From the IMG/VR virus record IMGVR_UViG_3300042257_000094, positions 19,915 to 83,914 of that record: a stretch of 64,000 nucleotides of DNA. One strand, given 5' to 3'. The notes under the pieces are model-generated. The model did no database searches. It was given only the letters and a program-made list of their open reading frames with translations, and was not told the origin of the DNA. Made by a program: the position numbers and the translations under genes. Positions 1 through 64,000 of the stretch are shown here, in pieces. The first letter of the stretch is position 1. The number at the start of each line of letters is the position of its first letter. The DNA comes from a virus. Taxonomy: Duplodnaviria; Caudoviricetes.

Positions 1-228
1 TTGGTTTTGATTTTAGTCGGGCTAGTATTTACCGTTAAAAAAAGAAAAATAATTACTTGACAATTCTCTCAATATTTGTTATATAAAGAATGAAAGCATT
101 GCCGAGCGGTAATGATTTTATCGAGGTCCGGGCGAAACCCACGTAGTTAAATTCGCCCAAATTTTCTCTTGACTTTTAGTTTGATCTTTGTTATAAAAAT
201 ATTTAGTGTTGATGAGAAACCGCTAGGT

Positions 229-311
229 GCGGCTGCTCGACGGAACATGATTGAGGTTCAAATCCTCTTTGCCACTGGATTCGTGGTGCGGGGCCGACTC
301 CCGCCGCCGCT
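229..311 (+). pseudogene. degenerate class II tRNA, probably derived from Leu(CAA)
   Basis: GCGGCTG.../CGCCGC acceptor-like pairing; GAGG-TTCAAAT-CCTC stem-loop; long arm GCCAC/GTGGT; T-arm GCGGG-GCCGACT-CCCGC with mutated T-loop; no CCA. Confidence 0.4.
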
Positions 312-402
312 AGAATAACAAATTTCTTGACATATTATTTGAAATAATATTACTTGACAAACTGTGTAAAAAGTGGTAGAATATCTCCGATATAATTAGT
401 TA

Positions 403-495
403 CCTACCGTAGTGTAATTGGAAGCACGACGAGTCTTATAAACTCGAACGCCAGATTAGCGGTTAGCCACAGTTCGATTCTGTGCGGTAGGACCA
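403..495 (+). tRNA. tRNA-Ile(UAU) with long variable arm
   Basis: Acceptor CCTACCG/CGGTAGG plus A-CCA; D-arm GTGT-AATTGGAA-GCAC; anticodon arm CGAGT-CTTATAA-ACTCG; ~20 nt V-arm; T-arm CACAG-TTCGATT-CTGTG; promoter TTGACA-17-TAGAAT just upstream. Confidence 0.85.
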
Positions 496-521
496 ATCAA
501 CTTAATTTATTAGAGGTTTTT

Positions 522-670
522 ATGAGAATAGAACTAGAATACTCATATAATAAGGATTGGAGAATTCTTTATTAAAGAAAATAGAAAGTTAACCCATGAA
601 CAAAAAAGAAAAATATTTAATAAATCCGTAATAAAAATCTATAGAGAATATAATAGATTTACTATTTAAT
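522..670 (+). pseudogene. short ORF remnant, possibly the N-terminus of an HNH endonuclease
   Basis: RBS GAGG then MRIELEYSYNKDWRILY-stop; recalls N-termini of HNH genes in phage tRNA clusters (from memory, unverified). Confidence 0.3.
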
Positions 671-732
671 AAACGATTTTTAATTTCAACCTTTAGTCAA
701 AAAGAAAAGGACGAGAATAAATGAGCAATGTG

Positions 733-762
733 TGCGGGGTTCAAGTCCTCAACGCGGCTCCA
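733..762 (+). pseudogene. 3' half of a tRNA (T-arm plus acceptor and CCA)
   Basis: GGGG-TTCAAGT-CCTC...GCGGCTCCA; no recognisable 5' half. Confidence 0.45.
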
Positions 763-881
763 CATTTTCAGCCGGATTGTACTACAAAGGCTTGATGGGT
801 GTAATAAAGGGATAAGGACGTGGGCCTGATAGGGAGTCCTTAGATGTAGAATAGGCGGGGATTCTATATCATAAAATTTCA

Positions 882-957
882 GCTGGGTTAGCTCAGTTCG
901 TAGAGCGGGGGTTTTGTAAACCTCTTGCTGTGGGTTCAACTCCCTCATCTGGCCCCA
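882..957 (+). tRNA. tRNA-Thr(UGU)
   Basis: GCTGGGT-TA-GCTC-AGTTCGTA-GAGC; anticodon loop TTTGTAA; T-loop TTCAACT; 3' CCA; three G-U pairs in the acceptor and one T-stem mismatch. Confidence 0.85.
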
Positions 958-1037
958 TATTTAAAAAGCCTATCGAGGGTATGGCGAACATCCGGTGTAA
1001 TAAAATAAAACGCAGGTAGTTTCGAGCTTCTACCACC

Positions 1038-1071
1038 AAAGCCTGAGATTTGTTTCTTAGGCTTTTCTTTT
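1038..1071 (+). terminator. intrinsic terminator ending the tRNA cluster
   Basis: AAAGCCTGAGA/TCTTAGGCTTT hairpin followed by a T-tract. Confidence 0.7.
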
Positions 1072-1146
1072 ATCCAAATTTTATCTTGACAAGTTACTCT
1101 TTTTTAGTTATATAGGTGTCTCAGTAACTAAAACAAAGGAGCTTGC

Positions 1147-1725
1147 ATGAATATCTTCGTTCTTGATCGTGATCCGAACAAAGCGGCACAATATCACAAT
1201 AACACGCATGTTAGAAAGATGCTACTTGAAGGCTACCAAATGCTTTCAACCGTGATTTGGATGAAAGACATGACGTTTGCTGAATCCGCTTACGCCAACG
1301 GAACTCTTTATTGGCCCTCTCATTATAATCACCGCTGCACTCGTTGGGTTGAAGCATCCTATGACAATTTCCGTTGGATGAATGATTTGGTGCAAGCCCT
1401 TTCACGAGAGTTCACATTCAGGCATCCGGAAGACAAGGTGCATCAATCTTTCCTGCGTTGTTCCCCTACTGTGAATATGTGGGAAGAATCATGCATTGAA
1501 GATGACGGTATCTGTTGGGAGCAAGAGGGTTTGACTGATTTTGCTCTCGCTATGCCTCCGCGCTATTACAAACAAACCCCCGATCCTGTGGAAGCATACA
1601 GAACCTATTATCGTGAATGTAAGCGATTCACCAAAGCAGGATGGGATATGGCAAAATGGACCAAGAGGGGGGAGCCTTATTGGTGGAAAGAAAAGACCAG
1701 TCTTTATGTCAGGGAGGATTCCTAA
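1147..1725 (+). CDS. pyrimidine-dimer DNA glycosylase/endonuclease V-like family protein
   Basis: MNIFVLD...HVRKMLLEGYQMLST...HYNHRCTRWV...AMP...DPVEAYRTYY motifs. Confidence 0.65.
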   Translation: MNIFVLDRDPNKAAQYHNNTHVRKMLLEGYQMLSTVIWMKDMTFAESAYANGTLYWPSHYNHRCTRWVEASYDNFRWMNDLVQALSREFTFRHPEDKVHQSFLRCSPTVNMWEESCIEDDGICWEQEGLTDFALAMPPRYYKQTPDPVEAYRTYYRECKRFTKAGWDMAKWTKRGEPYWWKEKTSLYVREDS

Positions 1726-2514
1726 ATGCCAGAAAAAATATCTCTCAAGAAAAAAGATATTCTTCAAGCTGTCACGGATGCGGGATTTATCAAGTGTGAA
1801 ACCTGTGGAACGTGGTACTTTGAACATGAAGAACATACTTGTGTGTTCCGAAAATTCAAAAAGAAGAAAAAAAAGAAGAAGCCTAACGGGCAAGAATTTG
1901 TTACGAATAAGGATTGTGTGCTTTTTAAATATCCTCTCAAGAAACTTGAAGATATTGAAAAGGTGAAACGGTTCATTCTTGTGTCAAAGAAAAGTCCTGT
2001 GAAAGAAAGAAATTATTGTTTCTTCATTTGGGGAATCAATTCAAACCTTCGGGGCACTGATTTGATCGACATAACAATGGATGATCTTGGTGTTTGTGGA
2101 AAAGGGAAGGGCATATATGTTCCTGACAACGACTACTTCACAATTCGTGAGAAGAAGACAGGCAAGCTCAGGCGGGTGTATGTCAATAATGCCATGAAAG
2201 ACGCTCTCAAGGCGTGGGTAAAGCAAAGGGGCACACATTCCGGCTATCTCTTCAGTCAGGTCAAAGGGGATAAGTCGGCGGCCGTGTCCTTGGAATACTT
2301 TCGCTTCTATCTCAGAGATGTTGGATTGCATTTGGGCGTCGGATTGGGGTTGAGGGTTATGCGAAAGACCTGGGCATATTGGGCATGGAAAAAAGGAGGA
2401 TTGCCAATTGAAGTTATTTCTGAAGCAATGAACCACAGTTCCCCGGCAGTGACAAGGAGATATTTGGGAATTGACACAGAAGAAGTGAAAGAAGCCTTTA
2501 TGGTTGAAATTTAA
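1726..2514 (+). CDS. tyrosine recombinase (catalytic domain only, no arm-binding domain)
   Basis: LRGTDL, EKKTGK, MRKTWAY and MNHSSPAVTRRYLG carry the R-K-R-H-Y catalytic residues. Confidence 0.9.
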   Translation: MPEKISLKKKDILQAVTDAGFIKCETCGTWYFEHEEHTCVFRKFKKKKKKKKPNGQEFVTNKDCVLFKYPLKKLEDIEKVKRFILVSKKSPVKERNYCFFIWGINSNLRGTDLIDITMDDLGVCGKGKGIYVPDNDYFTIREKKTGKLRRVYVNNAMKDALKAWVKQRGTHSGYLFSQVKGDKSAAVSLEYFRFYLRDVGLHLGVGLGLRVMRKTWAYWAWKKGGLPIEVISEAMNHSSPAVTRRYLGIDTEEVKEAFMVEI

Positions 2515-2531
2515 ACAAAAGGATAAATAGG

Positions 2532-2873
2532 ATGAAAATTTATATACTTAAAGGTCTTCAGGGAGAATATTCTTGTCGTGTAGATTGGAATTGCTGTGCC
2601 TTCACAAACAGAGAGAAAGCAGAGAAGTTGAAAAAGGAACTCAATGCTCTTGAAGATTGGCGTTGGCAATTCAATCCAGAGTTCAATAAACTACTAAATA
2701 AACTACTAAATAAAGTTCCTTATGATACGCTTCCCCCCAGACACCCACATAAAGAAATAAAACATATTCCTAAAGGTAAATATCACCTATTTAAGTACTA
2801 CTTGGATTGTATTCCTGACGAATATGATCGAGCGTATTTTGACGTAGAAGAAATCGAACTTAAAGAGGACTAA
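2532..2873 (+). CDS. hypothetical protein
   Basis: ORF with RBS, co-oriented with neighbours. Confidence 0.6.
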   Translation: MKIYILKGLQGEYSCRVDWNCCAFTNREKAEKLKKELNALEDWRWQFNPEFNKLLNKLLNKVPYDTLPPRHPHKEIKHIPKGKYHLFKYYLDCIPDEYDRAYFDVEEIELKED

Positions 2874-2946
2874 TTAAAAACTTCTTGACAACTAATCATT
2901 TCTTTGCTAGAACCTAATCATCTTGAAACAAAAAGGAGAAACGAAA

Positions 2947-4590
2947 ATGTCCAAGAAGAATGAAATTGTTGCTTATGTAGAAGATAATTACCTTGTTGTT
3001 GGGAATGTTAAGTATGATTTGGAAGGTGATCTTGACCTCAGTCATACAGACATCACGGCACTCCCCGACAATCTGATTGTAGGAGGCGATCTTGACCTCT
3101 ATAACACGGATATCGCGGAATTGCCCGATAATCTTACTGTTGGGGGTGATCTTGACCTAAGACGTACGGGCATCGCGGAATTACCTGATAACCTGACTGT
3201 CGGAGGGTACCTCAACCTTCAGAACACCCGCATCACAGCGTTGCCCGATAATCTGACTTTTAGTGGTAGTATCAACCTCCGAAACACAGGCATCACGGAA
3301 CTGCCTGATAATCTGACTATCGGCGGTTCTCTTGACCTCTCCAACACCCACATTACGGCACTCCCCGACAATCTGACTGTGGGAGGTTTTCTTGACCTTG
3401 AAGGTACAGCAATCACGGCGTTGCCCGATAATCTGACCGTCGGAGGTTCTCTTGATCTCTCCAACACCCACATCACAGAATTGCCCGATAACCTGACCGT
3501 CGGATATTCTCTTGTCCTCTACAACACACCCATCACGGCACTGCCTGATAACCTGACTGTTGGGGGGTGGCTTGACCTCGTAGACACAGATATCACGGAA
3601 TTGCCTGATAACCTGACTGTGGGGGGTTATCTCTTCCTTGAAGGCACGGACATCACGGAGTTGCCCGATAATCTGACAGTGAGGGAGTCTCTCTTTCTCA
3701 GAAACACTAATATCACGGAACTTCCCGACAATCTGACTATCGGCGGTGATCTTGACCTCAGAAACACAGGCATCACGGAACTGCCTGATAATCTGACTAT
3801 CGGCGGTTCTCTTGACCTCTCCAACACCCACATTACGGCACTCCCCGACAATTTGATTGTTGGCGGGGGGCTAGACCTCGTAGACACAGATATCACGGAA
3901 TTGCCTGATAACCTGACTGTGGGAGGTTTTCTTGACCTTGAAGGCACAGCAATCACGGCGTTGCCCGACAATTTGATTGTTGGCGGGGGGCTAGACCTCC
4001 GAGGCTCAGGCATCACGGAATTGCCCGGTAATCTGACTGTCGGAGGTTTTCTTGACCTCTCCAACACCCACATTACGGCACTCCCCGACAATTTGATTGT
4101 TGGCGGGGGGCTAGACCTCCGAAACACAAACATCACGGAAACCTCCCACGTCAACAGAAAAGTGCCTGACATGCTGACGTGGCAGGGGGGCAGGTATATT
4201 CTGGTAGATGGGATCTTTTCCGAAGTTGTCCACAAGCGAGACCATATCTGGAAAGTCAAGCAAATCGGAAAAACCGAAACATCTTATGTGGTGACTGACG
4301 GCGAAGGCCGCTTCGCACACGGTTCGACCATCCGGGAAGCCCGTGAAGACTTGATCTACAAAATCTCAGACAGGGACAAAAGTGATTACAGAGGTCTTGC
4401 TATTGACCACGAATTCACCTTTCAGCAAGCCATTGAAGCCTACCGCGTGATCACCGGGGCGTGTGCACTCGGAACCAAGCAATTCGTGGCTGAGCAAAGT
4501 GAAGTGAAGGAAACCTATACCATCAAAGAGATCATGGAGATTACTAAAGGTCAGTATGGACATAACAAATTTGTAAAATTCTTTGTGTGA
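2947..4590 (+). CDS. leucine-rich-repeat protein (18 x 20-aa repeats plus C-terminal domain)
   Basis: LPDNLTVGGxLxLxxTxIT(E/A) repeats; own promoter at 2885 and AAGGAG RBS before ATG at 2947. Confidence 0.9.
   Translation: MSKKNEIVAYVEDNYLVVGNVKYDLEGDLDLSHTDITALPDNLIVGGDLDLYNTDIAELPDNLTVGGDLDLRRTGIAELPDNLTVGGYLNLQNTRITALPDNLTFSGSINLRNTGITELPDNLTIGGSLDLSNTHITALPDNLTVGGFLDLEGTAITALPDNLTVGGSLDLSNTHITELPDNLTVGYSLVLYNTPITALPDNLTVGGWLDLVDTDITELPDNLTVGGYLFLEGTDITELPDNLTVRESLFLRNTNITELPDNLTIGGDLDLRNTGITELPDNLTIGGSLDLSNTHITALPDNLIVGGGLDLVDTDITELPDNLTVGGFLDLEGTAITALPDNLIVGGGLDLRGSGITELPGNLTVGGFLDLSNTHITALPDNLIVGGGLDLRNTNITETSHVNRKVPDMLTWQGGRYILVDGIFSEVVHKRDHIWKVKQIGKTETSYVVTDGEGRFAHGSTIREAREDLIYKISDRDKSDYRGLAIDHEFTFQQAIEAYRVITGACALGTKQFVAEQSEVKETYTIKEIMEITKGQYGHNKFVKFFV
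3061..4140 (+). repeat. 18 tandem 60-bp coding repeats
   Basis: Exact 60-bp periodicity; unit 3301-3360 is identical to unit 3781-3840. Confidence 0.95.
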
Positions 4591-4656
4591 GGATACCTAA
4601 TAAAAACTATATAAAAAGTATAAGGGGATGTAAAATACCTCTTTCTTTTATTTTTG

Positions 4657-4688
4657 CTTGACAAACAAGTTTTATTCTGATATAATGT
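4657..4688 (+). promoter_or_regulatory. consensus sigma70 promoter, copy 1 of a 32-bp direct repeat
   Basis: CTTGACAAACAAGTTTTATTCTGATATAATGT. Confidence 0.9.
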
Positions 4689-4715
4689 GTTCTACATAAA
4701 AGGAGAAATAGATAA

Positions 4716-4940
4716 ATGACTAACGAAAGTAATAAAAATATGTCAAATGTCATTTTTAAATTGAAGTGTTATCGTTGTGATTATGAATGGATTCCTCGCA
4801 AAGAGGAATTACCTAAAACCTGCCCACGATGCAGGGCCATTACGTGGAATAAGAAAGAAAAAACTACCAAAGGCGGCTATCGGGATGGGCGATCAGAAAC
4901 AATCTGGAAAGAACGAATCAAGAATAAAAAAGGAGAATAA
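4716..4940 (+). CDS. small Zn-ribbon protein (paralog 1)
   Basis: CYRCDYEWIPR...CPRCRAITWNK. Confidence 0.75.
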   Translation: MTNESNKNMSNVIFKLKCYRCDYEWIPRKEELPKTCPRCRAITWNKKEKTTKGGYRDGRSETIWKERIKNKKGE

Positions 4941-4944
4941 TTAA

Positions 4945-5613
4945 ATGTCTGAAATTAAACTTATTAATGGAGATTGTTTGGAGAAATTACGGGAACTTGA
5001 TAGAGCATCTATTGATGCTATTATCACGGATCCTCCTTATAATATAGCAAGAGATAATAATTTTACAACAATGGGGAGAGCTGGTATAGATTTTGGAGAA
5101 TGGGACAAAAACGCAGATATATTTTCATATATAGGGGAGGTATCCCGAATATTAAAAAAAGGAGGGTCTTTCGTCGTATTCAATGCTTGGCGTAATCTAG
5201 GTAAAATTGCAGAATATGCAGAAGATACAGGTTTCGTTACAAAAGATATGATTAGACTAGAAAAAACAAACCCTATGCCGCGAAACAGAGATCGTAGATA
5301 TATTACAGATTATGAGTGCGCTATTTGGTTTGTAAAACCCGGAAAATGGACGTTTAATCGACAAGACGATAAATATGAGCGACCTAAATTTGCATGCGGA
5401 ATAGAAAAAGGGTATCACCCTACTCAGAAAAATGTAAAGTTAATGGAGTGGTTAATTAAAATACATACTAATGAGAATGATGTTGTAGTAGACCCTTTTA
5501 TGGGAAGTGGAACAACGGGAGTAGCATGTAAGAACCTCAATCGTAATTTCATTGGTATTGAAATGGATAAAAATTATTTTGAAGTTGCAAAGAAGAGAAT
5601 AGGCAAGGCATAA
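4945..5613 (+). CDS. orphan N6-adenine/N4-cytosine DNA methyltransferase, beta class
   Basis: DPPY precedes HPTQK and DPFMGSGTT. Confidence 0.95.
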   Translation: MSEIKLINGDCLEKLRELDRASIDAIITDPPYNIARDNNFTTMGRAGIDFGEWDKNADIFSYIGEVSRILKKGGSFVVFNAWRNLGKIAEYAEDTGFVTKDMIRLEKTNPMPRNRDRRYITDYECAIWFVKPGKWTFNRQDDKYERPKFACGIEKGYHPTQKNVKLMEWLIKIHTNENDVVVDPFMGSGTTGVACKNLNRNFIGIEMDKNYFEVAKKRIGKA

Positions 5614-5618
5614 AACCT

Positions 5619-5650
5619 CTTGACAAACAAGTTTTATTCTGATATAATGT
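5619..5650 (+). promoter_or_regulatory. consensus sigma70 promoter, copy 2 of the 32-bp direct repeat
   Basis: Identical to 4657-4688. Confidence 0.9.
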
Positions 5651-5678
5651 TTCTTACCTATAATAAAAGGAAATAGGA

Positions 5679-5885
5679 ATGGATAAAGATATACGAATTA
5701 TTGAGAAATGCCGATGTCTTCGCTGTTCATATACTTGGTGGCCCAGAAAAGATAAATCCGAAATTAAACTCTGTCCTAGATGTAAAAGTCCAAACTGGAA
5801 CAAAGAAAGAACAAATTTACGAGGATTAAAACAAGGAACTACAACCTCTATTCACGAAATAAGAGATAGAAACAAAAGGAAATAA
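5679..5885 (+). CDS. small Zn-ribbon protein (paralog 2)
   Basis: CLRCSYTWWPR...CPRCKSPNWNK. Confidence 0.75.
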   Translation: MDKDIRIIEKCRCLRCSYTWWPRKDKSEIKLCPRCKSPNWNKERTNLRGLKQGTTTSIHEIRDRNKRK

Positions 5886-5887
5886 AC

Positions 5888-7870
5888 ATGGTAAACAATA
5901 AACAAGAATATAATATTACTCCCACCTCCAATATAGATTACGTCCATGAGTATTTTATTAAGGTTGCTCCTTATATGGCAAGAACCTTTGAAAATAACAA
6001 TACCGTGATGGTACTTGCATATATTCTATCTAAATGCTCTATGATTACTCACAAAGGACGCGATAGGCAGGGATGGGCATATGTTACGTATGGGGACATT
6101 TATACAAATACCAGAACACCCAGAAGCACCGCCGCAAGGTGCATAACACAATTAGTGAATAGCGGAGTTCTAGAAAAAGATACAAGGAATAATGGGGATC
6201 GATCCATCTGCTACTATAAACCTAACCAGAAATTAATAGACTCCCTCCGAGATGAGGATATCCATGTTTGGAATTTACTGAGAAATAAGAATATCCAACC
6301 TACAAAGAAGAATTTTGATAAATACGCAAAAATATCGGTTGAAATTCGTGAAAAGAGTAAAGGCACCTGTTCCATAGTGGAACACCCCTATTCCATAGTG
6401 GAACACCCCCCCGAAGAAGGCACCTGTTCCATAGTGGAACACCCCTGTTCCATAGTGGAACGACCCTATTCCATAGTGGAACGACCCTATTCCACTGTGG
6501 CACCCTTAATATATAACTTAATAAATAACTCTAAAAGATTACTTCTAATAGATAAAGCAACTATAAATAGTTGCACGACTTTGCCTATCGCTACCGCTCA
6601 GGCAGAAGTCGAGCACGTTAGTCAGGTTGCAAGCGAATCAATCCAAGGGGAAGTTTCCTTGCTAAATTCTAATGAAGATAAATCTAATGAGAATCCTAAT
6701 GAGAGTTCTCTTGTTACTTCTAATAATAATTCTAATCCTAGTTCTCCTTGTTTAATTAATAATAAAGATTCTTCAGAGGTCTTTCCTTGTTACTTAGATA
6801 ATAATTTAATTTCCGCGCCGCCAACCCCACAAAATTCCGACTCGGTGGCAAAGTGCGGTCCTGACGGCGGGGTGGACGTGTCTGTGGAGGGGGGTGAACT
6901 TGCCTCTGGGAGCTGTAGAATCGATTCTAACTCCAAATTCGACCTAGTACCCCACTCGGACACTAAAACGCAAAATCACCCCCAAAAAAACAATCATATA
7001 TTAAACCCTCAAAATCTGTTCAAATCAGGTAAGGGGAGCAAGAAAGAAGAAACAATGGCCGAACTCACGAAGATGAGGGAAACAGACCCCAAGTTCATGC
7101 GAATTTACGATACTTGGGTTGAGCAAGGGTTTCCTGCCCACAAACCAAACACGGCAGTCTTTCGAGAAGCCAAGAAAGTGATTCCTCAGATTCTTGATGG
7201 AACTTTTTTTGAGGACAAGGCAGATGTGGACGGGTATAGTCGTGTTTATTCGGTGAGAGAAATTATCAAGGCAATAAAAAACTTCAAACTCGCTTTTGAC
7301 GTTAACTATGAACCTGCTAATAAGAATTGGTTGAAGAAGCGAAAGAATCTTGCCAAGTTCTTTTTTGATCCGATGTTGCATACAAAGAGTTTGTTCATTG
7401 AGTTTTTGGAAGAGCCAAAACTTATTGAACCTGCAACTAAATCACCTGAAGCAAAATATCTGGAGAAATATCGAAAGAAATATGTGTATATGCCTGATTG
7501 GTTCAAGCCTTTATATGATATTTATGCAGAAGATGGAAGAATGATTCCTGAAGAAGAGTTCACTGAAGAACAAAATAAATGGGGAATTGCTTATTACTTC
7601 AACCATTTCATGCTTGATTTTGAGGAAGACGATGAAGGGTTGGCGTTTGGTGAATTGCCTTTTGGTTGGTCCGATATGGAGATTCTTGTTTCTCTGTGGC
7701 GAGAGCGGGATGGGGTTACAGATGAAGAATTTGAGTATGATCCGAATTTGATGGGAAGTTGGGAAGATGTTTTCTATGCCATTCAAAGCAAGGTGAATGA
7801 GATGGGCAGCAAGATGACTCGGAGCCATTTGTTCAGTGAAAAGGTCTGGAATATGGTGTATGAAGACTAA
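5888..7870 (+). CDS. putative replication initiator (N-terminal winged HTH, internal iterons)
   Basis: YGDIYTNTRTPRSTAARCITQLVNSGVLEK HTH, followed by DNA repeats and a low-complexity linker, as in lambda O-type initiators. Confidence 0.7.
   Translation: MVNNKQEYNITPTSNIDYVHEYFIKVAPYMARTFENNNTVMVLAYILSKCSMITHKGRDRQGWAYVTYGDIYTNTRTPRSTAARCITQLVNSGVLEKDTRNNGDRSICYYKPNQKLIDSLRDEDIHVWNLLRNKNIQPTKKNFDKYAKISVEIREKSKGTCSIVEHPYSIVEHPPEEGTCSIVEHPCSIVERPYSIVERPYSTVAPLIYNLINNSKRLLLIDKATINSCTTLPIATAQAEVEHVSQVASESIQGEVSLLNSNEDKSNENPNESSLVTSNNNSNPSSPCLINNKDSSEVFPCYLDNNLISAPPTPQNSDSVAKCGPDGGVDVSVEGGELASGSCRIDSNSKFDLVPHSDTKTQNHPQKNNHILNPQNLFKSGKGSKKEETMAELTKMRETDPKFMRIYDTWVEQGFPAHKPNTAVFREAKKVIPQILDGTFFEDKADVDGYSRVYSVREIIKAIKNFKLAFDVNYEPANKNWLKKRKNLAKFFFDPMLHTKSLFIEFLEEPKLIEPATKSPEAKYLEKYRKKYVYMPDWFKPLYDIYAEDGRMIPEEEFTEEQNKWGIAYYFNHFMLDFEEDDEGLAFGELPFGWSDMEILVSLWRERDGVTDEEFEYDPNLMGSWEDVFYAIQSKVNEMGSKMTRSHLFSEKVWNMVYED
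6362..6560. repeat. putative replication origin: six 21-bp iterons plus AT-rich tract
   Basis: TTCCATAGTGGAAC palindromic core x5 plus one variant, then AT-rich DNA. Confidence 0.8.
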
Positions 7871-7949
7871 GAAAGTTATTGACAAAAGCAGATAAAATAT
7901 GTAGAAGGGTAGCTAGTTTAAATTAAAAAACAAGGAAGGAGAAAAACAA

Positions 7950-8210
7950 ATGAAAAATTTTAGTGTAGAGGATATTCTTAAAGAAGTGTTTATTGGGAAG
8001 AGGATTAAAGAAACTGAATTTGTTCCTGATACTGAAAATGAGCGGGAGTATTACAAGGATAAGTATATGGATTTTCCTTCGTACGGCAAGAGGGTTATTG
8101 GTTGTCGTTTGAAATTTAATGGGGAAGATACTGTAGTTGTTTTGCTGTTTGAAGATTATACTATTTCTGAATTTTATACAAATGACACTTTTACTTTTAT
8201 GGAGGACTAA
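7950..8210 (+). CDS. hypothetical protein
   Basis: Promoter at ~7878 and AGGAG RBS. Confidence 0.6.
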   Translation: MKNFSVEDILKEVFIGKRIKETEFVPDTENEREYYKDKYMDFPSYGKRVIGCRLKFNGEDTVVVLLFEDYTISEFYTNDTFTFMED

Positions 8211-8211
8211 A

Positions 8212-8406
8212 ATGAGCAATAACAACACAAATTCTGGTGGTATTGGTATTTTCGGACTTCTTGGAGTTCTTTTTGTGGGACTCAAACTTACAGGACATAT
8301 TGATTGGTCTTGGTGGTGGGTAACTTTTCCGTTTTGGGGCGGATTTGCTCTTGTGGTAATGATTATTTTTATCACTGCTCTTATGTCTTATTTTGTAGAG
8401 AGGTAG
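8212..8406 (+). CDS. small two-TM membrane protein
   Basis: GGIGIFGLLGVLFVGLKLTGHIDWSWWWV, a common phage membrane-protein motif; RBS GGAGG. Confidence 0.7.
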   Translation: MSNNNTNSGGIGIFGLLGVLFVGLKLTGHIDWSWWWVTFPFWGGFALVVMIIFITALMSYFVER

Positions 8407-8411
8407 TTTCC

Positions 8412-8936
8412 ATGCGGCTTTTTTACAAAATTGAGAGAATGTTTGACTACATCCGGTATGATATTCCCTATGGACTTAGAAACCTTTGGAATTGGTTTCC
8501 TGTTATTTGGAATCATCGAAGTTGGGATGCTGTTTTTAGTCTCATGGTTCTTAAAAAGAGTCTCACAGAGGTTAGGGACGCCATAGAAAGAAACGCGCGA
8601 CACTTGGGATATGAGAAAAATGTGAGGAGAATGACCGTAGCTATTGAATGTCTGAAAAGGATTCTTGAGGAGGGTGATTTTTCTTATACAGATATGGCGT
8701 TTGATAAGCATGACGAGAAATGGGGAGAGCTTGAGTTTAGTTTTAAAGATGTTGAGGGGGCTAATGGAAATCTTAGTGAAACGATCTTTTCTAGAGACAA
8801 CGTGAATACTAAGGAAGACGAAGAGCAAGAAGAAAAAGAATATAAGTGGTGTTCTGAGAGAGAAAAGAAACTCAGGCAACAAGATATTGATATTTTTTTT
8901 GATACCATGAAACATTTTAGGAAGTGGTGGGATTGA
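8412..8936 (+). CDS. conserved hypothetical phage protein
   Basis: NLWNWFPVIWNHRSWD...KWWD pattern. Confidence 0.6.
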   Translation: MRLFYKIERMFDYIRYDIPYGLRNLWNWFPVIWNHRSWDAVFSLMVLKKSLTEVRDAIERNARHLGYEKNVRRMTVAIECLKRILEEGDFSYTDMAFDKHDEKWGELEFSFKDVEGANGNLSETIFSRDNVNTKEDEEQEEKEYKWCSEREKKLRQQDIDIFFDTMKHFRKWWD

Positions 8937-8945
8937 GTATAATAT

Positions 8946-9155
8946 ATGCTATACACTGAAGATAGATTTATATGTAATCAATGTGGATCTTCTGAGTGGA
9001 ATATGTTAATGTTACAGGATACCGTTTGGAAAATAATTAGTAAATATAAAAGAGAATTTTTATGTGTCCCTTGTATGGAAAAAAGAATGGGAAGAAAATT
9101 TAAGGAGTCGGAAATTAAACCAAATTTACTTTGTAATGATCGGTGGTGGAATTGA
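8946..9155 (+). CDS. small Cys-rich protein
   Basis: CNQC...LCVPCMEKRMGR. Confidence 0.55.
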   Translation: MLYTEDRFICNQCGSSEWNMLMLQDTVWKIISKYKREFLCVPCMEKRMGRKFKESEIKPNLLCNDRWWN

Positions 9156-9183
9156 TTATGTTTAGGAAAGTTGGGAGTTAATT

Positions 9184-9969
9184 ATGAGTGAAATAAATCC
9201 AAAGGATGTATCGTGTAAAAAGTGTACTAAATGTGGAGAATTTAAGTCTTTGGATGAGTTCTATAAATCGCCTACAGGAAAATTTAAAAGGGTTAGTAGA
9301 TGTAAGGAGTGTTTTAGGCTATATCAAAGGGAATACCAAGAAGAGCTTCGATTAAATAATGAAAAATATAAAGAATATAAAGAATATCAAAAAGAATATA
9401 GGAAAAATAATTTAGACAGACTTAGGAAACAAAAAGCAGAATGCGCCCGTATATGGCAAAGAAAACCTGCTAAATATACTACATATAAAGATAAATTGAC
9501 TTCTTTAGAATCCCCTAGAAAAGGAGAGGGCGGTATATTAGAGGTCAGGTGTGCAACTTGCCGGGAGTATTTTATTCCTAGTAAACAAAATGTACAGAAT
9601 AGAATAGATTCATTATATAGCAGTAACAGACGAGGGGAGTGCCGTCTTTATTGTTCCGAAGAATGTAAAACCTCTTGCTCTGTATATAATCAAAAGAAAT
9701 ATCCAAAAGACTTGACTAAACCTATTAAAAGAGAATATTCTAAAGAATTTCGTGAAATGATTCTTGAAAGAGATGAATATACTTGTCAAGTTTGTGGTGA
9801 GAGGTTTGATTCTAAAGAATTGCAAGCGCACCACATCAACCCTGTTATTTGTTCCCCAATGGAACAAGTAGATATTGAAAACGGAATTTGTGTTTGTAAA
9901 GAGTGTCATAATAAACTGCATGATCAAGATGGCTGTCGTTATCATGAATTACGGGATACTAAAAAATAA
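9184..9969 (+). CDS. HNH homing endonuclease
   Basis: N-terminal CxxC...FY...CKEC; ERDEYTCQVCG...AHHI...NGICVCKECHNKLH. Confidence 0.9.
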   Translation: MSEINPKDVSCKKCTKCGEFKSLDEFYKSPTGKFKRVSRCKECFRLYQREYQEELRLNNEKYKEYKEYQKEYRKNNLDRLRKQKAECARIWQRKPAKYTTYKDKLTSLESPRKGEGGILEVRCATCREYFIPSKQNVQNRIDSLYSSNRRGECRLYCSEECKTSCSVYNQKKYPKDLTKPIKREYSKEFREMILERDEYTCQVCGERFDSKELQAHHINPVICSPMEQVDIENGICVCKECHNKLHDQDGCRYHELRDTKK

Positions 9970-10182
9970 ATAAACGATAACTATATTAAATCTATTTAAT
10001 CAGAAAATATTTTTAACACTCATTTTCTAAAAAGAAAATAAGAAAATGGAAAAAATTCTAGCTCGATTATTATTTTCCAACTCACGCCCAAGCATAAACA
10101 AAAATCAAAAAACATCTTGACTTTCATTTCAGTTTGGACTATAAAATATCTCAACAAATCGAAACAAAAAGGAGTTCACAAC

Positions 10183-10377
10183 ATGACCAAGAATGAAGTT
10201 GTCAAGGTTTTCATGGAAAGAGATGGAATGTCTGAACTGGAAGCACAGGGACTCTTCAATGAGATCATGGATGATGTTCAGAGCATGATGGATGAGTGGG
10301 ATTTCATTGGAGCAGAAGAAGTTTTTATGAGTGAAACCGGACTTGAGCTAGATTATCTTTTGAATGTGTTGATGTAA
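10183..10377 (+). CDS. small acidic early protein
   Basis: Own promoter at 10116, AGGAG RBS, terminator downstream. Confidence 0.7.
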   Translation: MTKNEVVKVFMERDGMSELEAQGLFNEIMDDVQSMMDEWDFIGAEEVFMSETGLELDYLLNVLM

Positions 10378-10402
10378 ACGAAAAGACAAAACACAACAAA
10401 AA

Positions 10403-10435
10403 GAAAAGGAGCTTCATGTCGAGGCTCCTTTTTTG
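10403..10435 (+). terminator. intrinsic terminator
   Basis: AAAAGGAGCTTC/GAGGCTCCTTTT plus T-tract. Confidence 0.8.
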
Positions 10436-10652
10436 TGTCTTAATAGTAGGTAAATAGATAGATAAAAAAGAAAAGGCAAGAGGGATAAAATCCTTTTGTC
10501 TTGTTTTGTATAAGAATATTTTTGTTAGATAATTTTTATTATTTTATATAGACAAATGTAACAAATCGTAAAATGCTTATATAGGACTTCAGGGTAATGC
10601 GGATTTCGCGCCTAACCCGTGGGGGGCCGGCTCGATTCTAGACTTTCACCGG

Positions 10653-10722
10653 TGATAACCATTCTCAGCCGATATTGAGAATCATTTTCATTGATAACCA
10701 TTCTCATTGATTCTCATTTTCA
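10653..10722. promoter_or_regulatory. array of four Fur-box-like 7-1-7 motifs
   Basis: TGATAACCATTCTCA (10653, 10692), TGAGAATCATTTTCA (10676), TGATTCTCATTTTCA (10708). Confidence 0.6.
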
Positions 10723-11155
10723 ATTAGAAAAATTGGAATTGAAAAATCGTCGGTATGATATTTTATAGAATATACGATACCTATATACGTTTACATAGTA
10801 CGGAAAAAACGTAGGTCAAAAAATTGTCACTCTATTTTTTCAAAGATCAATACCTACCAAAATAATGACAAGCTGCGCGGAGGCATATTTTGCGCTCAAT
10901 GTCAAGCGATGTTATGGCACAAAATGAAAAAAATGTCAAGAAAATTCGGCAAGCATAAAAAGAAATGCTTGTCAAGTATTATTTTCAAAAAATGATGATT
11001 TTTTTTGCCGGCATGCTACATCATATATATAAGCAAAAAATGAGATAAAAAACAAAAAATCTGAAAAAACCTATTGACAACTCCGCCAGTATTTGAGACA
11101 ACAAAAACAACGGCAACGGGGAATAAACAAAAAACAAAAAACAGGGAGAATAAAA

Positions 11156-11380
11156 ATGACAAACTTTGCAGCCGCCACTATGACCGGTCTCCGCCGCAAC
11201 CTCCGCAACTACTACGGCAAGCGCAACTATCGGATCACGGCAAGCGGCGAGGTGCATTACTACGGCAATCCTATTGACGAGTACGACCGCACACATGACT
11301 ACTGGCATTATTTAGGTCGCGTCGAATATGTCGATAACGCCGTGACAAGGGAACGCGGTACAGTTTGGCGTATTGTATAA
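11156..11380 (+). CDS. early-island hypothetical protein
   Basis: RBS GGGAG; promoter near 11074. Confidence 0.65.
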   Translation: MTNFAAATMTGLRRNLRNYYGKRNYRITASGEVHYYGNPIDEYDRTHDYWHYLGRVEYVDNAVTRERGTVWRIV

Positions 11381-11446
11381 AAAATCGCTTGACGCGGTAA
11401 ACCGGATCAGATAGAACAAAAAAAACAAAAAAGAGGAGCCAGGAGA

Positions 11447-11869
11447 ATGCAGAAAAAAATTAACCATATCAAGCGCGAATTGCACGATCAGTTTGCACGC
11501 TATAATCACGATTTTTCATCGGCAATTGGGTTTTATGTCGACGAACTGACCAAAAAATCTGAAGGATACGACAACGTCGAAGATGTTATTGCCGACTTTT
11601 CCATGGGATGCTCAAGCGGCGTTGTTTCCGGTCTGATTTATTATTCCGATACTATTCGTTTTTTTGAGGAAAATAGGCCGGGAATTGTTGAACTTTTGTT
11701 GGAATTGCAGGACGATACCGGAGAAAATTGGATTAATATTTTCCGCGACATTGACAAAGACGACATTTTTTGCGACGAGCCGCACAATAAAAATCAATTG
11801 GCGTGGTATCTCTTTGAGGAACTCAATTATCGTGCTGAAATGATTTTGGAAAATACGGGGGAAAATTAA
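11447..11869 (+). CDS. acidic early protein, candidate DNA mimic
   Basis: GCSSGVVSGLIYYSDT..FF...KNQLAWYLFEE; D/E rich. Confidence 0.6.
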   Translation: MQKKINHIKRELHDQFARYNHDFSSAIGFYVDELTKKSEGYDNVEDVIADFSMGCSSGVVSGLIYYSDTIRFFEENRPGIVELLLELQDDTGENWINIFRDIDKDDIFCDEPHNKNQLAWYLFEELNYRAEMILENTGEN

Positions 11870-11871
11870 AA

Positions 11872-11982
11872 ATGGAATGGCTCGACGACTACGCGAAAGA
11901 ATTGGAATGTTTTGATGGACTAGACGTTGATTGTCTTGGTTGTTATGAAGCGGAAGAAACGGAAGAAACGGAACAAGAGTAA
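11872..11982 (+). CDS. 36-aa highly acidic peptide (not in ORF track)
   Basis: MEWLDDYAKELECFDGLDVDCLGCYEAEETEETEQE; starts 2 nt after the previous stop, GGGGG RBS. Confidence 0.55.
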   Translation: MEWLDDYAKELECFDGLDVDCLGCYEAEETEETEQE

Positions 11983-12009
11983 TAACAGAAAAAACAAGGA
12001 GAACAAAAA

Positions 12010-12282
12010 ATGGAACGTAAAAACTATATGCTCAACGGACATAGTGTGTCTCTGAAAACTGCAAGTGATATCAAATGGTACCACCTTGAAAAAAATCCCG
12101 ATTCTCACTTTTTCGACCGCGAGACTATGTTATTTTTTGGGGATACTATGGGTAATTTTGGGGTTTATTGGGATGAAAACGGCTATCGCTGCATCTATCG
12201 CAAAAAACCCGTAAAAAACGGCTTGCGCGGCGGTTTCCGATTGCGTGATGAAGACGGCGATCTCATGCCGATTCGGAAGTAA
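12010..12282 (+). CDS. early-island protein with HFFDRETMxFFG motif
   Basis: Shared RBS leader AAAAAACAAGGAGAACAAAAAATG. Confidence 0.7.
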   Translation: MERKNYMLNGHSVSLKTASDIKWYHLEKNPDSHFFDRETMLFFGDTMGNFGVYWDENGYRCIYRKKPVKNGLRGGFRLRDEDGDLMPIRK

Positions 12283-12378
12283 AAAATCAATTTTCAGCTT
12301 GACAGATGCAGGGCGATTGAAATAATATCGCCTTGCATCGAATGAAGTTAAAAATTAAAAAAACAAGGGGAACAAAAA

Positions 12379-12978
12379 ATGCGTACAATCATCAAAGAGA
12401 CAACGGTTTACAAGTTTGGGGAATTGCCGGACGAATCGCAGAAAAAGGCGTTGGATAACTACAGGGATATTAATGTCGATTATCCTGATTGGGATGATTA
12501 TGTGATCGAATACTGGCAGGAAAAACTGGCAAGCATCGGTTTTGATGACGTTGAGATACAATACTCCGGCTTCTGGTCACAAGGAGACGGCGCAAGTTTT
12601 ACGGCCGATGTTGATTTTTTGAACCTCCTGCCTACGTATATTGATTATGCATTGGAACCTAACAGCAAACAAGCAAAAAGGTTGATCGCGCTTGCCCTGG
12701 CCGGATACTTTGATGGAGCGTGGAAAATTGAAAGAATGTCTTATCATTACATGCATGAAAATACAATATCCTGCTCCGAAACATATGGGCTTGATTGCCT
12801 TGTAAATAATGAGATACTCAATATTGAGCAAAATATCACGGACCTTGCGCGGCACTATTCGCGGGAAGTATACGCAAGCCTTGAAAAAGAATACGATTTT
12901 TTGACAAGTGATGAATCGGTAAAAAGAGCATTGATCATCAACGGATATGAATTTACACTTGACGGAAAGATTTATTAA
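12379..12978 (+). CDS. conserved early/leading-region protein (YSGFWSQGDGASF motif)
   Basis: VYKFGEL...YSGFWSQGDGASF...EYDFLTSDE...NGYEFTLDG; acidic. Confidence 0.7.
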   Translation: MRTIIKETTVYKFGELPDESQKKALDNYRDINVDYPDWDDYVIEYWQEKLASIGFDDVEIQYSGFWSQGDGASFTADVDFLNLLPTYIDYALEPNSKQAKRLIALALAGYFDGAWKIERMSYHYMHENTISCSETYGLDCLVNNEILNIEQNITDLARHYSREVYASLEKEYDFLTSDESVKRALIINGYEFTLDGKIY

Positions 12979-12995
12979 AACAAGGAGAACAAAAA

Positions 12996-13556
12996 ATGAA
13001 AATCACTATCAATGCCAATGTTTTTTACGCCGTAGCATGTTTTTGCAGCGATGACGACGCGATGGAGGCGGTTACTTGTGTCCATGTGACACAAGATGCA
13101 ATCCAGGCCACCAATGGATACGCTGCAATGCGATATACAAGACAAGACGGGGAACCTATTTTTTCGGACCGTGAATATCTGATCAAGCCCGATAAAAAAG
13201 TATTAACCAAGGCAAAACAAGAAAAGGCATTACACATGTGCGTGGATGAAGAAAACACACTCACGGTACTGGACAAGCACGGTAAAATCATGATACAACA
13301 AAAAAATGCTTTGCGCGATTGGCAATTTCCGAACATGCAACATATATGGTCTTTTTTACAAAACGGACCGGTTGATATGCAATATGTTCCGGTGTTCTCA
13401 AAAATGTTGGAATTGATCGCAAAGCCGTTCCCGCACGAAAATGAACCCGTCAAAATCACATCAACCGGAGATGAAAAGCCGTTGATAGTTGAATATATCT
13501 ATCAACCGCGATATGATTGCCTTGTGATGCCAGTTTATCTTCCCGCCACGGAATAG
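12996..13556 (+). CDS. truncated DNA pol III beta-clamp-like protein
   Basis: VHV...QATNGYAA...FPN...KPLIV...LVMPV resembles clamp domain motifs (ATDGHRL, YP, LIMP). Confidence 0.5.
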   Translation: MKITINANVFYAVACFCSDDDAMEAVTCVHVTQDAIQATNGYAAMRYTRQDGEPIFSDREYLIKPDKKVLTKAKQEKALHMCVDEENTLTVLDKHGKIMIQQKNALRDWQFPNMQHIWSFLQNGPVDMQYVPVFSKMLELIAKPFPHENEPVKITSTGDEKPLIVEYIYQPRYDCLVMPVYLPATE

Positions 13557-14046
13557 CAAGAAAAAACAAAAAATCTTTTCCCGATATCCTGACTATAACA
13601 AAACCTCTTGCCACAAACGACAAGGGGTTTTTTCATATTCATTGATTGAAAATGAAAATTAATATCAAAAAAAAGCACAAGCAAAGAGACAATACAAAGC
13701 ACGCAACCAACCAGCACCAAACAACACCTATATACGCCCGTTCCCGGCGTTCTAAGGCGTTTTAAGTGATTCCTGATATATGGACAAGGGAAAGTGTGCA
13801 AAATGGATTCTGGGCGTATTTGCGGGCGATTTATGGGGCATGGGATGGATATGAGGAGCAAAGAGGCGGGAAAGCGGATCATATAAGGTAGGTGAGACTG
13901 AAAATCGTTATCAATTATAAAACGATGGGCATATAATGGATATATAATGAGTATAGCAGTATTCATGCGAGCACGCCTATTCCAATAGCATATTTGATAA
14001 AAAATAAAAAATCCTAGAATCGGTATAAAAAAGATACTGTTGCAAA

Positions 14047-14157
14047 ATGCAACACTTGTGCAAAAAGTTGCATTATCAATTTTTCTGATAGTAATCATCA
14101 AAAAAACTGATAATGCGTTTTGGGTATGATGATTATATAAGACCATACCCAAAACGC
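14047..14157. repeat. adjacent inverted repeats (hairpin cluster)
   Basis: AATGCAAC/GTTGCATT; GCATTATCAATTTTTCTGA/TCAAAAAAACTGATAATGC; perfect 14-bp GCGTTTTGGGTATG/CATACCCAAAACGC. Confidence 0.85.
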
Positions 14158-15092
14158 CCAAGCGATTGATATTCCTAGCTCATTTTTCCACGTCAATTCT
14201 AGCTTCCTGGCAAATAGTGGGTATGCCCGTACTATTCACCCATATTGCCAGGTTCTGATAGGCACGGGCAAGCCGGGAACCCTATTAATACGTTTACTGG
14301 ATACCGCCTTGTACACATGGTCATAGGTGGCTATCAGGATATAATGAGTGATAATATCAAAGGATAGCAGGCAGTTACCTTGCTAGTGTGCCAGTATAGG
14401 AAGGCAGGCAATCAATATAGCCAGACCTATGGGACCATAAATATCTGATATAATTGGGATTTTGCTAGTTGAGAATGAGAATCAACTACCCCACCCCCCT
14501 CCTTTGAATCTATACCTCCCCGGTAGGAAATATGGAGATAGGGACACCACCACATTTCTCCAGCAAATTTTTGAAATATTAGGAATGGGGTGGTTATGTT
14601 CTTCTTGACATTTCCCACAATATACCTTATGATTTCAACTTATCTGGACAAGGTGGTTTAGATCTATTTCATGGTATTTTATATTATTAGAACAAGGTGA
14701 AACAACAAAGGAGCTTATTTCAGGTTAATTAAAAAAGTTAAAACAGCAGGGGGATGTTAATTAAATAATTAGACTTTTTTAAATAACACCACAAAAAACC
14801 AATCGTGTTACGGGAACGTGTTACGCAAATTCCGAAATCCCCTAGGGAGAGCAAAAATTAAAAGTGAGTGATACCAACGGTTTTGTAAAATTGCTGAGTT
14901 GCTGCATTTTTTGCAATATCTCAATTCGTGTGCAATGAGTGCTACTTTTTTATAAAAACGTGTTACATAATAGAGGTAACGAAGTTCAAATCCTTCTGTT
15001 TTATTGAATCACTTGACAAAATTAAATCTATATGCTAGGCTCTGCTCTAGTTAATGGATAGTATTTTGAAATCTAAAAAGAAGGAGAAGAAA

Positions 15093-15425
15093 ATGTTTGG
15101 TTATAGAATTATTTCAGATGAAGAGCTTGCTATCTTAAAGTACGAAAAATATGGAGCAGGTAGATATGTAGAGCAACTTAAAAAAGAGAATGAGATGTTA
15201 CGGAACAAGGTGGATGTGTTGGAAAAAACCATTCACAAATATATGGAGGAAGAGGGGGAGGAAGCCCTTTGCGATCCTGAAATCATGGGATGGGAAGAAT
15301 CAAGTCCTTGCGATAACTGTAGGAATCATCATGATATAATTTTTGTACAGGAGGGAGACATAACCAATGAAATTTGTAATGAATGTGAAATGCCTGAAAT
15401 GACAAATTGGGAACCCTGCGAATAG
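15093..15425 (+). CDS. hypothetical protein
   Basis: Promoter at ~15012, AAGGAG RBS; coiled coil and C-terminal Cys pairs. Confidence 0.6.
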   Translation: MFGYRIISDEELAILKYEKYGAGRYVEQLKKENEMLRNKVDVLEKTIHKYMEEEGEEALCDPEIMGWEESSPCDNCRNHHDIIFVQEGDITNEICNECEMPEMTNWEPCE

Positions 15426-15446
15426 AAAAAAGAAGGAGAAATAGAA

Positions 15447-15854
15447 ATGGATTTCAAGAAAAATGATCGAGTTGTGAATGTTGCGACAGGGGATGTTGCT
15501 CGGTTTGAAGAGGAATTGTCTGGAGGTTTATGTCTCGTATATGTTATCGATTATACGGGACGTAAGGTTCGGCTCGGGTGGGATAAGACGTTCATTCGTG
15601 AATTCTACGAGGAGCATAAGCAGCCTGAAGAGTTTGCGCCTACGGAAGAAGATGGGCGAAAAGGAACATATAAGTTTCATGTGAGTTTTTATTTGAGCAT
15701 CGGTGTTAGGGTTGCTTATGGCTCCGATACTATGACTTCTGATTCCCCAGAAGTTTGTGAAGAGGATATCGAGTACTTTATTAGAACAAAAGAAGAATAC
15801 TTTGGTAAAGGCTCACGGGTGGTTGTTCTTAACATCATCCCGCTTGCTATTTAG
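15447..15854 (+). CDS. hypothetical protein
   Basis: AAGGAG RBS, operon context. Confidence 0.6.
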   Translation: MDFKKNDRVVNVATGDVARFEEELSGGLCLVYVIDYTGRKVRLGWDKTFIREFYEEHKQPEEFAPTEEDGRKGTYKFHVSFYLSIGVRVAYGSDTMTSDSPEVCEEDIEYFIRTKEEYFGKGSRVVVLNIIPLAI

Positions 15855-15859
15855 GAGAT

Positions 15860-16081
15860 TTGAAAATGAATGTGAAATGGCGAAGAGTTGGAAGCGAGAT
15901 TCCAAAGATGGACCACGCACTTCTTTGCAAAGGTGAACTGTCTAAATCCCCGATTATTGCGTGGTATGATTTAGGAAGCGACATGTTCTATAACTGTCAT
16001 AACTTCCCGGTAAAAGCATCCCACTTTGTTTATATACTTGATGTGTTTGATGCAATTAATGAGAATGGGGGGCACGAATGA
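15860..16081 (+). CDS. hypothetical protein
   Basis: AGGAG RBS, operon context. Confidence 0.5.
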   Translation: MKMNVKWRRVGSEIPKMDHALLCKGELSKSPIIAWYDLGSDMFYNCHNFPVKASHFVYILDVFDAINENGGHE

Positions 16082-16302
16082 AAGAGGACACGGTAGAACA
16101 CAGATTTACCTATCAGCGGCAGGAAGCCTTTGAGCAAATGATTGATGTATTGGTAGCAAAAGTGGAACCTCTTGATGCGCCAGAACTTAGAAGTGTGTAT
16201 GTGGACCGAGGGATGCGAATCATGTTGCTCAAAAGAGATAAGATTGCAGAAGAAACTTATGATGCTGAAACCAAAAAATATGAATGGAGGATTCTGATTT
16301 GA
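16078..16302 (+). CDS. hypothetical protein
   Basis: ATGA start/stop overlap. Confidence 0.55.
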   Translation: MKEDTVEHRFTYQRQEAFEQMIDVLVAKVEPLDAPELRSVYVDRGMRIMLLKRDKIAEETYDAETKKYEWRILI

Positions 16303-16303
16303 A

Positions 16304-17287
16304 ATGGCCCAATCTCTTGGTGAATTTGTAGAAGATATCGTCGGCGATTATTTTATCAACGATGATGAATATTTTGAATCAAAATATCTTTTTGATTTTG
16401 ATGAAGAAGAGGAGTGGGACGATGCGGGCGAGTTTGAAAAATTGTCTGCCCCCTCCTATTCTCCTTCTGTGTGTTCTATTGATTATTGTGATAAAGAGGC
16501 CAATGAGAGTGGGTTCTGTGAATATCACCGAAAACTGGCTGAAGCAGGAATCATATTTGAAACCAGAAAACAAGAGACGAATTACTTTCGATCTTTTCAA
16601 CCAAAAAAAGAAAAAGAAAAAAAGAACCGTTGCATAATCCCGGGCTGCCCCCAAGTTACCAAAACAAACTATCGAGTTCTTTGTCCAAGACATCACAGAG
16701 AAGTTGTAAAATATGGGCACACGATAACAGAAGGATTGGGTAGACATAGAGTATTCATTTATAAAAATAAAAAACGGAACCTGAACTTTGGGGAAGTCGT
16801 TGTATATAGACCACAAATAAATGATTTTGTTTCTCTGATATTAGACTACCCATTCTACCACGAGGTTAGGCGATCCAAAATACTTTTTCTTGAACATGGT
16901 GTGCCGTGGATAATACAGAAAAGGGGAAAGAAGAAAAAGATAGCGAACCATGTGTTAGGTCTTGCTAATAAACATATTGTGTTTTATAATAACAAAAATA
17001 TATATGACTTGAGAGCTAGTAACCTGAAACCAATGGATAAGTTCAAGTTTGATTTTATAGATTGGAGCGCAAATAATTGGCTTAAAAATCATTCTTATAT
17101 CCACTATGAAAAAAGTTCGCGGCACTGGTGTGTTGAAATGTTCGCTAATCTTCCGGAATCAAGGGTAAGAAGATATTTTAAAACAAAAAAAGAAGCAAAA
17201 ATATTTAGAAACCTGGTCATAGAAGCGGTCTATGGAAAAGATATATTTTATTTAATACGAAAATATAAGAAAGGTGGATTTATTTAA
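16304..17287 (+). CDS. degenerate HNH-AP2-like protein with Cys/His fingers
   Basis: CSIDYC..CEYH, CIIPGC..LCPRHH; NNKNIYDLRASNL is HNH-like but lacks the catalytic His; C-terminal AP2-like W...F.TKKEA. Confidence 0.5.
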   Translation: MAQSLGEFVEDIVGDYFINDDEYFESKYLFDFDEEEEWDDAGEFEKLSAPSYSPSVCSIDYCDKEANESGFCEYHRKLAEAGIIFETRKQETNYFRSFQPKKEKEKKNRCIIPGCPQVTKTNYRVLCPRHHREVVKYGHTITEGLGRHRVFIYKNKKRNLNFGEVVVYRPQINDFVSLILDYPFYHEVRRSKILFLEHGVPWIIQKRGKKKKIANHVLGLANKHIVFYNNKNIYDLRASNLKPMDKFKFDFIDWSANNWLKNHSYIHYEKSSRHWCVEMFANLPESRVRRYFKTKKEAKIFRNLVIEAVYGKDIFYLIRKYKKGGFI

Positions 17288-17550
17288 TGAAAAAACTAAA
17301 AAAACTAAAAAAACTAAAAAATATAAAAGAGACAGTTGGGATGCTGGGAGGAAGTGGAGATCGATTCACATGTGTTTGGTGGAAAAGGCCGTTTGTGTTT
17401 CCCATCTATATTTATTGTTTTATTTATACACAGTTCTTTTGGATCTATCACATGGTGAATTTCCTCTTGTTTGGTGATATGTCGATCTTTGATGTGGAAG
17501 ACGCCGCCGGTGACATACGTACAGGGGGTGAGAGCAATGACTATGAATAA
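17287..17550 (+). CDS. hypothetical membrane protein
   Basis: Coupled to the upstream ORF; hydrophobic segment. Confidence 0.4.
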   Translation: MKKLKKLKKLKNIKETVGMLGGSGDRFTCVWWKRPFVFPIYIYCFIYTQFFWIYHMVNFLLFGDMSIFDVEDAAGDIRTGGESNDYE

Positions 17551-18049
17551 TAATGATGATAAGAATAACAATAAAATCATTCCCAAATTAAATACAACGG
17601 AGTTATCAAACAATGATTATGGAGTTATGTTTTGGGAGGCCACTCACAAGTGCTTATATAGTTGTCCCATGTGGGAAGATTGCCCTTACGCCGGAGTATC
17701 TATTAAATGTGATCTTTGTTATAGATTTCTTAATGAAGTAAAGAACGCGATTATCGTTTCTTTGGAGGATAATCGGGTTCAAGAATACCAAAAACATTTC
17801 TTAGGGACGGGGCTGTTCTCTCTCTGGAATCAGTGGATGCAATTGGAAATTATTCGTATATCATTGGAGTCCCCTATGTATAATACACCAAAAGGAGAAC
17901 CTAAAGTTCATCCGGTTTATAAGGCGCAGCGGGAAGTTTTTGCAAGTATTAAGAATATATATGAATCTGTATTCGGTAAAGAAAAAGCACAACATATTGC
18001 GGATATAGATATCGGTGTAGATAGTTTAGAAAAAGCATTGAGATCATAA
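17537..18049 (+). CDS. putative terminase small subunit
   Basis: TPKGEPKVHPVYK resembles P27-type TerS; located upstream of TerL. Confidence 0.55.
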   Translation: MTMNNNDDKNNNKIIPKLNTTELSNNDYGVMFWEATHKCLYSCPMWEDCPYAGVSIKCDLCYRFLNEVKNAIIVSLEDNRVQEYQKHFLGTGLFSLWNQWMQLEIIRISLESPMYNTPKGEPKVHPVYKAQREVFASIKNIYESVFGKEKAQHIADIDIGVDSLEKALRS

Positions 18050-18061
18050 GGAGTAAGGTAT

Positions 18062-18256
18062 ATGACTTGCTATCGTAATGAAGAGCTAAGTGAGTTAGCT
18101 GGGATATATAAAGACAAACTGGAAGAGAGTCTTAATGAAGAGGGATACCCGGATGAACTACATTTTGAGGATGCGGGGGGAGAGGTAATTCGTTATTTGC
18201 GGGAGGGTGCATTTAACACAGATGATTATGACGAATATAAAATAGGGCGGTTGTAG
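18062..18256 (+). CDS. small acidic protein
   Basis: AAGGAG RBS. Confidence 0.5.
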   Translation: MTCYRNEELSELAGIYKDKLEESLNEEGYPDELHFEDAGGEVIRYLREGAFNTDDYDEYKIGRL

Positions 18257-18269
18257 GGAGATAATTTGT

Positions 18270-20234
18270 ATGACAACAGTAAAACAGTTATCTTCGGAGG
18301 AGTATATTAGACAAAGGGACTTAATTATTGATCAATATGAAAAACAGAATATAAGTGAAGAAATATGTATTCGTAAACTTCAAAATTTATATGCCAAGAG
18401 AGTTCCGCTTTATAGAAATGGTGGAACAGGATTTATTTTGTGGGCAGAAGAGAATGTCAGAGTTCTCGCGTATCTACCCGGAACATCTATTCTCAAACCC
18501 ACCTATCTTGCTGATTTGTCTCGTGAACCAGAGCCAATGACAGGAAGAACATGGTGGGATTTTTGGTGTTGGCAAAAAGATATTTGTCGGCAAGCGCTGA
18601 AACTTGACACAGACGGAAGACTCAAACATAACTTGGTTGTATTTTGTACAGAACGTGGTGAAGGAAAGTCCTTCATGGCGGTTCTTATTCTTTTGTGGAA
18701 ATTTACCGTATTCGCTAACCAACGTATATTTCTTGCGGCAAACTCAAAAGAACAGTCATCCTTTGCTCATCGTGAAGAAATGGATAAGATTATTAGAATT
18801 AGTCCGGTTCTACTTGCTCTTGTTGGAGGTGAAAAAAATATTCAGAAGAAAGAACTTGCAATCTATGATAGCCGGGGGTTGAAGATTTCGTTCATTACAA
18901 CCGTTTCTACTTTCACAGGTGTTCTTTCAAACGCAACAGGGTTCTCTTTTTCGGAGTTCTTCCAAGCAAAACCGGATGCCCCGTTCTTTAATGAAATCTA
19001 TACCTCCATGCGTAACACACCTAACGCATTAGGTGTTATTGATTCCACTGTATCAACAAGAGACCATAAGTTATATAAACTTTATGAGGCTATTCAGAAA
19101 GGAGAAAAAGGAACAGATAGTTGGTTCTTTTACTATAAGTGTAACCCCACTGCTGATGTGAACAAGTATATGTCTCCAGCAAATACACAGAAACAGCTTG
19201 ATGCCTTCCAAGCATCCACCGCAGCCAATCCAGTTGAATTTGATATGTTCTTCAAAAACACGTGGGATACAGCTCAGAAAGGCTTGTTCTCGGAAGAACT
19301 GGTAGATGCGTGTCATTATTTAGGTGCAAGTGGAAAACTACTGAATCAACAAGAGATAATGAAACAAAATGAAACATTAACTAAACATGTTTCAGATAAT
19401 GTGTATGCTGACTATCAAGGATTTGAAAAACGCTTTAATCAAGATATTGTATATTTTGACAAGAAGGCATTAAAAGATATCGATGAGTATATTGCTCCAT
19501 TGAATGAGATTGCTTATTTTGCCCCTGCGGATGCTGTTGCAAAACTTAGTGATCTTTTAGACACAGATTGGGCAATAGGACTTGGACTTGATAGAAGTGA
19601 CCCACTTGCAACTCGTTCTTCAGCACAGACAGTTTTAACTTGTGTTGCAAAAGGATTGCCTGGAAGTCGATCTAATCCACAGAAGTTTGTAGATATGTCA
19701 AAAGAAGATTATGACGCTCCTGATTATATTCATATTTTGATCGGTATTCATGTTTCTAGTAGTAGTAATAGTAATGACCTGCAAAAGATTATTAGTGAAT
19801 GGGCCGATGAATATAACGGTATCGAATCGTTTTCTTCTGACCGCTATGGTGTAAGTGATTTGGCGGGGTGGTTGACGAGTGAAGAAATTGTAGAAAAACC
19901 TGAAGTTGTTCATTTCTCACAACAGAAACAACAGGAAGTGTTTTCTATTCTCTATAACACCGTTGCCTATGGTAGATTCAAGATGCCAAGGATTCATATT
20001 GTTGGCGCAAAAGAAAGCGATATTCTTGTAGAGCAGCTCAAAAACTTTTCTGTTACTTATGATGGAAGAAAAGTGACTTATGGTAGTCCGGATAAAAAAC
20101 ACATGGGAGCGATTCAGGATGATGCTGTAGATGCACTTGCGATGGCTGTTTACGGCATGCGGTATTTGGGATTAGACGACTTTAGATCGGTAGACGGTTC
20201 TTTATTTTTTGGAACGTATATTCCCCCACAATAA
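18270..20234 (+). CDS. terL: terminase large subunit
   Basis: WQKD Q-motif, ERGEGKS Walker A, AANSKEQS, DST motif III, RNase H-like GLGLDRS and QDDAVDALAMA. Confidence 0.9.
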   Translation: MTTVKQLSSEEYIRQRDLIIDQYEKQNISEEICIRKLQNLYAKRVPLYRNGGTGFILWAEENVRVLAYLPGTSILKPTYLADLSREPEPMTGRTWWDFWCWQKDICRQALKLDTDGRLKHNLVVFCTERGEGKSFMAVLILLWKFTVFANQRIFLAANSKEQSSFAHREEMDKIIRISPVLLALVGGEKNIQKKELAIYDSRGLKISFITTVSTFTGVLSNATGFSFSEFFQAKPDAPFFNEIYTSMRNTPNALGVIDSTVSTRDHKLYKLYEAIQKGEKGTDSWFFYYKCNPTADVNKYMSPANTQKQLDAFQASTAANPVEFDMFFKNTWDTAQKGLFSEELVDACHYLGASGKLLNQQEIMKQNETLTKHVSDNVYADYQGFEKRFNQDIVYFDKKALKDIDEYIAPLNEIAYFAPADAVAKLSDLLDTDWAIGLGLDRSDPLATRSSAQTVLTCVAKGLPGSRSNPQKFVDMSKEDYDAPDYIHILIGIHVSSSSNSNDLQKIISEWADEYNGIESFSSDRYGVSDLAGWLTSEEIVEKPEVVHFSQQKQQEVFSILYNTVAYGRFKMPRIHIVGAKESDILVEQLKNFSVTYDGRKVTYGSPDKKHMGAIQDDAVDALAMAVYGMRYLGLDDFRSVDGSLFFGTYIPPQ

Positions 20235-20246
20235 CAAGGAAACTTT

Positions 20247-21470
20247 ATGCAAAAAGATTTTGTTCTCGACACGAATGTTCTTATTGATAATCCAAATGCT
20301 ATTGAAATTATTAGAAATGGAAAAGATGGAGGAGATGTAAATCATATCTGGATTCCTGAAACTGTATTGTCCGAACTTGATTCCCTTAAACGGAAAGATG
20401 GGTATAGGTCGGTAATAAAGAAAATAGCAGAGAACATTGAGAGAGGTATTGAGTATATTAATATTATCTATAATGAAACAGGCGGTCCATTAAACGATCC
20501 TTACATATACACGGATGTCTACGATAAGGCCGACGATAATATACTCTATTCAGTAATTGGTATTAAAGAGAAATACGGAACCGAAGCCATTCTTGTCACA
20601 AATGATAAATTAATGACAATCAAGGCACACTCTCTTGGTATTGAGGTACAGGATTTCAAAGAGAGCATTCCTTTTGACGAAGAACACAAACTTAATACGG
20701 GGTTTGTTGATTCAGTAGAAGAGTTTGAATATCCGAATACGTTTTGTTGGGATTCTGGAACTCTTATTATGAAAAAGAGAGATGATATAAAACCTATCAC
20801 ATACACACATCAAGTATGGAAGACCAATCCTAAACACTATACGCAGAACGCAGCATTTGAACTTCTATTGGATGGGGATATTGATTTGGTATCTATGTCC
20901 GCTTCTGCCGGGATGGGAAAGACACACTGTGCAGTTGCTTCTGCACTCCATCATGTTCTTGAGAAGAAGATGTATGATAAGATTTATATATTTAAGACAG
21001 TAGAAGATATTGGTCCTTCAATAGGATACCTTCCAGGCAGTCTCAATGAAAAACTGGAACCTTATGTAAAATATATTAAAAGCATGTTTTTCAAGTTACA
21101 TAAACTTAGGAAAGGTAATAACAAGGTGTTTTTAGATGAACAGACACTAAACCCCGAGTTTGTAGAGATTCTTCCTTTGACATATATTAGAGGAATGAAC
21201 ATCGACAATGCTTTTGTTATTATTGATGAAGCACAGAATATATCTAGACTCAATATGCGTTCCTTGTTGACTCGCATGGGGGATAATGTTAAATGTGTTG
21301 TGTGTGGCGATCCCGATCAAGTCGATAATCCGAATTTGAACACAAAGAATAATGGACTTAATTGGATTATCAAATTGTTTAGTGGAGAGAAAAACTACGG
21401 ACATATTACTTTAGGAGGAAATAAAAGTCGTGGACCCATATGTGATATGGTATTGAAAAATAAATTATAG
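20247..21470 (+). CDS. phoH: PIN-PhoH (PhoH2-type) protein
   Basis: VLDTNVLI...ELD...ADDNIL...LVTND PIN domain; AGMGKT, IGYLPG, YIRG, IIDEAQN, GDPDQVD. Confidence 0.9.
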   Translation: MQKDFVLDTNVLIDNPNAIEIIRNGKDGGDVNHIWIPETVLSELDSLKRKDGYRSVIKKIAENIERGIEYINIIYNETGGPLNDPYIYTDVYDKADDNILYSVIGIKEKYGTEAILVTNDKLMTIKAHSLGIEVQDFKESIPFDEEHKLNTGFVDSVEEFEYPNTFCWDSGTLIMKKRDDIKPITYTHQVWKTNPKHYTQNAAFELLLDGDIDLVSMSASAGMGKTHCAVASALHHVLEKKMYDKIYIFKTVEDIGPSIGYLPGSLNEKLEPYVKYIKSMFFKLHKLRKGNNKVFLDEQTLNPEFVEILPLTYIRGMNIDNAFVIIDEAQNISRLNMRSLLTRMGDNVKCVVCGDPDQVDNPNLNTKNNGLNWIIKLFSGEKNYGHITLGGNKSRGPICDMVLKNKL

Positions 21471-21593
21471 AAAAATAGAAAAAATATATAAAAATAAAAT
21501 AAAACTTGACTTTTTGTGAGGAAATTGGTATAATGTCGCCAGTTTCCTCATAATTTTTATAAAAGGAGAAATAGCTTGATAAACGAAAATACA

Positions 21594-23183
21594 ATGACTT
21601 ATGAAGACCGACTTAATTATCTGAGTAATATGTCTGATGATGAGTTTATGCAGAAGGGAATGTTCACGATGGCGTTTAATTCAAATGATCCTTCTGGAGA
21701 TATATCATCTTTGAGGACATTTGGAACCGCTGATTACTCCAATTATGGTATTCGGGAACTTCAGGCAGAGTTATGGTCTGCTTTTAATAATAACCCACAA
21801 GTATCATCTGCTGTGCGAGATTATGTGGGAAGAATGGTGGGGTTTGGATTTGAAGCTTACTCAGAGATTCCGGACATTCAAGAGAAAATTGAAGAAATTT
21901 CTTTTGATTATCGTAATCGTCTTCCTGCCATGCTTCCTAAATATGTAGGACGTTCTCAGATTGAAGGGGAACTTTTCCTTGTTCTTACCGTACATTCTGA
22001 TGGTTTTGTAGAGATTGATTTCCGCGACCCATCTACGCTTGACACTATTGGGTATGATAATAGTGGTATTATTTTCCATCCACGAAAACCCGCCATGCCT
22101 CTTGCTTATCAGTTTGTATACCAAGGGGAGGATTCTCAGCAGCATTATGAACTTATTCCTAGTGTATATGTAGCGCGATATCCTGAAATGAAAAAACTGC
22201 TTGAGAATGATATTCACTATCAGGAATCATATATTAGTGAAAGTAAAACTACTAATAGAAAATTTAACAAGGTTGGTGGGTATAGGCGATTTGTAATTCA
22301 ATGGGATCGTGGTTGGTTAACATCTCGCAATCTGTCGTATATCCGAACCGTTCTCACTTGGGTTAATCTTTATGAACAACTTAAAACGTACGAAATTAAC
22401 CATAAAAAGAGCGCAGGATCATACCTGTGGGTACTTGAACCCGAAGACTTGAAGACTTTTAGGGCGTGGGTTGCCATGTCCGATGAAGAGAGAAAGAAGA
22501 CGGGAATTATGCAAAAGAAGGAAGCAGGGGGTACTCTTATTGTTCCTCCGGGGTTTAAGTTGAAAGCGATTACGCCCAATCTTCCGCGCATCTCTGACTC
22601 CGATACGGACATTTTAGACTTTATTACTTCTGGTCTAAATACTACAGAAGATTCTCTTATGGGACGTAGTAATAGAAATAAGAGTTCTCTTTCTGAAACA
22701 CATGGAACTCAAACGGATAGAATTAAAGATGAACTTGCCAATCTAGAAAGATTCCTTCGATTTGATTTTTGGGGCAACATTCTTTTTCTTTCTGCGGCGG
22801 TAGATAGTTCTTTTAAATATGAATATAAGATTAAAAAGGCTGTTGATTTCAATAAGAACACCAAAGAACCTGTTTTTAAGTTTAAGAAATTCAACGCAGA
22901 ACGTCTTGTTGACTTTGCTTTCCCACAATCGCAGAATAGTGGTGTAGAAGAAACTGTTAGGGCATATCTTGGCAGTAAACATGGACCTATTACTAAATCT
23001 CTTGGTATCCCGGCACAAGAAGTATCCCGTAGGTTAGGATTTAGTTCTTACCGGGAACTTAGACTTCGTAAAGCAGAAGAGGATGCATTCTACCCCGAAC
23101 TCAAATATGGCGTAGACGAAGAATCTGTTCAGGAGCAAGAGGAAGTCGAGAACTCAGTTACGACGCAAGAGAACGAGCAGTAA
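21594..23183 (+). CDS. portal protein
   Basis: ~530 aa between TerL and protease; IEGELFLVL; start uncertain (21576 or 21594). Confidence 0.7.
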   Translation: MTYEDRLNYLSNMSDDEFMQKGMFTMAFNSNDPSGDISSLRTFGTADYSNYGIRELQAELWSAFNNNPQVSSAVRDYVGRMVGFGFEAYSEIPDIQEKIEEISFDYRNRLPAMLPKYVGRSQIEGELFLVLTVHSDGFVEIDFRDPSTLDTIGYDNSGIIFHPRKPAMPLAYQFVYQGEDSQQHYELIPSVYVARYPEMKKLLENDIHYQESYISESKTTNRKFNKVGGYRRFVIQWDRGWLTSRNLSYIRTVLTWVNLYEQLKTYEINHKKSAGSYLWVLEPEDLKTFRAWVAMSDEERKKTGIMQKKEAGGTLIVPPGFKLKAITPNLPRISDSDTDILDFITSGLNTTEDSLMGRSNRNKSSLSETHGTQTDRIKDELANLERFLRFDFWGNILFLSAAVDSSFKYEYKIKKAVDFNKNTKEPVFKFKKFNAERLVDFAFPQSQNSGVEETVRAYLGSKHGPITKSLGIPAQEVSRRLGFSSYRELRLRKAEEDAFYPELKYGVDEESVQEQEEVENSVTTQENEQ

Positions 23184-23185
23184 CC

Positions 23186-23314
23186 GTGGGAAAAATTAAA
23201 GGTATAGTAAACGACGAAGGACGAACTTGCACCGTGTGCGGTGAATTTAAGATGTGGGATGAGTTTTATGATTATAAAAGAGGCACTAGAGGTAAGGAAA
23301 AAAATAATAGATAA
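23186..23314 (+). pseudogene. truncated HNH endonuclease N-terminus
   Basis: VNDEGRTCTVCGEFKMWDEFY matches INEDGRTCNVCGKFKSWNNFY of ORF 26620. Confidence 0.75.
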
Positions 23315-23418
23315 AAAATAAAAAAAGTTATAAAAAGACTTGACAAACACATAATATTTTGATATAATACGCTATATCATTTATTCGTGAAAAATTCCCA
23401 ATTTAATAAGGAAAACAA

Positions 23419-24586
23419 TATGCCAGATAAATTTAAGGAAGTCCCTAAAGGGGCACTAAACCTGATTACAGAGAAAGATGCACACTGCTCTTTCTCTGTT
23501 AATGAAGGCGAAGAGTCCACGACAGATAACTTCAAGATGGTAGGGTATAGCGGTAAGATTATTCCTCAACATTGGTTTTGGGGAAACCTTGCATTTGATT
23601 TAGATGGTTTCAAGTTCAATAAAGAGAAGTTTCCGATTCTTTGGGCACATGATGATAGAGATATGGATAATCTTCTTGGTTATTCCACTACACCTAAGAT
23701 TACAGATGAGGGACTTGTATTTACACAAGACGAAGTTACTTTTGTAGATAACGAACGCGTAACTCAATTTAAGGAATACTCTCGTAAGGGCGTTCCTTTT
23801 CAGGCTTCTATTCGTGGTAATCCTACTCGTATCGAGTATATTGAAGAAGGGGCTACCACTGAAGTCAATGGATATGAATTTGTCGGTCCCGGGCATATTT
23901 GGCGCGAAACAGAACTGGTAGAGTGTTCTGTGTGCCTGTTCGGCGCAGATGGAAATACTTCTTCACTTGTATTTACAGAGGATAAAGGGGAAATGGTGGA
24001 GCTAGATGCTTCTATTTTTATTTCATCCCCGAATGAGAATGGAAATCAAAATCACAACACGGAGAAAACTATGGATTATCTCACTTTCCGCAAGGAGCAT
24101 CCAGAAGAAGCAAAGAAATTTACTGAGCTTGTTCTTGAGGATGCACAGAATAAGTTTGAATCTGAGAAGAGGGAACTTATCAAGGAATACGGTGAAAAGG
24201 AAAAGGAATTTGCTGAAAAGGTTGAAGAACTTGAAGCAAAGGTGAAAGAGTACGAAAAAGAAAAACTTATTTTTGAAGAAAATTCCCGCAAGGAATTTGC
24301 TGAGAGGGTTTGGGGCGAAAAGCTGAAGGAAGCTGAAATTCCCGAACGCCTCCATGAAAAGGTCAAGGCTTTTGTTTCTGCTGAAAAGTTCGTTGGTGAA
24401 GACGGTTTTGACAAGGACTCCTTTGTTGCCGCTGTTGACAAGGAAATCGAATTTTGGGCCGAAACCAAGGAAGAGGAAAAGATTCAGGGTTCTGGTTCTT
24501 TCTCCAAGAAGCCCGTTTCTGAAAATGAATTTGGCGAAAAAGAAGCAGAAGATGCTGCCGATGCGCTGCTTTCTTTTGTACGCTAA
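23419..24586 (+). CDS. prohead protease-scaffold fusion
   Basis: PILWAHD, FQASIRG, ELVECSVCLFGAD (herpes-like/S78 protease); C-terminal charged coiled coil; promoter at 23339. Confidence 0.8.
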
Positions 24587-24605
24587 TATATAAAGGAGAA
24601 TAATT

Positions 24606-25292
24606 ATGGCTATTACTGTTGCTGATGTTGTGACCTACGGCGATACTCCGCAAATTAATCGTGGTGTTCAGTACGATCAGGTCCATTTATATACTGATGG
24701 GTTTCCCAATGATGCTACTATGTTCGCTTCTATTAAAATGAAAGCGGGATATGGCTGGATAGAAGCAGGAACTGTTGTTGCTGAGGATGCTAATGGTGAG
24801 TTCGTTCCTTACGTTCCTACTACTTATTCGGATAACGTAGCAGTTTCCCCTCTCGTTGCAGATCATACTGCTGAGACTGCCACTGTTCAGGTTTCCGAAC
24901 TTGAATCTGGTAAATATGCAGTTGGTGATGTGATCGTTCTTGCTAACGATGACCCCGATTATCTTGATGGTGGTGCTATTACGGATATTTCTGTTGCTAA
25001 TGGTATCGCTACTATTACCTTCACTAATGCTTCCGGTGTGGGTGCAGATTTTACTACTGCAAAGAGCGCACATATTTACGTGAAGACAGGTGCCTCCGGT
25101 AAGTTTTCTACTGCCGTATGTATCATTGATAAGCCTGTTGATACTGGTGTCGGTTCTAATGCGCTTGGCGCACAGGCTTCCGCTGTTGTTGCAAATGCCG
25201 TTATGTATGCGGCTCCTATGTTTAACCTCGATTCTGCTGCTCTCACCGCTCTTGGTGTAGCAAAGTTCAGCAATCGTGCATATATTAAGTAA
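24606..25292 (+). CDS. head decoration protein
   Basis: Between protease and MCP; GYGWIEAGTVV...FVPY is lambda gpD-like. Confidence 0.7.
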   Translation: MAITVADVVTYGDTPQINRGVQYDQVHLYTDGFPNDATMFASIKMKAGYGWIEAGTVVAEDANGEFVPYVPTTYSDNVAVSPLVADHTAETATVQVSELESGKYAVGDVIVLANDDPDYLDGGAITDISVANGIATITFTNASGVGADFTTAKSAHIYVKTGASGKFSTAVCIIDKPVDTGVGSNALGAQASAVVANAVMYAAPMFNLDSAALTALGVAKFSNRAYIK

Positions 25293-25304
25293 GGAGATAT
25301 AACT

Positions 25305-26561
25305 ATGCCCAAGGGTTCCGTTATTCCAGAGTTGCACCTTAGCACTCTTCAAAAGTTTATCGAAAAATCCCAGACTCCACCTTCTATGGTGCTGTCTAAT
25401 ATGTTCCCTACTAACAACGCGCCTAGCGACACAATAGAATGGGAAAGCCGCTACGGTTCTGCTGAAATGATTCCCTTCGTTGCTCGTGGCTCTCGTGGTC
25501 CTAGCTTCGGTGATGATGGTGTTGGTAAGCACTCCATGAAAGCAGCTTATTTTGCCACCGACAAATTCTACGGGGAGGAGTTCCTTAATAACCTCCGTCA
25601 GCCCGGTACTCGTGAGCAGAAGATGTCCGGTCAGTCTGAGATTGCTCGAGGTATGTCTCGCATGATGAACGCCGTTGATCGTCGCAGAGAGTACATGTTC
25701 AGTAAAATGCTGTTCGACGGGTCAATGTCTTACACTATCAAGGGTTCCTCTGCTGCCCCCACTTTTGCCTCTGTGTCTTGGGGTATTCCTACCTCTCATC
25801 AAGTCACTCTTGGCTCTACCTCTTATTGGTATGGTACTTCTGCCGAAACTGCTGACCGCGATGTTTTTGCAGACGTATTTAACCTCAAGAACAGGCTTGC
25901 TGATTCCCTTGAGATGGAAGTTACTTCTCTCAATATGTTCCTTAACTCTCGACTTCTACAATCTCTTGTTAAGGATTCTGGTATTCGTGATCTGGTTCAG
26001 ACTCAGAATATCTCCGAAGCCCAACTTGTGAATAATCCTGCTGGCACCATTGCTCAGATTCTCGGTGTCGGCTCTATTACTCCTTATGATGCCTCTTACA
26101 CCATCACCAGCCCTCTTGCACAGGCTTATACCTCCGGTACTACTATCTACGTTACTTCCCCTGAAGATTTCGTAGTGGGTGGTGAGGTTTGGCTCAAGAG
26201 TGGAGTTGACGGCGCAGCCGGTCCTCGTGCCACCATCACTGCGGTTAATATGGCTACTGGTGCTATCACTATTAGTGCGGCTCTTACTGGTGTTACTGGT
26301 ATTCCATTCAAGTCTCAACTTGCTATGCGCCAGTTCTTCTTAAGTCCTAAGAAGATTGTAGCAGTCGTGCCTAATGTTGATGGTACGCCTATTGCTGAAA
26401 TGATGCAAGCCCCTCACGGCAATGCTGGTATCTATGGTAAGCGTATGCGTACTAAGATGGAAGAGTATCCTGATGGTCAACGTCTGATCATGGAGGACCT
26501 CTGCTTGCCCACGCTTTATTATCCTGCTGCTGTTTACCAACTGACTGTCCACGAAGACTAA
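25305..26561 (+). CDS. major capsid protein (lambda gpE-like HK97 fold)
   Basis: LSNMFP...IEWE...MIPFV...RRREYM...LPTLYYP; high-expression codon bias; strong terminator follows. Confidence 0.85.
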   Translation: MPKGSVIPELHLSTLQKFIEKSQTPPSMVLSNMFPTNNAPSDTIEWESRYGSAEMIPFVARGSRGPSFGDDGVGKHSMKAAYFATDKFYGEEFLNNLRQPGTREQKMSGQSEIARGMSRMMNAVDRRREYMFSKMLFDGSMSYTIKGSSAAPTFASVSWGIPTSHQVTLGSTSYWYGTSAETADRDVFADVFNLKNRLADSLEMEVTSLNMFLNSRLLQSLVKDSGIRDLVQTQNISEAQLVNNPAGTIAQILGVGSITPYDASYTITSPLAQAYTSGTTIYVTSPEDFVVGGEVWLKSGVDGAAGPRATITAVNMATGAITISAALTGVTGIPFKSQLAMRQFFLSPKKIVAVVPNVDGTPIAEMMQAPHGNAGIYGKRMRTKMEEYPDGQRLIMEDLCLPTLYYPAAVYQLTVHED

Positions 26562-26568
26562 TTAAAAT

Positions 26569-26602
26569 AATAATGGGAGGGGTGAAATTCCCCTCCCATT
26601 AT
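26569..26602 (+). terminator. terminator after MCP
   Basis: AATAATGGGAGGGG/CCCCTCCCATTATT hairpin. Confidence 0.8.
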
Positions 26603-26619
26603 TGATAGGATTTTATTAA

Positions 26620-27579
26620 ATGGAAGTTATTATAAATGAAGATGGAAGAACCTGCAATGTATGTGGTAAGTTTAAATCATGGAATAACTTTTATAAAAAA
26701 TCAGGTGTTAGTACCGGAAGAGAAGCTAGATGTAAGGCATGTAGAAAAGAATATTTTGATAGTAGAAAAGATTTAAAGAAAGAATACGATAAAGTCTATA
26801 ATATAGGTAATAGAGATAGAAGAAAAGTATTAAATAGTCAATATTATATAGATCATAGGGAGGAAAGATTAGAATACCATAGAGAATATCGAATGGATAA
26901 TAAAGATAAAATAGCATCTCGAAAAAAAGAAAGATATAATGAAAATCCAGAATTATATCGAGAAAAGGCTAGGGAGTATTATAAGAATAATCCAGAGTCC
27001 TACGCATCCCAGAGAAAATGGTATGGAGAATCCCCTGCTAAGTTTAAAACTTATGGACACAGATTACTTATTCAAGAAGACGAACCTACAGAAACAAAAG
27101 ACGGATATATTGAAGTAAAATGTGCGCATTGTGAACGAAGATATATACCAAATACTAGAAGTGTCAGGAATAGAATTTGGGCATTAAATGAAGACAACGG
27201 GACAGAGAATAGATTTTACTGTTCGGAAGAATGTAAGATAGAATGTTCAGTTTATAGAAAACAAACATATCCAGAGGGATTCAAAAAGCCTCGCAAAAGA
27301 GAGTGCGGTGCTGAAATCCGAAAAATGGTACTAGAAAGAGATAATAACACTTGCCAATACTGTAACAAACAATTTGATGAAAAAGATTTAATTGCTCACC
27401 ATGAAAACCCGGTAGCTTGCTCTCCAATGGAGCAAGCGGATATACATAATATTAAAACCGCATGTAAGCGGTGTCATATTGATATTCATACAAACACACC
27501 GGGAATGGGGTACGGTGAATTAGCAAAGACGGCATTAATTAACGAAGAGATTATTGAAACCTTAAAAGGAGAAAATTAA
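26620..27579 (+). CDS. HNH homing endonuclease (paralog of 9184)
   Basis: Shares YCSEECK, ERD.TCQ.C, AHH.NPV.CSPMEQ.DI.N...CK.CH. Confidence 0.9.
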   Translation: MEVIINEDGRTCNVCGKFKSWNNFYKKSGVSTGREARCKACRKEYFDSRKDLKKEYDKVYNIGNRDRRKVLNSQYYIDHREERLEYHREYRMDNKDKIASRKKERYNENPELYREKAREYYKNNPESYASQRKWYGESPAKFKTYGHRLLIQEDEPTETKDGYIEVKCAHCERRYIPNTRSVRNRIWALNEDNGTENRFYCSEECKIECSVYRKQTYPEGFKKPRKRECGAEIRKMVLERDNNTCQYCNKQFDEKDLIAHHENPVACSPMEQADIHNIKTACKRCHIDIHTNTPGMGYGELAKTALINEEIIETLKGEN

Positions 27580-27580
27580 A

Positions 27581-27871
27581 GTGAAGGTAAAGACACTTAA
27601 AACTGTTTCTGCATTTGGAGAAACCATTACCAAAGACAGTCTTTTTGAAGGTGATATTAAAGATTTCCCTAAGTGTATTCAAAAAGAAATCGAAGTTGGT
27701 TCATCTACTGTAGAAATCCTTGAAAAAGAAAATAAGAAAGAAGAAGTAAAAGAAGAACCTAAAGAAGAACCTAAAGAAGAACCTAAAGAAGCCTCCAAAG
27801 AAGAAAAGAAACCTGAGCCTAAGACCGTAAAGAAAGGTCGCCCGAAGAAAAAGGTCGCCTCTAAGAAATAA
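27581..27871 (+). CDS. small protein with KEEP repeats
   Basis: AAGGAG RBS; 12-bp tandem repeats. Confidence 0.6.
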   Translation: MKVKTLKTVSAFGETITKDSLFEGDIKDFPKCIQKEIEVGSSTVEILEKENKKEEVKEEPKEEPKEEPKEASKEEKKPEPKTVKKGRPKKKVASKK

Positions 27872-27890
27872 ATAGATATGGGGAAGGAAA

Positions 27891-28334
27891 ATGGCATCGA
27901 CTATTGCAGATATATCCACGAATGTTCAAATTGAATTAGGTGAAATTAAAGATAGCCTAACTCAGGAAGAAATAACTAGAGCTATAAACAAGGCTATTAT
28001 AGAATTAGGATATTCCTTCCCTGTTGCGGGACTAAAAGAGTATTGGCTTATCAATCGGTCTAAAAGGCATTGTGTCGAGATTCTTCTTTTAGGGGAATCG
28101 GAGAATTTTCAGTTTAATAAATTACATCTTCAACAAGCCTTTGAACACCTTAAATCACTTATTACTTATTACGATAAGGAGTTCTTACAGGCACAGGAAG
28201 CTCAGCCGGAACTATTTCCTAACCTCACTGCTGATCTTCCCAACCCCGCAGATATGTTTGGTGTATATATAGGAAATGGATTTGTATATTCTCCTACTGG
28301 AAAGGATATTACGTATTTGGAAGAGGATAATTAA
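27891..28334 (+). CDS. putative head-tail adaptor
   Basis: Position after MCP; helical. Confidence 0.5.
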   Translation: MASTIADISTNVQIELGEIKDSLTQEEITRAINKAIIELGYSFPVAGLKEYWLINRSKRHCVEILLLGESENFQFNKLHLQQAFEHLKSLITYYDKEFLQAQEAQPELFPNLTADLPNPADMFGVYIGNGFVYSPTGKDITYLEEDN

Positions 28335-28336
28335 CA

Positions 28337-28963
28337 ATGTCTCATATTGGTGAAAAAGTAAAGAAAGCGTATCAAGATAATGGGACTGCTATTACCCCTA
28401 TTAAGGGTGCTTCTCTTACTGAATACCCAACCGAATATATACTTACAGAACTTAGTAACCAAGCAACAAAAGTATTTATTCAGGAGTATTACCTGAAAGC
28501 CTTTGTTCCTTATGATTCTGTTCTTAAAGATGGGGATTATCTTAGGACGAATTACAACAACGATACTTATCTTGTTATGAACCTTAATAATGAGGTTTTC
28601 AGAAATAAAGTAATCCAGCAACAGGGAACTCTTTATAAAAACAATACAACTGCTAGGATATATAGGTCGCAGAAAGTTCTAAACCCAAGTACCTACCTTG
28701 AAGAGTTGGTGTGGAATGATATTTATCAGATAGATATTCCGTGTACTGTCACTAATACTAGGTTTGGTTCTGAGGTTTCTGATTATAATAACATTGGTGA
28801 AGTTCTTCTTGATGCCCTCCTTGTTTATATTTCTAGACACTATGACATAAGAGAATTTGATAGAATTACTTTTGGTTCAGGTGAAACTTTGATGGTAGAT
28901 AACGTAGATAAGTATAATTTCGGATATGCTTATGAACTTAAAATGGCCGAGGATAATAGGTAA
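28337..28963 (+). CDS. putative head closure protein
   Basis: Position; beta-rich, with LKDGDYL and IREFDRI repeats. Confidence 0.5.
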   Translation: MSHIGEKVKKAYQDNGTAITPIKGASLTEYPTEYILTELSNQATKVFIQEYYLKAFVPYDSVLKDGDYLRTNYNNDTYLVMNLNNEVFRNKVIQQQGTLYKNNTTARIYRSQKVLNPSTYLEELVWNDIYQIDIPCTVTNTRFGSEVSDYNNIGEVLLDALLVYISRHYDIREFDRITFGSGETLMVDNVDKYNFGYAYELKMAEDNR

Positions 28964-28973
28964 CAGAATAGAA

Positions 28974-29366
28974 ATGAGTCTCACAATTTATGTAATTGAT
29001 CGTGGCGGGGATAAGGAAAAAACATTTAAGAGCATTGAAGGGCTTGGTGCAACAGTAATTGAAAAGCCTTCCAATGTTTCTGTATCTGGATTGAATAATT
29101 GTGATACTGATTGGTACATGATTATTTTTACCGACGAGCACCTTCAGGATATTCTTGTTAAAGCTATTCCTGAGTTTATGCAGTCTGGATACGATTATTT
29201 TAGATTTTATCGTATTATGGATAATGGTGAGAAGTCCAGATATTTTGTTAACCCCCGCTTGTTCAGGAAAGAAGTAATTCTAAATCGACACGGTGAACCT
29301 AGTTCTGAATACATCGGAATTGATATTTTGGATGGTTACATAGAACACCATGACAATATCTATTAA
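28974..29366 (+). CDS. degenerate GT2 glycosyltransferase-like protein
   Basis: DTDWYMIIFTDEHL...PRLFRK...H.E...IEH resembles GT2 DWILxLDADE...RLFR...HE. Confidence 0.45.
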   Translation: MSLTIYVIDRGGDKEKTFKSIEGLGATVIEKPSNVSVSGLNNCDTDWYMIIFTDEHLQDILVKAIPEFMQSGYDYFRFYRIMDNGEKSRYFVNPRLFRKEVILNRHGEPSSEYIGIDILDGYIEHHDNIY

Positions 29367-29913
29367 GATAAATCCCTCTTTTTATAGAGAAGTCAGAGAC
29401 ATTGCAAATAGAACGCAACGTCTTAGAAAAGAAGCGGAGTCCAAAGTAGGGGCTAGGGGGGATATAATTCGCGCTCTTTCACACGGATATTTTACGATGG
29501 TACGCGATAATCTTCTATCTGGTAAATACCCTAAGAGTACAAAGTCATATAACAAAGACTATCTTAATTGGAAGATACGCAACTACGGACATGCAGAGCC
29601 ATGGTTTCTTGCCGGAGATTTATTTAGAAACATCCAGATATATGAAAAAGATGGTGGAAGGGCGGTAGGTATTCCAAAAGGGAAGAAAGTTGGGGGAAAG
29701 AGTTGGTTGTATGAAAAAGATGATCAATCTAAAGGATACAACGCCAAAGACATTTCCTATTATGCTTATTTGAATGAGTATGGTTCTCCAAGTGGAAAAA
29801 TACCCGCTAGACCTGTTTTCACACCAACTCTTGCTGATTTTGTTCGAACCGAAGTGGATGATATTTTGAAAAAATCTTCACAAAGAATGTTTAAGAGATG
29901 GGAAATTAGATAA
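29350..29913 (+). CDS. tail completion/neck protein (HK97 gp10-like)
   Basis: YAYLNEYG...IPARPVFTP. Confidence 0.7.
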   Translation: MTISIKINPSFYREVRDIANRTQRLRKEAESKVGARGDIIRALSHGYFTMVRDNLLSGKYPKSTKSYNKDYLNWKIRNYGHAEPWFLAGDLFRNIQIYEKDGGRAVGIPKGKKVGGKSWLYEKDDQSKGYNAKDISYYAYLNEYGSPSGKIPARPVFTPTLADFVRTEVDDILKKSSQRMFKRWEIR

Positions 29914-30108
29914 ATGCGTGTATTTGATATTAGACCTTTAGATGTAGAAATTACAACTATTTTTACTCTTTCCGAACTACAGCACTTGAAAATGATTCTC
30001 AATGGTGCTATAATTCGCAAGGATATGTACGAGGAAGAAACAGTTAGAGTATATGAAAATTTTTTAGAATTAATAGAAAGTCTTACTAAAGAAAGTGAAG
30101 AAAACTAA
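29914..30108 (+). CDS. hypothetical protein
   Basis: Coupled within the late operon. Confidence 0.5.
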   Translation: MRVFDIRPLDVEITTIFTLSELQHLKMILNGAIIRKDMYEEETVRVYENFLELIESLTKESEEN

Positions 30109-30581
30109 TGCCTTTACCAGATATAAGTAAAGAAATAAATTTTAAGTTATCTGTTCGTAAGTTTTTTTACGAAATAGCCAACTCTTTCTCTCCTTCCCTT
30201 CCCCTTCTATTCGACACGGGGCTTCAGGTTCCAGTAGATTCGGAGTCTGAAGCCCCAAAATGGCTAACTGTTGAATTTGGAACGTTTATCGCCGGGTCGG
30301 TGAATGAAGCTTTGGTGGATGTTTATTGTTGTGCGAGAAAAGATGTTGGCTCAGATGTAGTTACAGAACTTAGGGATATTGTTGTTGGGAATTTTACTGA
30401 TTCAACACAGTCCGATTCCACAAGACGTATTCCTATTTATGTAAATTTAAATACAAGTGAAGAAGAAATTATTGGATGGATGATTGCTGACATTGCGTAC
30501 CAAAGTCCGTATATGAAGGCAACTGATGGAACTAAGTATAAACTTGTAACGATCAATTTAAAGTGGGGCGGTCAATATTAG
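30108..30581 (+). CDS. putative tail terminator
   Basis: Immediately precedes the major tail protein. Confidence 0.55.
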   Translation: MPLPDISKEINFKLSVRKFFYEIANSFSPSLPLLFDTGLQVPVDSESEAPKWLTVEFGTFIAGSVNEALVDVYCCARKDVGSDVVTELRDIVVGNFTDSTQSDSTRRIPIYVNLNTSEEEIIGWMIADIAYQSPYMKATDGTKYKLVTINLKWGGQY

Positions 30582-30605
30582 GCCGCACTAAATAAGGAGG
30601 CTTTT

Positions 30606-31502
30606 ATGCCCGGACCAAGAACCCAAAATCCACAGTCTCTTGCTATCGGCTTGATGGAGGTTAGGGTCGGACCTAGTGCTGCCAATATTAGCACTACTAC
30701 TCCTGTACTGACCACCTCTCAGTCTCTTGGTGCGCTTTCTAGTGCATCTTATACTTTTAACCGCGAATATTATGAACACTGGTCCGATTTCCCGATGATT
30801 AAGGACTATGTTATCCCTACTCAGGAAACCCAACAGATTACCTGTGAGTTTGAAGAGATGACTCCGCGGAATCTAGCTATCCTTCAGGGTATTGATCCCT
30901 CTTCCGCAGGTTCTTCTTGGACAGGTGAGGGTTACACCGTAGTATCTTCCGATTCCGGTACTTATAACACTTCTGACGAAATCGATGGTGGCGCAGATGC
31001 AGAAGCAGATACCTATCGTGTTATTTTCCTCACTGCGACTACTTATTCTGTTTATTCCGATAAACGCGGTAAATTGACAGGTGACCAGATGGGTGAAGGT
31101 GATACTACCGCAACTTCTGTGTTTACTGATGGCACTACCGAACTTCTAAGCATCCCCTCTGGTTTCTTTACTGGAACGTGGGCTGCTGATGATGTGTTCA
31201 CCTTCTACATGGCTAAAAAAGGCTACGACTCGGTTTCCTCTGGTGAAATTAAGATTGGTGACCTCAAAGCTCCTGATTATCTGCGTGTTGAAGGATATTA
31301 TGTATTCCCCAACGCTACGAATACGATGACAGTAATCTTCCCTCGCGCTCAGGCCCGTACTGATAACGGTGAAATTGCCTTTGCTGCGGACACTAATGCT
31401 GCGGTCAGTATTACTTTCGAAGCAACTCCCGCCGATTCCACTATGTCCGGCGGTAACGCGGCGTGGGATTCTATGCCTCTTGGTCGAGTTGTGTTTGCGT
31501 AA
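30606..31502 (+). CDS. major tail (tube) protein
   Basis: Strong RBS, high-expression codons, terminator after; precedes the chaperones and TMP. Confidence 0.8.
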   Translation: MPGPRTQNPQSLAIGLMEVRVGPSAANISTTTPVLTTSQSLGALSSASYTFNREYYEHWSDFPMIKDYVIPTQETQQITCEFEEMTPRNLAILQGIDPSSAGSSWTGEGYTVVSSDSGTYNTSDEIDGGADAEADTYRVIFLTATTYSVYSDKRGKLTGDQMGEGDTTATSVFTDGTTELLSIPSGFFTGTWAADDVFTFYMAKKGYDSVSSGEIKIGDLKAPDYLRVEGYYVFPNATNTMTVIFPRAQARTDNGEIAFAADTNAAVSITFEATPADSTMSGGNAAWDSMPLGRVVFA

Positions 31503-31568
31503 TAATAAAACTATATATAAAGGAGGGGGAGGCAACTCCCCTCCTATTTAAAAGGAGAAATTAAACTA

Positions 31569-31943
31569 ATGTCTGAACTGATTGTCGAAACTAGGAAAGT
31601 TAAAGTAGGGATTAAGAAGGTAGAAGAGTTTGAAATTTATCCTCTTTCTTTTGGGCAGCAACGAAAGTTTGCCACAAAGATTGGGGAAATGATTTCTGAG
31701 TTTGCGGAAAAATCCGAAGACGCAGAAATATCCACTGTAGATATGGTAAATATGATCATGCAACTAATTGAAGATAATATTGTTGAGATTGTCAAAATGG
31801 TTGCTGATTATGAAATTGACCTTGATAACATCACTAACGACCAAGTAGTGGATATTGCCAACCATATTTATGAGATGAATTATAGTGGTGCGCTAAAAAA
31901 CATGATGAGCCTCAAGAAAAAGGTCGTAAGTCTCTGGACATAG
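31569..31943 (+). CDS. tail assembly chaperone (gpG-like)
   Basis: Between tail tube and TMP; slippery A_AAA_AAC at 31895-31901. Confidence 0.8.
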   Translation: MSELIVETRKVKVGIKKVEEFEIYPLSFGQQRKFATKIGEMISEFAEKSEDAEISTVDMVNMIMQLIEDNIVEIVKMVADYEIDLDNITNDQVVDIANHIYEMNYSGALKNMMSLKKKVVSLWT

Positions 31944-32266
31944 ATGAAGTCCTGACTGCAATTCTTGAGGCATACCCACAGATAACAATAAACAATCTGG
32001 TGCACGATCCTTGTTATAAAAGCGGGTTGACATTAAAACAGATAAACACGTTATTTGAGAAGTTTGTAATAAGAGAGCATAATAAATATAGAATTTTAGG
32101 AAGTTTCCACGGCGTTAAAGTTCCATCTATCAGGGAAATGGAAAAACCTGAAGATAGATATAAGGACATGACTGAAGAAGAAAAACAGTTGGAAACGGAA
32201 CGGCAGATGAAACAGTTTGCGAAGGCGTTCGGCGGAAGTTCTTTAGAAGAAATGAAACCAACTTAA
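31895..32266 (+). CDS. -1 frameshift extension (gpGT-like)
   Basis: The -1 frame is open from the heptamer through ORF 32000-32266. Confidence 0.75.
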   Translation, partial: KKHDEPQEKGRKSLDIDEVLTAILEAYPQITINNLVHDPCYKSGLTLKQINTLFEKFVIREHNKYRILGSFHGVKVPSIREMEKPEDRYKDMTEEEKQLETERQMKQFAKAFGGSSLEEMKPT

Positions 32267-32377
32267 ACGTATCGAACACCCTTTACGGAGATACGACCTT
32301 TATATAAATAAAAGATAAAAGATACCAATTTCATATTTACGGGATTGGTATCTTTTATTATTAGAGCGAGATTTAAC

Positions 32378-35300
32378 ATGAGTCAATATAAGAATGAATT
32401 ATTTGTGAAGTTTGGCGGGAAAGTCGATGGTTCTTTCAAAAAGGCCGTCAATGAGGTTTCCGCTTCTTTGCGTGGCATTGCCGGAAAAGGCGGTGGAGGC
32501 GGAACATCTCCCGAAGCCGCTTTAGGCGGTATTAGCAAGCAAGCTAAATCTGCCGGAAGAAATATGGGTTTCCTTAGCGGTGCTACTAAATCTGTTGCAG
32601 GGGCTTTTTCTACTATTGCTAGGTTTTCTGTTGCGGGAGGTGTTTTTGCGGGAATCACCGGTGGAATTGTTGGTGCATTTAATTCTATTGTTGAATTTGA
32701 CCAATCTCTAAAAAATCTCCAGGCAATCACTCAGGCGTCTAATCAAGAAGTTGATGCTTTTGGCAGAAAAATGGTTGAGGTATCTAACATGACCAAGTTT
32801 TCTGCTAACGAAGTGGCTGCTGCAATGGTATATCTTGGTCAGGCGGGTTTTACAGCAACTGAAACTCTTGAGACGATTGATGCGGTTGCTTCTGTTGCCA
32901 CAGGTACTCTTACAGATTTTGCATTAACTGCTGATTTATTTACCTCTGCTATTCGTGCTTTTCAGTTAGATACATCCGAATCCGCTAGAGTGGCAGATAT
33001 TTTTGCATCCGCAGTTAACCGTTCTAAGTTAACTATTCAGGGTATGCGTACTATTTTCAACTATGTGGGTGCGTCTGCCAGTCAAGCGGGGGTTGCTCTA
33101 GATGAGGCCGCTGCGGCGGCTGGGTTGCTTGCCAATAACGGTATGCGTTTTAGTACAGTTGGCACATCTATGCGTAACGTGCTTTCTAGAATGATTGCAC
33201 CTTCCAATAAGATGCGAACCGAATTAGCATACATCGGATTATCTGCGGACGATGTGAACCCTAGGATTGTAGGTTTCCAGAAAGCGATGCAGAATTTATC
33301 CAAAATTATTGTAGATCAGAAGACGGGTTTAGCAGATGCCGGGAAAGCATATAAACTATTCGGGTTACGTGGACAGCAAGCAGCGAACGTATTTGTGCGT
33401 ACGTTTACTTCTGGACAGTATGAACAAATGCTTGAGAATATTAATAATGTTGGTGCAGCTTTTAGGATGCAACTTAAACAGCAGGAAGGGTTAGGTGTAA
33501 GTTTAAAAAACCTTTGGGACAGAATTAAGAACGTTGGTGTTGCGTTGGGCGATTTGGGATTAACAGCAGTTATTCGTGGTACGATTGACGTATTATCTGA
33601 CGCTGTAAAAAAAGTTCAAACGTTTATTAGGTCTATAATTAAGTTAGTTGATTGGATAGATATTGCTAAGGGGAATGTTGAAACTCAAACACAGGCTATA
33701 GCGGAGAATGGGGAGGAACTTCGTAACTTAGCAGTTGGATTAGAAAAGTATATTAAGGCGTATAAAAATCTACAGCAGGAGGGAGTAGATACGTGGGAGG
33801 CTCAAAAAGAGATTCAGCATTTGAATGAGAATTTGAGTGATTCGTTTGAGGATGCCGCCGACGTTGTAGAAAAGTATGGAAATAATTTATCGGAATTGAT
33901 TCCTAGGTTAATTCAACTAAAAAATGAGTCAGAAGTTAAAGCAACTCGCACTTTTGTAGAGGGGTTATCTCAAAATAGAGAAGATATTATAAAAACTAGG
34001 AAAGAATTGTCGGGATTAGCTTCGGATATAAAAAGTTTAAAATATAGCATCCAACATGAACAAAATCCCCGGCTTTTGGGGTATATGCAACATGAGTTAG
34101 AACTGCTGGAAAAGCGTGTTCCTGTTGTAGAAAAAAGATTAAAAGATTTATTGTTACAGAAAGATATTTTTATTTCTGAAATTGCACGTGCGGGGGAGGG
34201 CGTGGTAGATCGTCGCCTCTCTAAGTTTTCTGAGGATGTTGATCGGGAGGTGTTAACTCCGTGGGAAACTACGCTAAGTCAGTTAGGGGAGGCGTGGCAG
34301 TCCGCATTTGATTCTTTGTGGAAAAAAGGAAATATTACCCAATTGGAAAAGTTTTTTGACGCCGCCAAGCAGGCCATAGTGTCTGCGGAATCCGCTCGTG
34401 AAACTATTGCTAGTATGGGGGGCGGACCTACTGAGATGGATAGGGCGGCTCTTGCTAAAACAAAAGAGGAGTTAGATTCTTTTTGGGAAAGTATATACGA
34501 GGATCAGAGACGGTCGGCAGAAAAATCTTTTCAAAGGATCGCCGCCGCGTATGATGCAACATTAAAGGCACAACTCTCCCAAGTAGAAAAAATAGAATCT
34601 GAAAAAGAGCATCTTATGCGGCGAGGGGGGGCGACTGAATTAAATATACTTCGTTCTAAGCGTCAATATTTAGATAAAGAATATTTAATATACGTAGAAT
34701 ATTATGATCAAATTATTCAATTAGCGGAAGAAACTGCTCAAGCACGGGGGGATGCTGAGAATGCGGTCGTGGAAAAGTATTTAGCAGAACGAGAAAAAAA
34801 AGAATCTGAGTATAATATACAAATTCTTAATTTAGAGAACGATATTTTTAAGGAGAGGATGCGTAATCCTGAAAATTTTGCGGATGCGTGGGAAAGTGCG
34901 ATGCGGAAGTTAGAAAGTTCCACGGAAAGTTCTTTTTCCAAAGTTAGGGATTGGATAGTGGACGCTGTGGAAGAGTTCGCTGATTCTTCGGCAGATGCTT
35001 TTCTTGATTTTGTAGAAGGTACTAAGTCTGCCGCCGATGCTTTTAGTGATATGGCGTATTCCATTCTTAGAGATTTAACTAAGATGATTATTAAGCAACA
35101 AATTATGAATGCGGTTATGTCTGGAATGAAAGCTATGGGCAATTCTGGAGGATTCCTTGGTACTGTCGGCTCGTTCTTCACAGAGTCTATGGGGATGAAC
35201 CATAGTGGGGGCATGGCCGGTAAAGCGTCTTCTATTAAAAAGCAGATAGACCCCTCTTCTTTTATAAACGCCCCTAAGTTTCATAATGGTGGAGAGGTTC

Positions 35301-35527
35301 CGGCTATTCTTGAAAGAGGCGAAGAAGTGAAAACCCGTGAACAGGCTGCACAGGATAGGGAGCCTAAGCAAACCAATGTTATTATTGAGAATAAGACAGG
35401 GAACCCAATTGGTTCAGCAAGAGCCACTACCCAAATAAATATGGGCGAGGAGGTAATTCGTATTGTTCTTGATGGCATTGATAGAAATAGAAGCGGACTC
35501 AGAAAGAAAATTGCTACCGTTAGATAA
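32378..35527 (+). CDS. tape measure protein (TP901-family core)
   Basis: TKFSANEVAAAMVYLGQAGF...GTSMRNVLSRM; C-terminal PKFHNGGEVPAILERGEEV. Confidence 0.92.
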   Translation: MSQYKNELFVKFGGKVDGSFKKAVNEVSASLRGIAGKGGGGGTSPEAALGGISKQAKSAGRNMGFLSGATKSVAGAFSTIARFSVAGGVFAGITGGIVGAFNSIVEFDQSLKNLQAITQASNQEVDAFGRKMVEVSNMTKFSANEVAAAMVYLGQAGFTATETLETIDAVASVATGTLTDFALTADLFTSAIRAFQLDTSESARVADIFASAVNRSKLTIQGMRTIFNYVGASASQAGVALDEAAAAAGLLANNGMRFSTVGTSMRNVLSRMIAPSNKMRTELAYIGLSADDVNPRIVGFQKAMQNLSKIIVDQKTGLADAGKAYKLFGLRGQQAANVFVRTFTSGQYEQMLENINNVGAAFRMQLKQQEGLGVSLKNLWDRIKNVGVALGDLGLTAVIRGTIDVLSDAVKKVQTFIRSIIKLVDWIDIAKGNVETQTQAIAENGEELRNLAVGLEKYIKAYKNLQQEGVDTWEAQKEIQHLNENLSDSFEDAADVVEKYGNNLSELIPRLIQLKNESEVKATRTFVEGLSQNREDIIKTRKELSGLASDIKSLKYSIQHEQNPRLLGYMQHELELLEKRVPVVEKRLKDLLLQKDIFISEIARAGEGVVDRRLSKFSEDVDREVLTPWETTLSQLGEAWQSAFDSLWKKGNITQLEKFFDAAKQAIVSAESARETIASMGGGPTEMDRAALAKTKEELDSFWESIYEDQRRSAEKSFQRIAAAYDATLKAQLSQVEKIESEKEHLMRRGGATELNILRSKRQYLDKEYLIYVEYYDQIIQLAEETAQARGDAENAVVEKYLAEREKKESEYNIQILNLENDIFKERMRNPENFADAWESAMRKLESSTESSFSKVRDWIVDAVEEFADSSADAFLDFVEGTKSAADAFSDMAYSILRDLTKMIIKQQIMNAVMSGMKAMGNSGGFLGTVGSFFTESMGMNHSGGMAGKASSIKKQIDPSSFINAPKFHNGGEVPAILERGEEVKTREQAAQDREPKQTNVIIENKTGNPIGSARATTQINMGEEVIRIVLDGIDRNRSGLRKKIATVR

Positions 35528-35539
35528 AAAGGAACATAT

Positions 35540-36091
35540 ATGTCATATAGACTTAAAGACGCAACAAACATAACGTTAGGTCCAGCAGAAGTATTAATTG
35601 CTGACAGTGCTACATATATTAACGACATATCACCTGTATTAACACAGGACAATTACTTTGCATACAGCGAGTCCACCAATATTGTATATACGACCACTTA
35701 TAATGAAAGAATGGCGGTTGATAGTAATAACCTAATGGAAGATATGGTATCAGACAGAGCTTCCTGTACAATGGAAATGAATACAGTTGAGTTAAGTAGG
35801 GATGTTTTACTTCTACTGTCAAGCATTATGCCGTCTGTATCAGATACAAGTATTGCATTAAATAAAGTTACAGATGTTGATTTCAGAGTTGAAATAAATT
35901 ATAATTATGTAGATAGACAAAAACAACTTCAGTTTGTTTTTCCTAAAGTTAGAATACGGAGCGGTTTAAATTTAGTATTAACAGGGGATGCAGAGGTCGC
36001 ACAATCATTATATATGTATTCCCTCCCGGTATATGCCTCTCCGTGGGAAAACCATAATTTAGGTATTATGTATATGAACGGATTTCAATAG
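35540..36091 (+). CDS. baseplate tube protein, paralog of the major tail protein
   Basis: LGPAEVLIADSATYINDISPVLT vs IGLMEVRVGPSAANISTTTPVLT; FRVE/LRVE and VFPK/IFPR. Confidence 0.7.
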   Translation: MSYRLKDATNITLGPAEVLIADSATYINDISPVLTQDNYFAYSESTNIVYTTTYNERMAVDSNNLMEDMVSDRASCTMEMNTVELSRDVLLLLSSIMPSVSDTSIALNKVTDVDFRVEINYNYVDRQKQLQFVFPKVRIRSGLNLVLTGDAEVAQSLYMYSLPVYASPWENHNLGIMYMNGFQ

Positions 36092-36106
36092 AGGATAAAA
36101 ATAGAG

Positions 36107-36442
36107 ATGAATACTTTTCCAACAAATATCCCTAAGCCTGTTTCTATAACAGAATCGTTTAATAAGAAACAACACAGAACCCCGTTTGAGGATGGTAGTG
36201 TCCAATCTAGGACCGCGCACACACGAGGCAGGGGTAAATGGGACTTGAGTTATGAAGTATTGAGTGTACCTGAGGTATATATTTTGAGAGATTTCTTTTA
36301 TGCGAATCAAGGGGCGTTGTTTTATTGGACACACCCCGTAACAGGCACCCGATATGAGGCAAGATTCTCTAAGGATGAGTTTACTGCTGATATCATGTCT
36401 CCTACAAACTGTTCATTAACCTTACAGATAGAAGAGTCTTAA
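36107..36442 (+). CDS. distal tail protein (lambda gpM-like)
   Basis: FEDGSVQ...FF....GALFYWTHP. Confidence 0.7.
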   Translation: MNTFPTNIPKPVSITESFNKKQHRTPFEDGSVQSRTAHTRGRGKWDLSYEVLSVPEVYILRDFFYANQGALFYWTHPVTGTRYEARFSKDEFTADIMSPTNCSLTLQIEES

Positions 36443-36444
36443 TA

Positions 36445-37080
36445 ATGGCAACTATTTTATCGTCTGAAGTTATTGCACAAAAGAATGCTCTCGGTTCGGA
36501 TGAGGCGTTTCTAGTATGTTTGGAAATAACCATTCCTGAAGTAACTGAACCTATTCGCCTCGTTTCCAATACAGAAAATATCAATTGGAGAGGGCATGAA
36601 TGGGTTGCCTTTGCTTTTATATTAGAAGAAATATCTGAGCAAACAGAAGGCGAAATTCCTAGTGTTGAATTACGCGTACCCAATGTGGATAGAATTATTG
36701 AAGGGTATATTCAAGAGTATGATAAGTATGTAAAGGAAAATGGTCCAGCAGATATTACGGTAGGAATATACGTAGTATCAACAGCGACTTTAGATAGTCC
36801 TGATTATGTAGCATACCACGAGTTCATTCTTATCCATCCAGTTTCGGATTCTAAATATGTTACGTTTACACTAGGTGCGCCAAATCCATATAGGCGTAGG
36901 TTCCCTTTGAACAGGATATTGAAAAATAGTTGTCGATTCAAATTCAAAGGGGAGCGTTGTGGTTATACAGGAACAGAAACATCATGTAATAAATCCTTAA
37001 CTAGATGCCGGGAACTTAATAATTCTACTCGTTATGGCGGGTTCCCCGGTGCTGGCAGAGGGGGGCTTTCCCTTGTCTAA
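36445..37080 (+). CDS. minor tail protein (lambda gpL-like, Fe-S Cys motif)
   Basis: CRFKFKGERCGY...CNKSLTRC...YGGFPG. Confidence 0.8.
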   Translation: MATILSSEVIAQKNALGSDEAFLVCLEITIPEVTEPIRLVSNTENINWRGHEWVAFAFILEEISEQTEGEIPSVELRVPNVDRIIEGYIQEYDKYVKENGPADITVGIYVVSTATLDSPDYVAYHEFILIHPVSDSKYVTFTLGAPNPYRRRFPLNRILKNSCRFKFKGERCGYTGTETSCNKSLTRCRELNNSTRYGGFPGAGRGGLSLV

Positions 37081-37513
37081 AAAATCTATCGCAAAAGTTG
37101 TAAGTGAAGCAATGAGAACCCCTTTCGTTAGTTTGGGCAGAGAAGTTGGAAAAGGGTTAGATTGTTGGGGGCTTGTACATCATATATCTAAAGAATCTTT
37201 TGATATGGATGTCCCGGATTTTAAGGTAGATGCACTTGATAAAAATAAAATATTTTTTCAGTTTCTACAGGCGATAGAAGAAGAATATTACGAAGTAGAT
37301 AGAAAAGATGTACAGCCGGGGGATGTGGTTGCTCTTAATATGGTAATATCTCAACCGGATTTAGTGCAACATTTCGGTATAATGATAGACGATAAAAAAT
37401 TTGTACATACCTTACAGAAATCTGGTCCACACTTAACCAAACTTACTGATATTGGGTATAAAAACAGAATACGTGGATTTTATAGATGGAAAGGAAAGAA
37501 TAGTGATGACTAA
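37073..37513 (+). CDS. NlpC/P60 tail protein (gpK-like)
   Basis: GLDCWGLV...QPGDVV...HFGI...FVH; start uncertain. Confidence 0.8.
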   Translation: MSKKSIAKVVSEAMRTPFVSLGREVGKGLDCWGLVHHISKESFDMDVPDFKVDALDKNKIFFQFLQAIEEEYYEVDRKDVQPGDVVALNMVISQPDLVQHFGIMIDDKKFVHTLQKSGPHLTKLTDIGYKNRIRGFYRWKGKNSDD

Positions 37514-40500
37514 TAAGTCTTTAGATATATATAATAGTAATACACAGAAAATTTCTAAAGAAGATAGTGGAAATTTCGTAAGCGTAACATGCATTGAAAA
37601 TATTTTCGATCCTCATAACAGCCAGAAAGTGGAGCTATATGAGCACGGGGAAACTCTTGCTCAACTAATTAGTAAATTTAATCCGATCATGGCTAGTAAT
37701 ATGGAAGTCGTTGTTTCCATTGATGGCATGGTTGTAGAAGAAGATTCGTCTGAATTTAAGAATATTGTTCCCGCCAAAGGTAGTAATGTTGTATATGCTA
37801 CGGTTCCGCAAGGCGGGGGAGGCGGCGGGAAGAACCCCCTATCCATGGTCGCAATGTTGGCGGTAACGGTGGTTGCGGCTTGGGCGGCTCCTGCATTAGT
37901 TTCGGGAATTGGTTATGGTATTTGGGGCGGAGCAGGATCCCTTGTGGCTTCTAGTATTGCGGCTACAGCAGTGTCTTTAACTCAGGCGGCACTAACAGTA
38001 GCGGGGGGGATGTTAGTATCTTCTGTATTTGGTAGTTCTATGCCAGATGTAGGCGCACCTAATATAGAGAATGTAACATCTACCCCTACTTACGGGTGGG
38101 AGCGTGACCCAAACCAGCAAGAACAAGGAGTGGTTGTTCCTGTTTTATATGGTAGACATCGAGTAACCCCTCCTATTATCAATTCCTTTATCACCACTAA
38201 AGATGATAATCAGATTTATAATGCTCTATATTGTATAGCAGATCACAAAATTGATGCTATTGAAAATGTGTATATTAATGATAACCCGGCTTCTAATTAT
38301 AAAGAGATTACGCTTAGTAAACGATACGGAGAAATAAATCAAGGTATTATTCCGGCTTTTTCAGATGTTATTTATAATAAGTCGGTTGATGTTAAGTTAT
38401 CTACTGATTGGTCGCAAACAGAAACAGATGGAAATGCAGTAAACGGCATTGGCGTTAATATATTTATTCCAGCATTGTATTACGCGAATGATGCGGGCGG
38501 TTTATCAAAGCAAACTATCACATTAAACATACAGTATAGAAAAAAGGGAACTGAAGATTGGAATGATTTTGTTGAAAATAAGGTAGAATTAGAACAAATT
38601 TCATTTTCGGGAGAACCATATTGGTCTGTCGGGTACCCAGGTAATGGTGGTTGGGTAGAGGTAGAAGCTGGATCAAGTGTAAGAGATGAACACGCGGAGG
38701 GGGAGCGGTATGCTTCTGATCAAGAAAAGTGCTATTGGAAGTGGATAGATTATGAATATACTAGAAAATGGATTTATGTTCCTATGCCATCAGGCCATAA
38801 CATAAAAAAAATTGTTCAGTATAAAATTGATCCAATTATTTATAAAGAGGTCGTTGTACCATACTCTGATATTATTATACGTGGGGCTACGCAAGACCCA
38901 ATTCGCAGGGATTATTATGCGTATGACGTTGAACCCGGAAAATATGAAGTTCGTGCTAGGTTAAAAAATGCTCCTCCAACAGGAACTAGATACGGCAATG
39001 ATACCTATTTCTCTGCACTTCAGGAAATTATTTATGATGATTTCACTTATCCCGGAACAGCTCTTCTAGGATTGGAAGCACTCGCTACTGATCAATTAAG
39101 CGGCTCTGCTCCTACGGTTTCTGTGGAGGTGGAACGTGAAAATGTTCGTGTTTGGACAGGAGAGCAATACGAAGATAAGCCCGCTAACAATCCGGCGTGG
39201 GCGTGTTATGATATTCTTCACAACGACATTTACGGAGGTAGTCAGCCTGTAAATAGATTCCTTCTTGAAGATTTTGAAGAATGGGCAGATTATTGTGAAG
39301 AGAATAAATTATTTGTAAATATTTATGTAGCCGCTCCATCCGATCTACGTAGTATTTTAGATGCTATATCTGTTATTGGGCATGGTTCTATTGTGCATAA
39401 AGGCTCTCAATATGGGGTGGTTATAGATAAAAAAGAAGAGATAAGTGTTCAGCATTTCATGTACACTAAAGGGAATATGATTGAGGGCACTTATTCTAAT
39501 GCCCTTCTTGATACTACTGATAGAGCCAATGCAGTTGAAGTTACGTATTTTGACCAAACCCTTGACTATTCTAGACAAATTATTGAAGTATACCAAAGTG
39601 GTTACGATAGAGAGCAGACAGTAATTAATAAGAATAGTGTGACTCTTGTTGGATGTGTAGATAGAGAACAGGCCATTAAATATGGTAAAAGATTATTGCT
39701 TCAAAATAGATATCTAACACAGATTATTTCTTTTGAGGCGGGAATAGATTCTATCACGTGCTTCCCCGGTCAAGTTATCGACGTTTCTCATGATGTTCCT
39801 CAGTGGGGACTTTCTTCTGGTAGGATATTATCAGCCACCTCAAACGGGGTTAAATTACCGGAGAAAGTTGAGTTGTTGGGCGGGGAACAGTATGCAATTC
39901 AGGTAAGGAAATCAATAGACGATTCTATTGAGACAGTTAATATAGTTACTCCTACGGTAGATACGACTACAGATGAATTAACATTAAATGGAACATGGGA
40001 AAGCACTCCTGAAAAGAATGATTTATATGCTTTTGGTAAAGTTAATAATGTAACAAAAAAATTTAGGGTGACTTCTATTACTCGTTCTGGTGATGAAATG
40101 ACCAGAAGGATATCTGCGATTGAATATGTACCTGAAATATATGGAGATTTATCTGGACAATTACCTGAAGTAGAAGTCGGGGAATCCAAGTTTGTTTCTG
40201 ATCTGTCTGCCAAAGAAGTGTGGGTATTTGCTAATGATGGTACTGGAAAATCCGTAATTAGTGTGGAATGGAACGGAAAGGCATTATCTTGGAATGTATT
40301 CTTGAAATCAGAAGGTAAGCCGTGGGAGGTGGTAGGACAGGCCAATAAGAATTCATTTAGAATAGAGAAATCATTCACAGTCGGTAAAACATATCAAGTA
40401 TCTGTGTCTCCTTATAATACTCCCGATTTACGTTTTGTTGAAACCATATATATAAAAGGTAAACAAGCACCTCCCTCTGACGTTCTTGGTTTCTCAGCCA

Positions 40501-41516
40501 CCAGCACTAAGAGAAACGTAACTCTTACATGGGACCACATTCCTGATGTGGACCTGCTTGGTTATAATATTGTAGAGGGAGTTGATTATAATAGAGGTAG
40601 ACCTATTGCAACTGGGATTACTGAAAATGAGTTTTCTTGGGAACCAGCTGTATCGGGTACATATACTTTTTGGATAAAGGCAGTAGATAGGACTTTTAAT
40701 GAAAGTGTAAACGCCGCATCTGCTCAAGCGTCCATAGATATATCAGATGTATTTAATATTGTGGTGGATAGAGAAGAGATTCCTGTTTATGTACCAGATG
40801 CGACTTTATATAACTTGTATAATGACAGTTTAAATAATGTTGTGTCATGGATTCCTGGAATGGTGGATACGGATGTTAGTACAGAAACTGATGTAACTCC
40901 CACACTCACTACATATAATGGAAATTTTGATAATGGAGTATACACTTCTGATATTATTGATTTAGGAACAAAAACCACATATACATTAAGACAGTACGCG
41001 GAAAAAGATGCAATATTGACAAACCCCACAGATACTTCTTTTATATATGGTAGAACAGATATAACGTTCCCGTTAGACACAGATATGAACATAACATCTC
41101 TTGCTAAATATAAATTAAAATATAGATATTCGGACGACGGGGTTTCATACTCCGACTGGAATGACTATACGAATATATCAGTAGTCAGTAGTAGGTATCT
41201 ACAAGTTAGGGCAGAAACGGATATTCGAGTTTCTACCACTAATTATAATTTTACTTCTATTTACACCGTGCTGGATGTTGACGATAAGGTAAAAAAATTG
41301 TATAATCAAACAATTGCTGATACAGGAACAGAGTTCTTACTTAGCAGTGTTCCGATTACAATATATGTAACTTATAATGTAGGTGTAACAGTATTAGGAG
41401 CAGGGTTTGCCACGTATAGTGTAGATATTCAAAGCGATAGATTTATTGTATATGTATATGATGTTAATGGAAATGGAATTTCTAGAGACGTTAACTTGGA
41501 AATATCTGGGTATTAA
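37506..41516 (+). CDS. central tail tip protein (gpI+gpJ-like, FN3 domains)
   Basis: VPQGGGGGGKNP, VPVLYG, YPGTAL, NNPAW..YD, APPSDV..F, YTFWIKAVDRT. Confidence 0.88.
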   Translation: MTNKSLDIYNSNTQKISKEDSGNFVSVTCIENIFDPHNSQKVELYEHGETLAQLISKFNPIMASNMEVVVSIDGMVVEEDSSEFKNIVPAKGSNVVYATVPQGGGGGGKNPLSMVAMLAVTVVAAWAAPALVSGIGYGIWGGAGSLVASSIAATAVSLTQAALTVAGGMLVSSVFGSSMPDVGAPNIENVTSTPTYGWERDPNQQEQGVVVPVLYGRHRVTPPIINSFITTKDDNQIYNALYCIADHKIDAIENVYINDNPASNYKEITLSKRYGEINQGIIPAFSDVIYNKSVDVKLSTDWSQTETDGNAVNGIGVNIFIPALYYANDAGGLSKQTITLNIQYRKKGTEDWNDFVENKVELEQISFSGEPYWSVGYPGNGGWVEVEAGSSVRDEHAEGERYASDQEKCYWKWIDYEYTRKWIYVPMPSGHNIKKIVQYKIDPIIYKEVVVPYSDIIIRGATQDPIRRDYYAYDVEPGKYEVRARLKNAPPTGTRYGNDTYFSALQEIIYDDFTYPGTALLGLEALATDQLSGSAPTVSVEVERENVRVWTGEQYEDKPANNPAWACYDILHNDIYGGSQPVNRFLLEDFEEWADYCEENKLFVNIYVAAPSDLRSILDAISVIGHGSIVHKGSQYGVVIDKKEEISVQHFMYTKGNMIEGTYSNALLDTTDRANAVEVTYFDQTLDYSRQIIEVYQSGYDREQTVINKNSVTLVGCVDREQAIKYGKRLLLQNRYLTQIISFEAGIDSITCFPGQVIDVSHDVPQWGLSSGRILSATSNGVKLPEKVELLGGEQYAIQVRKSIDDSIETVNIVTPTVDTTTDELTLNGTWESTPEKNDLYAFGKVNNVTKKFRVTSITRSGDEMTRRISAIEYVPEIYGDLSGQLPEVEVGESKFVSDLSAKEVWVFANDGTGKSVISVEWNGKALSWNVFLKSEGKPWEVVGQANKNSFRIEKSFTVGKTYQVSVSPYNTPDLRFVETIYIKGKQAPPSDVLGFSATSTKRNVTLTWDHIPDVDLLGYNIVEGVDYNRGRPIATGITENEFSWEPAVSGTYTFWIKAVDRTFNESVNAASAQASIDISDVFNIVVDREEIPVYVPDATLYNLYNDSLNNVVSWIPGMVDTDVSTETDVTPTLTTYNGNFDNGVYTSDIIDLGTKTTYTLRQYAEKDAILTNPTDTSFIYGRTDITFPLDTDMNITSLAKYKLKYRYSDDGVSYSDWNDYTNISVVSSRYLQVRAETDIRVSTTNYNFTSIYTVLDVDDKVKKLYNQTIADTGTEFLLSSVPITIYVTYNVGVTVLGAGFATYSVDIQSDRFIVYVYDVNGNGISRDVNLEISGY

Positions 41517-41529
41517 ATAGGAGATGTAA

Positions 41530-42837
41530 ATGTCACAAAACTTTTCACCGTTACAATCAGGAGTTACCGTATTCGGTGATTTATATGGAATAATCAATAA
41601 TAATATTGATGCAATTCGTTCACAGTGGAGTGGTACGTCTGCCCCCGGCAGTCCTGCTATAGGTCAGCCTTTTTATAATATAACAAATAATACAGTAACT
41701 ATTTGGAACGGCTCTACTTGGCAGGATCTGGCAGAGGCATCTATTACCGTTCTTACTCTTATGAACGAAATAGTTACCGCTCGTGGAGTAACCGATTCAT
41801 TAAATGATAGGCTCAGCGTGTCTATAAATGATGATGGCACATTAAAGGGGGACGCACCTGTTGGGACGTGGTGGATGACTGAGCCAGATGCGGTATCTTA
41901 TTCCGATTCTTCTACTTTTACAGTTAGTGGAAATAAAACTGCATTATATGTTCCAGATAGAGCCGTTCACTTATATCAAACAAGCGATGCTTTTGGATAC
42001 ATTGCATCCTCCACATATGATGGCAGCAGTGATGTTACTACTGTAACGTTAACTCAACCAGTAATAGATAGTGGGCTTATTGGTGTGGAGTACGGGCAAC
42101 CTCCCTTAAATGCCCCTGCTAGTTTGAAAGAATCTGATATTGGTGTAAAAATTTTAGCTCCGGATGGAGACGGATCTGGGTTATCTGGCTTTGGAACAGC
42201 GGCTACTCGGGACGTGGGGACGGCCCCGGGGAACGTGCCTGTGCTGGATGCGGAGGGCAAGCTGGCTGAGAGCGTTCTGCCAAGCAGCGGAGTACCGTCC
42301 GGGCTGATTATGCTCAGTTCAGACGGAACTGTGCCTGCCGGGTGGGAGAAGGTTGAAAACCCTTTAGACGTCGAGATTACTGGCAGAGTCTCACCAATAA
42401 TGACAGGACCAACAACCGGGGATTGGACGGCAACGGAAAGCCCGACACCGTACGAAGGTGCTTTTTGGAAGGTGTTTGATGGGTCTCCTGACCAACCAAA
42501 TTACTGGATAACACAGCAACCGTCTGATGTGTACGGTGTGTTGGAAAACACCGCATCTTCTTTCACCTTTGACAGATACAAAGTAACAAGCACAGATCGC
42601 CCCTCTTATCATCCAAAAGACTGGCGGCTTCAGTATTGGGACGGGTCGGCTTGGCAGACTGCCCACACTGTTACCGATGCGCCTAGTTGGACAAGCAAGG
42701 AGACACGGTTGTATCTTCTGCCACAGACGGTGACGACACAAAAAATCCGTTTTTACATGGACGCCTCCAATGATATATATCTTGGAATTTCTGAACTTGA
42801 ATTGATACAAATGCCTGTATGGGTAAGGAAGCTGTAA
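41530..42837 (+). CDS. tail fibre/receptor-binding protein with C-terminal discoidin (F5/8C)-like domain
   Basis: GTAATRDVGT fibre motif; WKVFDG...PKDWRLQYWDGSAW...ISELEL. Confidence 0.75.
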   Translation: MSQNFSPLQSGVTVFGDLYGIINNNIDAIRSQWSGTSAPGSPAIGQPFYNITNNTVTIWNGSTWQDLAEASITVLTLMNEIVTARGVTDSLNDRLSVSINDDGTLKGDAPVGTWWMTEPDAVSYSDSSTFTVSGNKTALYVPDRAVHLYQTSDAFGYIASSTYDGSSDVTTVTLTQPVIDSGLIGVEYGQPPLNAPASLKESDIGVKILAPDGDGSGLSGFGTAATRDVGTAPGNVPVLDAEGKLAESVLPSSGVPSGLIMLSSDGTVPAGWEKVENPLDVEITGRVSPIMTGPTTGDWTATESPTPYEGAFWKVFDGSPDQPNYWITQQPSDVYGVLENTASSFTFDRYKVTSTDRPSYHPKDWRLQYWDGSAWQTAHTVTDAPSWTSKETRLYLLPQTVTTQKIRFYMDASNDIYLGISELELIQMPVWVRKL

Positions 42838-42840
42838 AAA

Positions 42841-43206
42841 ATGAAGTATCACTACTTTGACAACGTAACAGGACAATATCTAGGGACATTCGAAGGTGAA
42901 CACTGCCCCCCCAGTGCCACAACAACCCCACCGCCGGAGCAGAGCGGCGCATGGTACTGGACTGGTGTGAGGTGGGTCAACGAGCCGCAAGGGAAGTACC
43001 CGGAGCCGACCCCCGCTGAAGCAGCTAAAGCACGGCAGGACGCGATTCTGGCCGAATTAGAATCTATGGACCGCTTTCTGCCGCGTAGTGTGGAAGACCT
43101 GTTGGACGCAGGTGTTGTCAAGCTTGCTGACCTGTCCCAGGAAAACCAGGATCGCTGGGCAAAGAAGTTAGCCCTGCGGAGTGAATTGGCGGGAATTACT
43201 ACATAG
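42841..43206 (+). CDS. tail fibre assembly chaperone
   Basis: YFDNVTGQYLG...ATTTPPP...W.G.RW. Confidence 0.65.
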   Translation: MKYHYFDNVTGQYLGTFEGEHCPPSATTTPPPEQSGAWYWTGVRWVNEPQGKYPEPTPAEAAKARQDAILAELESMDRFLPRSVEDLLDAGVVKLADLSQENQDRWAKKLALRSELAGITT

Positions 43207-43215
43207 GGAGATACT

Positions 43216-43524
43216 GTGAAAAAAATAATTAAAAAAATTACAGATTTTTTATTTTCTGTTTTTTCAGATAATGGAGGACGCCTATCGAGCATGCGTATTT
43301 TAAGCGCGTTTGCGATAGTGGTTCCTATTTTAGTCTGGACCGTTTATGTATTCGTAAATGAGTGGCAAGATTTTAACGAATCCTTTGCATTACTTATTTT
43401 AGGTGCTTTAGGTAGTAAGGCCGCACAAAAATGGGCAGAAAGCAAGAATGGTAGTACGAAATCTAACTCTACCAATAAAGAAGTTCCTCCTGAATTTAAT
43501 GTCTCATCTGATAAAAAGGAATAA
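43216..43524 (+). CDS. holin
   Basis: GRLSSMR plus two TM segments and KAAQKWAE. Confidence 0.7.
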   Translation: MKKIIKKITDFLFSVFSDNGGRLSSMRILSAFAIVVPILVWTVYVFVNEWQDFNESFALLILGALGSKAAQKWAESKNGSTKSNSTNKEVPPEFNVSSDKKE

Positions 43525-43529
43525 TATTT

Positions 43530-43949
43530 ATGTTTATTTTTTCAGCGTTCCTTTCATTTTTTGGAGGCAAGAAGCAAGGTGTAATTGTTATCCTGCTGGG
43601 GATTGTTATTGCTTCCCTAGGCTTTCTCTATATGTGGGAAAAGACTTCTCATAGTAATACGAAAGTAGAACTTGCTAACAAAGTATCGGAACTATCTACT
43701 ATAAAAAATATAAATAAACAACTAGAACAAGATCAGGAAACAAAACAACTTGTTATTGATGGGCTACAAAACCAAATTGTTTCATATAAAAAAGACTTTG
43801 AAGAATATAGAAAGCAATATGATAAAATGCTTGAGATTTGCAAGAATACAAGAGAGATAGATAAAGAAGATTCTAAACTGAGAGTATTAGATGAGAAGTC
43901 AAATGAAGAATACATTAAAGCAATCAATTCTGTTCTTGGTTTTAAGTAG
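43530..43949 (+). CDS. inner-membrane spanin
   Basis: N-terminal TM plus coiled coil; overlaps the lipoprotein gene. Confidence 0.7.
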   Translation: MFIFSAFLSFFGGKKQGVIVILLGIVIASLGFLYMWEKTSHSNTKVELANKVSELSTIKNINKQLEQDQETKQLVIDGLQNQIVSYKKDFEEYRKQYDKMLEICKNTREIDKEDSKLRVLDEKSNEEYIKAINSVLGFK

Positions 43950-44211
43950 CCTACTCTTTATTAATGGATGTGGTCCTAAAATAGTAGAACACACTATTAC
44001 AGTAACTAGAGTTCCAGAACGAATTGAACCTCCTACTGATCCGGTTTATAAAAAGATTCCAGAAGGAGTTCATTTAGGCTCAAAGAAATCGGCAATGATT
44101 ATTTGGAAGAATTTTCTTGAAGCGGAGAGGGCAAGAAAAGAAGCAAAAGCCGCATATGAAGCCTATGACTCTCAGGTAAATGAACTTAAGGAAGATAAGA
44201 ATGAAGACTAA
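43903..44211 (+). CDS. outer-membrane spanin (lipoprotein)
   Basis: Lipobox LFINGC; Pro-rich. Confidence 0.7.
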   Translation: MKNTLKQSILFLVLSSLLFINGCGPKIVEHTITVTRVPERIEPPTDPVYKKIPEGVHLGSKKSAMIIWKNFLEAERARKEAKAAYEAYDSQVNELKEDKNED

Positions 44212-44629
44212 GCATTTCAATATAAAAGAATTAGTTAATCCGAATATTTATAAAAGATATGGAGACTCCTCTTGGAAATTCCTCAATCCTCTTATTTTGA
44301 ATGTTATTGACACACTTAGGGAAGGTATTGGTTCTCCGATTATTATCAATGATTGGCAGTGGGGCGGCAATTATCAAGATAGTGGTATGCGAGAAGTAGA
44401 CTCTTCCATAGGAGCATTATATTCTATGCACAAGTTTGGTTGTGCAATGGATTTAAAATTTCCTGATTCTTCTGTTGATGTAGTTTACGATTACATTCTT
44501 GATAATGAAGAATATTGGTATAATACTGGTGTCAGACGTTTGGAAAATATCAAACATACACCTACTTGGTTGCACATAGATTGCGCTAATACTCATCTGA
44601 ACGGAAAAATCCACGTATTTAATGTTTAG
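44201..44629 (+). CDS. endolysin, peptidase M15 family
   Basis: SGMR...SMHKFGCAMD...WLHID Zn motifs. Confidence 0.85.
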   Translation: MKTKHFNIKELVNPNIYKRYGDSSWKFLNPLILNVIDTLREGIGSPIIINDWQWGGNYQDSGMREVDSSIGALYSMHKFGCAMDLKFPDSSVDVVYDYILDNEEYWYNTGVRRLENIKHTPTWLHIDCANTHLNGKIHVFNV

Positions 44630-44650
44630 CGAAACGTGGTGGGGTAGGAT

Positions 44651-44848
44651 ATGATCATGGACCCATTAGATATGCTCAAGGACAGTTCTGATAAACTGTC
44701 CGAGAAAGTTTACACATTGATAGAAGAAGTTGCAAATATAAAAGCACAACAAAAAGTTATATGGGCTGTTCTAATGTTGTTCGTGTCTGGAACTGTTGGA
44801 ACGTTCTTTTATATAATTCACGTATTGATTAAAACACATATAGGTTAG
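44651..44848 (+). CDS. small coiled-coil plus TM protein
   Basis: Single C-terminal TM segment. Confidence 0.55.
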   Translation: MIMDPLDMLKDSSDKLSEKVYTLIEEVANIKAQQKVIWAVLMLFVSGTVGTFFYIIHVLIKTHIG

Positions 44849-44862
44849 GGAGATAGAAAGAT

Positions 44863-45564
44863 ATGTTTGGTTTATTGGTAGAGCATAAAAATAGACTTAA
44901 AAAAACGGCTGATGAGATAACTAAGGCAAAGAGAAATTTTGATACTGCTTTTCAAATGGCAAAAGAGCAGAGAGAAGAACTTATTCGAACCAAGCACCAA
45001 CTTGAAGAAGCAAATGACGCTCTACATAAAGCAAACGCTCAATTATATCAGAACAATAAACTTATGTCGGATATGGCACATGCAGCAGGAGGATTGATCT
45101 GTAGAAAAGATAGTGAGGGGAGATTCCTCTTTGTTAATGAATACCAATGTGTTCATTTTTTCCGTATGCCAAAAACCTGTATGCCAGATATAATCGGTAT
45201 GACAGATATGGATATTATTAATGACTATCGAGAGGGGACGGGTAAACAACATAGTTTTGGGGATATATGCCGATCCTCAGATGAACACTGTAAGAAAATT
45301 GGCAAACGTTGTCTCTATGTTGAATTTGGTAATATAGATGGGGAACCTGTTGTGTTAAAGATGATAAAAACACCTATTTATGATGATAACGGAAATGATG
45401 ATGGTGTTGTTAACTTTGGTTGGGATATTTCCGCTCTTTGCACAGGTCTTATGGAAGAATTGGATAAGGGGTTGAAAGAAGGCACTGTTGAGCGGTTAGA
45501 TAAGTACGTTTATTGGGTTAAAGATGAGCATGAATGTAAACCACCTATTATACATTTAACGTAA
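44863..45564 (+). CDS. stand-alone coiled-coil plus PAS/PAC domain protein
   Basis: ICRKDSEGRFLFVN...IIGMTDMDI...KTPIYDDNGNDDGVVNFGWDIS. Confidence 0.8.
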   Translation: MFGLLVEHKNRLKKTADEITKAKRNFDTAFQMAKEQREELIRTKHQLEEANDALHKANAQLYQNNKLMSDMAHAAGGLICRKDSEGRFLFVNEYQCVHFFRMPKTCMPDIIGMTDMDIINDYREGTGKQHSFGDICRSSDEHCKKIGKRCLYVEFGNIDGEPVVLKMIKTPIYDDNGNDDGVVNFGWDISALCTGLMEELDKGLKEGTVERLDKYVYWVKDEHECKPPIIHLT

Positions 45565-45743
45565 AAAGACGAGTACGGAGTTTTCAGAACAGTTTTTATC
45601 TTCCTAATGCAGTTCCGTTTGTGTTTGATGAAAAAATAGATATTGAGATTAGGGCCAAAGCAATTTCAACCGCTGTTCCTGCAAGTGTGGGGGTTGTTAC
45701 AATTCTTGTTAGAAAAAGTAACACATAGAAATGAGGTGTACAT

Positions 45744-46079
45744 ATGTCTCTTAAAAGTGTATATAGAAATACCGATGCTGAGTTGACTTTTGTAGTTAGA
45801 AACGATGCGGGGTCTTTGATTGATTTAACCGGATATTCCTCTGTGAAAATGGTAATTGGTACTACTGCTTATGAAAATGTAGCAAGTATTGATGGAACAG
45901 GTTTGGACGGCACGGGGGACTATAACGTTTCCGTGACTATTGCAAACGGCGATCCTGTGTGGGATAGTCTTACCGCAAGCTCATATCTATATCAAATTAA
46001 CTTGACTGATAATTTATCTAATATTACTATTCCTATTGAAGGTAGGTTGACTGTTAGAAGCCAGATTCCTGCTACCTAA
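45744..46079 (+). CDS. BppU-like small virion protein
   Basis: LTFVV...IDLTGY...YLYQINLTD...IEGRLTV. Confidence 0.6.
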   Translation: MSLKSVYRNTDAELTFVVRNDAGSLIDLTGYSSVKMVIGTTAYENVASIDGTGLDGTGDYNVSVTIANGDPVWDSLTASSYLYQINLTDNLSNITIPIEGRLTVRSQIPAT

Positions 46080-46103
46080 ATTAAACCGACTACCTACCTT
46101 ATT

Positions 46104-46137
46104 AGAAACCCCCTCTCTTTAACGAAAGGGGGTTTCT
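46104..46137. terminator. bidirectional terminator at the strand convergence
   Basis: AGAAACCCCCT/AGGGGGTTTCT. Confidence 0.85.
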
Positions 46138-46140
46138 TTA

Positions 46141-46761
46141 TTACCCTTGATTATATGCTTTGAAAAAACTATTTACATCCAATAATGACTCCTTAGAACA
46201 TAATTCAGGGCGTTTGTTAAGAAACTTTTCAAAATACCCACAAGTTTTCAATTCTTCACAATTTCGTTTTTTGATGCACTGGGGGACCATTCGATAGGCC
46301 AAGTCATAATCAACCCTTTGTACCTCAGTTCTAATTGCGTTCATAACCCACCTGGTATCGCGTGAGGATTTATAACAAAGCCTTTTATAGGACATATTGA
46401 GCATAGCTTCGGCGTTGCATATAAAATCCATTCTTACGGGAATATTTCGCGCAGTATCAATAAGATCATCCACGGTTTTGATTTCTAGTGAGAGCCTTTC
46501 ATCACTCTTTTTTCTACGATCCGACCTATTGGATTTGACAAAAGGAACGATAGTAACATGACGAACAAGATGCATTGCCACATAAGAAGGAATGTCATAT
46601 AGAGAAACATAGAAAATCTGTGTACGCATTGGTGAGTGCATACATTGATAAAGTCTATCCAGTGTGATATTTGAATCTGCATCTATGGTTGCCCCACATG
46701 CCCTTTGTGCTAGTTCCCTGTTTGTTACTTTCTCTACTTCTACTCTGAAAGTTTTACTCAT
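46141..46761 (-). CDS. thyX: divergent flavin-dependent thymidylate synthase
   Basis: HSPMR...HLVRH....SNR...RLC...MVPQC...C.E...CG. Confidence 0.6.
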   Translation of the reverse strand: MSKTFRVEVEKVTNRELAQRACGATIDADSNITLDRLYQCMHSPMRTQIFYVSLYDIPSYVAMHLVRHVTIVPFVKSNRSDRRKKSDERLSLEIKTVDDLIDTARNIPVRMDFICNAEAMLNMSYKRLCYKSSRDTRWVMNAIRTEVQRVDYDLAYRMVPQCIKKRNCEELKTCGYFEKFLNKRPELCSKESLLDVNSFFKAYNQG

Positions 46762-47104
46762 TTTCAACCACCCACTTATTATTCTCTTTTACTTCTATTT
46801 TAAGATTTTTAGGATTTAACATTTCTTCAACTTTTTCCTCAGGGGTAGGTTGTCCTTCTAACTCAGATAATTTCATTTCACAGTATGCAAGAAATCGTTT
46901 ATCTGAAGTCATCTTTTTAAAAGCATCATTCAGGTTTTGAATACGCTCTTTATTGTTTTGTCCCGTTTTTATGATTCCGGTTTCTATATGCCGAAGTCGA
47001 ACACAATTCTTATGTCTATTTCGATGTTGTCCTCCGGCCCCTGTACCAGAGAAGTATTCAATATGGAAGTCTTTCTTGGTAACTGAAAAAACAGGTTTAG
47101 TCAT
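46754..47104 (-). CDS. minimal class I release-factor homologue (GGQ domain, ArfB/PrfH-like)
   Basis: GTGAGGQHRNRHKNCVRLRHIETG. Confidence 0.85.
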   Translation of the reverse strand: MTKPVFSVTKKDFHIEYFSGTGAGGQHRNRHKNCVRLRHIETGIIKTGQNNKERIQNLNDAFKKMTSDKRFLAYCEMKLSELEGQPTPEEKVEEMLNPKNLKIEVKENNKWVVENE

Positions 47105-47269
47105 TTTTACTTTCCTTATTTATTGGGACACACTTTTGAACCTTGTTTATATGTTTAATAGCATTTATAAAAGCATTTAAACAATCTGGACACCTTTCGG
47201 GGTAGCCGGTGGTAGTGTTAGAACACCCTTTTAAAAATTCTTTACAGGCTCTTTCATAAGGATTCATAT

Positions 47270-47473
47270 CTACCACCAATATTTACCGTCTTTTTTAGAA
47301 ACAGGAATATCCTTTCCTTCACGCATGAGTTGTTTTTCCTTTCTTCGGTCTTTTCTTCGACGCATTTCTTTATACTGTCTATAGGATTCTTTAGAGGATA
47401 GCGTGCTCCCGTCTTTACCATCCCCGATACCACCAAAAAGCGTGTAATCTTTATTTCTATATGTTTTTCCCAT
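47270..47473 (-). CDS. small basic protein
   Basis: MGKTYR...RRRKDRRKEKQ. Confidence 0.5.
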   Translation of the reverse strand: MGKTYRNKDYTLFGGIGDGKDGSTLSSKESYRQYKEMRRRKDRRKEKQLMREGKDIPVSKKDGKYWW

Positions 47474-47528
47474 ATCTTAATTCCTATTCAAAAGGAGGGG
47501 AGTTTTATTTCTCCCCTCCTTGTCTACT

Positions 47529-47657
47529 TTACATAGAGCTTCCCTTCATAGAAAGGAACTTACGATCCTTGAACTCTTGCTTCTTACCCACATTCCAGTT
47601 ATCAACAGGACGGCAGTACCCAACAATCTTAGTATAGGTCTTGCATTTAACTTTCAT
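47529..47657 (-). CDS. stand-alone glycyl-radical domain of class III RNR (42 aa, not in ORF track)
   Basis: MKVKCKTYTKIVGYCRPVDNWNVGKKQEFKDRKFLSMKGSSM; AAGGAG RBS at 47665-47670; terminator follows. Confidence 0.88.
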   Translation of the reverse strand: MKVKCKTYTKIVGYCRPVDNWNVGKKQEFKDRKFLSMKGSSM

Positions 47658-47661
47658 AGCA

Positions 47662-48213
47662 TTACTCCTTTCGAGAATCTTCTACACTACAAAGATTCCA
47701 ATTTGTTTTTTCAATAATAGGTTGCAATTCAGTGATAACTTTACCATACTCAACATCATCAACTCCTGTTACATATCGAACCTCCCTATAGTAAGTATCG
47801 GAAAAATCTGCATGATATATTAGAAAGTTAGATATTGTTTTTATATATGTTCGCGTGTTAAACGGTTTCAATCCAAGAACAATATTGCCTTCATATTCCG
47901 GCACAATGTTCATTCCGTTTGTATGCAAGGAAAGCGGGTAGTCCTCAAAAGCATTAAGAGCTTTTTCAAAATCACGATTACAGGTAGGTTCCCCTCCTGA
48001 AAGAACAACCCCAATATCAGGAACAATTTTATTTAACGCCTTTATCTCCTCATATATTTCTTCAAATGAATAATTAGCATCAGAGGTTAGAATGTGTTTA
48101 TTGTGGCAGAACGAACAATCCATATTACATCCACTAAAATAAATCGTAAACGCATATTTATTAGGAAAGTCCACCATCCCGGTGCAATATGAATAAATGG
48201 TCTTATCTGACAT
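47662..48213 (-). CDS. nrdG: anaerobic RNR activase (radical SAM)
   Basis: GCNMDCSFCHN, SGGEPT, LHTNG. Confidence 0.9.
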   Translation of the reverse strand: MSDKTIYSYCTGMVDFPNKYAFTIYFSGCNMDCSFCHNKHILTSDANYSFEEIYEEIKALNKIVPDIGVVLSGGEPTCNRDFEKALNAFEDYPLSLHTNGMNIVPEYEGNIVLGLKPFNTRTYIKTISNFLIYHADFSDTYYREVRYVTGVDDVEYGKVITELQPIIEKTNWNLCSVEDSRKE

Positions 48214-48216
48214 AGC

Positions 48217-50049
48217 CTACTCAATAATAAGTTCGGGGTTTGTTTTTCTCAGTTCATTAATTTCTTCTTCTGTATGATTATTTGGACATACAGAGTGTGC
48301 TCCTACGTGATACCCACAAATAGGACAAATAGAATACACTGTAGAGATAGAAAAATAAGGAATAGGTGTATTACAAATCATACTGATAAATTCCTTTGTT
48401 TGTTCCACGGACCACTCTTCACCAATATAGAAGTGAGTTGCCGTTCCACCAGTTGGAATAGGCTGTAGCACTGTGCGAACTTTAAGAACTTGAGAGAGAT
48501 CATCCTGAAACTCAACCGGAATATTACATCCATTAGTAAAATATGGTGCTTTTTTAAGACCACGATGAACAATGTTAGGGAATTGTTTCAGAGACTTCTT
48601 AGCAAGTTTATAAGAAGCACTTTCCGCAGGAGTCTCTTCCACGTTCCAAAGCATTTTATATTCTTCCATCCAAGACTTAGTTTTATCAACCATTCCTTGA
48701 AGAATATCTTTTCCTAGGGCAAGACCCTCCTTTGTGAGAAGAGATTGCTCATCCTTAGTGAGCATTTCTACACATTCCCACGTACCAATAAATCCAACCG
48801 TAGTAAAGAAAGTGTCGTAACCTTTAGGAAGCGCTTTTTTAGAAAGAGCTAGAAAACCCTTATTATAGGCGTCTACTACTTTTCCACGTTTCCAAATATG
48901 GTATTCTTTGATCTTTTCCATAGTTGCGTACAAGTCTTTATAGAAACGCTTAATATCTCCCCTAGATTCACATGCCAGATAGGGAAGGTTTACGGTCACA
49001 ACAACAAGACTGCCCGTTCCATCACTATTACCAAAAAGACCGCCTGTAGATTTTGCAATATCTTTAAGAGACAAACTCAGCCTACAGCAAAGAGCGCGAG
49101 TATCCTGTGGACTAAGTTTTTCCCCGCCGCCTACACCATTTACAAAGTTCTGGAAAAAAGGAATACCATACTTCGCGGTAAACTCACAAATCTTATCTGT
49201 AAGAGGGTGATCAAAGAAAGTATCTTCAACATTAAGAGTCAAAACAGGGAAAGTAAAACCAACCCCATTAGCATCTCCCTCATTAAAAGTATCAATAAAG
49301 GCTTCAGCAACAAGACGTTGCCATTCCCAAAGATCAGCGTGGGTGTGATTATTTACACGAACCCCGTCAACTGTGTAGTCATAAAATTCTTTGATAGGCT
49401 TTCCTGCGACCATAGCAACTTGATCTTTCATATCTGGCGGTACGGTAATATCAAGAGTAATATTCCCGAAGGGGGGTTGTGAGCCATATCTGGTATTAAA
49501 ATTCAAATGAAATACAAAATTCTGAATCGCTTGATAAACTTCTTCTCTTGTGAGCTTGAAAGCAGTTGCAGGAGCACATCCGCTTTTTTTAAAATCAAGA
49601 TATCGTTTATAAGCATATGGAGCTAGATAGGTATCAACCCCGTTAAATGCTTGTGCGCCTGAATAATCATTAGACATGCTCCCAATGAAATTAACCATAT
49701 GATTAATAGCAGAATTAAAATGTTTTGCAGGAGCAGCTTTAATACCAACTTCTATACCATTATTCAAAAGATCAGGAAGAGAGTTACCACAGCAGTAGGG
49801 GGTATGGGTGCCCATCCCTAGATCGTGGAGATGCACCTTTCCTTTATTGTGCATTTCTACCAACTCCCCAAATCCTTCTTCTACCATTTCCTTCAGAGTA
49901 TTGCGCCTAAGTCCTTCACTACCTACGGCCATAAGAAGTCCAGACGGACCTTTATTCTGGTTAGCATTTTCTTTCGCTACATCTCCGTCCTCCATGTATT
50001 CATTTATAATTTTACGAGCATCAATTCTAACTTCAGTCCGATTAGTCAT
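48217..50049 (-). CDS. nrdD: class III ribonucleotide reductase catalytic subunit lacking the C-terminal Gly-radical domain and ATP cone
   Basis: HLHDLG, PYCCG, SGAQAF, FTFPV, CCRL, EETPAES, TGGT; ends after CPICG...CP. Confidence 0.92.
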   Translation of the reverse strand: MTNRTEVRIDARKIINEYMEDGDVAKENANQNKGPSGLLMAVGSEGLRRNTLKEMVEEGFGELVEMHNKGKVHLHDLGMGTHTPYCCGNSLPDLLNNGIEVGIKAAPAKHFNSAINHMVNFIGSMSNDYSGAQAFNGVDTYLAPYAYKRYLDFKKSGCAPATAFKLTREEVYQAIQNFVFHLNFNTRYGSQPPFGNITLDITVPPDMKDQVAMVAGKPIKEFYDYTVDGVRVNNHTHADLWEWQRLVAEAFIDTFNEGDANGVGFTFPVLTLNVEDTFFDHPLTDKICEFTAKYGIPFFQNFVNGVGGGEKLSPQDTRALCCRLSLSLKDIAKSTGGLFGNSDGTGSLVVVTVNLPYLACESRGDIKRFYKDLYATMEKIKEYHIWKRGKVVDAYNKGFLALSKKALPKGYDTFFTTVGFIGTWECVEMLTKDEQSLLTKEGLALGKDILQGMVDKTKSWMEEYKMLWNVEETPAESASYKLAKKSLKQFPNIVHRGLKKAPYFTNGCNIPVEFQDDLSQVLKVRTVLQPIPTGGTATHFYIGEEWSVEQTKEFISMICNTPIPYFSISTVYSICPICGYHVGAHSVCPNNHTEEEINELRKTNPELIIE

Positions 50050-50158
50050 AGAAATTCCTTTATAGATAATTAGTAGGTTAAATAAAGACAATTAAGGAGT
50101 AGTGTTGAACGGTAAAAGCCCATTCCAAAACACTACTCCCTAAGTAATTACATTTCAC

Positions 50159-50188
50159 ATTATATCAAAAATCAACCGATAAGTCAAG
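50159..50188 (-). promoter_or_regulatory. sigma70 promoter for the nrd operon
   Basis: TTGACT-17-TATAAT on the minus strand. Confidence 0.8.
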
Positions 50189-50208
50189 TTATTTTTTGTT
50201 AAATTTTA

Positions 50209-50691
50209 TCAAGAACTTCCTGTTGAACCGAATCCTCCACGACTAGGAGAAGAAAGGCTCTCTACCTCTTTAATTTCAACCTTTCCCATAGGTTCTACAA
50301 GACGGAATTGACAAATCCGGTCCCCGTAGTGGATAGTTCCAGGTTTGAGGGCATAACACGGCATCCACCAGACATCATCTTGTCCGCAATAAGAAGAATC
50401 GATAACTCCCATGTGGTTAGTCTGAATCAACCCGTATTTCTTGAAAGTGGAAGAACGAGGAACTAGGTGTGCCTCCATGTTTCCAATGTTCATAGAGATG
50501 CCGAGGTTGACCATAATCGTCATTCCAGCAATATAATTAAACGGACTAGATAATGACACTTCATATTTGTTGTTTAGAATTGAACTGATTACTTTAAGGC
50601 TCGATGCCCTAAGATCAATCCAATTACCCACTTCAATCTGTTCAATCTTGGGAAGGTCTTTATCGTGATAATATATTTCAATTTTATTCAT
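50209..50691 (-). CDS. dut: trimeric dUTPase
   Basis: WIDLR, PRSST, GVIDSSYCG, GDRICQ, RGGFGSTG. Confidence 0.92.
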   Translation of the reverse strand: MNKIEIYYHDKDLPKIEQIEVGNWIDLRASSLKVISSILNNKYEVSLSSPFNYIAGMTIMVNLGISMNIGNMEAHLVPRSSTFKKYGLIQTNHMGVIDSSYCGQDDVWWMPCYALKPGTIHYGDRICQFRLVEPMGKVEIKEVESLSSPSRGGFGSTGSS

Positions 50692-51292
50692 TAGTAGGTC
50701 CTTCCTTGAGAAGTCCAGAGAGAGTTTTCGTCGATTTGTTTTTATCCCTCTCTTCCTGAAGATAAAGGACCGCCGCAGCACTATAAACAATTGCACCGAG
50801 AATTTCGTTGATTGCGGCGTCATATCCACGAAGTCCAATGAGGTTATGTGCTTCCCTCAGTTTCTTTTCAGCTTGTCCTGTGGAGTGCCCAAGCCCGTGT
50901 GCTCGGGTGGTCTCCATGATAGGCTGATCTTCAAATGGAATGGTCCCTTCCGGATTATGTCGTTCTTTGCCCTTGCCATTTGCACACTGGTCATAAGCAA
51001 GTTCAAGAACGCACTTCAACTTTCGGAAGGGATCGTGTTCTTCCTTGTTGAGGTATGGATTAGGGATTTCTTCATTCATATATTCTTTAAAAGCACTTAC
51101 CCTTTCTTTATCAACGAATTCCGCCGCCTCTACTTTTTCCCCCAGATTAATCTCTTCTCGATTTGTATTATTATTATTGTTTGTTTTATACCTAAAACGA
51201 CGTCCGCAGTTCCAACAAACCCACACACTTTGTTTTTTTACAAATTCATTACATCCACAGTAATCACAACAAAAAAGATTATTTTTTTCCAT
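50684..51292 (-). CDS. conserved phage protein (GKGKERH motif) with N-terminal Zn ribbon
   Basis: AYDQCANGKGKERH...GQAEKK.RE...EILGAIVY. Confidence 0.55.
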   Translation of the reverse strand: MEKNNLFCCDYCGCNEFVKKQSVWVCWNCGRRFRYKTNNNNNTNREEINLGEKVEAAEFVDKERVSAFKEYMNEEIPNPYLNKEEHDPFRKLKCVLELAYDQCANGKGKERHNPEGTIPFEDQPIMETTRAHGLGHSTGQAEKKLREAHNLIGLRGYDAAINEILGAIVYSAAAVLYLQEERDKNKSTKTLSGLLKEGPTNE

Positions 51293-51294
51293 TC

Positions 51295-52371
51295 TTAATT
51301 CTCCAGAAAAGTTTTAATATTTTTATTCAGAACTTCATATAGTCCTTCGAGAGCAAGCCACCGTTGAGAAATTTCTTCCTGTTTCTCTTCCTCTTCTACC
51401 TCCATAGCCTCGTCTTCAAAAGCAAACACATTTTCCCAATTCTTCATTTTGAAAGTCACATCAACATCAGTCATTTCCAATTCCGCTTCAACAAACTCAT
51501 AGCCCATTTCAAGAAGTTTGTCAACCTGTTCTTTTTCAAGAGCATCAACAAAACTCACATTCCCTGAATCTGAGGAATCTTTTAGTTTGGCACTATTAGG
51601 AATATGAAGAGAATAATTTTTATCCTGCTTATAAACAGATTCAATAAAGTAAGAAAAATCATCTTCATGGACTTCTTCGTCTGTGATGTAAAAATCAAGA
51701 ATATCTTCAATTCCATCGATACTCTGTTCAAGACACTTTACGTCTTTCTTGGAGGTAGTAGAAATATATCCTTGACCAAGATCCTCACAAAGAATAGCAT
51801 CGTAATGGCCCGGAACGGGCGCGGTATTCCTAAGAAGATGATTTTTGATTACTTTCTTCAGTTCCCTATACCTATCAAGACTTTGTTCAAGGCACTCTAG
51901 GGCTTTCTTAGAAGTGGTAGAAATATATCCTCGACCAAGTTCGCTACAAAGAATAACATCATAATAGTTCGGAACGGGCGCGGTATTCCTAAGAAGACGT
52001 TTTTTGATTGCTTCCTTCAGTTCCCTTTTTGTTTCCTTAAATGGAATATACTCTTCTACTTCACCATATTCATTTGTAGTTGTCTTACGTTCAATGAGGT
52101 CTTTCAATGCCTTTTCATATTCCTTATTGAGAAGCTTGGCCGGAACAGTTCGCGTATCTACACGAAGTTTAACTGCCATTATCTTTTTACCGTTTACATA
52201 AGATACTTCAGGAATAACTTCTGTAGATCGTTCTTTGTTATATTTAACAAAACCACAACTAATTGGGGAGCCTTCCATATCGAAGAAAGGCTTGAAAGAG
52301 ATAAAGTTATCTCCCACAGTAAACTTAAATTTTGTTACTCCGCTCTTCTTTCCAAACATTTTATTCCCCAT
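51295..52371 (-). CDS. RdgC-like protein with an internal 53-aa duplication
   Basis: LRVDTRTVPAKLL...KRELKEAIKKRLL...P. Confidence 0.55.
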   Translation of the reverse strand: MGNKMFGKKSGVTKFKFTVGDNFISFKPFFDMEGSPISCGFVKYNKERSTEVIPEVSYVNGKKIMAVKLRVDTRTVPAKLLNKEYEKALKDLIERKTTTNEYGEVEEYIPFKETKRELKEAIKKRLLRNTAPVPNYYDVILCSELGRGYISTTSKKALECLEQSLDRYRELKKVIKNHLLRNTAPVPGHYDAILCEDLGQGYISTTSKKDVKCLEQSIDGIEDILDFYITDEEVHEDDFSYFIESVYKQDKNYSLHIPNSAKLKDSSDSGNVSFVDALEKEQVDKLLEMGYEFVEAELEMTDVDVTFKMKNWENVFAFEDEAMEVEEEEKQEEISQRWLALEGLYEVLNKNIKTFLEN

Positions 52372-52567
52372 CTACTTTCTGATATGTACTAGTTTTACGA
52401 GATTGCAAATTTTCAATAACACGAAATTCTTTATGACAATTATAGCATGTATACACATTGTATCGATGTACCGCGTTATCCTGCACAAAGTAATATGGGC
52501 CGCTCATGAAAATAAGATCGTGTATATTAAAAATGCAACGAATTGTATTGTATAACAATTTAATCAT
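52361..52567 (-). CDS. small Cys/His protein
   Basis: CIFNIHD...CYNCHK. Confidence 0.45.
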   Translation of the reverse strand: MIKLLYNTIRCIFNIHDLIFMSGPYYFVQDNAVHRYNVYTCYNCHKEFRVIENLQSRKTSTYQKVDGE

Positions 52568-52575
52568 TAAACCAC

Positions 52576-52977
52576 TTACCCCGGAATTTCGTCAAACGCA
52601 TCTTTCATAGTACGATAAACAAAAAATGGAACATTGTGTATGTTTTTATACTTACCTACAATTGTTTTTATTTCCATATCAATATCGTAGTAATTAGCTA
52701 ATTCTCGATAAGGAACCAAATCTTCTTCTCTGAGAAAAACATCGCACACCACCACACTATACCCAATACTTAAAAGAAAATCCGCTTGTTTAAAAGTAAA
52801 ATCTAAAGCCATTCCCCAGAGTTGTTCAATGTAAGTATATTTTCCATTTACATCGCACATAAGATGGTCAGGTTCGAGTATACGATAATTATCCTGGGTA
52901 AACGTTTTATCACAGTATGTAGATTTTCCTGCTCCTGGGAGCCCTCGTACAATAACAAGTTTTTGCTTTTTAGACAT
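52576..52977 (-). CDS. P-loop kinase (AAA_33-like)
   Basis: IVRGLPGAGKST...NIHNVP. Confidence 0.8.
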   Translation of the reverse strand: MSKKQKLVIVRGLPGAGKSTYCDKTFTQDNYRILEPDHLMCDVNGKYTYIEQLWGMALDFTFKQADFLLSIGYSVVVCDVFLREEDLVPYRELANYYDIDMEIKTIVGKYKNIHNVPFFVYRTMKDAFDEIPG

Positions 52978-53575
52978 TAAACAACACCCCCTTTTCAATT
53001 CTAAAGTTTTTATCTGCACCTTCCACAAAATTCTCAATATGCGACACAATAATGAATTGGATACCGAGTTTTTCGGAAAGCATCCTTACCATCTCAACAG
53101 CTTTTGGAACAAGCTCCTTTGACAGGAAACGCATAGGTTCGTCAAAAATCATCACGTTTCTATTTTGATTAAGATGCCAAAAACTAATCCTGAGTGCAAA
53201 AGAAGTAATGTCTAGCAACCCCCCTCCACTGGAAAACACAGGATTCATTTTTTCACCATCTTTGACAAACCAGAAATCACACTCCGTTTTACCTCTCCGC
53301 TCAACAAACTCAACCTTAAATTCAATATCTTCCTCAAACACAGACATGATTGCGGTAGTCACAATGGAAGAAATGTGATACTCAAGCTGTTGCTGAGTTT
53401 GCTTGCCTACATCTTGAATAAGTGCCCTTGCTTTGAGAGATGCTTCATAATTCTCTTTCAGTTCAATGAGTTGTTGCTCAATGTTTGACAATTGTTTTTG
53501 AAGCATATTTCTCTCCGCCTTTTGACTGACAATATATTCGGAGAGTTTGTTTAGTTCTTGTTTGTATTTTTGCAT
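52970..53575 (-). CDS. SbcC/Rad50 C-terminal half
   Basis: Signature SSGGG, Walker B MIFDEP, IIVSH. Confidence 0.85.
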   Translation of the reverse strand: MQKYKQELNKLSEYIVSQKAERNMLQKQLSNIEQQLIELKENYEASLKARALIQDVGKQTQQQLEYHISSIVTTAIMSVFEEDIEFKVEFVERRGKTECDFWFVKDGEKMNPVFSSGGGLLDITSFALRISFWHLNQNRNVMIFDEPMRFLSKELVPKAVEMVRMLSEKLGIQFIIVSHIENFVEGADKNFRIEKGVLFNV

Positions 53576-53581
53576 AAGAAC

Positions 53582-53827
53582 CTACATATCTTCAGGAATC
53601 ATTTTTCGGAGTTCTTCCATCTTCTGTTCAATTTCGGATCCAAGAGTTTCTTTTTTTTCACTGATTTCTCGTTGTTTCTTCTTTGCTTCGCGAATGGAAG
53701 ACACACCAAACCCTTCTTTAAGAGAGTTCATAAGACTTTCCCTTTCACCTTCCAATCGCGCCTTCTTATTCTCGTTTTCACGAATAAGATTAGAAACCCG
53801 TTCAAGTTCTTTGATAATTTCATGCAT
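53582..53827 (-). CDS. small coiled-coil protein
   Basis: Between SbcD and SbcC-C. Confidence 0.6.
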   Translation of the reverse strand: MHEIIKELERVSNLIRENENKKARLEGERESLMNSLKEGFGVSSIREAKKKQREISEKKETLGSEIEQKMEELRKMIPEDM

Positions 53828-53829
53828 AT

Positions 53830-54741
53830 TTATTCTCCATTAACACATTCAGTTATAATTTTTTTTACTCTCTCCTCTGCCTCATTGACGTTTTTACTAT
53901 TCCATAAGTTAGAGAAAAAGTCAAGGGAAATCTTTTCTGAATCTTCAAACCCATTCACAAAAGAACTGATCTTCATATCAATCTCTTTTCTGTTCTCATG
54001 CCTTTCCGCATCAATCACAATTCTAGAATCCGGAATAGGAATGGGAATTTCTTCAACCTCTTTTGTCACAGAATCAAAAATGTAAATATAAGGTTCGTGA
54101 TCTTTCTGCTTAACAGAACTACGGCAGATAGAACCACAGTTATACAACCTCCGCTTTCCCGCCCGAGCACTATATTTGAAACGAGTGTGGTTATGCCCAG
54201 AGAAAACCAAATCAAATTTATGTTCTTTCAGAAAATCCTTTGCAGTATACCAAGGCTCTTTTATTTCAAAATTGAGTTCCTCTTCACTGATACCTATATG
54301 GATAATTAGAACATTGAATTTATCCTTTTCAGGTTCGGGAATGTCCTCTCCATAATGACAAAAATGAAATACACATTCTTTATCATCTTCTGGTGGTTCT
54401 TTTTTAATAATACCCGACTCACTTAATACGCCAAACGCTGAATTGTTTGATAATAGTGACTTAAAAGTAAGGTCATGATTTCCTGCTACAGAATGAAAAG
54501 GAATATTTACCATATATGTATTAAGAGGCTTAAACAGACTAAAACAACTTGAAATAAAATGTAATGGATATTGTGCTTTATCGAAAAAATCACCAACGGT
54601 TACAATTTTATTAACATGATTATCAACGCAATAATCAAAAATCCATTTCAATTTATTCTTCTGTGTTTCGGGGTAATCATCTGTTCTACACACCGGAGTA
54701 TGATTTGTTAGATGAAAATCCCCTATGACGCAGTATTTCAT
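53830..54741 (-). CDS. sbcD: SbcD/Mre11 nuclease
   Basis: GDFH, GDFFD, GNHD, GHNH, NCGS. Confidence 0.88.
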   Translation of the reverse strand: MKYCVIGDFHLTNHTPVCRTDDYPETQKNKLKWIFDYCVDNHVNKIVTVGDFFDKAQYPLHFISSCFSLFKPLNTYMVNIPFHSVAGNHDLTFKSLLSNNSAFGVLSESGIIKKEPPEDDKECVFHFCHYGEDIPEPEKDKFNVLIIHIGISEEELNFEIKEPWYTAKDFLKEHKFDLVFSGHNHTRFKYSARAGKRRLYNCGSICRSSVKQKDHEPYIYIFDSVTKEVEEIPIPIPDSRIVIDAERHENRKEIDMKISSFVNGFEDSEKISLDFFSNLWNSKNVNEAEERVKKIITECVNGE

Positions 54742-54744
54742 TTA

Positions 54745-55035
54745 TTACTCACTTTCATTTTTCATAAAACAATTGCGGCACACGTCACCACACTCAATAT
54801 CAGTATAGGCATCTTCTATATTTAAGATATCACCACATATGCCGCACTTAATGATTCCCATTTCCAATCGTACAACATCCTCAATAAATTCAATGATTTT
54901 GTGGGAGAATTGAAAATCATTACTAGGCGTTGAATTACGATGACAGAAACAATCATGTGGAAACTTTTCCTCAAAGTAATCTCCCACATCTGTACATAAA
55001 GCACACAATCTTTCAATAATTTCTTTTCTTTTCAT
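54745..55035 (-). CDS. Cys-rich hypothetical protein
   Basis: HDCFC, CGICG, CRNC. Confidence 0.5.
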   Translation of the reverse strand: MKRKEIIERLCALCTDVGDYFEEKFPHDCFCHRNSTPSNDFQFSHKIIEFIEDVVRLEMGIIKCGICGDILNIEDAYTDIECGDVCRNCFMKNESE

Positions 55036-55047
55036 TGGGAGTATCTC

Positions 55048-56310
55048 CTACTTATTATCCTTAATATATTTACTCCAATATTCAGCAATACATCCTTCTT
55101 CCTTATCAAAAACCATTCCGGTTGCCATGCGGTTTCCTTTGACATACCCTTTCTTATGGTGCCAGAAATCACTAGACGTAAGTGAAGGAAGAATCTTAAC
55201 CTCTACTCCATTAAAAGTATCCCCATCCGTGTATTTGGTAACACGTTTTTTATGGAGGTGTCCGATGTGCCATTGCATGAAGTCTACTTTAGACCATTCT
55301 TCCTGTGCTTCCCTAGCCATGAGCAAAGGCAACTTATCGTGTTTCTCTTCATTACCATGAGTGAATCCAATAAGCGTCTTACCATAACGATAATATTTAC
55401 GAGAAATAGGAGCATTGTTCACATTAACGTGCTTATCCTTACGATACCAAGCATCAAGGTATTCACCAATATAAAACATGGTTGCGTAGTCGTGGTTGGA
55501 AGGAACAATAACAATATCTACATCTGCACACTTTCTAAGCAGATTAATGGTGTTTACAAGAATCCTACTGACAACAGTATATGTTTTTGTATACCGGGAA
55601 TCGTTATCCTGCCTGGTTCCTGCCGTGGTTTCTGGGATCATGCCATCACTATTGAAAAGGTCTTGCCCCAGTGGAAGAAGAATCTTTTCAATATTCAGGT
55701 GACTAGCTTTGGCAAGAAGATCATAGACAGCGTTCATAAACAGTTCTTCGGCAATTTTTAGATCATATGATTCTCCTGTCTCCGCTGCCCATGCCAATTT
55801 TGAAAAGTGGTGATCAAAAATGGCAATTTCATACATAACAGGTTTTTTCTTTGAATCAGTATTTCTAACAACGGGAGCGTGTTTATTTACTTCCCCCATC
55901 AGCTTATACTGCTCTTTAATAACATCCAATGTCAAATCTTTAACAATCTTCTTGAATGTGACTTTATTCTGTTTATTAGTGGCGTATTCAACTTCTCCAT
56001 CTTCGGTCTTAAACGGAGTAGTCCACTCATTCTTTGTGATATTTGTGATTTGCCATTGGGAAGGATCTAGACCATGCTCTTTATAAATATCCTCTTCAAT
56101 CATACCTTCGGGAACGTCAATAGAAATAGTATCTCCACCTGTATCAGGAATGGTTCCATTCACATTTCGTTTGCCGTGGAACTGGTCAATATAACGGCGC
56201 ACAGTCGTTCTAGGAAGATTAAGGACTCTCGCTACCTCAGACTTATTTCCAAGCTCTAGAAATTTAGTATATACTTCTTTAATAATAGATTCTTTGTTCT
56301 TATCCGACAT
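55048..56310 (-). CDS. HTH plus calcineurin-like metallophosphoesterase
   Basis: SEVARVLNLPRTTVRRY; DHH, GQDLFNSD, SNHD, FTHG, GHLH. Confidence 0.75.
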   Translation of the reverse strand: MSDKNKESIIKEVYTKFLELGNKSEVARVLNLPRTTVRRYIDQFHGKRNVNGTIPDTGGDTISIDVPEGMIEEDIYKEHGLDPSQWQITNITKNEWTTPFKTEDGEVEYATNKQNKVTFKKIVKDLTLDVIKEQYKLMGEVNKHAPVVRNTDSKKKPVMYEIAIFDHHFSKLAWAAETGESYDLKIAEELFMNAVYDLLAKASHLNIEKILLPLGQDLFNSDGMIPETTAGTRQDNDSRYTKTYTVVSRILVNTINLLRKCADVDIVIVPSNHDYATMFYIGEYLDAWYRKDKHVNVNNAPISRKYYRYGKTLIGFTHGNEEKHDKLPLLMAREAQEEWSKVDFMQWHIGHLHKKRVTKYTDGDTFNGVEVKILPSLTSSDFWHHKKGYVKGNRMATGMVFDKEEGCIAEYWSKYIKDNK

Positions 56311-57515
56311 TAACAACATTCTCCATTTTCAAAAGTTTTTCCACAAAGAGGGCATACTCCGGCTTCCGCTTCAATTTTCCTTTTCTCTTCCCTTGCCCGT
56401 TCAATAATCTTCATTACCTTCATCGTGGCTTCTTGAATCTCTTTATCCTGCCTAATCTTTTTATCAATATCTGCATAGGCTTTAGAAACTTCTTCATATT
56501 CCCCCACGTCTTCCCGTAAGGAATCATAAATGGGCTTGCAAGAAAGGAAGTTTGCAGTGTCATTATAAGCATCATTTATACGATCATAGTCTGAGATAAG
56601 TTTGTTTAGATTGAACTCAGATTCGCTTGCCATTTTATATTCCTTTACCAATTTCTTAGCGTGTTCAAGTACATTACCACACTCATCATATGTATCTAAT
56701 TCATTAAGGGACTGCCGTATGCTATCGAGTTTATCTATACATTTCGATAGAGATTCTAAATCCTTATCAACTATTAAGAAATCCTTTATAATTGATTTAA
56801 CGTGTTCCACTTTTTCATAAGGAATATTAGGAATTTTAGAAAGGGCTTCCTCAAGCACACTATGTCGTTCAATTATCTTAGAAAGAGACTTTTCATCTTC
56901 TTCATAAACAGAAACCTCTTCTACCATATCTTTTAAAGTTTGACAAGTGATTTCTGCTCCACCCACCCAAGAATATTGCTCAAGTTCCTCTTTTTTTGTT
57001 TTAGACAATTTCTCTTGTGTAACACTGTCTTTCCTGTAAGAGTTGACAAACTTACTGGCCTTACTGAGAGCCGAATCGATGGCAGATAACCCTACAATAT
57101 CATTCAGAGTCCTTGCAACTTCACCAGAAGATTCTTGGAGAAGATAGAACTGATCAAATTGAGATTGAATATTGATACCAGAAACATTAGTAATATCGGT
57201 GACAGCCTCTGGAACCCCTGTACCAAGAGCTTTCAGAATTTCACCGTTACAATCATATTGGTTTGTTTTTGAATCTCTTTTTCTTTCGATATACTGCCCG
57301 TTATCAAAAACAACCTTTACAATAGTTGCTCCACGGCAATTGTTTTTCTTGAAAGAAAATCCACTAGGTTGATTGAAAAGGCACCACATGAGTGCCTTGA
57401 TAATAGAACTTTTGCCGTTGTTTGAAGACCCGCTGATTACGTTAACCCCGTCTGTAAAATCAAGATGAGTTTTTGAATGGGCCTCAAAATTTTGTATAAA
57501 TACTGATTTGATCAT
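56310..57515 (-). CDS. SbcC/Rad50 N-terminal half ending at the zinc hook
   Basis: IQNFEAH, GSSNNGKS, Q-loop IQSQFD, C-terminal CPLCG. Confidence 0.88.
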   Translation of the reverse strand: MIKSVFIQNFEAHSKTHLDFTDGVNVISGSSNNGKSSIIKALMWCLFNQPSGFSFKKNNCRGATIVKVVFDNGQYIERKRDSKTNQYDCNGEILKALGTGVPEAVTDITNVSGINIQSQFDQFYLLQESSGEVARTLNDIVGLSAIDSALSKASKFVNSYRKDSVTQEKLSKTKKEELEQYSWVGGAEITCQTLKDMVEEVSVYEEDEKSLSKIIERHSVLEEALSKIPNIPYEKVEHVKSIIKDFLIVDKDLESLSKCIDKLDSIRQSLNELDTYDECGNVLEHAKKLVKEYKMASESEFNLNKLISDYDRINDAYNDTANFLSCKPIYDSLREDVGEYEEVSKAYADIDKKIRQDKEIQEATMKVMKIIERAREEKRKIEAEAGVCPLCGKTFENGECC

Positions 57516-57523
57516 AGAGGTAA

Positions 57524-57718
57524 TTAATAGTTAGAATTGATTTCTTCAATAAGACCAACAACATTTTCCTTTGTCGGAAGAAGTTCATCCGCTTTCTGAA
57601 TAAGCGACATGCCCTTATCTGTGTCTTCTTTGAGAATAATATTCAGTTTATTAACTAGTTGTTCGCTGTACTCGTTATACTCGTCCGCGCCGTCCCAACC
57701 AAACTCCGTAAAATTCAT
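57524..57718 (-). CDS. hypothetical acidic protein
   Basis: GGAG RBS, operon context. Confidence 0.5.
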   Translation of the reverse strand: MNFTEFGWDGADEYNEYSEQLVNKLNIILKEDTDKGMSLIQKADELLPTKENVVGLIEEINSNY

Positions 57719-57721
57719 GTA

Positions 57722-58048
57722 TTACTCCCCCTCTTCAGATTCTTTGTTAATATAATCCTCAACAAAAGAAATAACATCTTTTACTTCATAATCATTCTTC
57801 TCAAAAGTGGTTCGTTTGAAATTGTCATCTCCAACAATAACTACATTGATACTCCCACAAGGAAAGAACCCAAGAACCAAGTCTTTATTGAAGACCACAA
57901 ATACTCTAGGCTCTTCTGGATTCTGGTCATTGGGAACAGATTGCACACCAAGATCATGAAACTCTGTGGTTGCCCAACAAAGAAATACCTCTTGTTTGGT
58001 TGAAAGTTTGATGGTTGGTTCGGTTGCTTTTGGTTCGTTGTTACTCAA
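57722..58048 (-). CDS. hypothetical protein
   Basis: AAGGAG RBS. Confidence 0.55.
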   Translation of the reverse strand: MSNNEPKATEPTIKLSTKQEVFLCWATTEFHDLGVQSVPNDQNPEEPRVFVVFNKDLVLGFFPCGSINVVIVGDDNFKRTTFEKNDYEVKDVISFVEDYINKESEEGE

Positions 58049-58148
58049 AATATTCTCCTTTTATTAGTGACAACATAGTCCGATAATTAAAGTTCCATCT
58101 TTAGGTGTGGGCGCCATAGATTTCCACGATCCTGACATTGCGCATTCC

Positions 58149-59450
58149 CTATCTTTTAGTATTTTTAATGAACTTCTTTACATTCTCTTCACTGTACACA
58201 ATAGCATGTTTAAGCATGTAGTTTTCATCTATTTCATCAAACATAACTCCTACTTCAGATGGAAGTGGTTTCCTCTCAACCGCTTTTATATCTTTTTCTT
58301 TATATGTATTACCAGTACTCACCCATTGCTCATTGTATGGCGTTCCACAAAGATACCAATGAATATAATCCTTTCTCTTTGCGTTTAATAAAGTAAACTT
58401 TTGGTCATACACCTCCAAGGTTGCGTAAGGAATATCTCTAAATTTCAACCATAGCGGTGTTTTTATTGACTCATATACATAATTCTTATGTTTGAGAAAT
58501 ATTCCTTTATATCCTTTTTCAATAGCATTTATATATTGTGTGATTATGTCACTATATGATTTTAATTTAAATGGGTAAAGAATCTCAATGTTCGGTTGTT
58601 CTGAAATTCTTTTTAGAATTTTTATTTTATCCTTATATATCATTCTAATATTAGTCACATCAATAATATGAACTTTGAAATCATTTGGGGCACATACTTC
58701 TAGAAATTCATCCTCCTCTAAAAACCAATCTTCTAAATCATAACCTTTGTAGGAAATAACACAATCATATTCAAATTGCAAGTCCAAATATCGAAATAAA
58801 GGTAGGTTTTTCATTTCAGCAGCAAAGGCTTCCATCTGTGTCCTAATTACTTCAAGAACTTCTGAGCCTACACAGTATTTATTTAAAAATTTGCCATTAG
58901 TGAATTTTGTTCTAATCCCACCTACTTCGTACTGCCCATATATTTTAGACCTATATTTCACAACCTTTAGATAGGCATCCAATCTGGGGGAAATGTACTC
59001 CTCTTCTAAGCAAACCGGAACAATATAGTATGGTTCCATTGTTGTTTCGTGGGCTTCGATGTTCAATATCTTCCTAATGCTTTTTATATTCAGTCCCATC
59101 TTCAGATTCTTTTGCAGAATAAGGTTAACTACTTTTGTTGTTTGCTCATTGGTCGAAGATAGAATAGCAAGAGTATCAACTTGTTTCTTATTGGCCCGGT
59201 TTTTCACATTTCTAGAAAGGTATTCCAAGTAGTCAAATATCTCAACATCATCTCTACTCGCGGAGATACTTTTTTTATAGGGGATTTTCTTGACACCAAA
59301 AGTTAGATAAGGATCATAGGCATATCGTAGAGTCATGTATAGGGGGCGACCTATTTTAGTCAACCCCCTCTCAAGAATCTTCTCTTTTTTATTCGTCTCT
59401 TTAGTATGACGAACTTTCATTATAATATTATGTACGTCAGTAAGCGGCAT
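58149..59450 (-). CDS. ATP-dependent DNA ligase homologue with degenerate active site
   Basis: AYDPYLTFG and LILQKNLKMGL as in phage ligases; motif I reads QYEVGGIR; motifs IV/V read GYKGIFLK...WLKFR. Confidence 0.7.
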   Translation of the reverse strand: MPLTDVHNIIMKVRHTKETNKKEKILERGLTKIGRPLYMTLRYAYDPYLTFGVKKIPYKKSISASRDDVEIFDYLEYLSRNVKNRANKKQVDTLAILSSTNEQTTKVVNLILQKNLKMGLNIKSIRKILNIEAHETTMEPYYIVPVCLEEEYISPRLDAYLKVVKYRSKIYGQYEVGGIRTKFTNGKFLNKYCVGSEVLEVIRTQMEAFAAEMKNLPLFRYLDLQFEYDCVISYKGYDLEDWFLEEDEFLEVCAPNDFKVHIIDVTNIRMIYKDKIKILKRISEQPNIEILYPFKLKSYSDIITQYINAIEKGYKGIFLKHKNYVYESIKTPLWLKFRDIPYATLEVYDQKFTLLNAKRKDYIHWYLCGTPYNEQWVSTGNTYKEKDIKAVERKPLPSEVGVMFDEIDENYMLKHAIVYSEENVKKFIKNTKR

Positions 59451-59454
59451 ATTA

Positions 59455-60080
59455 CTACAAATTAAGTTTATTGTTTTTAATTATCTTTTTTCTAAGTTCT
59501 TTTTCATAAGAATCAGAAGGTGTGTTGTTGATTGTCATTAGCGCAATGCGGCCAATAACAAAAGCATCACAGTCATCAGAGGAATACCAATATTCAGTAT
59601 TAATTCCCCATCTTTGTTTAACGCCTTCCATAACCTCTTTCTTAGTTGCCTTACCTTTACCACATCCCACCTTCTTAACACTAACAGGTGCTATTGTAAT
59701 GAGGTTATTAAGATTGTTTATCTCTTTCATATAGAGTTGAAAAAGACAAACCCCAGATTGTTCTGCAAGACGAGAAAGGGCACTTCCACCAAAAGAATAA
59801 CCCTCTTTGGCAACCCATTTCAAACTATCCTTATATGGGTCACATATTTCAAGAACCCTATTGGAAATGTATTCAAACTTCGCATAATCGTTTTCAAAAT
59901 TGACGTAGTTTGGTTCTTCCACACCAATATCGAACATCCCTCTATATTTTTTCTTTTGTGTCTTCTTAACAGGAATAATATGATGTTCAATGAGTTCTTC
60001 TTTACCTGCATCAAAAATACAAAGGCCTGTGCATGATATGGATAAGTCCAGTGAGAGTAGGTGTTGTTTGTTACTACTCA
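59455..60080 (-). CDS. ruvC: RuvC-like Holliday junction resolvase
   Basis: SLDLSISCTG, KEGYSF, VKK..CGKGKATK, DDCDAF. Confidence 0.85.
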
Positions 60081-61129
60081 TAACGCTTTTTCCGTGGAGT
60101 GTAAAGGGATTCTTCAATCTCATTCCACTTTTTCTCTACCATTTTAGCAAGTTCTTCTTCTTTGTCGTTATCCTCAATAAACTTAATTAACGTAGGCAAA
60201 GTTCCTTTGAAATCCCAATCTTCCACAACATAAGATCGGCCAGACTTAGTGATAACTTTATTTGTGTCGAGGTATTCAATATTAGATACAATATCATCAA
60301 TACCGTATTGTGGTGTCAGGAAAATAGTAATCATACGGCTCTTTCCCGTAATACGGTTTTTAGTCACATCAATATTTACCCAATGCCCTGTACGGTAAAT
60401 TGTGTTACCAGATTGCTTCTTCTCCGTTTTACCTCTTTTGAGCCAAAACACAACATGAGAATAAAAATCAAGAGCAGATCCGCCCGAACGAATCTTCTTA
60501 TCCTCAAACGGACTTGCATTCATCTTCTCTTTCGCCTGTGAAAGATTGATAATAATAGAATCTGTCTTATTAATAGCGGATGCAATAGTTCGGGATAATT
60601 CGTGACCAAAACGGGCCTTTAAGGGATACTGAGTAAGAGTTACATCCTTCCCCCCCTCGACAGCTTTCTGAATATCTTTTTTCCTATCATTATCTTGCTG
60701 GCAAATAAGTCCGTCGAAAGAGTCTAGAACATAAATAAACTTAATGCCGTCATCAGCAAGTTTTGTTGTTCGGGCATAAAAGGCTTCCATAGAGTTATCA
60801 TTATGCCTGATAAGTCGAGAATTAAGTTTAGAGCCAAAATGTTCTACAATATCAAATAAAGCTCCGTTTTCGGTGTCTTGAAGATGGAGTTCGTAATCGT
60901 CAAACTTAGGATCATTTGCGGCTTCGGCAAGCGTTGTTAGGGCTAGAAGAGTTTTTCCTGTATGACTATATCCAGCGGGGTTTACAATATTTCCTACCGC
61001 AAATCCACCATCGGCCCTATCAGATATAGCTAAATTAAGGAGTGTACATCCCGATGAAACAAATTTTGTTTTTTTATTTTGATCTTCTTCGTTCACATAT
61101 TCTTCAACTGCATCTTTAATCTTACTCAT
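60074..61129 (-). CDS. RecA/UvsX recombinase
   Basis: SSGCTLLNLAI, GYSHTGKT, DTEN, VLDSFDGL, SGGSALDFYS, KNR. Confidence 0.88.
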   Translation of the reverse strand: MSKIKDAVEEYVNEEDQNKKTKFVSSGCTLLNLAISDRADGGFAVGNIVNPAGYSHTGKTLLALTTLAEAANDPKFDDYELHLQDTENGALFDIVEHFGSKLNSRLIRHNDNSMEAFYARTTKLADDGIKFIYVLDSFDGLICQQDNDRKKDIQKAVEGGKDVTLTQYPLKARFGHELSRTIASAINKTDSIIINLSQAKEKMNASPFEDKKIRSGGSALDFYSHVVFWLKRGKTEKKQSGNTIYRTGHWVNIDVTKNRITGKSRMITIFLTPQYGIDDIVSNIEYLDTNKVITKSGRSYVVEDWDFKGTLPTLIKFIEDNDKEEELAKMVEKKWNEIEESLYTPRKKRYE

Positions 61130-61343
61130 TAGCGTCTCCTGTTAGAATATGAAATTCATACTCATAAACAGTTTCTTTACCTTCTTCCACATCTTCGCCA
61201 AAGACAATAGTTCCCTTGTCAAAAGACAAGTAGGCGTAAGGGACAATATCGCCCCCTTTATACGGACCCATGTCTTCATTGAACATTACATTATAAAACA
61301 TAACACCGTGTTCTTGGCATTCAATCTTAGAATAATTGAACAT
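61122..61343 (-). CDS. hypothetical protein
   Basis: GGAG RBS. Confidence 0.5.
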   Translation of the reverse strand: MFNYSKIECQEHGVMFYNVMFNEDMGPYKGGDIVPYAYLSFDKGTIVFGEDVEEGKETVYEYEFHILTGDANE

Positions 61344-61404
61344 ATATTCTCCAACACAGAGAGGGGAGAAATAAAACTCCCCTCTCTTAATATACTTATA
61401 GTAT

Positions 61405-62553
61405 TTACTTCACAAATTCAAGAACTGCTTCACGGAATTCTTCTACACTACCAAAGTCTTCCGCGAACACATCAATTACATTTTCTTCACAAAACGCGTC
61501 AATTTCATCAGCCGTTTCCATCTTCATGAGTTTTGCAACAAGAGGGTTTGGACTGTCCTCTTCCTTATTACGAGAACGACTGCGGGAACGAGAAGGTTTT
61601 TCTTCCTCTTCTGTGGTATCTGGTTCAAAGGGAGGTTCCTCTTCCTTACCCCCGTCCACTTTTTCTTCACGCTTACCGAACGCCCTATCGAGTTGCTCTT
61701 GAGCGTCATATTCCGAATTCTTCTTAGTAGCCGAGACAGAAGTGGTGCCTTCCATCATTTCCTTGATTTCTTCATCGGATGCAAGATTGAAAATCCATTT
61801 TCCAAGAGGCTTAATTTCATCAAGTTCTTCATCAGAAACTTCATAAGGCTTCATTTCACCATTTTCAAGAGGAAGTTCCCGGTCCACAAGCCCAACGATC
61901 TTGAAGTCCGGCGCAGACTGCTGTCCCTTCTTACGTGCCTCTTCATCTACTTCCCAAGTATAATGGATGATCTTACCATCGTCCGGGTCTTGATAAAAAA
62001 TAGGCTCACCGCGACGATCTTTGGCATACGCATCAATATTATCTTCAATATAGAAGGTAGACATATCCATATACTGGATGCCCTTATTCGATTCCTCTTC
62101 ATTACGCCTATCCACGATACCATAGATAGCACGAGACTTTGGCTGAAGAGGTTTTACAACATTAGTGTAATATTCCTTATTCTCCTTACTACCTTTCTCT
62201 CCAGGGAAATTAAAACGAACCTCATCGTATTCGTCACACACGCGACACTTTCCGCCGTAAGTACGGGGACAAACAAAAGTTTCCTTATTAGGTCCAATAT
62301 TAATATGTTGCTTATACACAAGTCGCCAGTTAGGAGATCCTTCTTTGAGGTTGGCAAAATCCTCCTCCGCCTCAAATGGAATCATATCAATAAAGTTATC
62401 TCCATTGTTCTGCTGATAAAGGGTACAAGAATTGATGAACTCTTCACTCCACTTACTGCGTTTAGAGTTTGGTTCATCGGAGGTTGCCGCCGCCACTGCT
62501 GCTTTGTCTTGTTCGGGGTCAAAGTTCTTGAACATTCCACGCTTACGAGCCAT
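61405..62553 (-). CDS. T4 gp32-like ssDNA-binding protein
   Basis: H...FVCP..YGGKCRVCDE, DPDDG, acidic tail. Confidence 0.75.
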   Translation of the reverse strand: MARKRGMFKNFDPEQDKAAVAAATSDEPNSKRSKWSEEFINSCTLYQQNNGDNFIDMIPFEAEEDFANLKEGSPNWRLVYKQHINIGPNKETFVCPRTYGGKCRVCDEYDEVRFNFPGEKGSKENKEYYTNVVKPLQPKSRAIYGIVDRRNEEESNKGIQYMDMSTFYIEDNIDAYAKDRRGEPIFYQDPDDGKIIHYTWEVDEEARKKGQQSAPDFKIVGLVDRELPLENGEMKPYEVSDEELDEIKPLGKWIFNLASDEEIKEMMEGTTSVSATKKNSEYDAQEQLDRAFGKREEKVDGGKEEEPPFEPDTTEEEEKPSRSRSRSRNKEEDSPNPLVAKLMKMETADEIDAFCEENVIDVFAEDFGSVEEFREAVLEFVK

Positions 62554-62634
62554 AAATAATTCTCCTTTTCTTCTATTCTTTTATGAATTTATGTTATATT
62601 ATTGATTTTAAATTATTGATTCTAAAGTGCGATT

Positions 62635-62916
62635 TTACTCTTCATCCGCCGCACTAACAAGAAGATCGTAATATTCATTAACGTAATCTATGGTGGGCAT
62701 CCAGAAATTAGCAGTCGTACACTCTTCACATGGTTTGATATACTCCTTCAAATCTTCGTGTTTTCGATTGTGAATACATCCATCACACCTTGTATCAAGC
62801 GAAAGTGCCTTTGCAGCTAGTACAGGCAGAACTGCACCATAATTATGAGGGTCATCTTCTGTCGCAATGTCCTCAAGAAACTGTTGATAAAATTTTAGTT
62901 TTTCTGTGTCGTTCAC
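62635..62916 (-). CDS. hypothetical Cys protein
   Basis: CDGCIH...PCEEC. Confidence 0.5.
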   Translation of the reverse strand: MNDTEKLKFYQQFLEDIATEDDPHNYGAVLPVLAAKALSLDTRCDGCIHNRKHEDLKEYIKPCEECTTANFWMPTIDYVNEYYDLLVSAADEE

Positions 62917-62918
62917 TA

Positions 62919-63374
62919 TTACTCCTTCCTTTTTCTTCGGCGCAATGTGTCACCAAGTTTATTTTGTTGTGTTTCCAAAGGCACATCCGACCAATATTGT
63001 GTCATAAATAGGGATACTAAGTTACCAAGTGCGCTCCTTTTGGCCTGAAGTGAATTAAGCGTGGCATTATAGTAACTCAATTCTTCCTGAATGTCAAGCA
63101 ACTTTTCGGATAATTTCTGATATTCTTCATCTGTTTTAATGAAAGCATCAATCTGAGCAACAGTAGGAGATTTGGCAAAACCAAGTTCTTTCCAATCCTT
63201 TGAAATTTTATTGGTCAAACGTGCCTGAAGAGTCTCAATTTGAAGTTTGGTTTTATCCTTCTTGGAAGCCATCTGAGAATGGAGTTCACCATACTCCTGA
63301 AGATCGGCAGGAATTTCCTGAAGTTCCTTGTCCAATGCGAGTTTGTTAATTTTTAGTTTTTCTTTAAGACTCAT
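62919..63374 (-). CDS. UvsY-like recombination mediator
   Basis: LKIN...LD.EL...P...Y...PT..QIDAFIKTDEEY helical pattern; next to the SSB and RecA genes. Confidence 0.6.
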   Translation of the reverse strand: MSLKEKLKINKLALDKELQEIPADLQEYGELHSQMASKKDKTKLQIETLQARLTNKISKDWKELGFAKSPTVAQIDAFIKTDEEYQKLSEKLLDIQEELSYYNATLNSLQAKRSALGNLVSLFMTQYWSDVPLETQQNKLGDTLRRRKRKE

Positions 63375-63719
63375 TTACTTCACATCCTTTTCCATAAAGA
63401 TAATGGGAATATCATTTTCTTGTGCATATTGAATTTCTCGCGCAACCCCCGTGGATTCCTTCCAACCATCGAGACAGAGGACAAAAAGCTCATCTGCAAT
63501 CTTCATAAATTCCAAATCACGCTCAATCCAAAAATCAGCACCCGTTTGGTATTCATATGGCATCCACTCAGAAATAGGATGACTATGTGTAAGAGGACTA
63601 AATACATTATAACCGTCCATCATAAGTTCTGCTGCTACCCTAGTTGCTTCTTTAGTCCTCTCAAGCATGACTTCCTGTTCATCATGTGTATAAGGACACG
63701 CCAAATAAATTGTTTTCAT
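63375..63719 (-). CDS. nucleoside deoxyribosyltransferase-like protein (DUF1937-type)
   Basis: IYLACPY...VFSPLTHSHP...GWKESTGVARE. Confidence 0.75.
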   Translation of the reverse strand: MKTIYLACPYTHDEQEVMLERTKEATRVAAELMMDGYNVFSPLTHSHPISEWMPYEYQTGADFWIERDLEFMKIADELFVLCLDGWKESTGVAREIQYAQENDIPIIFMEKDVK

Positions 63720-63744
63720 TCTTCTTCTCCTTTAAATCGTTTGT

Positions 63745-64000
63745 TTAGATGTACTTGTTGATTGCCCATTCTGGTATTTCATTTATATTTATTCCCTTAT
63801 TCTTTAATATTGTCTTAAACTTTTGTGATGCCTCTCTTAAGTCTCTATAAGTACATCCCGGAAGCGAATGTACTCGTTTGTTGCATACAGCACATAAAGT
63901 ACAGGCACTGTCAATATCGTTTTCAAATACTTTACATTTTGCAAAAGGATCAATATGATGTACTATTAAGTCTTTATCCGATCCGCAAATAACACATAAA
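63745..64000 (-). CDS. HNH endonuclease C-terminus (runs off the window)
   Basis: CVICGS...VHHIDP...DIDSACTLCAVCN..VH..PGCTYRDLR. Confidence 0.8.
   Translation of the reverse strand, partial: LCVICGSDKDLIVHHIDPFAKCKVFENDIDSACTLCAVCNKRVHSLPGCTYRDLREASQKFKTILKNKGININEIPEWAINKYI

What the first reader, a model, noticed from the sequence alone, without database searches (positions are those of the whole stretch)
10620..14500. Early-gene island bracketed by Fur-box-like motifs at both ends (candidate terminal repeat or first-injected DNA)
Seen: at least eight 15-bp TGANAATNATTNTCA-type motifs in the non-coding flanks, at 10653, 10676, 10692, 10708 on the left and 13653, 13899, 14086, 14470 on the right. 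The motifs at 10707 (TTGATTCTCATTTTCA) and 14470 (TGAGAATGAGAATCAA) are near-inverted copies. A G-run at 10621 and a C-run at ~14490 bound the ~3.9 kb segment. Established: this matches the 7-1-7 Fur-family box. Inference: host Fur (or PerR/Zur) binds the genome ends and could gate early anti-defence expression by iron status, be titrated to derepress host iron uptake for the phage's Fe-S proteins (NrdG, gpL-like), or serve as a host factor in packaging or ejection. The motifs could alternatively be terminase sites.
Basis: partly seen in the sequence, partly recalled or inferred. Interest (0 to 1): 0.75.

Follow-up and report, generated by a model that had tools for sequence, protein, structure and literature searches.

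The report
Fur-type boxes bordering phage early genes
An uncultured phage from anaerobic habitats has a small block of early-looking genes whose two non-coding borders carry conserved DNA sites resembling docking sites for the bacterial iron sensor Fur, the same layout as in the first-injected end of phage T5, but binding and the genome ends remain untested.

Summary
All eight motifs are at the stated coordinates. The two non-coding flanks hold 8 boxes, against 0.44 +/- 0.65 in dinucleotide shuffles (0 of 1000 reach 8). Genome-wide, 6 of the 9 boxes with at most 1 mismatch lie in the 3.9-kb island. The inverted pair is a 34-nt repeat with 28 matches, better than 60 of 60 shuffles.

An independent 85-kb relative (terminase 69% identical) has only two such boxes, one at each border of the same island. 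The island's gene content differs apart from one protein.

The boxes match published clostridial Fur consensus sequences. The phage encodes no Fur.

In phage T5, all 6 boxes lie in the two terminal repeats, near the outer end and inside the annotated injection stop signal.

Best reading (0.45): host Fur-type operator arrays form the border modules of a hypervariable early-gene cassette.

The host is unknown. This scan has noted the same pattern before on other phage DNA.

The parts
10395..10502 (+). Two terminator-like hairpins that close the upstream rightward gene block
   Evidence: Inverted repeat 10395-10415/10421-10441; terminator-like site 10473-10502
10571..10619 (.). Unique conserved ~50-nt element of the left border
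   Evidence: 82% identical to L005:105-154, while the surrounding non-coding DNA has diverged. Single copy in the genome. No RNA-structure signal (z -0.3 to +0.8) and no Rfam match
10620..10647 (.). G+C-rich variable spacer holding the G-run (10621-10626), then the conserved GACTTTC word (10641-10647)
   Evidence: Sequence and alignment A1. The G-run is replaced by a C-rich stretch in L005
10653..10722 (.). Left array of four Fur-type 15-mers (10653, 10676, 10692, 10708); the last three are each separated by a single T
   Evidence: local shuffles. Two boxes sit at the same place in L005:187-218
10707..10740 (.). Left arm of the 34-nt inverted repeat
   Evidence: 28 of 34 matches, above 60 of 60 shuffles
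10899..10976 (.). Three (A)TGTCAAG words about 35 nt apart (iteron-like)
   Evidence: Positions 10900, 10934, 10970. Block 10881-10940 is 76% identical to L005:298-357, which holds five to six similar words. They read as TTGACA on the minus strand but have no usable -10
11047..11080 (+). Conserved promoter block (TTGACA at 11074) in front of the first island gene
   Evidence: 83% identical to L005:477-511; promoter listing
11156..11380 (+). Gene, 74 aa, basic, no family
11447..11869 (+). Gene, 140 aa, DUF7222, acidic (pI 4.4)
   Evidence: Pfam E 2.2e-14
11872..11982 (+). Small acidic ORF of 36 aa (read by eye)
   Evidence: Sequence; not tested further
12010..12282 (+). Gene, 90 aa, no family
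12299..12326 (+). Near-consensus sigma-70-type promoter (11 of 12, TG extension)
12379..12978 (+). Gene, 199 aa, phrog_5162, acidic; the only island protein shared with the relative (47% identical)
   Evidence: AlphaFold2 pLDDT 95.1; no PDB match at E <= 0.001
12996..13556 (+). Gene, 186 aa, phrog_3007. Its first codons overlap a 1-mismatch box at 12997. The homologue in the relative lies elsewhere, on the other strand
13645..13668 (.). Composite box just after the last gene's hairpin; 21 of 24 identical to the right-border box of the relative (L005:3371-3394)
   Evidence: hexamer layout and 19-mer scan
13899..13913 (.). Box; with the next base (13899-13914) 16 of 16 identical to the relative's left-border box in inverted orientation. 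It overlaps the -35 of a predicted promoter (13908-13937)
14070..14116 (.). 20-bp-stem palindrome that holds the box at 14086-14100
14452..14485 (.). Right arm of the 34-nt inverted repeat, holding the box at 14470-14484
14489..14499 (.). Poly-C run at the right border. A box followed directly by a C-run is kept in L005 and L002. The contig of the 94-97% identical relative G001 ends at the equivalent of 14501
14539..14586 (.). Conserved right-border words: TAGGGACA..CCACA, and the 19-mer at 14568-14586
   Evidence: Alignment A2 of 4 sequences
14605..14633 (+). Near-consensus promoter (11 of 12) reading into the genes upstream of the terminase

Best explanation
Shown: the motifs are functional cis-elements. 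They are arrays of Fur-type operator sequences that form the two non-coding border modules of a roughly 3.9-kb, hypervariable cassette of small genes driven by host-type promoters. The phage is an uncultured ~84-kb siphovirus-like phage of an anaerobe.
- Left module: a unique 50-nt conserved element, a G+C-rich spacer, four tandem boxes, three short iteron-like words, and a conserved promoter.
- Right module: boxes, the outermost lying in inverted orientation inside a 34-nt inverted repeat, then a poly-C run and two conserved words.

Inferred: the boxes are docking sites for dimers of the host's Fur (or a Fur-family paralogue). The phage has no Fur, and unrelated phages of very different hosts carry the same sequence.

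More weakly inferred: the bound protein does not act as a simple promoter-occluding repressor. Instead it builds nucleoprotein borders around the first-expressed DNA. This would work like the repeat regions and injection stop signal of T5, either insulating or pausing DNA transactions at the cassette edges, and it would make them depend on the host's iron state. A side effect could be titration of Fur as phage DNA replicates.
For: 1. Non-randomness: 8 boxes in 2217 nt of flanks against 0.44 +/- 0.65 (0 of 1000 shuffles). Six of the 9 boxes genome-wide with at most 1 mismatch lie in the island.
2. Positional conservation: the 85-kb relative G002/L005 (terminase 69% identical) has just 2 boxes with at most 1 mismatch in the whole record, at the left and right borders of the syntenic island. 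Of the island proteins, only one is shared, at 47% identity.
3. Fur-likeness: the boxes have 1-2 mismatches to the C. difficile consensus TGATAATVAWHWTCA (passages of PMC6311696). Several are laid out as two direct hexamers plus one inverted hexamer, as in the classical 19-bp box (recalled; scan). The TGA...TCA ends are kept in every copy.
4. No Fur-family gene in the phage (PF01475: 0 matches; the control found it in 14 of 14 genomes).
5. The only island protein shared with the relative is acidic (pI 4.4), so it is a poor candidate for a DNA binder.
6. Same motif across hosts: a distant relative (terminase 38% identical, 61% G+C) has one perfect box, in a repeat-laden non-coding stretch with C-runs downstream. 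By my own arithmetic the chance expectation is about 3e-4 per record.
7. T5: all 6 boxes with at most 1 mismatch in 121,750 bp lie in the two terminal repeats. They sit at 233 and at 9658/9693, inside the annotated injection stop signal 9140-10149. T5 9698-9713 and window 10707-10722 agree at 15 of 16 bases.
8. T5 literature: in T5-like phages, inverted repeat copies 1.85-4.26 kb apart bracket a poorly conserved ~3-kb coding region (passages of preprint 10.1101/866236). Our terminase profile and T5 proteins A1 and A2 find nothing across the two phages, so a shared host factor is more economical than a shared phage protein.
9. An iron link is plausible: the phage encodes NrdD and the 4Fe-4S activase NrdG.
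Against: - No binding data exist, and the host is unknown. Attempts gave no host.
- The boxes do not overlap the strong consensus promoters. The left array lies about 350 nt upstream of the 11074 promoter and the right border box about 120 nt upstream of the 14605 promoter. Only the box at 13899 overlaps a predicted promoter.
- Some copies are poor palindromes and look like direct hexamer repeats (10708, 14470).
- In L005 the border-to-border inverted repeat is only 20 nt at 75%, unexceptional among the 98 pairs found.
- Two other distant relatives, both incomplete records, have no box (G005, G006).
- Bacillus phage SPO1, which has a long terminal repeat of early genes (recalled), has 0 boxes in 132,562 bp.
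- The boxes do not accompany the 199-aa gene family in general: 4 boxes in 430,134 nt of 80 loci, 2 of them in the contig already known.
- The comparative support rests on essentially two independent lineages plus T5.
Confidence: 0.45

Rival explanations
1. The boxes bind a phage-encoded or other non-Fur protein, such as an early regulator, an A2-like DNA-binding protein or the small terminase. On this reading the likeness to the Fur box is a coincidence of A+T-rich palindromes.
For: The boxes sit beside other phage-specific conserved words: the unique 50-nt element, the ATGTCAAG words and TAGGGACA. They do not overlap strong promoters. The candidate small terminase (17471-18049) is 73% identical between the two phages, so it could keep its DNA specificity.
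Against: The same 15-mer family turns up in T5 and in a relative with 61% G+C, yet no shared terminase, A1 or A2 is detectable. The only shared island protein is acidic. The TGA/TCA ends and the hexamer layout fit Fur specifically.
Confidence: 0.25
2. The island is a direct terminal repeat, or lies at a cohesive end. The border modules are then the sites where terminase recognises and cuts the concatemer, which would make the island the first or last DNA to enter. This does not exclude Fur binding.
For: - Unique conserved elements next to G+C-rich runs lie at both borders.
- The contig of the 94-97% identical relative ends at the equivalent of 14501, 2 nt after the poly-C run.
- The terminase gene lies 3.8 kb downstream.
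- In T5 the same boxes mark both edges of the terminal repeat.
Against:
- The window's own contig and G002 run through both borders without a break.
- The other end of G001 lies in a tandem-repeat gene, so its breaks may be assembly artefacts, and a homopolymer can break an assembly.
- The borders are 3-7 kb from the putative small terminase gene, which is far for a cos or pac site.
- The terminase matches no cultured phage, so its type gives no hint.
Confidence: 0.2
3. The left flank is a replication origin or control region (iteron-like words, A+T-rich DNA, host-factor sites), and the boxes are part of it.
For: Three to six short words spaced at about 35 nt lie next to the box array in both phages. 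T5 and the distant relative also show box-plus-tandem-repeat layouts.
Against: This does not explain the right-border box, the inverted repeat or the poly-C run. The replication genes lie far away on the other strand. DnaA-type boxes are not enriched: 13 against 8.5 expected, with 2 in the right flank.
Confidence: 0.08
4. The inverted repeats are targets of a site-specific recombinase that inverts or exchanges the cassette.
For: The 34-nt inverted repeat is significant. The phage has a 262-aa tyrosine recombinase at 1726-2514, and a homologue is present in G002. The cassette content is hypervariable.
Against: The recombinase lies about 9 kb away and not next to the repeats. The cassette has the same orientation in 2 of 2 phages. 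The repeat is weak in L005. The genes carry their own promoters, so inversion would switch little.
Confidence: 0.06
5. The matches are chance hits in A+T-rich non-coding DNA.
For: The flanks are 63-68% A+T.
Against: None of 1000 shuffles reaches the observed count, and the boxes are positionally conserved in the relative.
Confidence: 0.01

Closest known systems
[quoted passage not shown]
   Same: - Fur-type 15-mers of the same family mark both edges of a block of pre-early or early small genes. In T5 they are at 233 and 9554-9713, and these are the only boxes with at most 1 mismatch in the genome.
- One T5 copy agrees with the window's left border at 15 of 16 bases.
- Box arrays lie next to arrays of short direct repeats.
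- Inverted repeat copies a few kb apart bracket poorly conserved small genes (passages of 10.1101/866236).
   Different: - No detectable protein kinship: terminase profile, A1 and A2 give no match.
- The island is 3.9 kb against T5's 10.2-kb repeat.
- It is not shown to be terminal or repeated.
- There are no paired DnaA boxes.
- The host is an unknown anaerobe, not E. coli.
- The T5 preprint does not mention Fur (0 occurrences), so the Fur reading of T5 is itself only a sequence inference.
Chromosomal Fur operators of Firmicutes (7-1-7 box; published consensus sequences for C. difficile and C. acetobutylicum)
   Same: The sequence matches at 13-14 of 15 positions, and the sites come in tandem or overlapping arrays.
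   Different: Chromosomal operators overlap the -35/-10 of iron-uptake promoters. Here most boxes lie away from the strong promoters and flank genes with no link to iron.
Fur boxes upstream of prophage cargo genes (the sitABCD operon on lambdoid coliphages)
   Same: A host Fur site carried on phage DNA (passage of PMC6969025).
   Different: There a single operator in front of an iron or manganese transporter folds that cargo gene into the host regulon. Here arrays border a cassette of unknown small genes in a phage with no recognisable lysogeny module other than a small recombinase.
Cos sites of lambda-like phages (nicking site plus repeated terminase-binding sites; recalled, not tested)
   Same: A unique conserved element, a G+C-rich core and several repeated 15-16-bp sites in a row.
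   Different: The terminase genes are 3-7 kb away. A second, inverted module lies 3.8 kb downstream. No end data are available.

Membership tests
Fur operator (Fur box) | Sequence match to the 7-1-7 / published Fur consensus | tested here: met
Ten of the 39 genome positions with at most 2 mismatches lie in the island
Fur operator (Fur box) | Overlaps the promoter of the regulated gene | tested here: inconclusive
   Only the box at 13899 overlaps a predicted -35. The left array and the right border box lie 120-350 nt from the consensus promoters
Fur operator (Fur box) | Metal-dependent binding by Fur (gel shift, footprint, titration assay, ChIP) | not testable with these tools
The host is unknown
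Fur operator (Fur box) | A Fur protein is available in the infected cell | tested here: inconclusive
   The phage has none, and the host is not identified. Fur was found in 14 of 14 control genomes of that call, so it is widespread
T5-type first-step-transfer region with injection stop signal | Lies in a long direct terminal repeat that enters first | not testable with these tools
The assembly is circular with a 127-bp overlap elsewhere
T5-type first-step-transfer region with injection stop signal | Large untranslated regions with conserved repeats and palindromes, in inverted copies that bracket variable small genes | tested here: met
   The inverted repeat is weak in the relative
T5-type first-step-transfer region with injection stop signal | Pre-early genes dmp, A1, A2 | tested here: not met
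   A1 and A2 give no match at E <= 1 in the whole genome. dmp was not tested
T5-type first-step-transfer region with injection stop signal | Paired DnaA boxes in the repeats (as proposed in preprint 10.1101/866236) | tested here: not met
   Two single TTTTGCACA words at 13795 and 14057. The window has 13 in total against 8.5 expected
Direct terminal repeat of a phage genome | Twofold read depth with sharp read starts at both borders | not testable with these tools
The runs found are held only as contigs
Invertible DNA segment | Inverted repeats with an adjacent recombinase, and both orientations present in populations | tested here: inconclusive
   Inverted repeat present. The recombinase is about 9 kb away. 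Orientation is the same in 2 of 2 phages

The most novel reading that the evidence does not exclude
Unrelated virulent phages (T5 of E. coli and this phage of an anaerobe) recruit the host iron sensor Fur as a structural host factor at the borders of the DNA that enters and is expressed first. On this reading the long-unexplained palindromes of the T5 injection stop signal are a Fur array. This phage would then have a 3.9-kb first-step-transfer-like segment: one end at the poly-C border, and a Fur/iteron 'stopper' at the other, so that DNA entry or early expression depends on the host's iron state.
Probability: 0.13. Interest if true: 0.9.

Novelty: new variant of a known kind. Interest (0 to 1): 0.62.

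Why it matters
If host Fur really docks at these borders, a universal bacterial metal sensor would be a recurrent host factor for the first-expressed DNA of virulent phages. That role differs from the known single Fur operators in front of prophage cargo genes.

It would also give a concrete and cheap test in a classical system, T5 infecting E. coli with or without fur, or with and without iron. The question it addresses is a 50-year-old one: what stops T5 DNA after the first 8%.

My searches found nothing in print linking the two. No paper holds both 'phage T5' and 'ferric uptake regulator'. No paper holds 'Fur box', 'bacteriophage' and 'early genes' together. The T5 iss preprint never mentions Fur. 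Subscription journals are not covered by these searches.

For metagenomic phages, such border modules could also serve as markers of early-gene or counter-defence cassettes.

Tried and rejected
- Read coverage and termini: the look-up of sequencing runs found 24 runs, all held as contigs.
- Host identification: the terminase profile in genome contigs gave only two mis-binned-looking MAG contigs at 35-37% identity. NrdD found no close relative. The protein atlas gave mixed taxa. The host remains unknown.
- Cultured relatives: the island DNA gave no meaningful match in 'phages'. The terminase protein gave none.
- RNA readings: Rfam found nothing at E <= 1 in 10380-15100. The left conserved element folds no better than shuffles on either strand in both phages.
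- Pattern scans for the border words in viral contigs returned only the contigs already known plus one chance hit in coding DNA, L007.
- The 199-aa family as an anchor: the metagenome scan kept 80 loci. Only the known relative carries border boxes.
- I considered that this gene family sits near contig ends as a sign of physical termini. I dropped the idea because several of those ends fall in tandem repeats.
- Fold of the 199-aa protein: the model is confident but Foldseek found no PDB match at E <= 0.001. The wider search was not sent because the queue was full.
- DnaA boxes are not enriched.
- SPO1 has no boxes, so long terminal repeats do not carry them as a rule.
- The minus-strand TTGACA words at 10905-10975 lack usable -10 elements, so I do not read them as leftward promoters.

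Full report
WHAT THE DNA IS

The window is bases 19,915-83,914 of an 83,914-bp virus contig whose two ends are identical over 127 bp, so it is a circularly closed assembly. It encodes:
- a tape measure protein (32345-35527), a major head protein (25305-26561), a head protease and a weakly recognisable large terminase (18270-20234);
- a tail-tip J-like protein;
- anaerobic ribonucleotide reductase NrdD with its 4Fe-4S activase NrdG, and an SbcCD-like pair;
- two tRNAs, HNH endonucleases, a DNA methylase and a small tyrosine recombinase.

Genes run rightward from about 4 kb before the window's start to about 46,000 and leftward in the rest of the genome. The terminase matches no cultured phage, and the island DNA matches none either. 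Public runs that hold the stretch come from wastewater, bioreactor, oil-field, landfill and aquatic metagenomes. The host is unknown. NrdD/NrdG point to an anaerobe. Strong GGAG-type ribosome sites and cTTGACAa-N17-TAnAAT promoters point to a bacterium with a standard sigma-70-type polymerase.

THE OBSERVATION

- In the two non-coding flanks (2217 nt) there are 8 boxes with at most 2 mismatches, against 0.44 +/- 0.65 in 1000 dinucleotide shuffles. With at most 1 mismatch there are 5 against 0.03.
- Genome-wide, 6 of the 9 boxes with at most 1 mismatch lie in the island, which is 4.6% of the genome.
- The other three (22202, 29987, 57631) lie in what reads as coding sequence. 22202 is in the 535-aa gene 21576-23183, probably the portal. 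29987 is in a small ORF whose protein is kept in the relative while the box is not. 57631 lies in what I read as a minus-strand ORF (not checked by a tool).
- The near-inverted pair is part of a 34-nt inverted repeat (10707-10740 / 14452-14485) with 28 of 34 matches. This is the best pair in the 4.9-kb region and exceeds 60 of 60 shuffles.
- The G-run (10621-10626) and the C-run (14489-14499) are real.

ANATOMY

Left border, read:
- two terminator-like hairpins;
- a single-copy 50-nt conserved element (10571-10619);
- a G+C-rich spacer of about 22 nt;
- the word GACTTTC;
- four boxes, the last three abutting with single-T spacers;
- about 170 nt of A+T-rich DNA;
- three (A)TGTCAAG words about 35 nt apart;
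- a conserved TTGACA promoter block (11047-11080).

Six small rightward genes follow. Three have family matches: DUF7222, phrog_5162 and phrog_3007. The DUF7222 and phrog_5162 proteins are acidic, pI 4.4.

Then comes about 1.5 kb with no convincing gene (13557-15053). It holds four boxes (one inside a 20-bp-stem palindrome), the right arm of the inverted repeat, the poly-C run, two conserved words and a near-consensus promoter at 14605.

RELATIVES

A terminase search of IMG/VR gave five loci.

The 85,259-bp contig G002 (locus L005; terminase 69%, head and tail proteins 63-76% identical) has the same module:
- the 50-nt element (82% identical), GACTTTC and two boxes on the left;
- a box directly followed by a C-run, then the same two conserved words, on the right.
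These two boxes are the only ones with at most 1 mismatch in its 85 kb. Between them the gene content differs, apart from the 199-aa protein (47% identical), and the genes around the island are rearranged.

The window's box at 13645-13668 is 21 of 24 identical to that relative's right-border box. The window's box at 13899-13914 is 16 of 16 identical to its left-border box in inverted orientation. So the boxes form one family that recurs at cassette junctions.

In L005 the border-to-border inverted repeat is only 20 nt at 75%, which is unexceptional.

The contig of a 94-97% identical phage (G001) lacks the island and ends at the equivalent of 14501, 2 nt after the poly-C run. Its other end falls in a tandem-repeat gene, so this break may be an assembly artefact.

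Distant relatives (terminase 35-38% identical):
- one of the three records scanned (61% G+C) has a single perfect box, 212 nt from its contig end, between two tandem-repeat arrays, with C-runs 300-400 nt downstream;
- the other two, which are incomplete, have none.

WHAT THE BOXES LOOK LIKE

They match the published clostridial Fur consensus sequences at 13-14 of 15 positions (passages of PMC6311696; scan). Several are arranged as two direct hexamers plus one inverted hexamer, as in the classical 19-bp box (recalled; scan). The phage has no Fur-family gene.

The boxes do not overlap the strong promoters, so simple promoter occlusion is not the obvious mode of action. The left conserved element shows no RNA-structure signal and no Rfam match, so it is most simply a DNA site.

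THE T5 PARALLEL

Notes from earlier sessions of this scan pointed to T5, and I checked this myself.
- In NC_005859, all six boxes with at most 1 mismatch lie in the two copies of the terminal repeat. They sit at 233, near the outer end, and at 9658 and 9693, inside the annotated injection stop signal 9140-10149 and beside the major nick at 9748.
- Two more copies with 2 mismatches lie at 9554 and 9699.
- T5 9698-9713 and window 10707-10722 agree at 15 of 16 bases.
- The T5 boxes are followed by an array of short direct repeats. The window, L005 and the distant relative likewise have short repeats next to their boxes.
- The preprint 10.1101/866236 (passages read) describes the T5 repeat regions as highly conserved and unexplained. 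It notes that inverted copies 1.85-4.26 kb apart bracket a poorly conserved ~3-kb coding region, puts the shear point of first-step transfer at about 9618, proposes DnaA as the stopper, and never mentions Fur.
- The two phages are not detectably related: the terminase profile, A1 and A2 give no match.
- Bacillus phage SPO1 has no box at all, so the pattern is not general to long terminal repeats.

READING

Shown: the boxes are non-random, conserved, border-specific cis-elements of a hypervariable small-gene cassette.

Inferred: their partner is a host protein with Fur's specificity. The reasons are that the sequence fits, the phage has no Fur, the only shared island protein is acidic, and unrelated phages of different hosts carry the same 15-mer.

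Weaker inference: their placement away from promoters, next to unique elements and homopolymer runs, and the T5 analogy suggest a DNA-level role (a border, pause or insulation complex, possibly linked to the ends or to entry) rather than classical repression. Iron dependence and Fur titration would follow as consequences.

The terminal-repeat idea remains open because the one coverage test could not be run.

Rivals are a phage-encoded binder (0.25), terminase or end-processing sites (0.20, compatible with Fur binding), an origin (0.08), a recombinase target (0.06) and chance (0.01).

PRIOR KNOWLEDGE AND NOVELTY

Fur boxes on phage DNA are known in front of prophage cargo genes such as sitABCD (passage of PMC6969025).

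I found nothing in print on Fur-type arrays bordering early genes of virulent phages or in the T5 iss:
- no paper for 'Fur box' + 'bacteriophage' + 'early genes';
- 3 papers for 'Fur box' + 'phage genome' by listing; one was read in passages and none concerns this by title;
- 5 papers for the four terms, none relevant by title and abstract start;
- no paper for 'phage T5' + 'ferric uptake regulator';
- 28 papers for 'Fur titration' + 'phage', of which 10 were listed and none is relevant by title.
Subscription journals and supplementary files were not visible to me.

This scan has noted the same pattern before on other phage DNA. Those notes are unreviewed, and I verified only the T5 part.

Noticed in passing
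window 2923-4590: A 555-aa gene with a weak leucine-rich-repeat match is built of about 60-nt tandem repeats. The contig of the near-identical phage G001 breaks inside it.
   Followed up: partly
window 1726-2514: A small (262-aa) tyrosine recombinase lies next to two tRNA genes in a phage with no other lysogeny gene seen. G002 has a homologue (44% identical) on the opposite strand relative to the island.
   Followed up: partly
window 12379-12978: The 199-aa acidic protein belongs to a large unnamed family (339 of 418 candidates at E <= 0.001, all unnamed or 'hypothetical'). It has an invariant GFWSQGDG motif and a very confident predicted fold (pLDDT 95) with no Foldseek PDB match.
   Followed up: partly
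window 13669-14467: About 800 nt lie between two copies of the border-type box (13645-13668 and 14468-14486). In the relative one box directly abuts the C-run, so this stretch may be an insertion or a lost cassette. It holds a predicted promoter at 13908-13937 and a 20-bp-stem palindrome at 14070-14116.
   Followed up: no
window 9184-9969, 16304-17287 and 26620-27579: HNH endonuclease genes, with a weak match for 16304-17287. The 9184 gene's DNA has three full-length look-alike copies, plus two short fragments, scattered in G002, and two copies in G003, as expected of homing endonucleases.
   Followed up: no
L005:3400-4250: The ORF-poor stretch right of the relative's island holds three copies each of two about 30-nt words (CTCCCTATAGTAAA-type and GGGCTAATTCAGATTT-type). 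Read by eye.
   Followed up: no
L102:60-340: In the distant relative with 61% G+C, the single perfect box sits between a 15-nt repeat (about five copies) and a 24-nt repeat (three copies), 212 nt from the contig end.
   Followed up: partly
window 1-10400 versus L005:4250-9800: Homologues of window genes 2532-2873 and 4945-5613 (the methylase) lie upstream of the island in the window but downstream of it in the relative. The island and its borders, or the neighbouring genes, have therefore moved as a block.
   Followed up: no
window 23340-23368: A consensus TTGACA-N17-TATAAT promoter lies directly in front of the head protease and head protein genes, so host-type promoters are not limited to the early-looking regions.
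   Followed up: no

Follow-up and report, generated by a model that had tools for sequence, protein, structure and literature searches.

Background

In the described one-chain class III ribonucleotide reductases (RNRs), among them those of phage T4 (1H78/1H79), T. maritima (4COI/4U3E) and P. copri (8P23), NrdD carries its barrel, a Zn ribbon and the radical loop that follows it on a single polypeptide and is served by the activase NrdG. O2 destroys glycyl radical enzymes by cleaving the chain at the radical glycine, and a small replacement part is known only for pyruvate formate-lyase (PFL). These spare parts, GrcA/YfiD of E. coli and Y06I of phage T4, are autonomous glycyl radical cofactors that are activated by the activase of the partner enzyme (PMC8683613, PMC13450708); a cofactor of the GrcA/YfiD type is given as 14.3 kDa, and according to a 2026 review formate lyases are the only enzymes with known spare parts. 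Among RNRs a split enzyme is described in class II, as NrdJa/NrdJb of Pseudomonas aeruginosa (PMC9669993).

The locus considered here lies within a window of 64,000 nucleotides, the whole stretch of DNA analysed, taken from the IMG/VR virus record IMGVR_UViG_3300042257_000094 (Duplodnaviria; Caudoviricetes). On its minus strand the order is nrdD, nrdG and a 42-aa ORF, with gaps of 3-4 nt between ORFs (Table 1). The barrel family is that of the one-chain enzymes, the activase is of their radical-SAM type, a putative Zn ribbon again precedes the radical loop, and the radical motif x-R/K-x-V-G-Y...W-N-x-G-K is found in the window peptide as well. Unlike in the one-chain enzymes, the radical loop and last strand are on the separate 42-aa product, encoded after nrdG, and the core stops past the third Zn cysteine, with a CPNNHTEEE tail rather than a CPxC knuckle.

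The peptide resembles GrcA/YfiD in being a small stand-alone protein with a glycyl-radical segment, of a kind that can be phage-borne (PMC8683613, PMC13450708). It is, however, homologous to NrdD and not to PFL, and has no sequence relation to these cofactors; searched against the Gly_radical and GrcA families at E up to 1 it gave no match, and only NrdD families were hit. GrcA/YfiD is also about 127 aa long, as against 42 aa for the window peptide. A further difference is that the only NrdD of the window virus is without a radical domain, so that there is no full-length partner; because the partner enzyme is encoded without a radical domain of its own, the peptide would be obligate rather than spare. 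Coexistence with a full-length enzyme, as for GrcA/YfiD, is found in a relative, genome G062, which has a fused NrdD and an unlinked stand-alone peptide copy. With NrdJa/NrdJb the locus shares the placing of a C-terminal functional module of an RNR, with a Zn finger, on a separate polypeptide (PMC9669993), but that enzyme is of the adenosylcobalamin-dependent class, and instead of the radical site its split part holds the reducing cysteines together with an IscU-like domain. It is likely that the three genes are a single operon encoding a split class III RNR in which the peptide is an obligate, trans-acting radical subunit.

Table 1. Features of the three-gene locus, in the order of transcription (window coordinates)
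Feature	Position	Strand	Details
Promoter match, sigma-70-type	50159..50187	-	TTGACT-17-TATAAT with a TG ahead of the -10 hexamer; precedes nrdD
Strong hairpin, nrdD 5' leader	50092..50143	-	-28.2 kcal/mol, z -7.3
nrdD core, 610 aa	48217..50049	-	catalytic barrel of a class III RNR, glycyl-radical tail absent
nrdG radical-SAM activase, 183 aa	47662..48213	-	begins 3 nt past the nrdD stop
AAGGAG ribosome-binding site of the peptide ORF	47665..47670	-	7 nt before the ATG, within the last nrdG codons
42-aa glycyl-radical peptide	47529..47657	-	MKVKCKTYTKIVGYCRPVDNWNVGKKQEFKDRKFLSMKGSSM; putative radical site Gly13; putative Zn ligand Cys5
Terminator-like hairpin closing the three-gene unit	47492..47521	-	11 pairs, -20.9 kcal/mol, z -4.4

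Operon layout

The promoter match upstream of nrdD agrees at 11 of 12 positions and has the top score in the region; its placement is suggestive only, since promoter-like sites there number 9 against a shuffle mean of 9.4 and are thus not above shuffles. None of 200 shuffles folds as well as the leader hairpin, which matches no Rfam family; the Rfam search over 47000-50600 gave a single hit (E 0.35, far under the gathering score). The start of nrdD, ATG at 50049, is consistent with that of the relative L006. The first-pass annotation had placed the small ORF beyond nrdG and given it an AAGGAG ribosome-binding site and a terminator. The first two are borne out by the sequence. As for the third, a hairpin does follow the ORF, but the pattern scan calls it terminator-like for the + strand alone; read on the - strand, its U-run comes to 4 if the last two stem bases are included. 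In an independent contig from an oil field this hairpin carries two substitutions, 47494 G>A and 47519 C>T, which are compensatory, as the two positions pair with each other.

The genome in the virus record is complete (83,914 bp, terminal repeats, 100%), so that one complete viral genome unites the truncated core, the activase and the peptide. Only two NRDD matches, the core and the peptide, occur in it, and it has no class I/II RNR and no other RNR; were the peptide missing, the conserved core and its activase would therefore lack a radical site.

The NrdD core and its activase

Both cysteine motifs reported for NrdD at first reading are confirmed, PYCCG at residues 84-88 and CCRL at 321-324, and the protein does end after its Zn-type cysteines, with CPICGYHVGAHSVCPNNHTEEEINELRKTNPELIIE directly before the stop. 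The core spans positions 1-537 of 562 of Pfam NRDD (PF13597; E 1.6e-123, 413.8 bits, cut-off 26.2) and 1-545 of 581 of TIGR02487 (335 bits, cut-off 326.35), scores 491.5 bits against the more specific equivalog NF006126, under its cut-off of 548, and matches PDB 4COI (E 5.9e-30). Cys86, Cys321 and Cys322 are invariant in an alignment of 15 split cores, and the window core retains every residue that is invariant among them; the tail of the split cores, CPxxH[ST]xEEL, is matched by CPNNHTEEEI in the window. The glycyl-radical motif is absent from this polypeptide and sits on the 42-aa ORF. The window core is without an ATP-cone, and the cellular split cores have ~100 additional N-terminal residues. 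Its branch is very long (2.75 changes per column), with 35-38% identity to all others, which could also fit a relaxed or altered function; because of this long branch the tree could not place the window NrdD.

The activase carries the cluster motif CxxxCxxC as CNMDCSFC and scores 50.8 bits against Radical_SAM (cut-off 29.5). Among NCBIfam families it matches NrdG2 best (TIGR02495, E 1.4e-21), though its 76.7 bits stay below the cut-off of 131.15.

The 42-aa peptide

The 42-aa ORF matches positions 532-560 of 562 of NRDD, which are the glycyl-radical motif (E 2.3e-7, 30.3 bits, cut-off 26.2), and 550-579 of 581 of TIGR02487 (E 1.4e-7), values that put the match above chance; aligned to both ORFs, the NRDD profile divides exactly between core and peptide. 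A profile of 38 members of its family aligns to residues 610-645 of the T. maritima NrdD 4COI, with the Gly of VGY on that of IVGY, though the single peptide, searched with phmmer against PDB sequences, found none at E up to 10. The lysine noted in place of the usual arginine is real: R10, before the glycine, is at least 90% conserved among these 38 sequences, with K in its place in the window clade. The radical-motif residues conserved in active NrdDs are all retained in the peptide. PHROGs holds no family for it.

In the complex model the peptide docks onto the NrdD core with ipSAE of 0.82, 0.81 and 0.81, against 0.00 for the best of three controls; the runs share at least 94% of their contacts, and the partner's pLDDT is no lower than 78. 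Of 80 solved complexes, 58 reached this mark, as did 2 of 110 mismatched pairs, counts that hold only roughly because our own alignments were used. Docking is thus predicted, but two halves of one known fold often pass such a test, and the result may only mirror likeness to the solved one-chain NrdD structures. The interface residues as listed do not name Cys321 or Cys322.

The suggestion that a cysteine of the peptide completes the Zn site across subunits gains support from the model. The putative Zn ribbon of the core has Cys575, Cys578 and Cys588, and its fourth position, aligned to CPKC of the P. copri NrdD 8P23, is an Asn; the modelled Cys5 of the peptide touches core residues 574, 575, 585, 587 and 588, two of the ribbon cysteines among them, and probably supplies the missing ligand.

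In the mechanism that we propose, the core would contribute the barrel, the cysteines of the finger loop and three of the four ligands of the Zn ribbon, and the peptide the glycyl-radical loop with Gly13, the C-terminal strand and probably Cys5 as the missing ligand. NrdG with SAM would take the Gly13 hydrogen, from either the free peptide or the docked complex, and the Gly13 radical would then oxidise a finger-loop Cys of the core and so lead to nucleotide reduction, as in the one-chain NrdD.

A large family of small glycyl-radical ORFs

The case was at first treated as singular, which it is not: the peptide belongs to a very large family, with at least 7954 related small ORFs. Of 121 members, 119 begin with Met and 120 carry the motif. 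Among the 80 best genome loci of cells, 18 have a truncated NrdD core with a small motif ORF behind it; two of the 18 are in cultured isolates, and nrdG comes next in 13 of them. The order nrdD-nrdG-peptide seen in the window is shared by its IMG/VR relative L006, but the commoner order in cells is nrdD-peptide-nrdG. The cellular core and peptide are in the same frame at 6 of the 18 loci, with TGA as the stop in 10, TAA in 5 and TAG in 3. Recoding, by read-through or selenocysteine, was considered as a general cause of these splits and rejected, as the frame differs between the two parts at 12 of the 18 loci and the stops are mixed; in the window it is impossible because nrdG intervenes.

In viruses the peptide is mostly an orphan: 55 of the 60 records searched have it without an NrdD core, and among the near-complete records this holds for 11 of 11. 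Seven of nine near-complete orphan-carrying viruses searched gave no Radical_SAM match, and neither did five further orphan records, two of them complete. Genome G061 has a split NrdD with four peptide copies, the extras unlinked.

Among GenBank phages, tblastn with the peptide found 17 records, 7 with an annotated NrdD under the match; the 2 of the 17 that were inspected (H2 and H3) are both C-termini of long NrdD frames, and neither is a stand-alone copy. A nucleotide search of the GenBank phages with the 2.8-kb region gave no match. The ESM Atlas has three clusters of NRDD-domain proteins of 40-48 aa, which are leads only, their scores (0.88-0.89) being under the 0.9 level.

How the peptide may be used

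A more far-reaching reading of how the obligate subunit works, to which we give somewhat less than even odds, is that it is a diffusible and exchangeable radical cartridge, charged by NrdG, fitting any compatible NrdD core and alone lost and replaced when O2 cleaves at Gly13, with the orphan viral copies re-arming the host's anaerobic dNTP supply. Repair of the host NrdD by the phage peptide is plausible by analogy, given the orphan viral copies and G062. In the openly accessible main texts searched, no split NrdD or NrdD spare part is described, and the June 2026 review treats a spare part for another glycyl radical enzyme as an open question; the phage peptide is a candidate first example of a replaceable radical part in an enzyme other than pyruvate formate-lyase. 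If the cartridge reading is true, RNR would join pyruvate formate-lyase as the second glycyl radical enzyme with a known spare-part system, and the thousands of small ORFs, the viral ones mostly orphan, would represent a widespread viral strategy. Exchange of the peptide would account for the very large number of such small ORFs, a family as yet unnamed, in the viruses and cells of anaerobes, and would show a phage route to dNTP synthesis under fluctuating oxygen. The window offers a compact test system for RNR, of 610, 183 and 42 aa, with the radical site encoded apart from the barrel. It also bears on annotation, where truncated NrdD cores are easily taken for pseudogenes and 40-aa ORFs are overlooked or labelled as the whole reductase.

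The peptide could instead be a permanent subunit, bound for life, with fission of the linker a neutral accident that brings no advantage of replaceability. The split state has to change at least 5 times on a tree of 65 NrdD cores (9 times under parsimony), from which it follows that fission or fusion in the linker is easy; the fused relatives with a long linker (L047 and L065) and the mixed frames and stops between core and peptide point the same way. A merely bound subunit is nevertheless hard to reconcile with the unlinked extra copies, beside a split NrdD in G061 and a fused one in G062, and with the orphans of the core-less viruses, and we regard it as somewhat unlikely.

That viral copies are mostly orphans would also suit a peptide that chiefly serves the host by re-arming host NrdD, the truncated NrdD of the phage being inactive or otherwise employed. 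This is improbable for the window, whose core retains the split-core invariants, the three cysteines included, is 75-80% identical to that of L006 across both halves, is tightly packed with an activase gene of its own, and in the model receives the peptide.

Small mimics of enzyme segments can be inhibitors, and a decoy that titrates host NrdG or blocks host NrdD, so controlling dNTP pools, would fit the orphan-carriers that gave no Radical_SAM match. We consider it very unlikely, as the phage's own core requires a radical source and the peptide has kept the full set of radical-motif residues.

Equally doubtful is a decaying gene, in which a rearrangement put nrdG into nrdD and left non-functional remnants. 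The departure from the cellular gene order is what such an event would give, but the peptide has its own start codon and ribosome-binding site, and the arrangement is kept in a third IMG/VR record (L006) at 80% NrdD identity. Between the window and L006 the peptide has pN 0.115 and pS 0.713 over 38 codons; judged from such sequence comparison, its gene is evolving under purifying selection. All three frames are intact in independent contigs.

An artefact of assembly or sequencing from a normal fused nrdD is hardly credible, with an entire 552-nt nrdG between the pieces and with three IMG/VR records and the independent oil-field contig in gap-free agreement; the exclusion of a frameshift or sequencing split in the first-pass annotation therefore holds. 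The second of these records has the same three genes (NrdD 99.8%, NrdG and peptide 100% identical). The oil-field contig, of 17.4 kb, covers 47403-50196 with 23 substitutions and 0 gaps, and four sequencing runs have no indel in the coding part among the variants listed. A look-up of RNA runs containing this stretch gave none; a run labelled metatranscriptomic (X17) is flagged as probably DNA and for that reason was not used for expression. The peptide ORF has no variant among those listed, and 13 listed in one data set (X5) lie in the 90 bases downstream.

Anatomy of the split reductase

The best-supported reading of the 42-aa protein is that it is the obligate glycyl-radical subunit of a phage class III ribonucleotide reductase (RNR); the anatomy, homology, selection and recurrence behind this are observed, while the chemistry would be by analogy. 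The window comes from a complete virus that carries the core (NrdD lacking its glycyl-radical tail), the activase and the peptide together, in tightly packed genes all on the minus strand. Aligned to the Pfam NRDD profile as the first-pass annotation proposed, NrdD matches positions 1-537 of 562 (E 1.6e-123) and the 42-aa ORF positions 532-560 (E 2.3e-7, 30.3 bits vs. a cut-off of 26.2); NCBIfam TIGR02487 divides alike, with NrdD at 1-545 and the small ORF at 550-579 of 581. A ribosome-binding site, AAGGAG, lies 7 nt 5' of the small ORF's ATG, within the final nrdG codons. All of the features first described for this locus are present.

Features of the split nrdD region and its neighbours, in window coordinates
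Feature	Position	Strand	Remarks
dUTPase-domain protein	50209-50838	-	directly upstream of nrdD promoter
promoter match TTGACT-17-TATAAT	50159-50187	-	11/12; best in the region, upstream of nrdD
nrdD leader hairpin	50092-50143	-	between promoter match and start codon; -28.2 kcal/mol, z -7.3; no match in Rfam
nrdD	48217-50049	-	610 aa counted from ATG
nrdG	47662-48213	-	183 aa; starts 3 nt past nrdD stop
small radical-peptide ORF	47529-47657	-	42 aa; starts 4 nt past nrdG stop
codon of peptide residue 15	47613-47615	-	Cys
hairpin 3' of small ORF	47492-47521	-	-20.9 kcal/mol, z -4.4
116-aa phage protein	46754-47104	-	RF-1 domain and GGQ motif, E 4e-13; two genes downstream of peptide
208-aa ORF	46141-46767		no Pfam match

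Reality of the split

The source record is complete (83,914 bp, direct terminal repeats, estimated completeness 100%); its only NRDD matches are the core and the peptide, and no class I or II RNR was found in it. A second IMG/VR record has the same three genes (NrdD 99.8%, NrdG and peptide 100% identical), and a third keeps the order nrdD-nrdG-peptide with the NrdD halves 80 and 75% and NrdG 51% identical. When contigs of four other public sequencing runs were aligned on 47400-50200, an oil-field contig of 17,404 bases spanned 47403-50196 with 23 substitutions and no gaps; among the variants listed for all runs, indels occur only in the leader (50076-50137), where they are small and belong to one variant contig (X8). 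Two of the oil-field substitutions, 47494 G>A and 47519 C>T, affect both sides of one base pair in the downstream hairpin, and are a compensatory change. Compared over 38 codons with its counterpart in the 80% relative, the window peptide shows a pN of 0.115 and a pS of 0.713. Given the complete record, the agreeing independent DNA, the kept order and the ratio of pN to pS, it is very unlikely that the split reflects either a decaying gene remnant or an artefact of assembly or sequencing, the latter having been discounted at first pass as well.

NrdD core, NrdG and peptide

The core retains the PYCCG and CCRL motifs, and Cys86, Cys321 and Cys322 are invariant in its alignment with 14 cellular split cores (NrdDs likewise without the tail). 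Among solved structures, the NrdDs of T. maritima and P. copri come closest to the core. Alignment to the latter (8P23; iCpiCGYh.vgaH.svCPnn over rCldCGYenadaHleVCPkC) places Asn at the fourth Zn position, leaving the core with three of the four Zn cysteines. On T. maritima NrdD, a peptide-family profile built from 38 small members aligns at the C-terminal end (4COI 610-645), so that the peptide's VGY glycine falls on the IVGY of 4COI. NrdG has the CxxxCxxC motif and a Radical_SAM match above cut-off; among specific families NrdG2 fits best, at a score below that model's cut-off.

Complex modelling, proposed at first pass for NrdD, peptide and NrdG together, was run on the core (15-row alignment) and the peptide (11-row alignment). 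It gave ipSAE values of 0.82, 0.81 and 0.81, whereas none of three controls scored above 0.00, with at least 94% of contacts common to the runs and a partner pLDDT of at least 78. Of solved complexes 58 of 80 attain this mark, vs. 2 of 110 mismatched pairs, counts that are approximate given our own alignments, and the pass may mirror likeness to solved structures because one-chain NrdD structures exist; the models support predicted core-peptide binding. The modelled Cys5 of the peptide, its putative Zn ligand, lies against core residues 574, 575, 585, 587 and 588, a position compatible with completing the core Zn site. Neither Cys321 nor Cys322 is among the residues listed for the modelled interface.

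Residue 15 of the peptide is a Cys straight after the radical Gly-Tyr (VGYCRP), found in all three members of the window clade; the other eight aligned stand-alone peptides have L, F or I. The NrdD of a viral relative (L006:1610-4435), 80% identical, is interrupted in frame at precisely the finger-loop Cys pair (...RAM/CPLHP...ITHN/CRL...) by some 330 aa; Intein_splicing matches weakly, at 24.8 bits against a cut-off of 35.8. The window nrdD has no insert. Three cellular split cores (L056, L063 and L067) also measure 1004-1600 aa, and their profile matches are interrupted.

Family size and distribution in cellular genomes

When 5.8 billion proteins were searched with a profile built from 11 stand-alone peptides, matches being restricted to 20-118 aa, at least 7954 family members were found at E <= 0.001 among 8000 scored candidates. 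Of 121 sequences examined, 119 start with Met, 120 contain Y-x-[RK]-x-[VCT]-G-Y, and in 118 a Cys precedes the Tyr by three residues. Recurrent N-terminal types are K-T-K-C-E-V-Y (one Cys), K-C-x-x-K-C-E-V-Y (two Cys), which could bring a whole Zn knuckle, and K-V-P-C-E-V-Y, the type of cellular operons.

The suggested survey of gene order covered the best 80 genome loci, classified by the frame around the motif: it ends a long NrdD frame in 56 and falls within a frame shorter than 150 aa in 24. In 18 of these 24 a truncated NrdD core precedes the small ORF, with nrdG directly after the peptide ORF in 13 of the 18. Their lineages include Anaerolineae, Elusimicrobia, Micrarchaeota, Woesearchaeota and Thermodesulfobacteriota, and two are cultured isolates (L056 and L103). 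Among the remaining short frames, L070 and L110 look like broken genes, L098 and L107 touch contig ends, and L037 and L104 have no core within 6 kb. The tail of the cellular split cores, CPxxH[ST]xEEL, resembles the CPNNHTEEEI of the window core. Core and peptide share a frame in 6 of the 18, and the stops are mixed (TGA 10, TAA 5, TAG 3): core and peptide are separate ORFs and do not reflect a single recoding trick. A tree was built from 65 cores, with 18 rows removed because of inteins, open ends or fragments, and on it the split state requires at least five changes; the window core sits on a long branch that permits no placement.

A Victivallales genome (G061) has four peptide copies (L194, L196, L197 and L198), one after a truncated nrdD and three unlinked; all four belong to the MAKCGAK[CT]E type, to which viral orphans such as L009 also belong. 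A Patescibacteria genome (G062) pairs an ordinary fused NrdD with a stand-alone copy whose radical motif is nearly identical.

Distribution in viruses

Two viral scans gave 13 loci (10 short frames, 3 fused) and 80 loci (75 short, 5 fused). Whole-record searches covered 60 records with a short frame, comprising all 10 of the first scan and 50 of 68 new ones of the second. The peptide match stands alone in 55; a core accompanies it in five (G009, G010, G022, G024 and G044) and in none of the 11 records at least 90% complete. Most viral copies of the small ORF are orphan genes. Radical_SAM matches were absent from all five orphan records of one set and present in two of nine near-complete ones, in frames of 407-415 aa distant from the peptide; the source genome of the window, included as a control, gave a match.

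In some viral fused NrdDs (L002:2024-4432, L142, L164, L174 and L187) the radical motif is followed by a C-terminal extension with CPNCK that by eye looks thioredoxin- or glutaredoxin-like. In a complete virus of 48.9 kb, the orphan peptide (L012:4986-5129) also matches the end of phrog_4132 (E 5e-4), a 179-position family of unknown function, perhaps of longer viral proteins whose radical tail is NrdD-like.

Proposed mechanism and neighbouring genes

With the chemistry carried over from one-chain NrdD, NrdG would activate the 42-aa protein, which would dock in the core, its Cys5 helping to close the Zn ribbon. A bolder reading, which the distribution of orphans and extra copies fits, is that the peptide would be exchangeable, oxygen costing only 42 residues, and that viral orphans may re-arm host enzymes. 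A June 2026 review (PMC13450708) limits the known spare-part proteins (of the GrcA/YfiD type) to those of formate lyases and calls it undetermined whether other glycyl radical enzymes have them; a 2021 paper (PMC8683613) names only YfiD and T4 Y06I as validated. Our search of the full-text literature, with subscription journals and supplements outside its scope, turned up neither a split NrdD nor a spare part for NrdD.

Since the dUTPase-domain protein adjoins the nrdD promoter, the region is a nucleotide-metabolism cluster. The 116-aa RF-1-domain protein resembles a peptidyl-tRNA hydrolase or ribosome-rescue factor.
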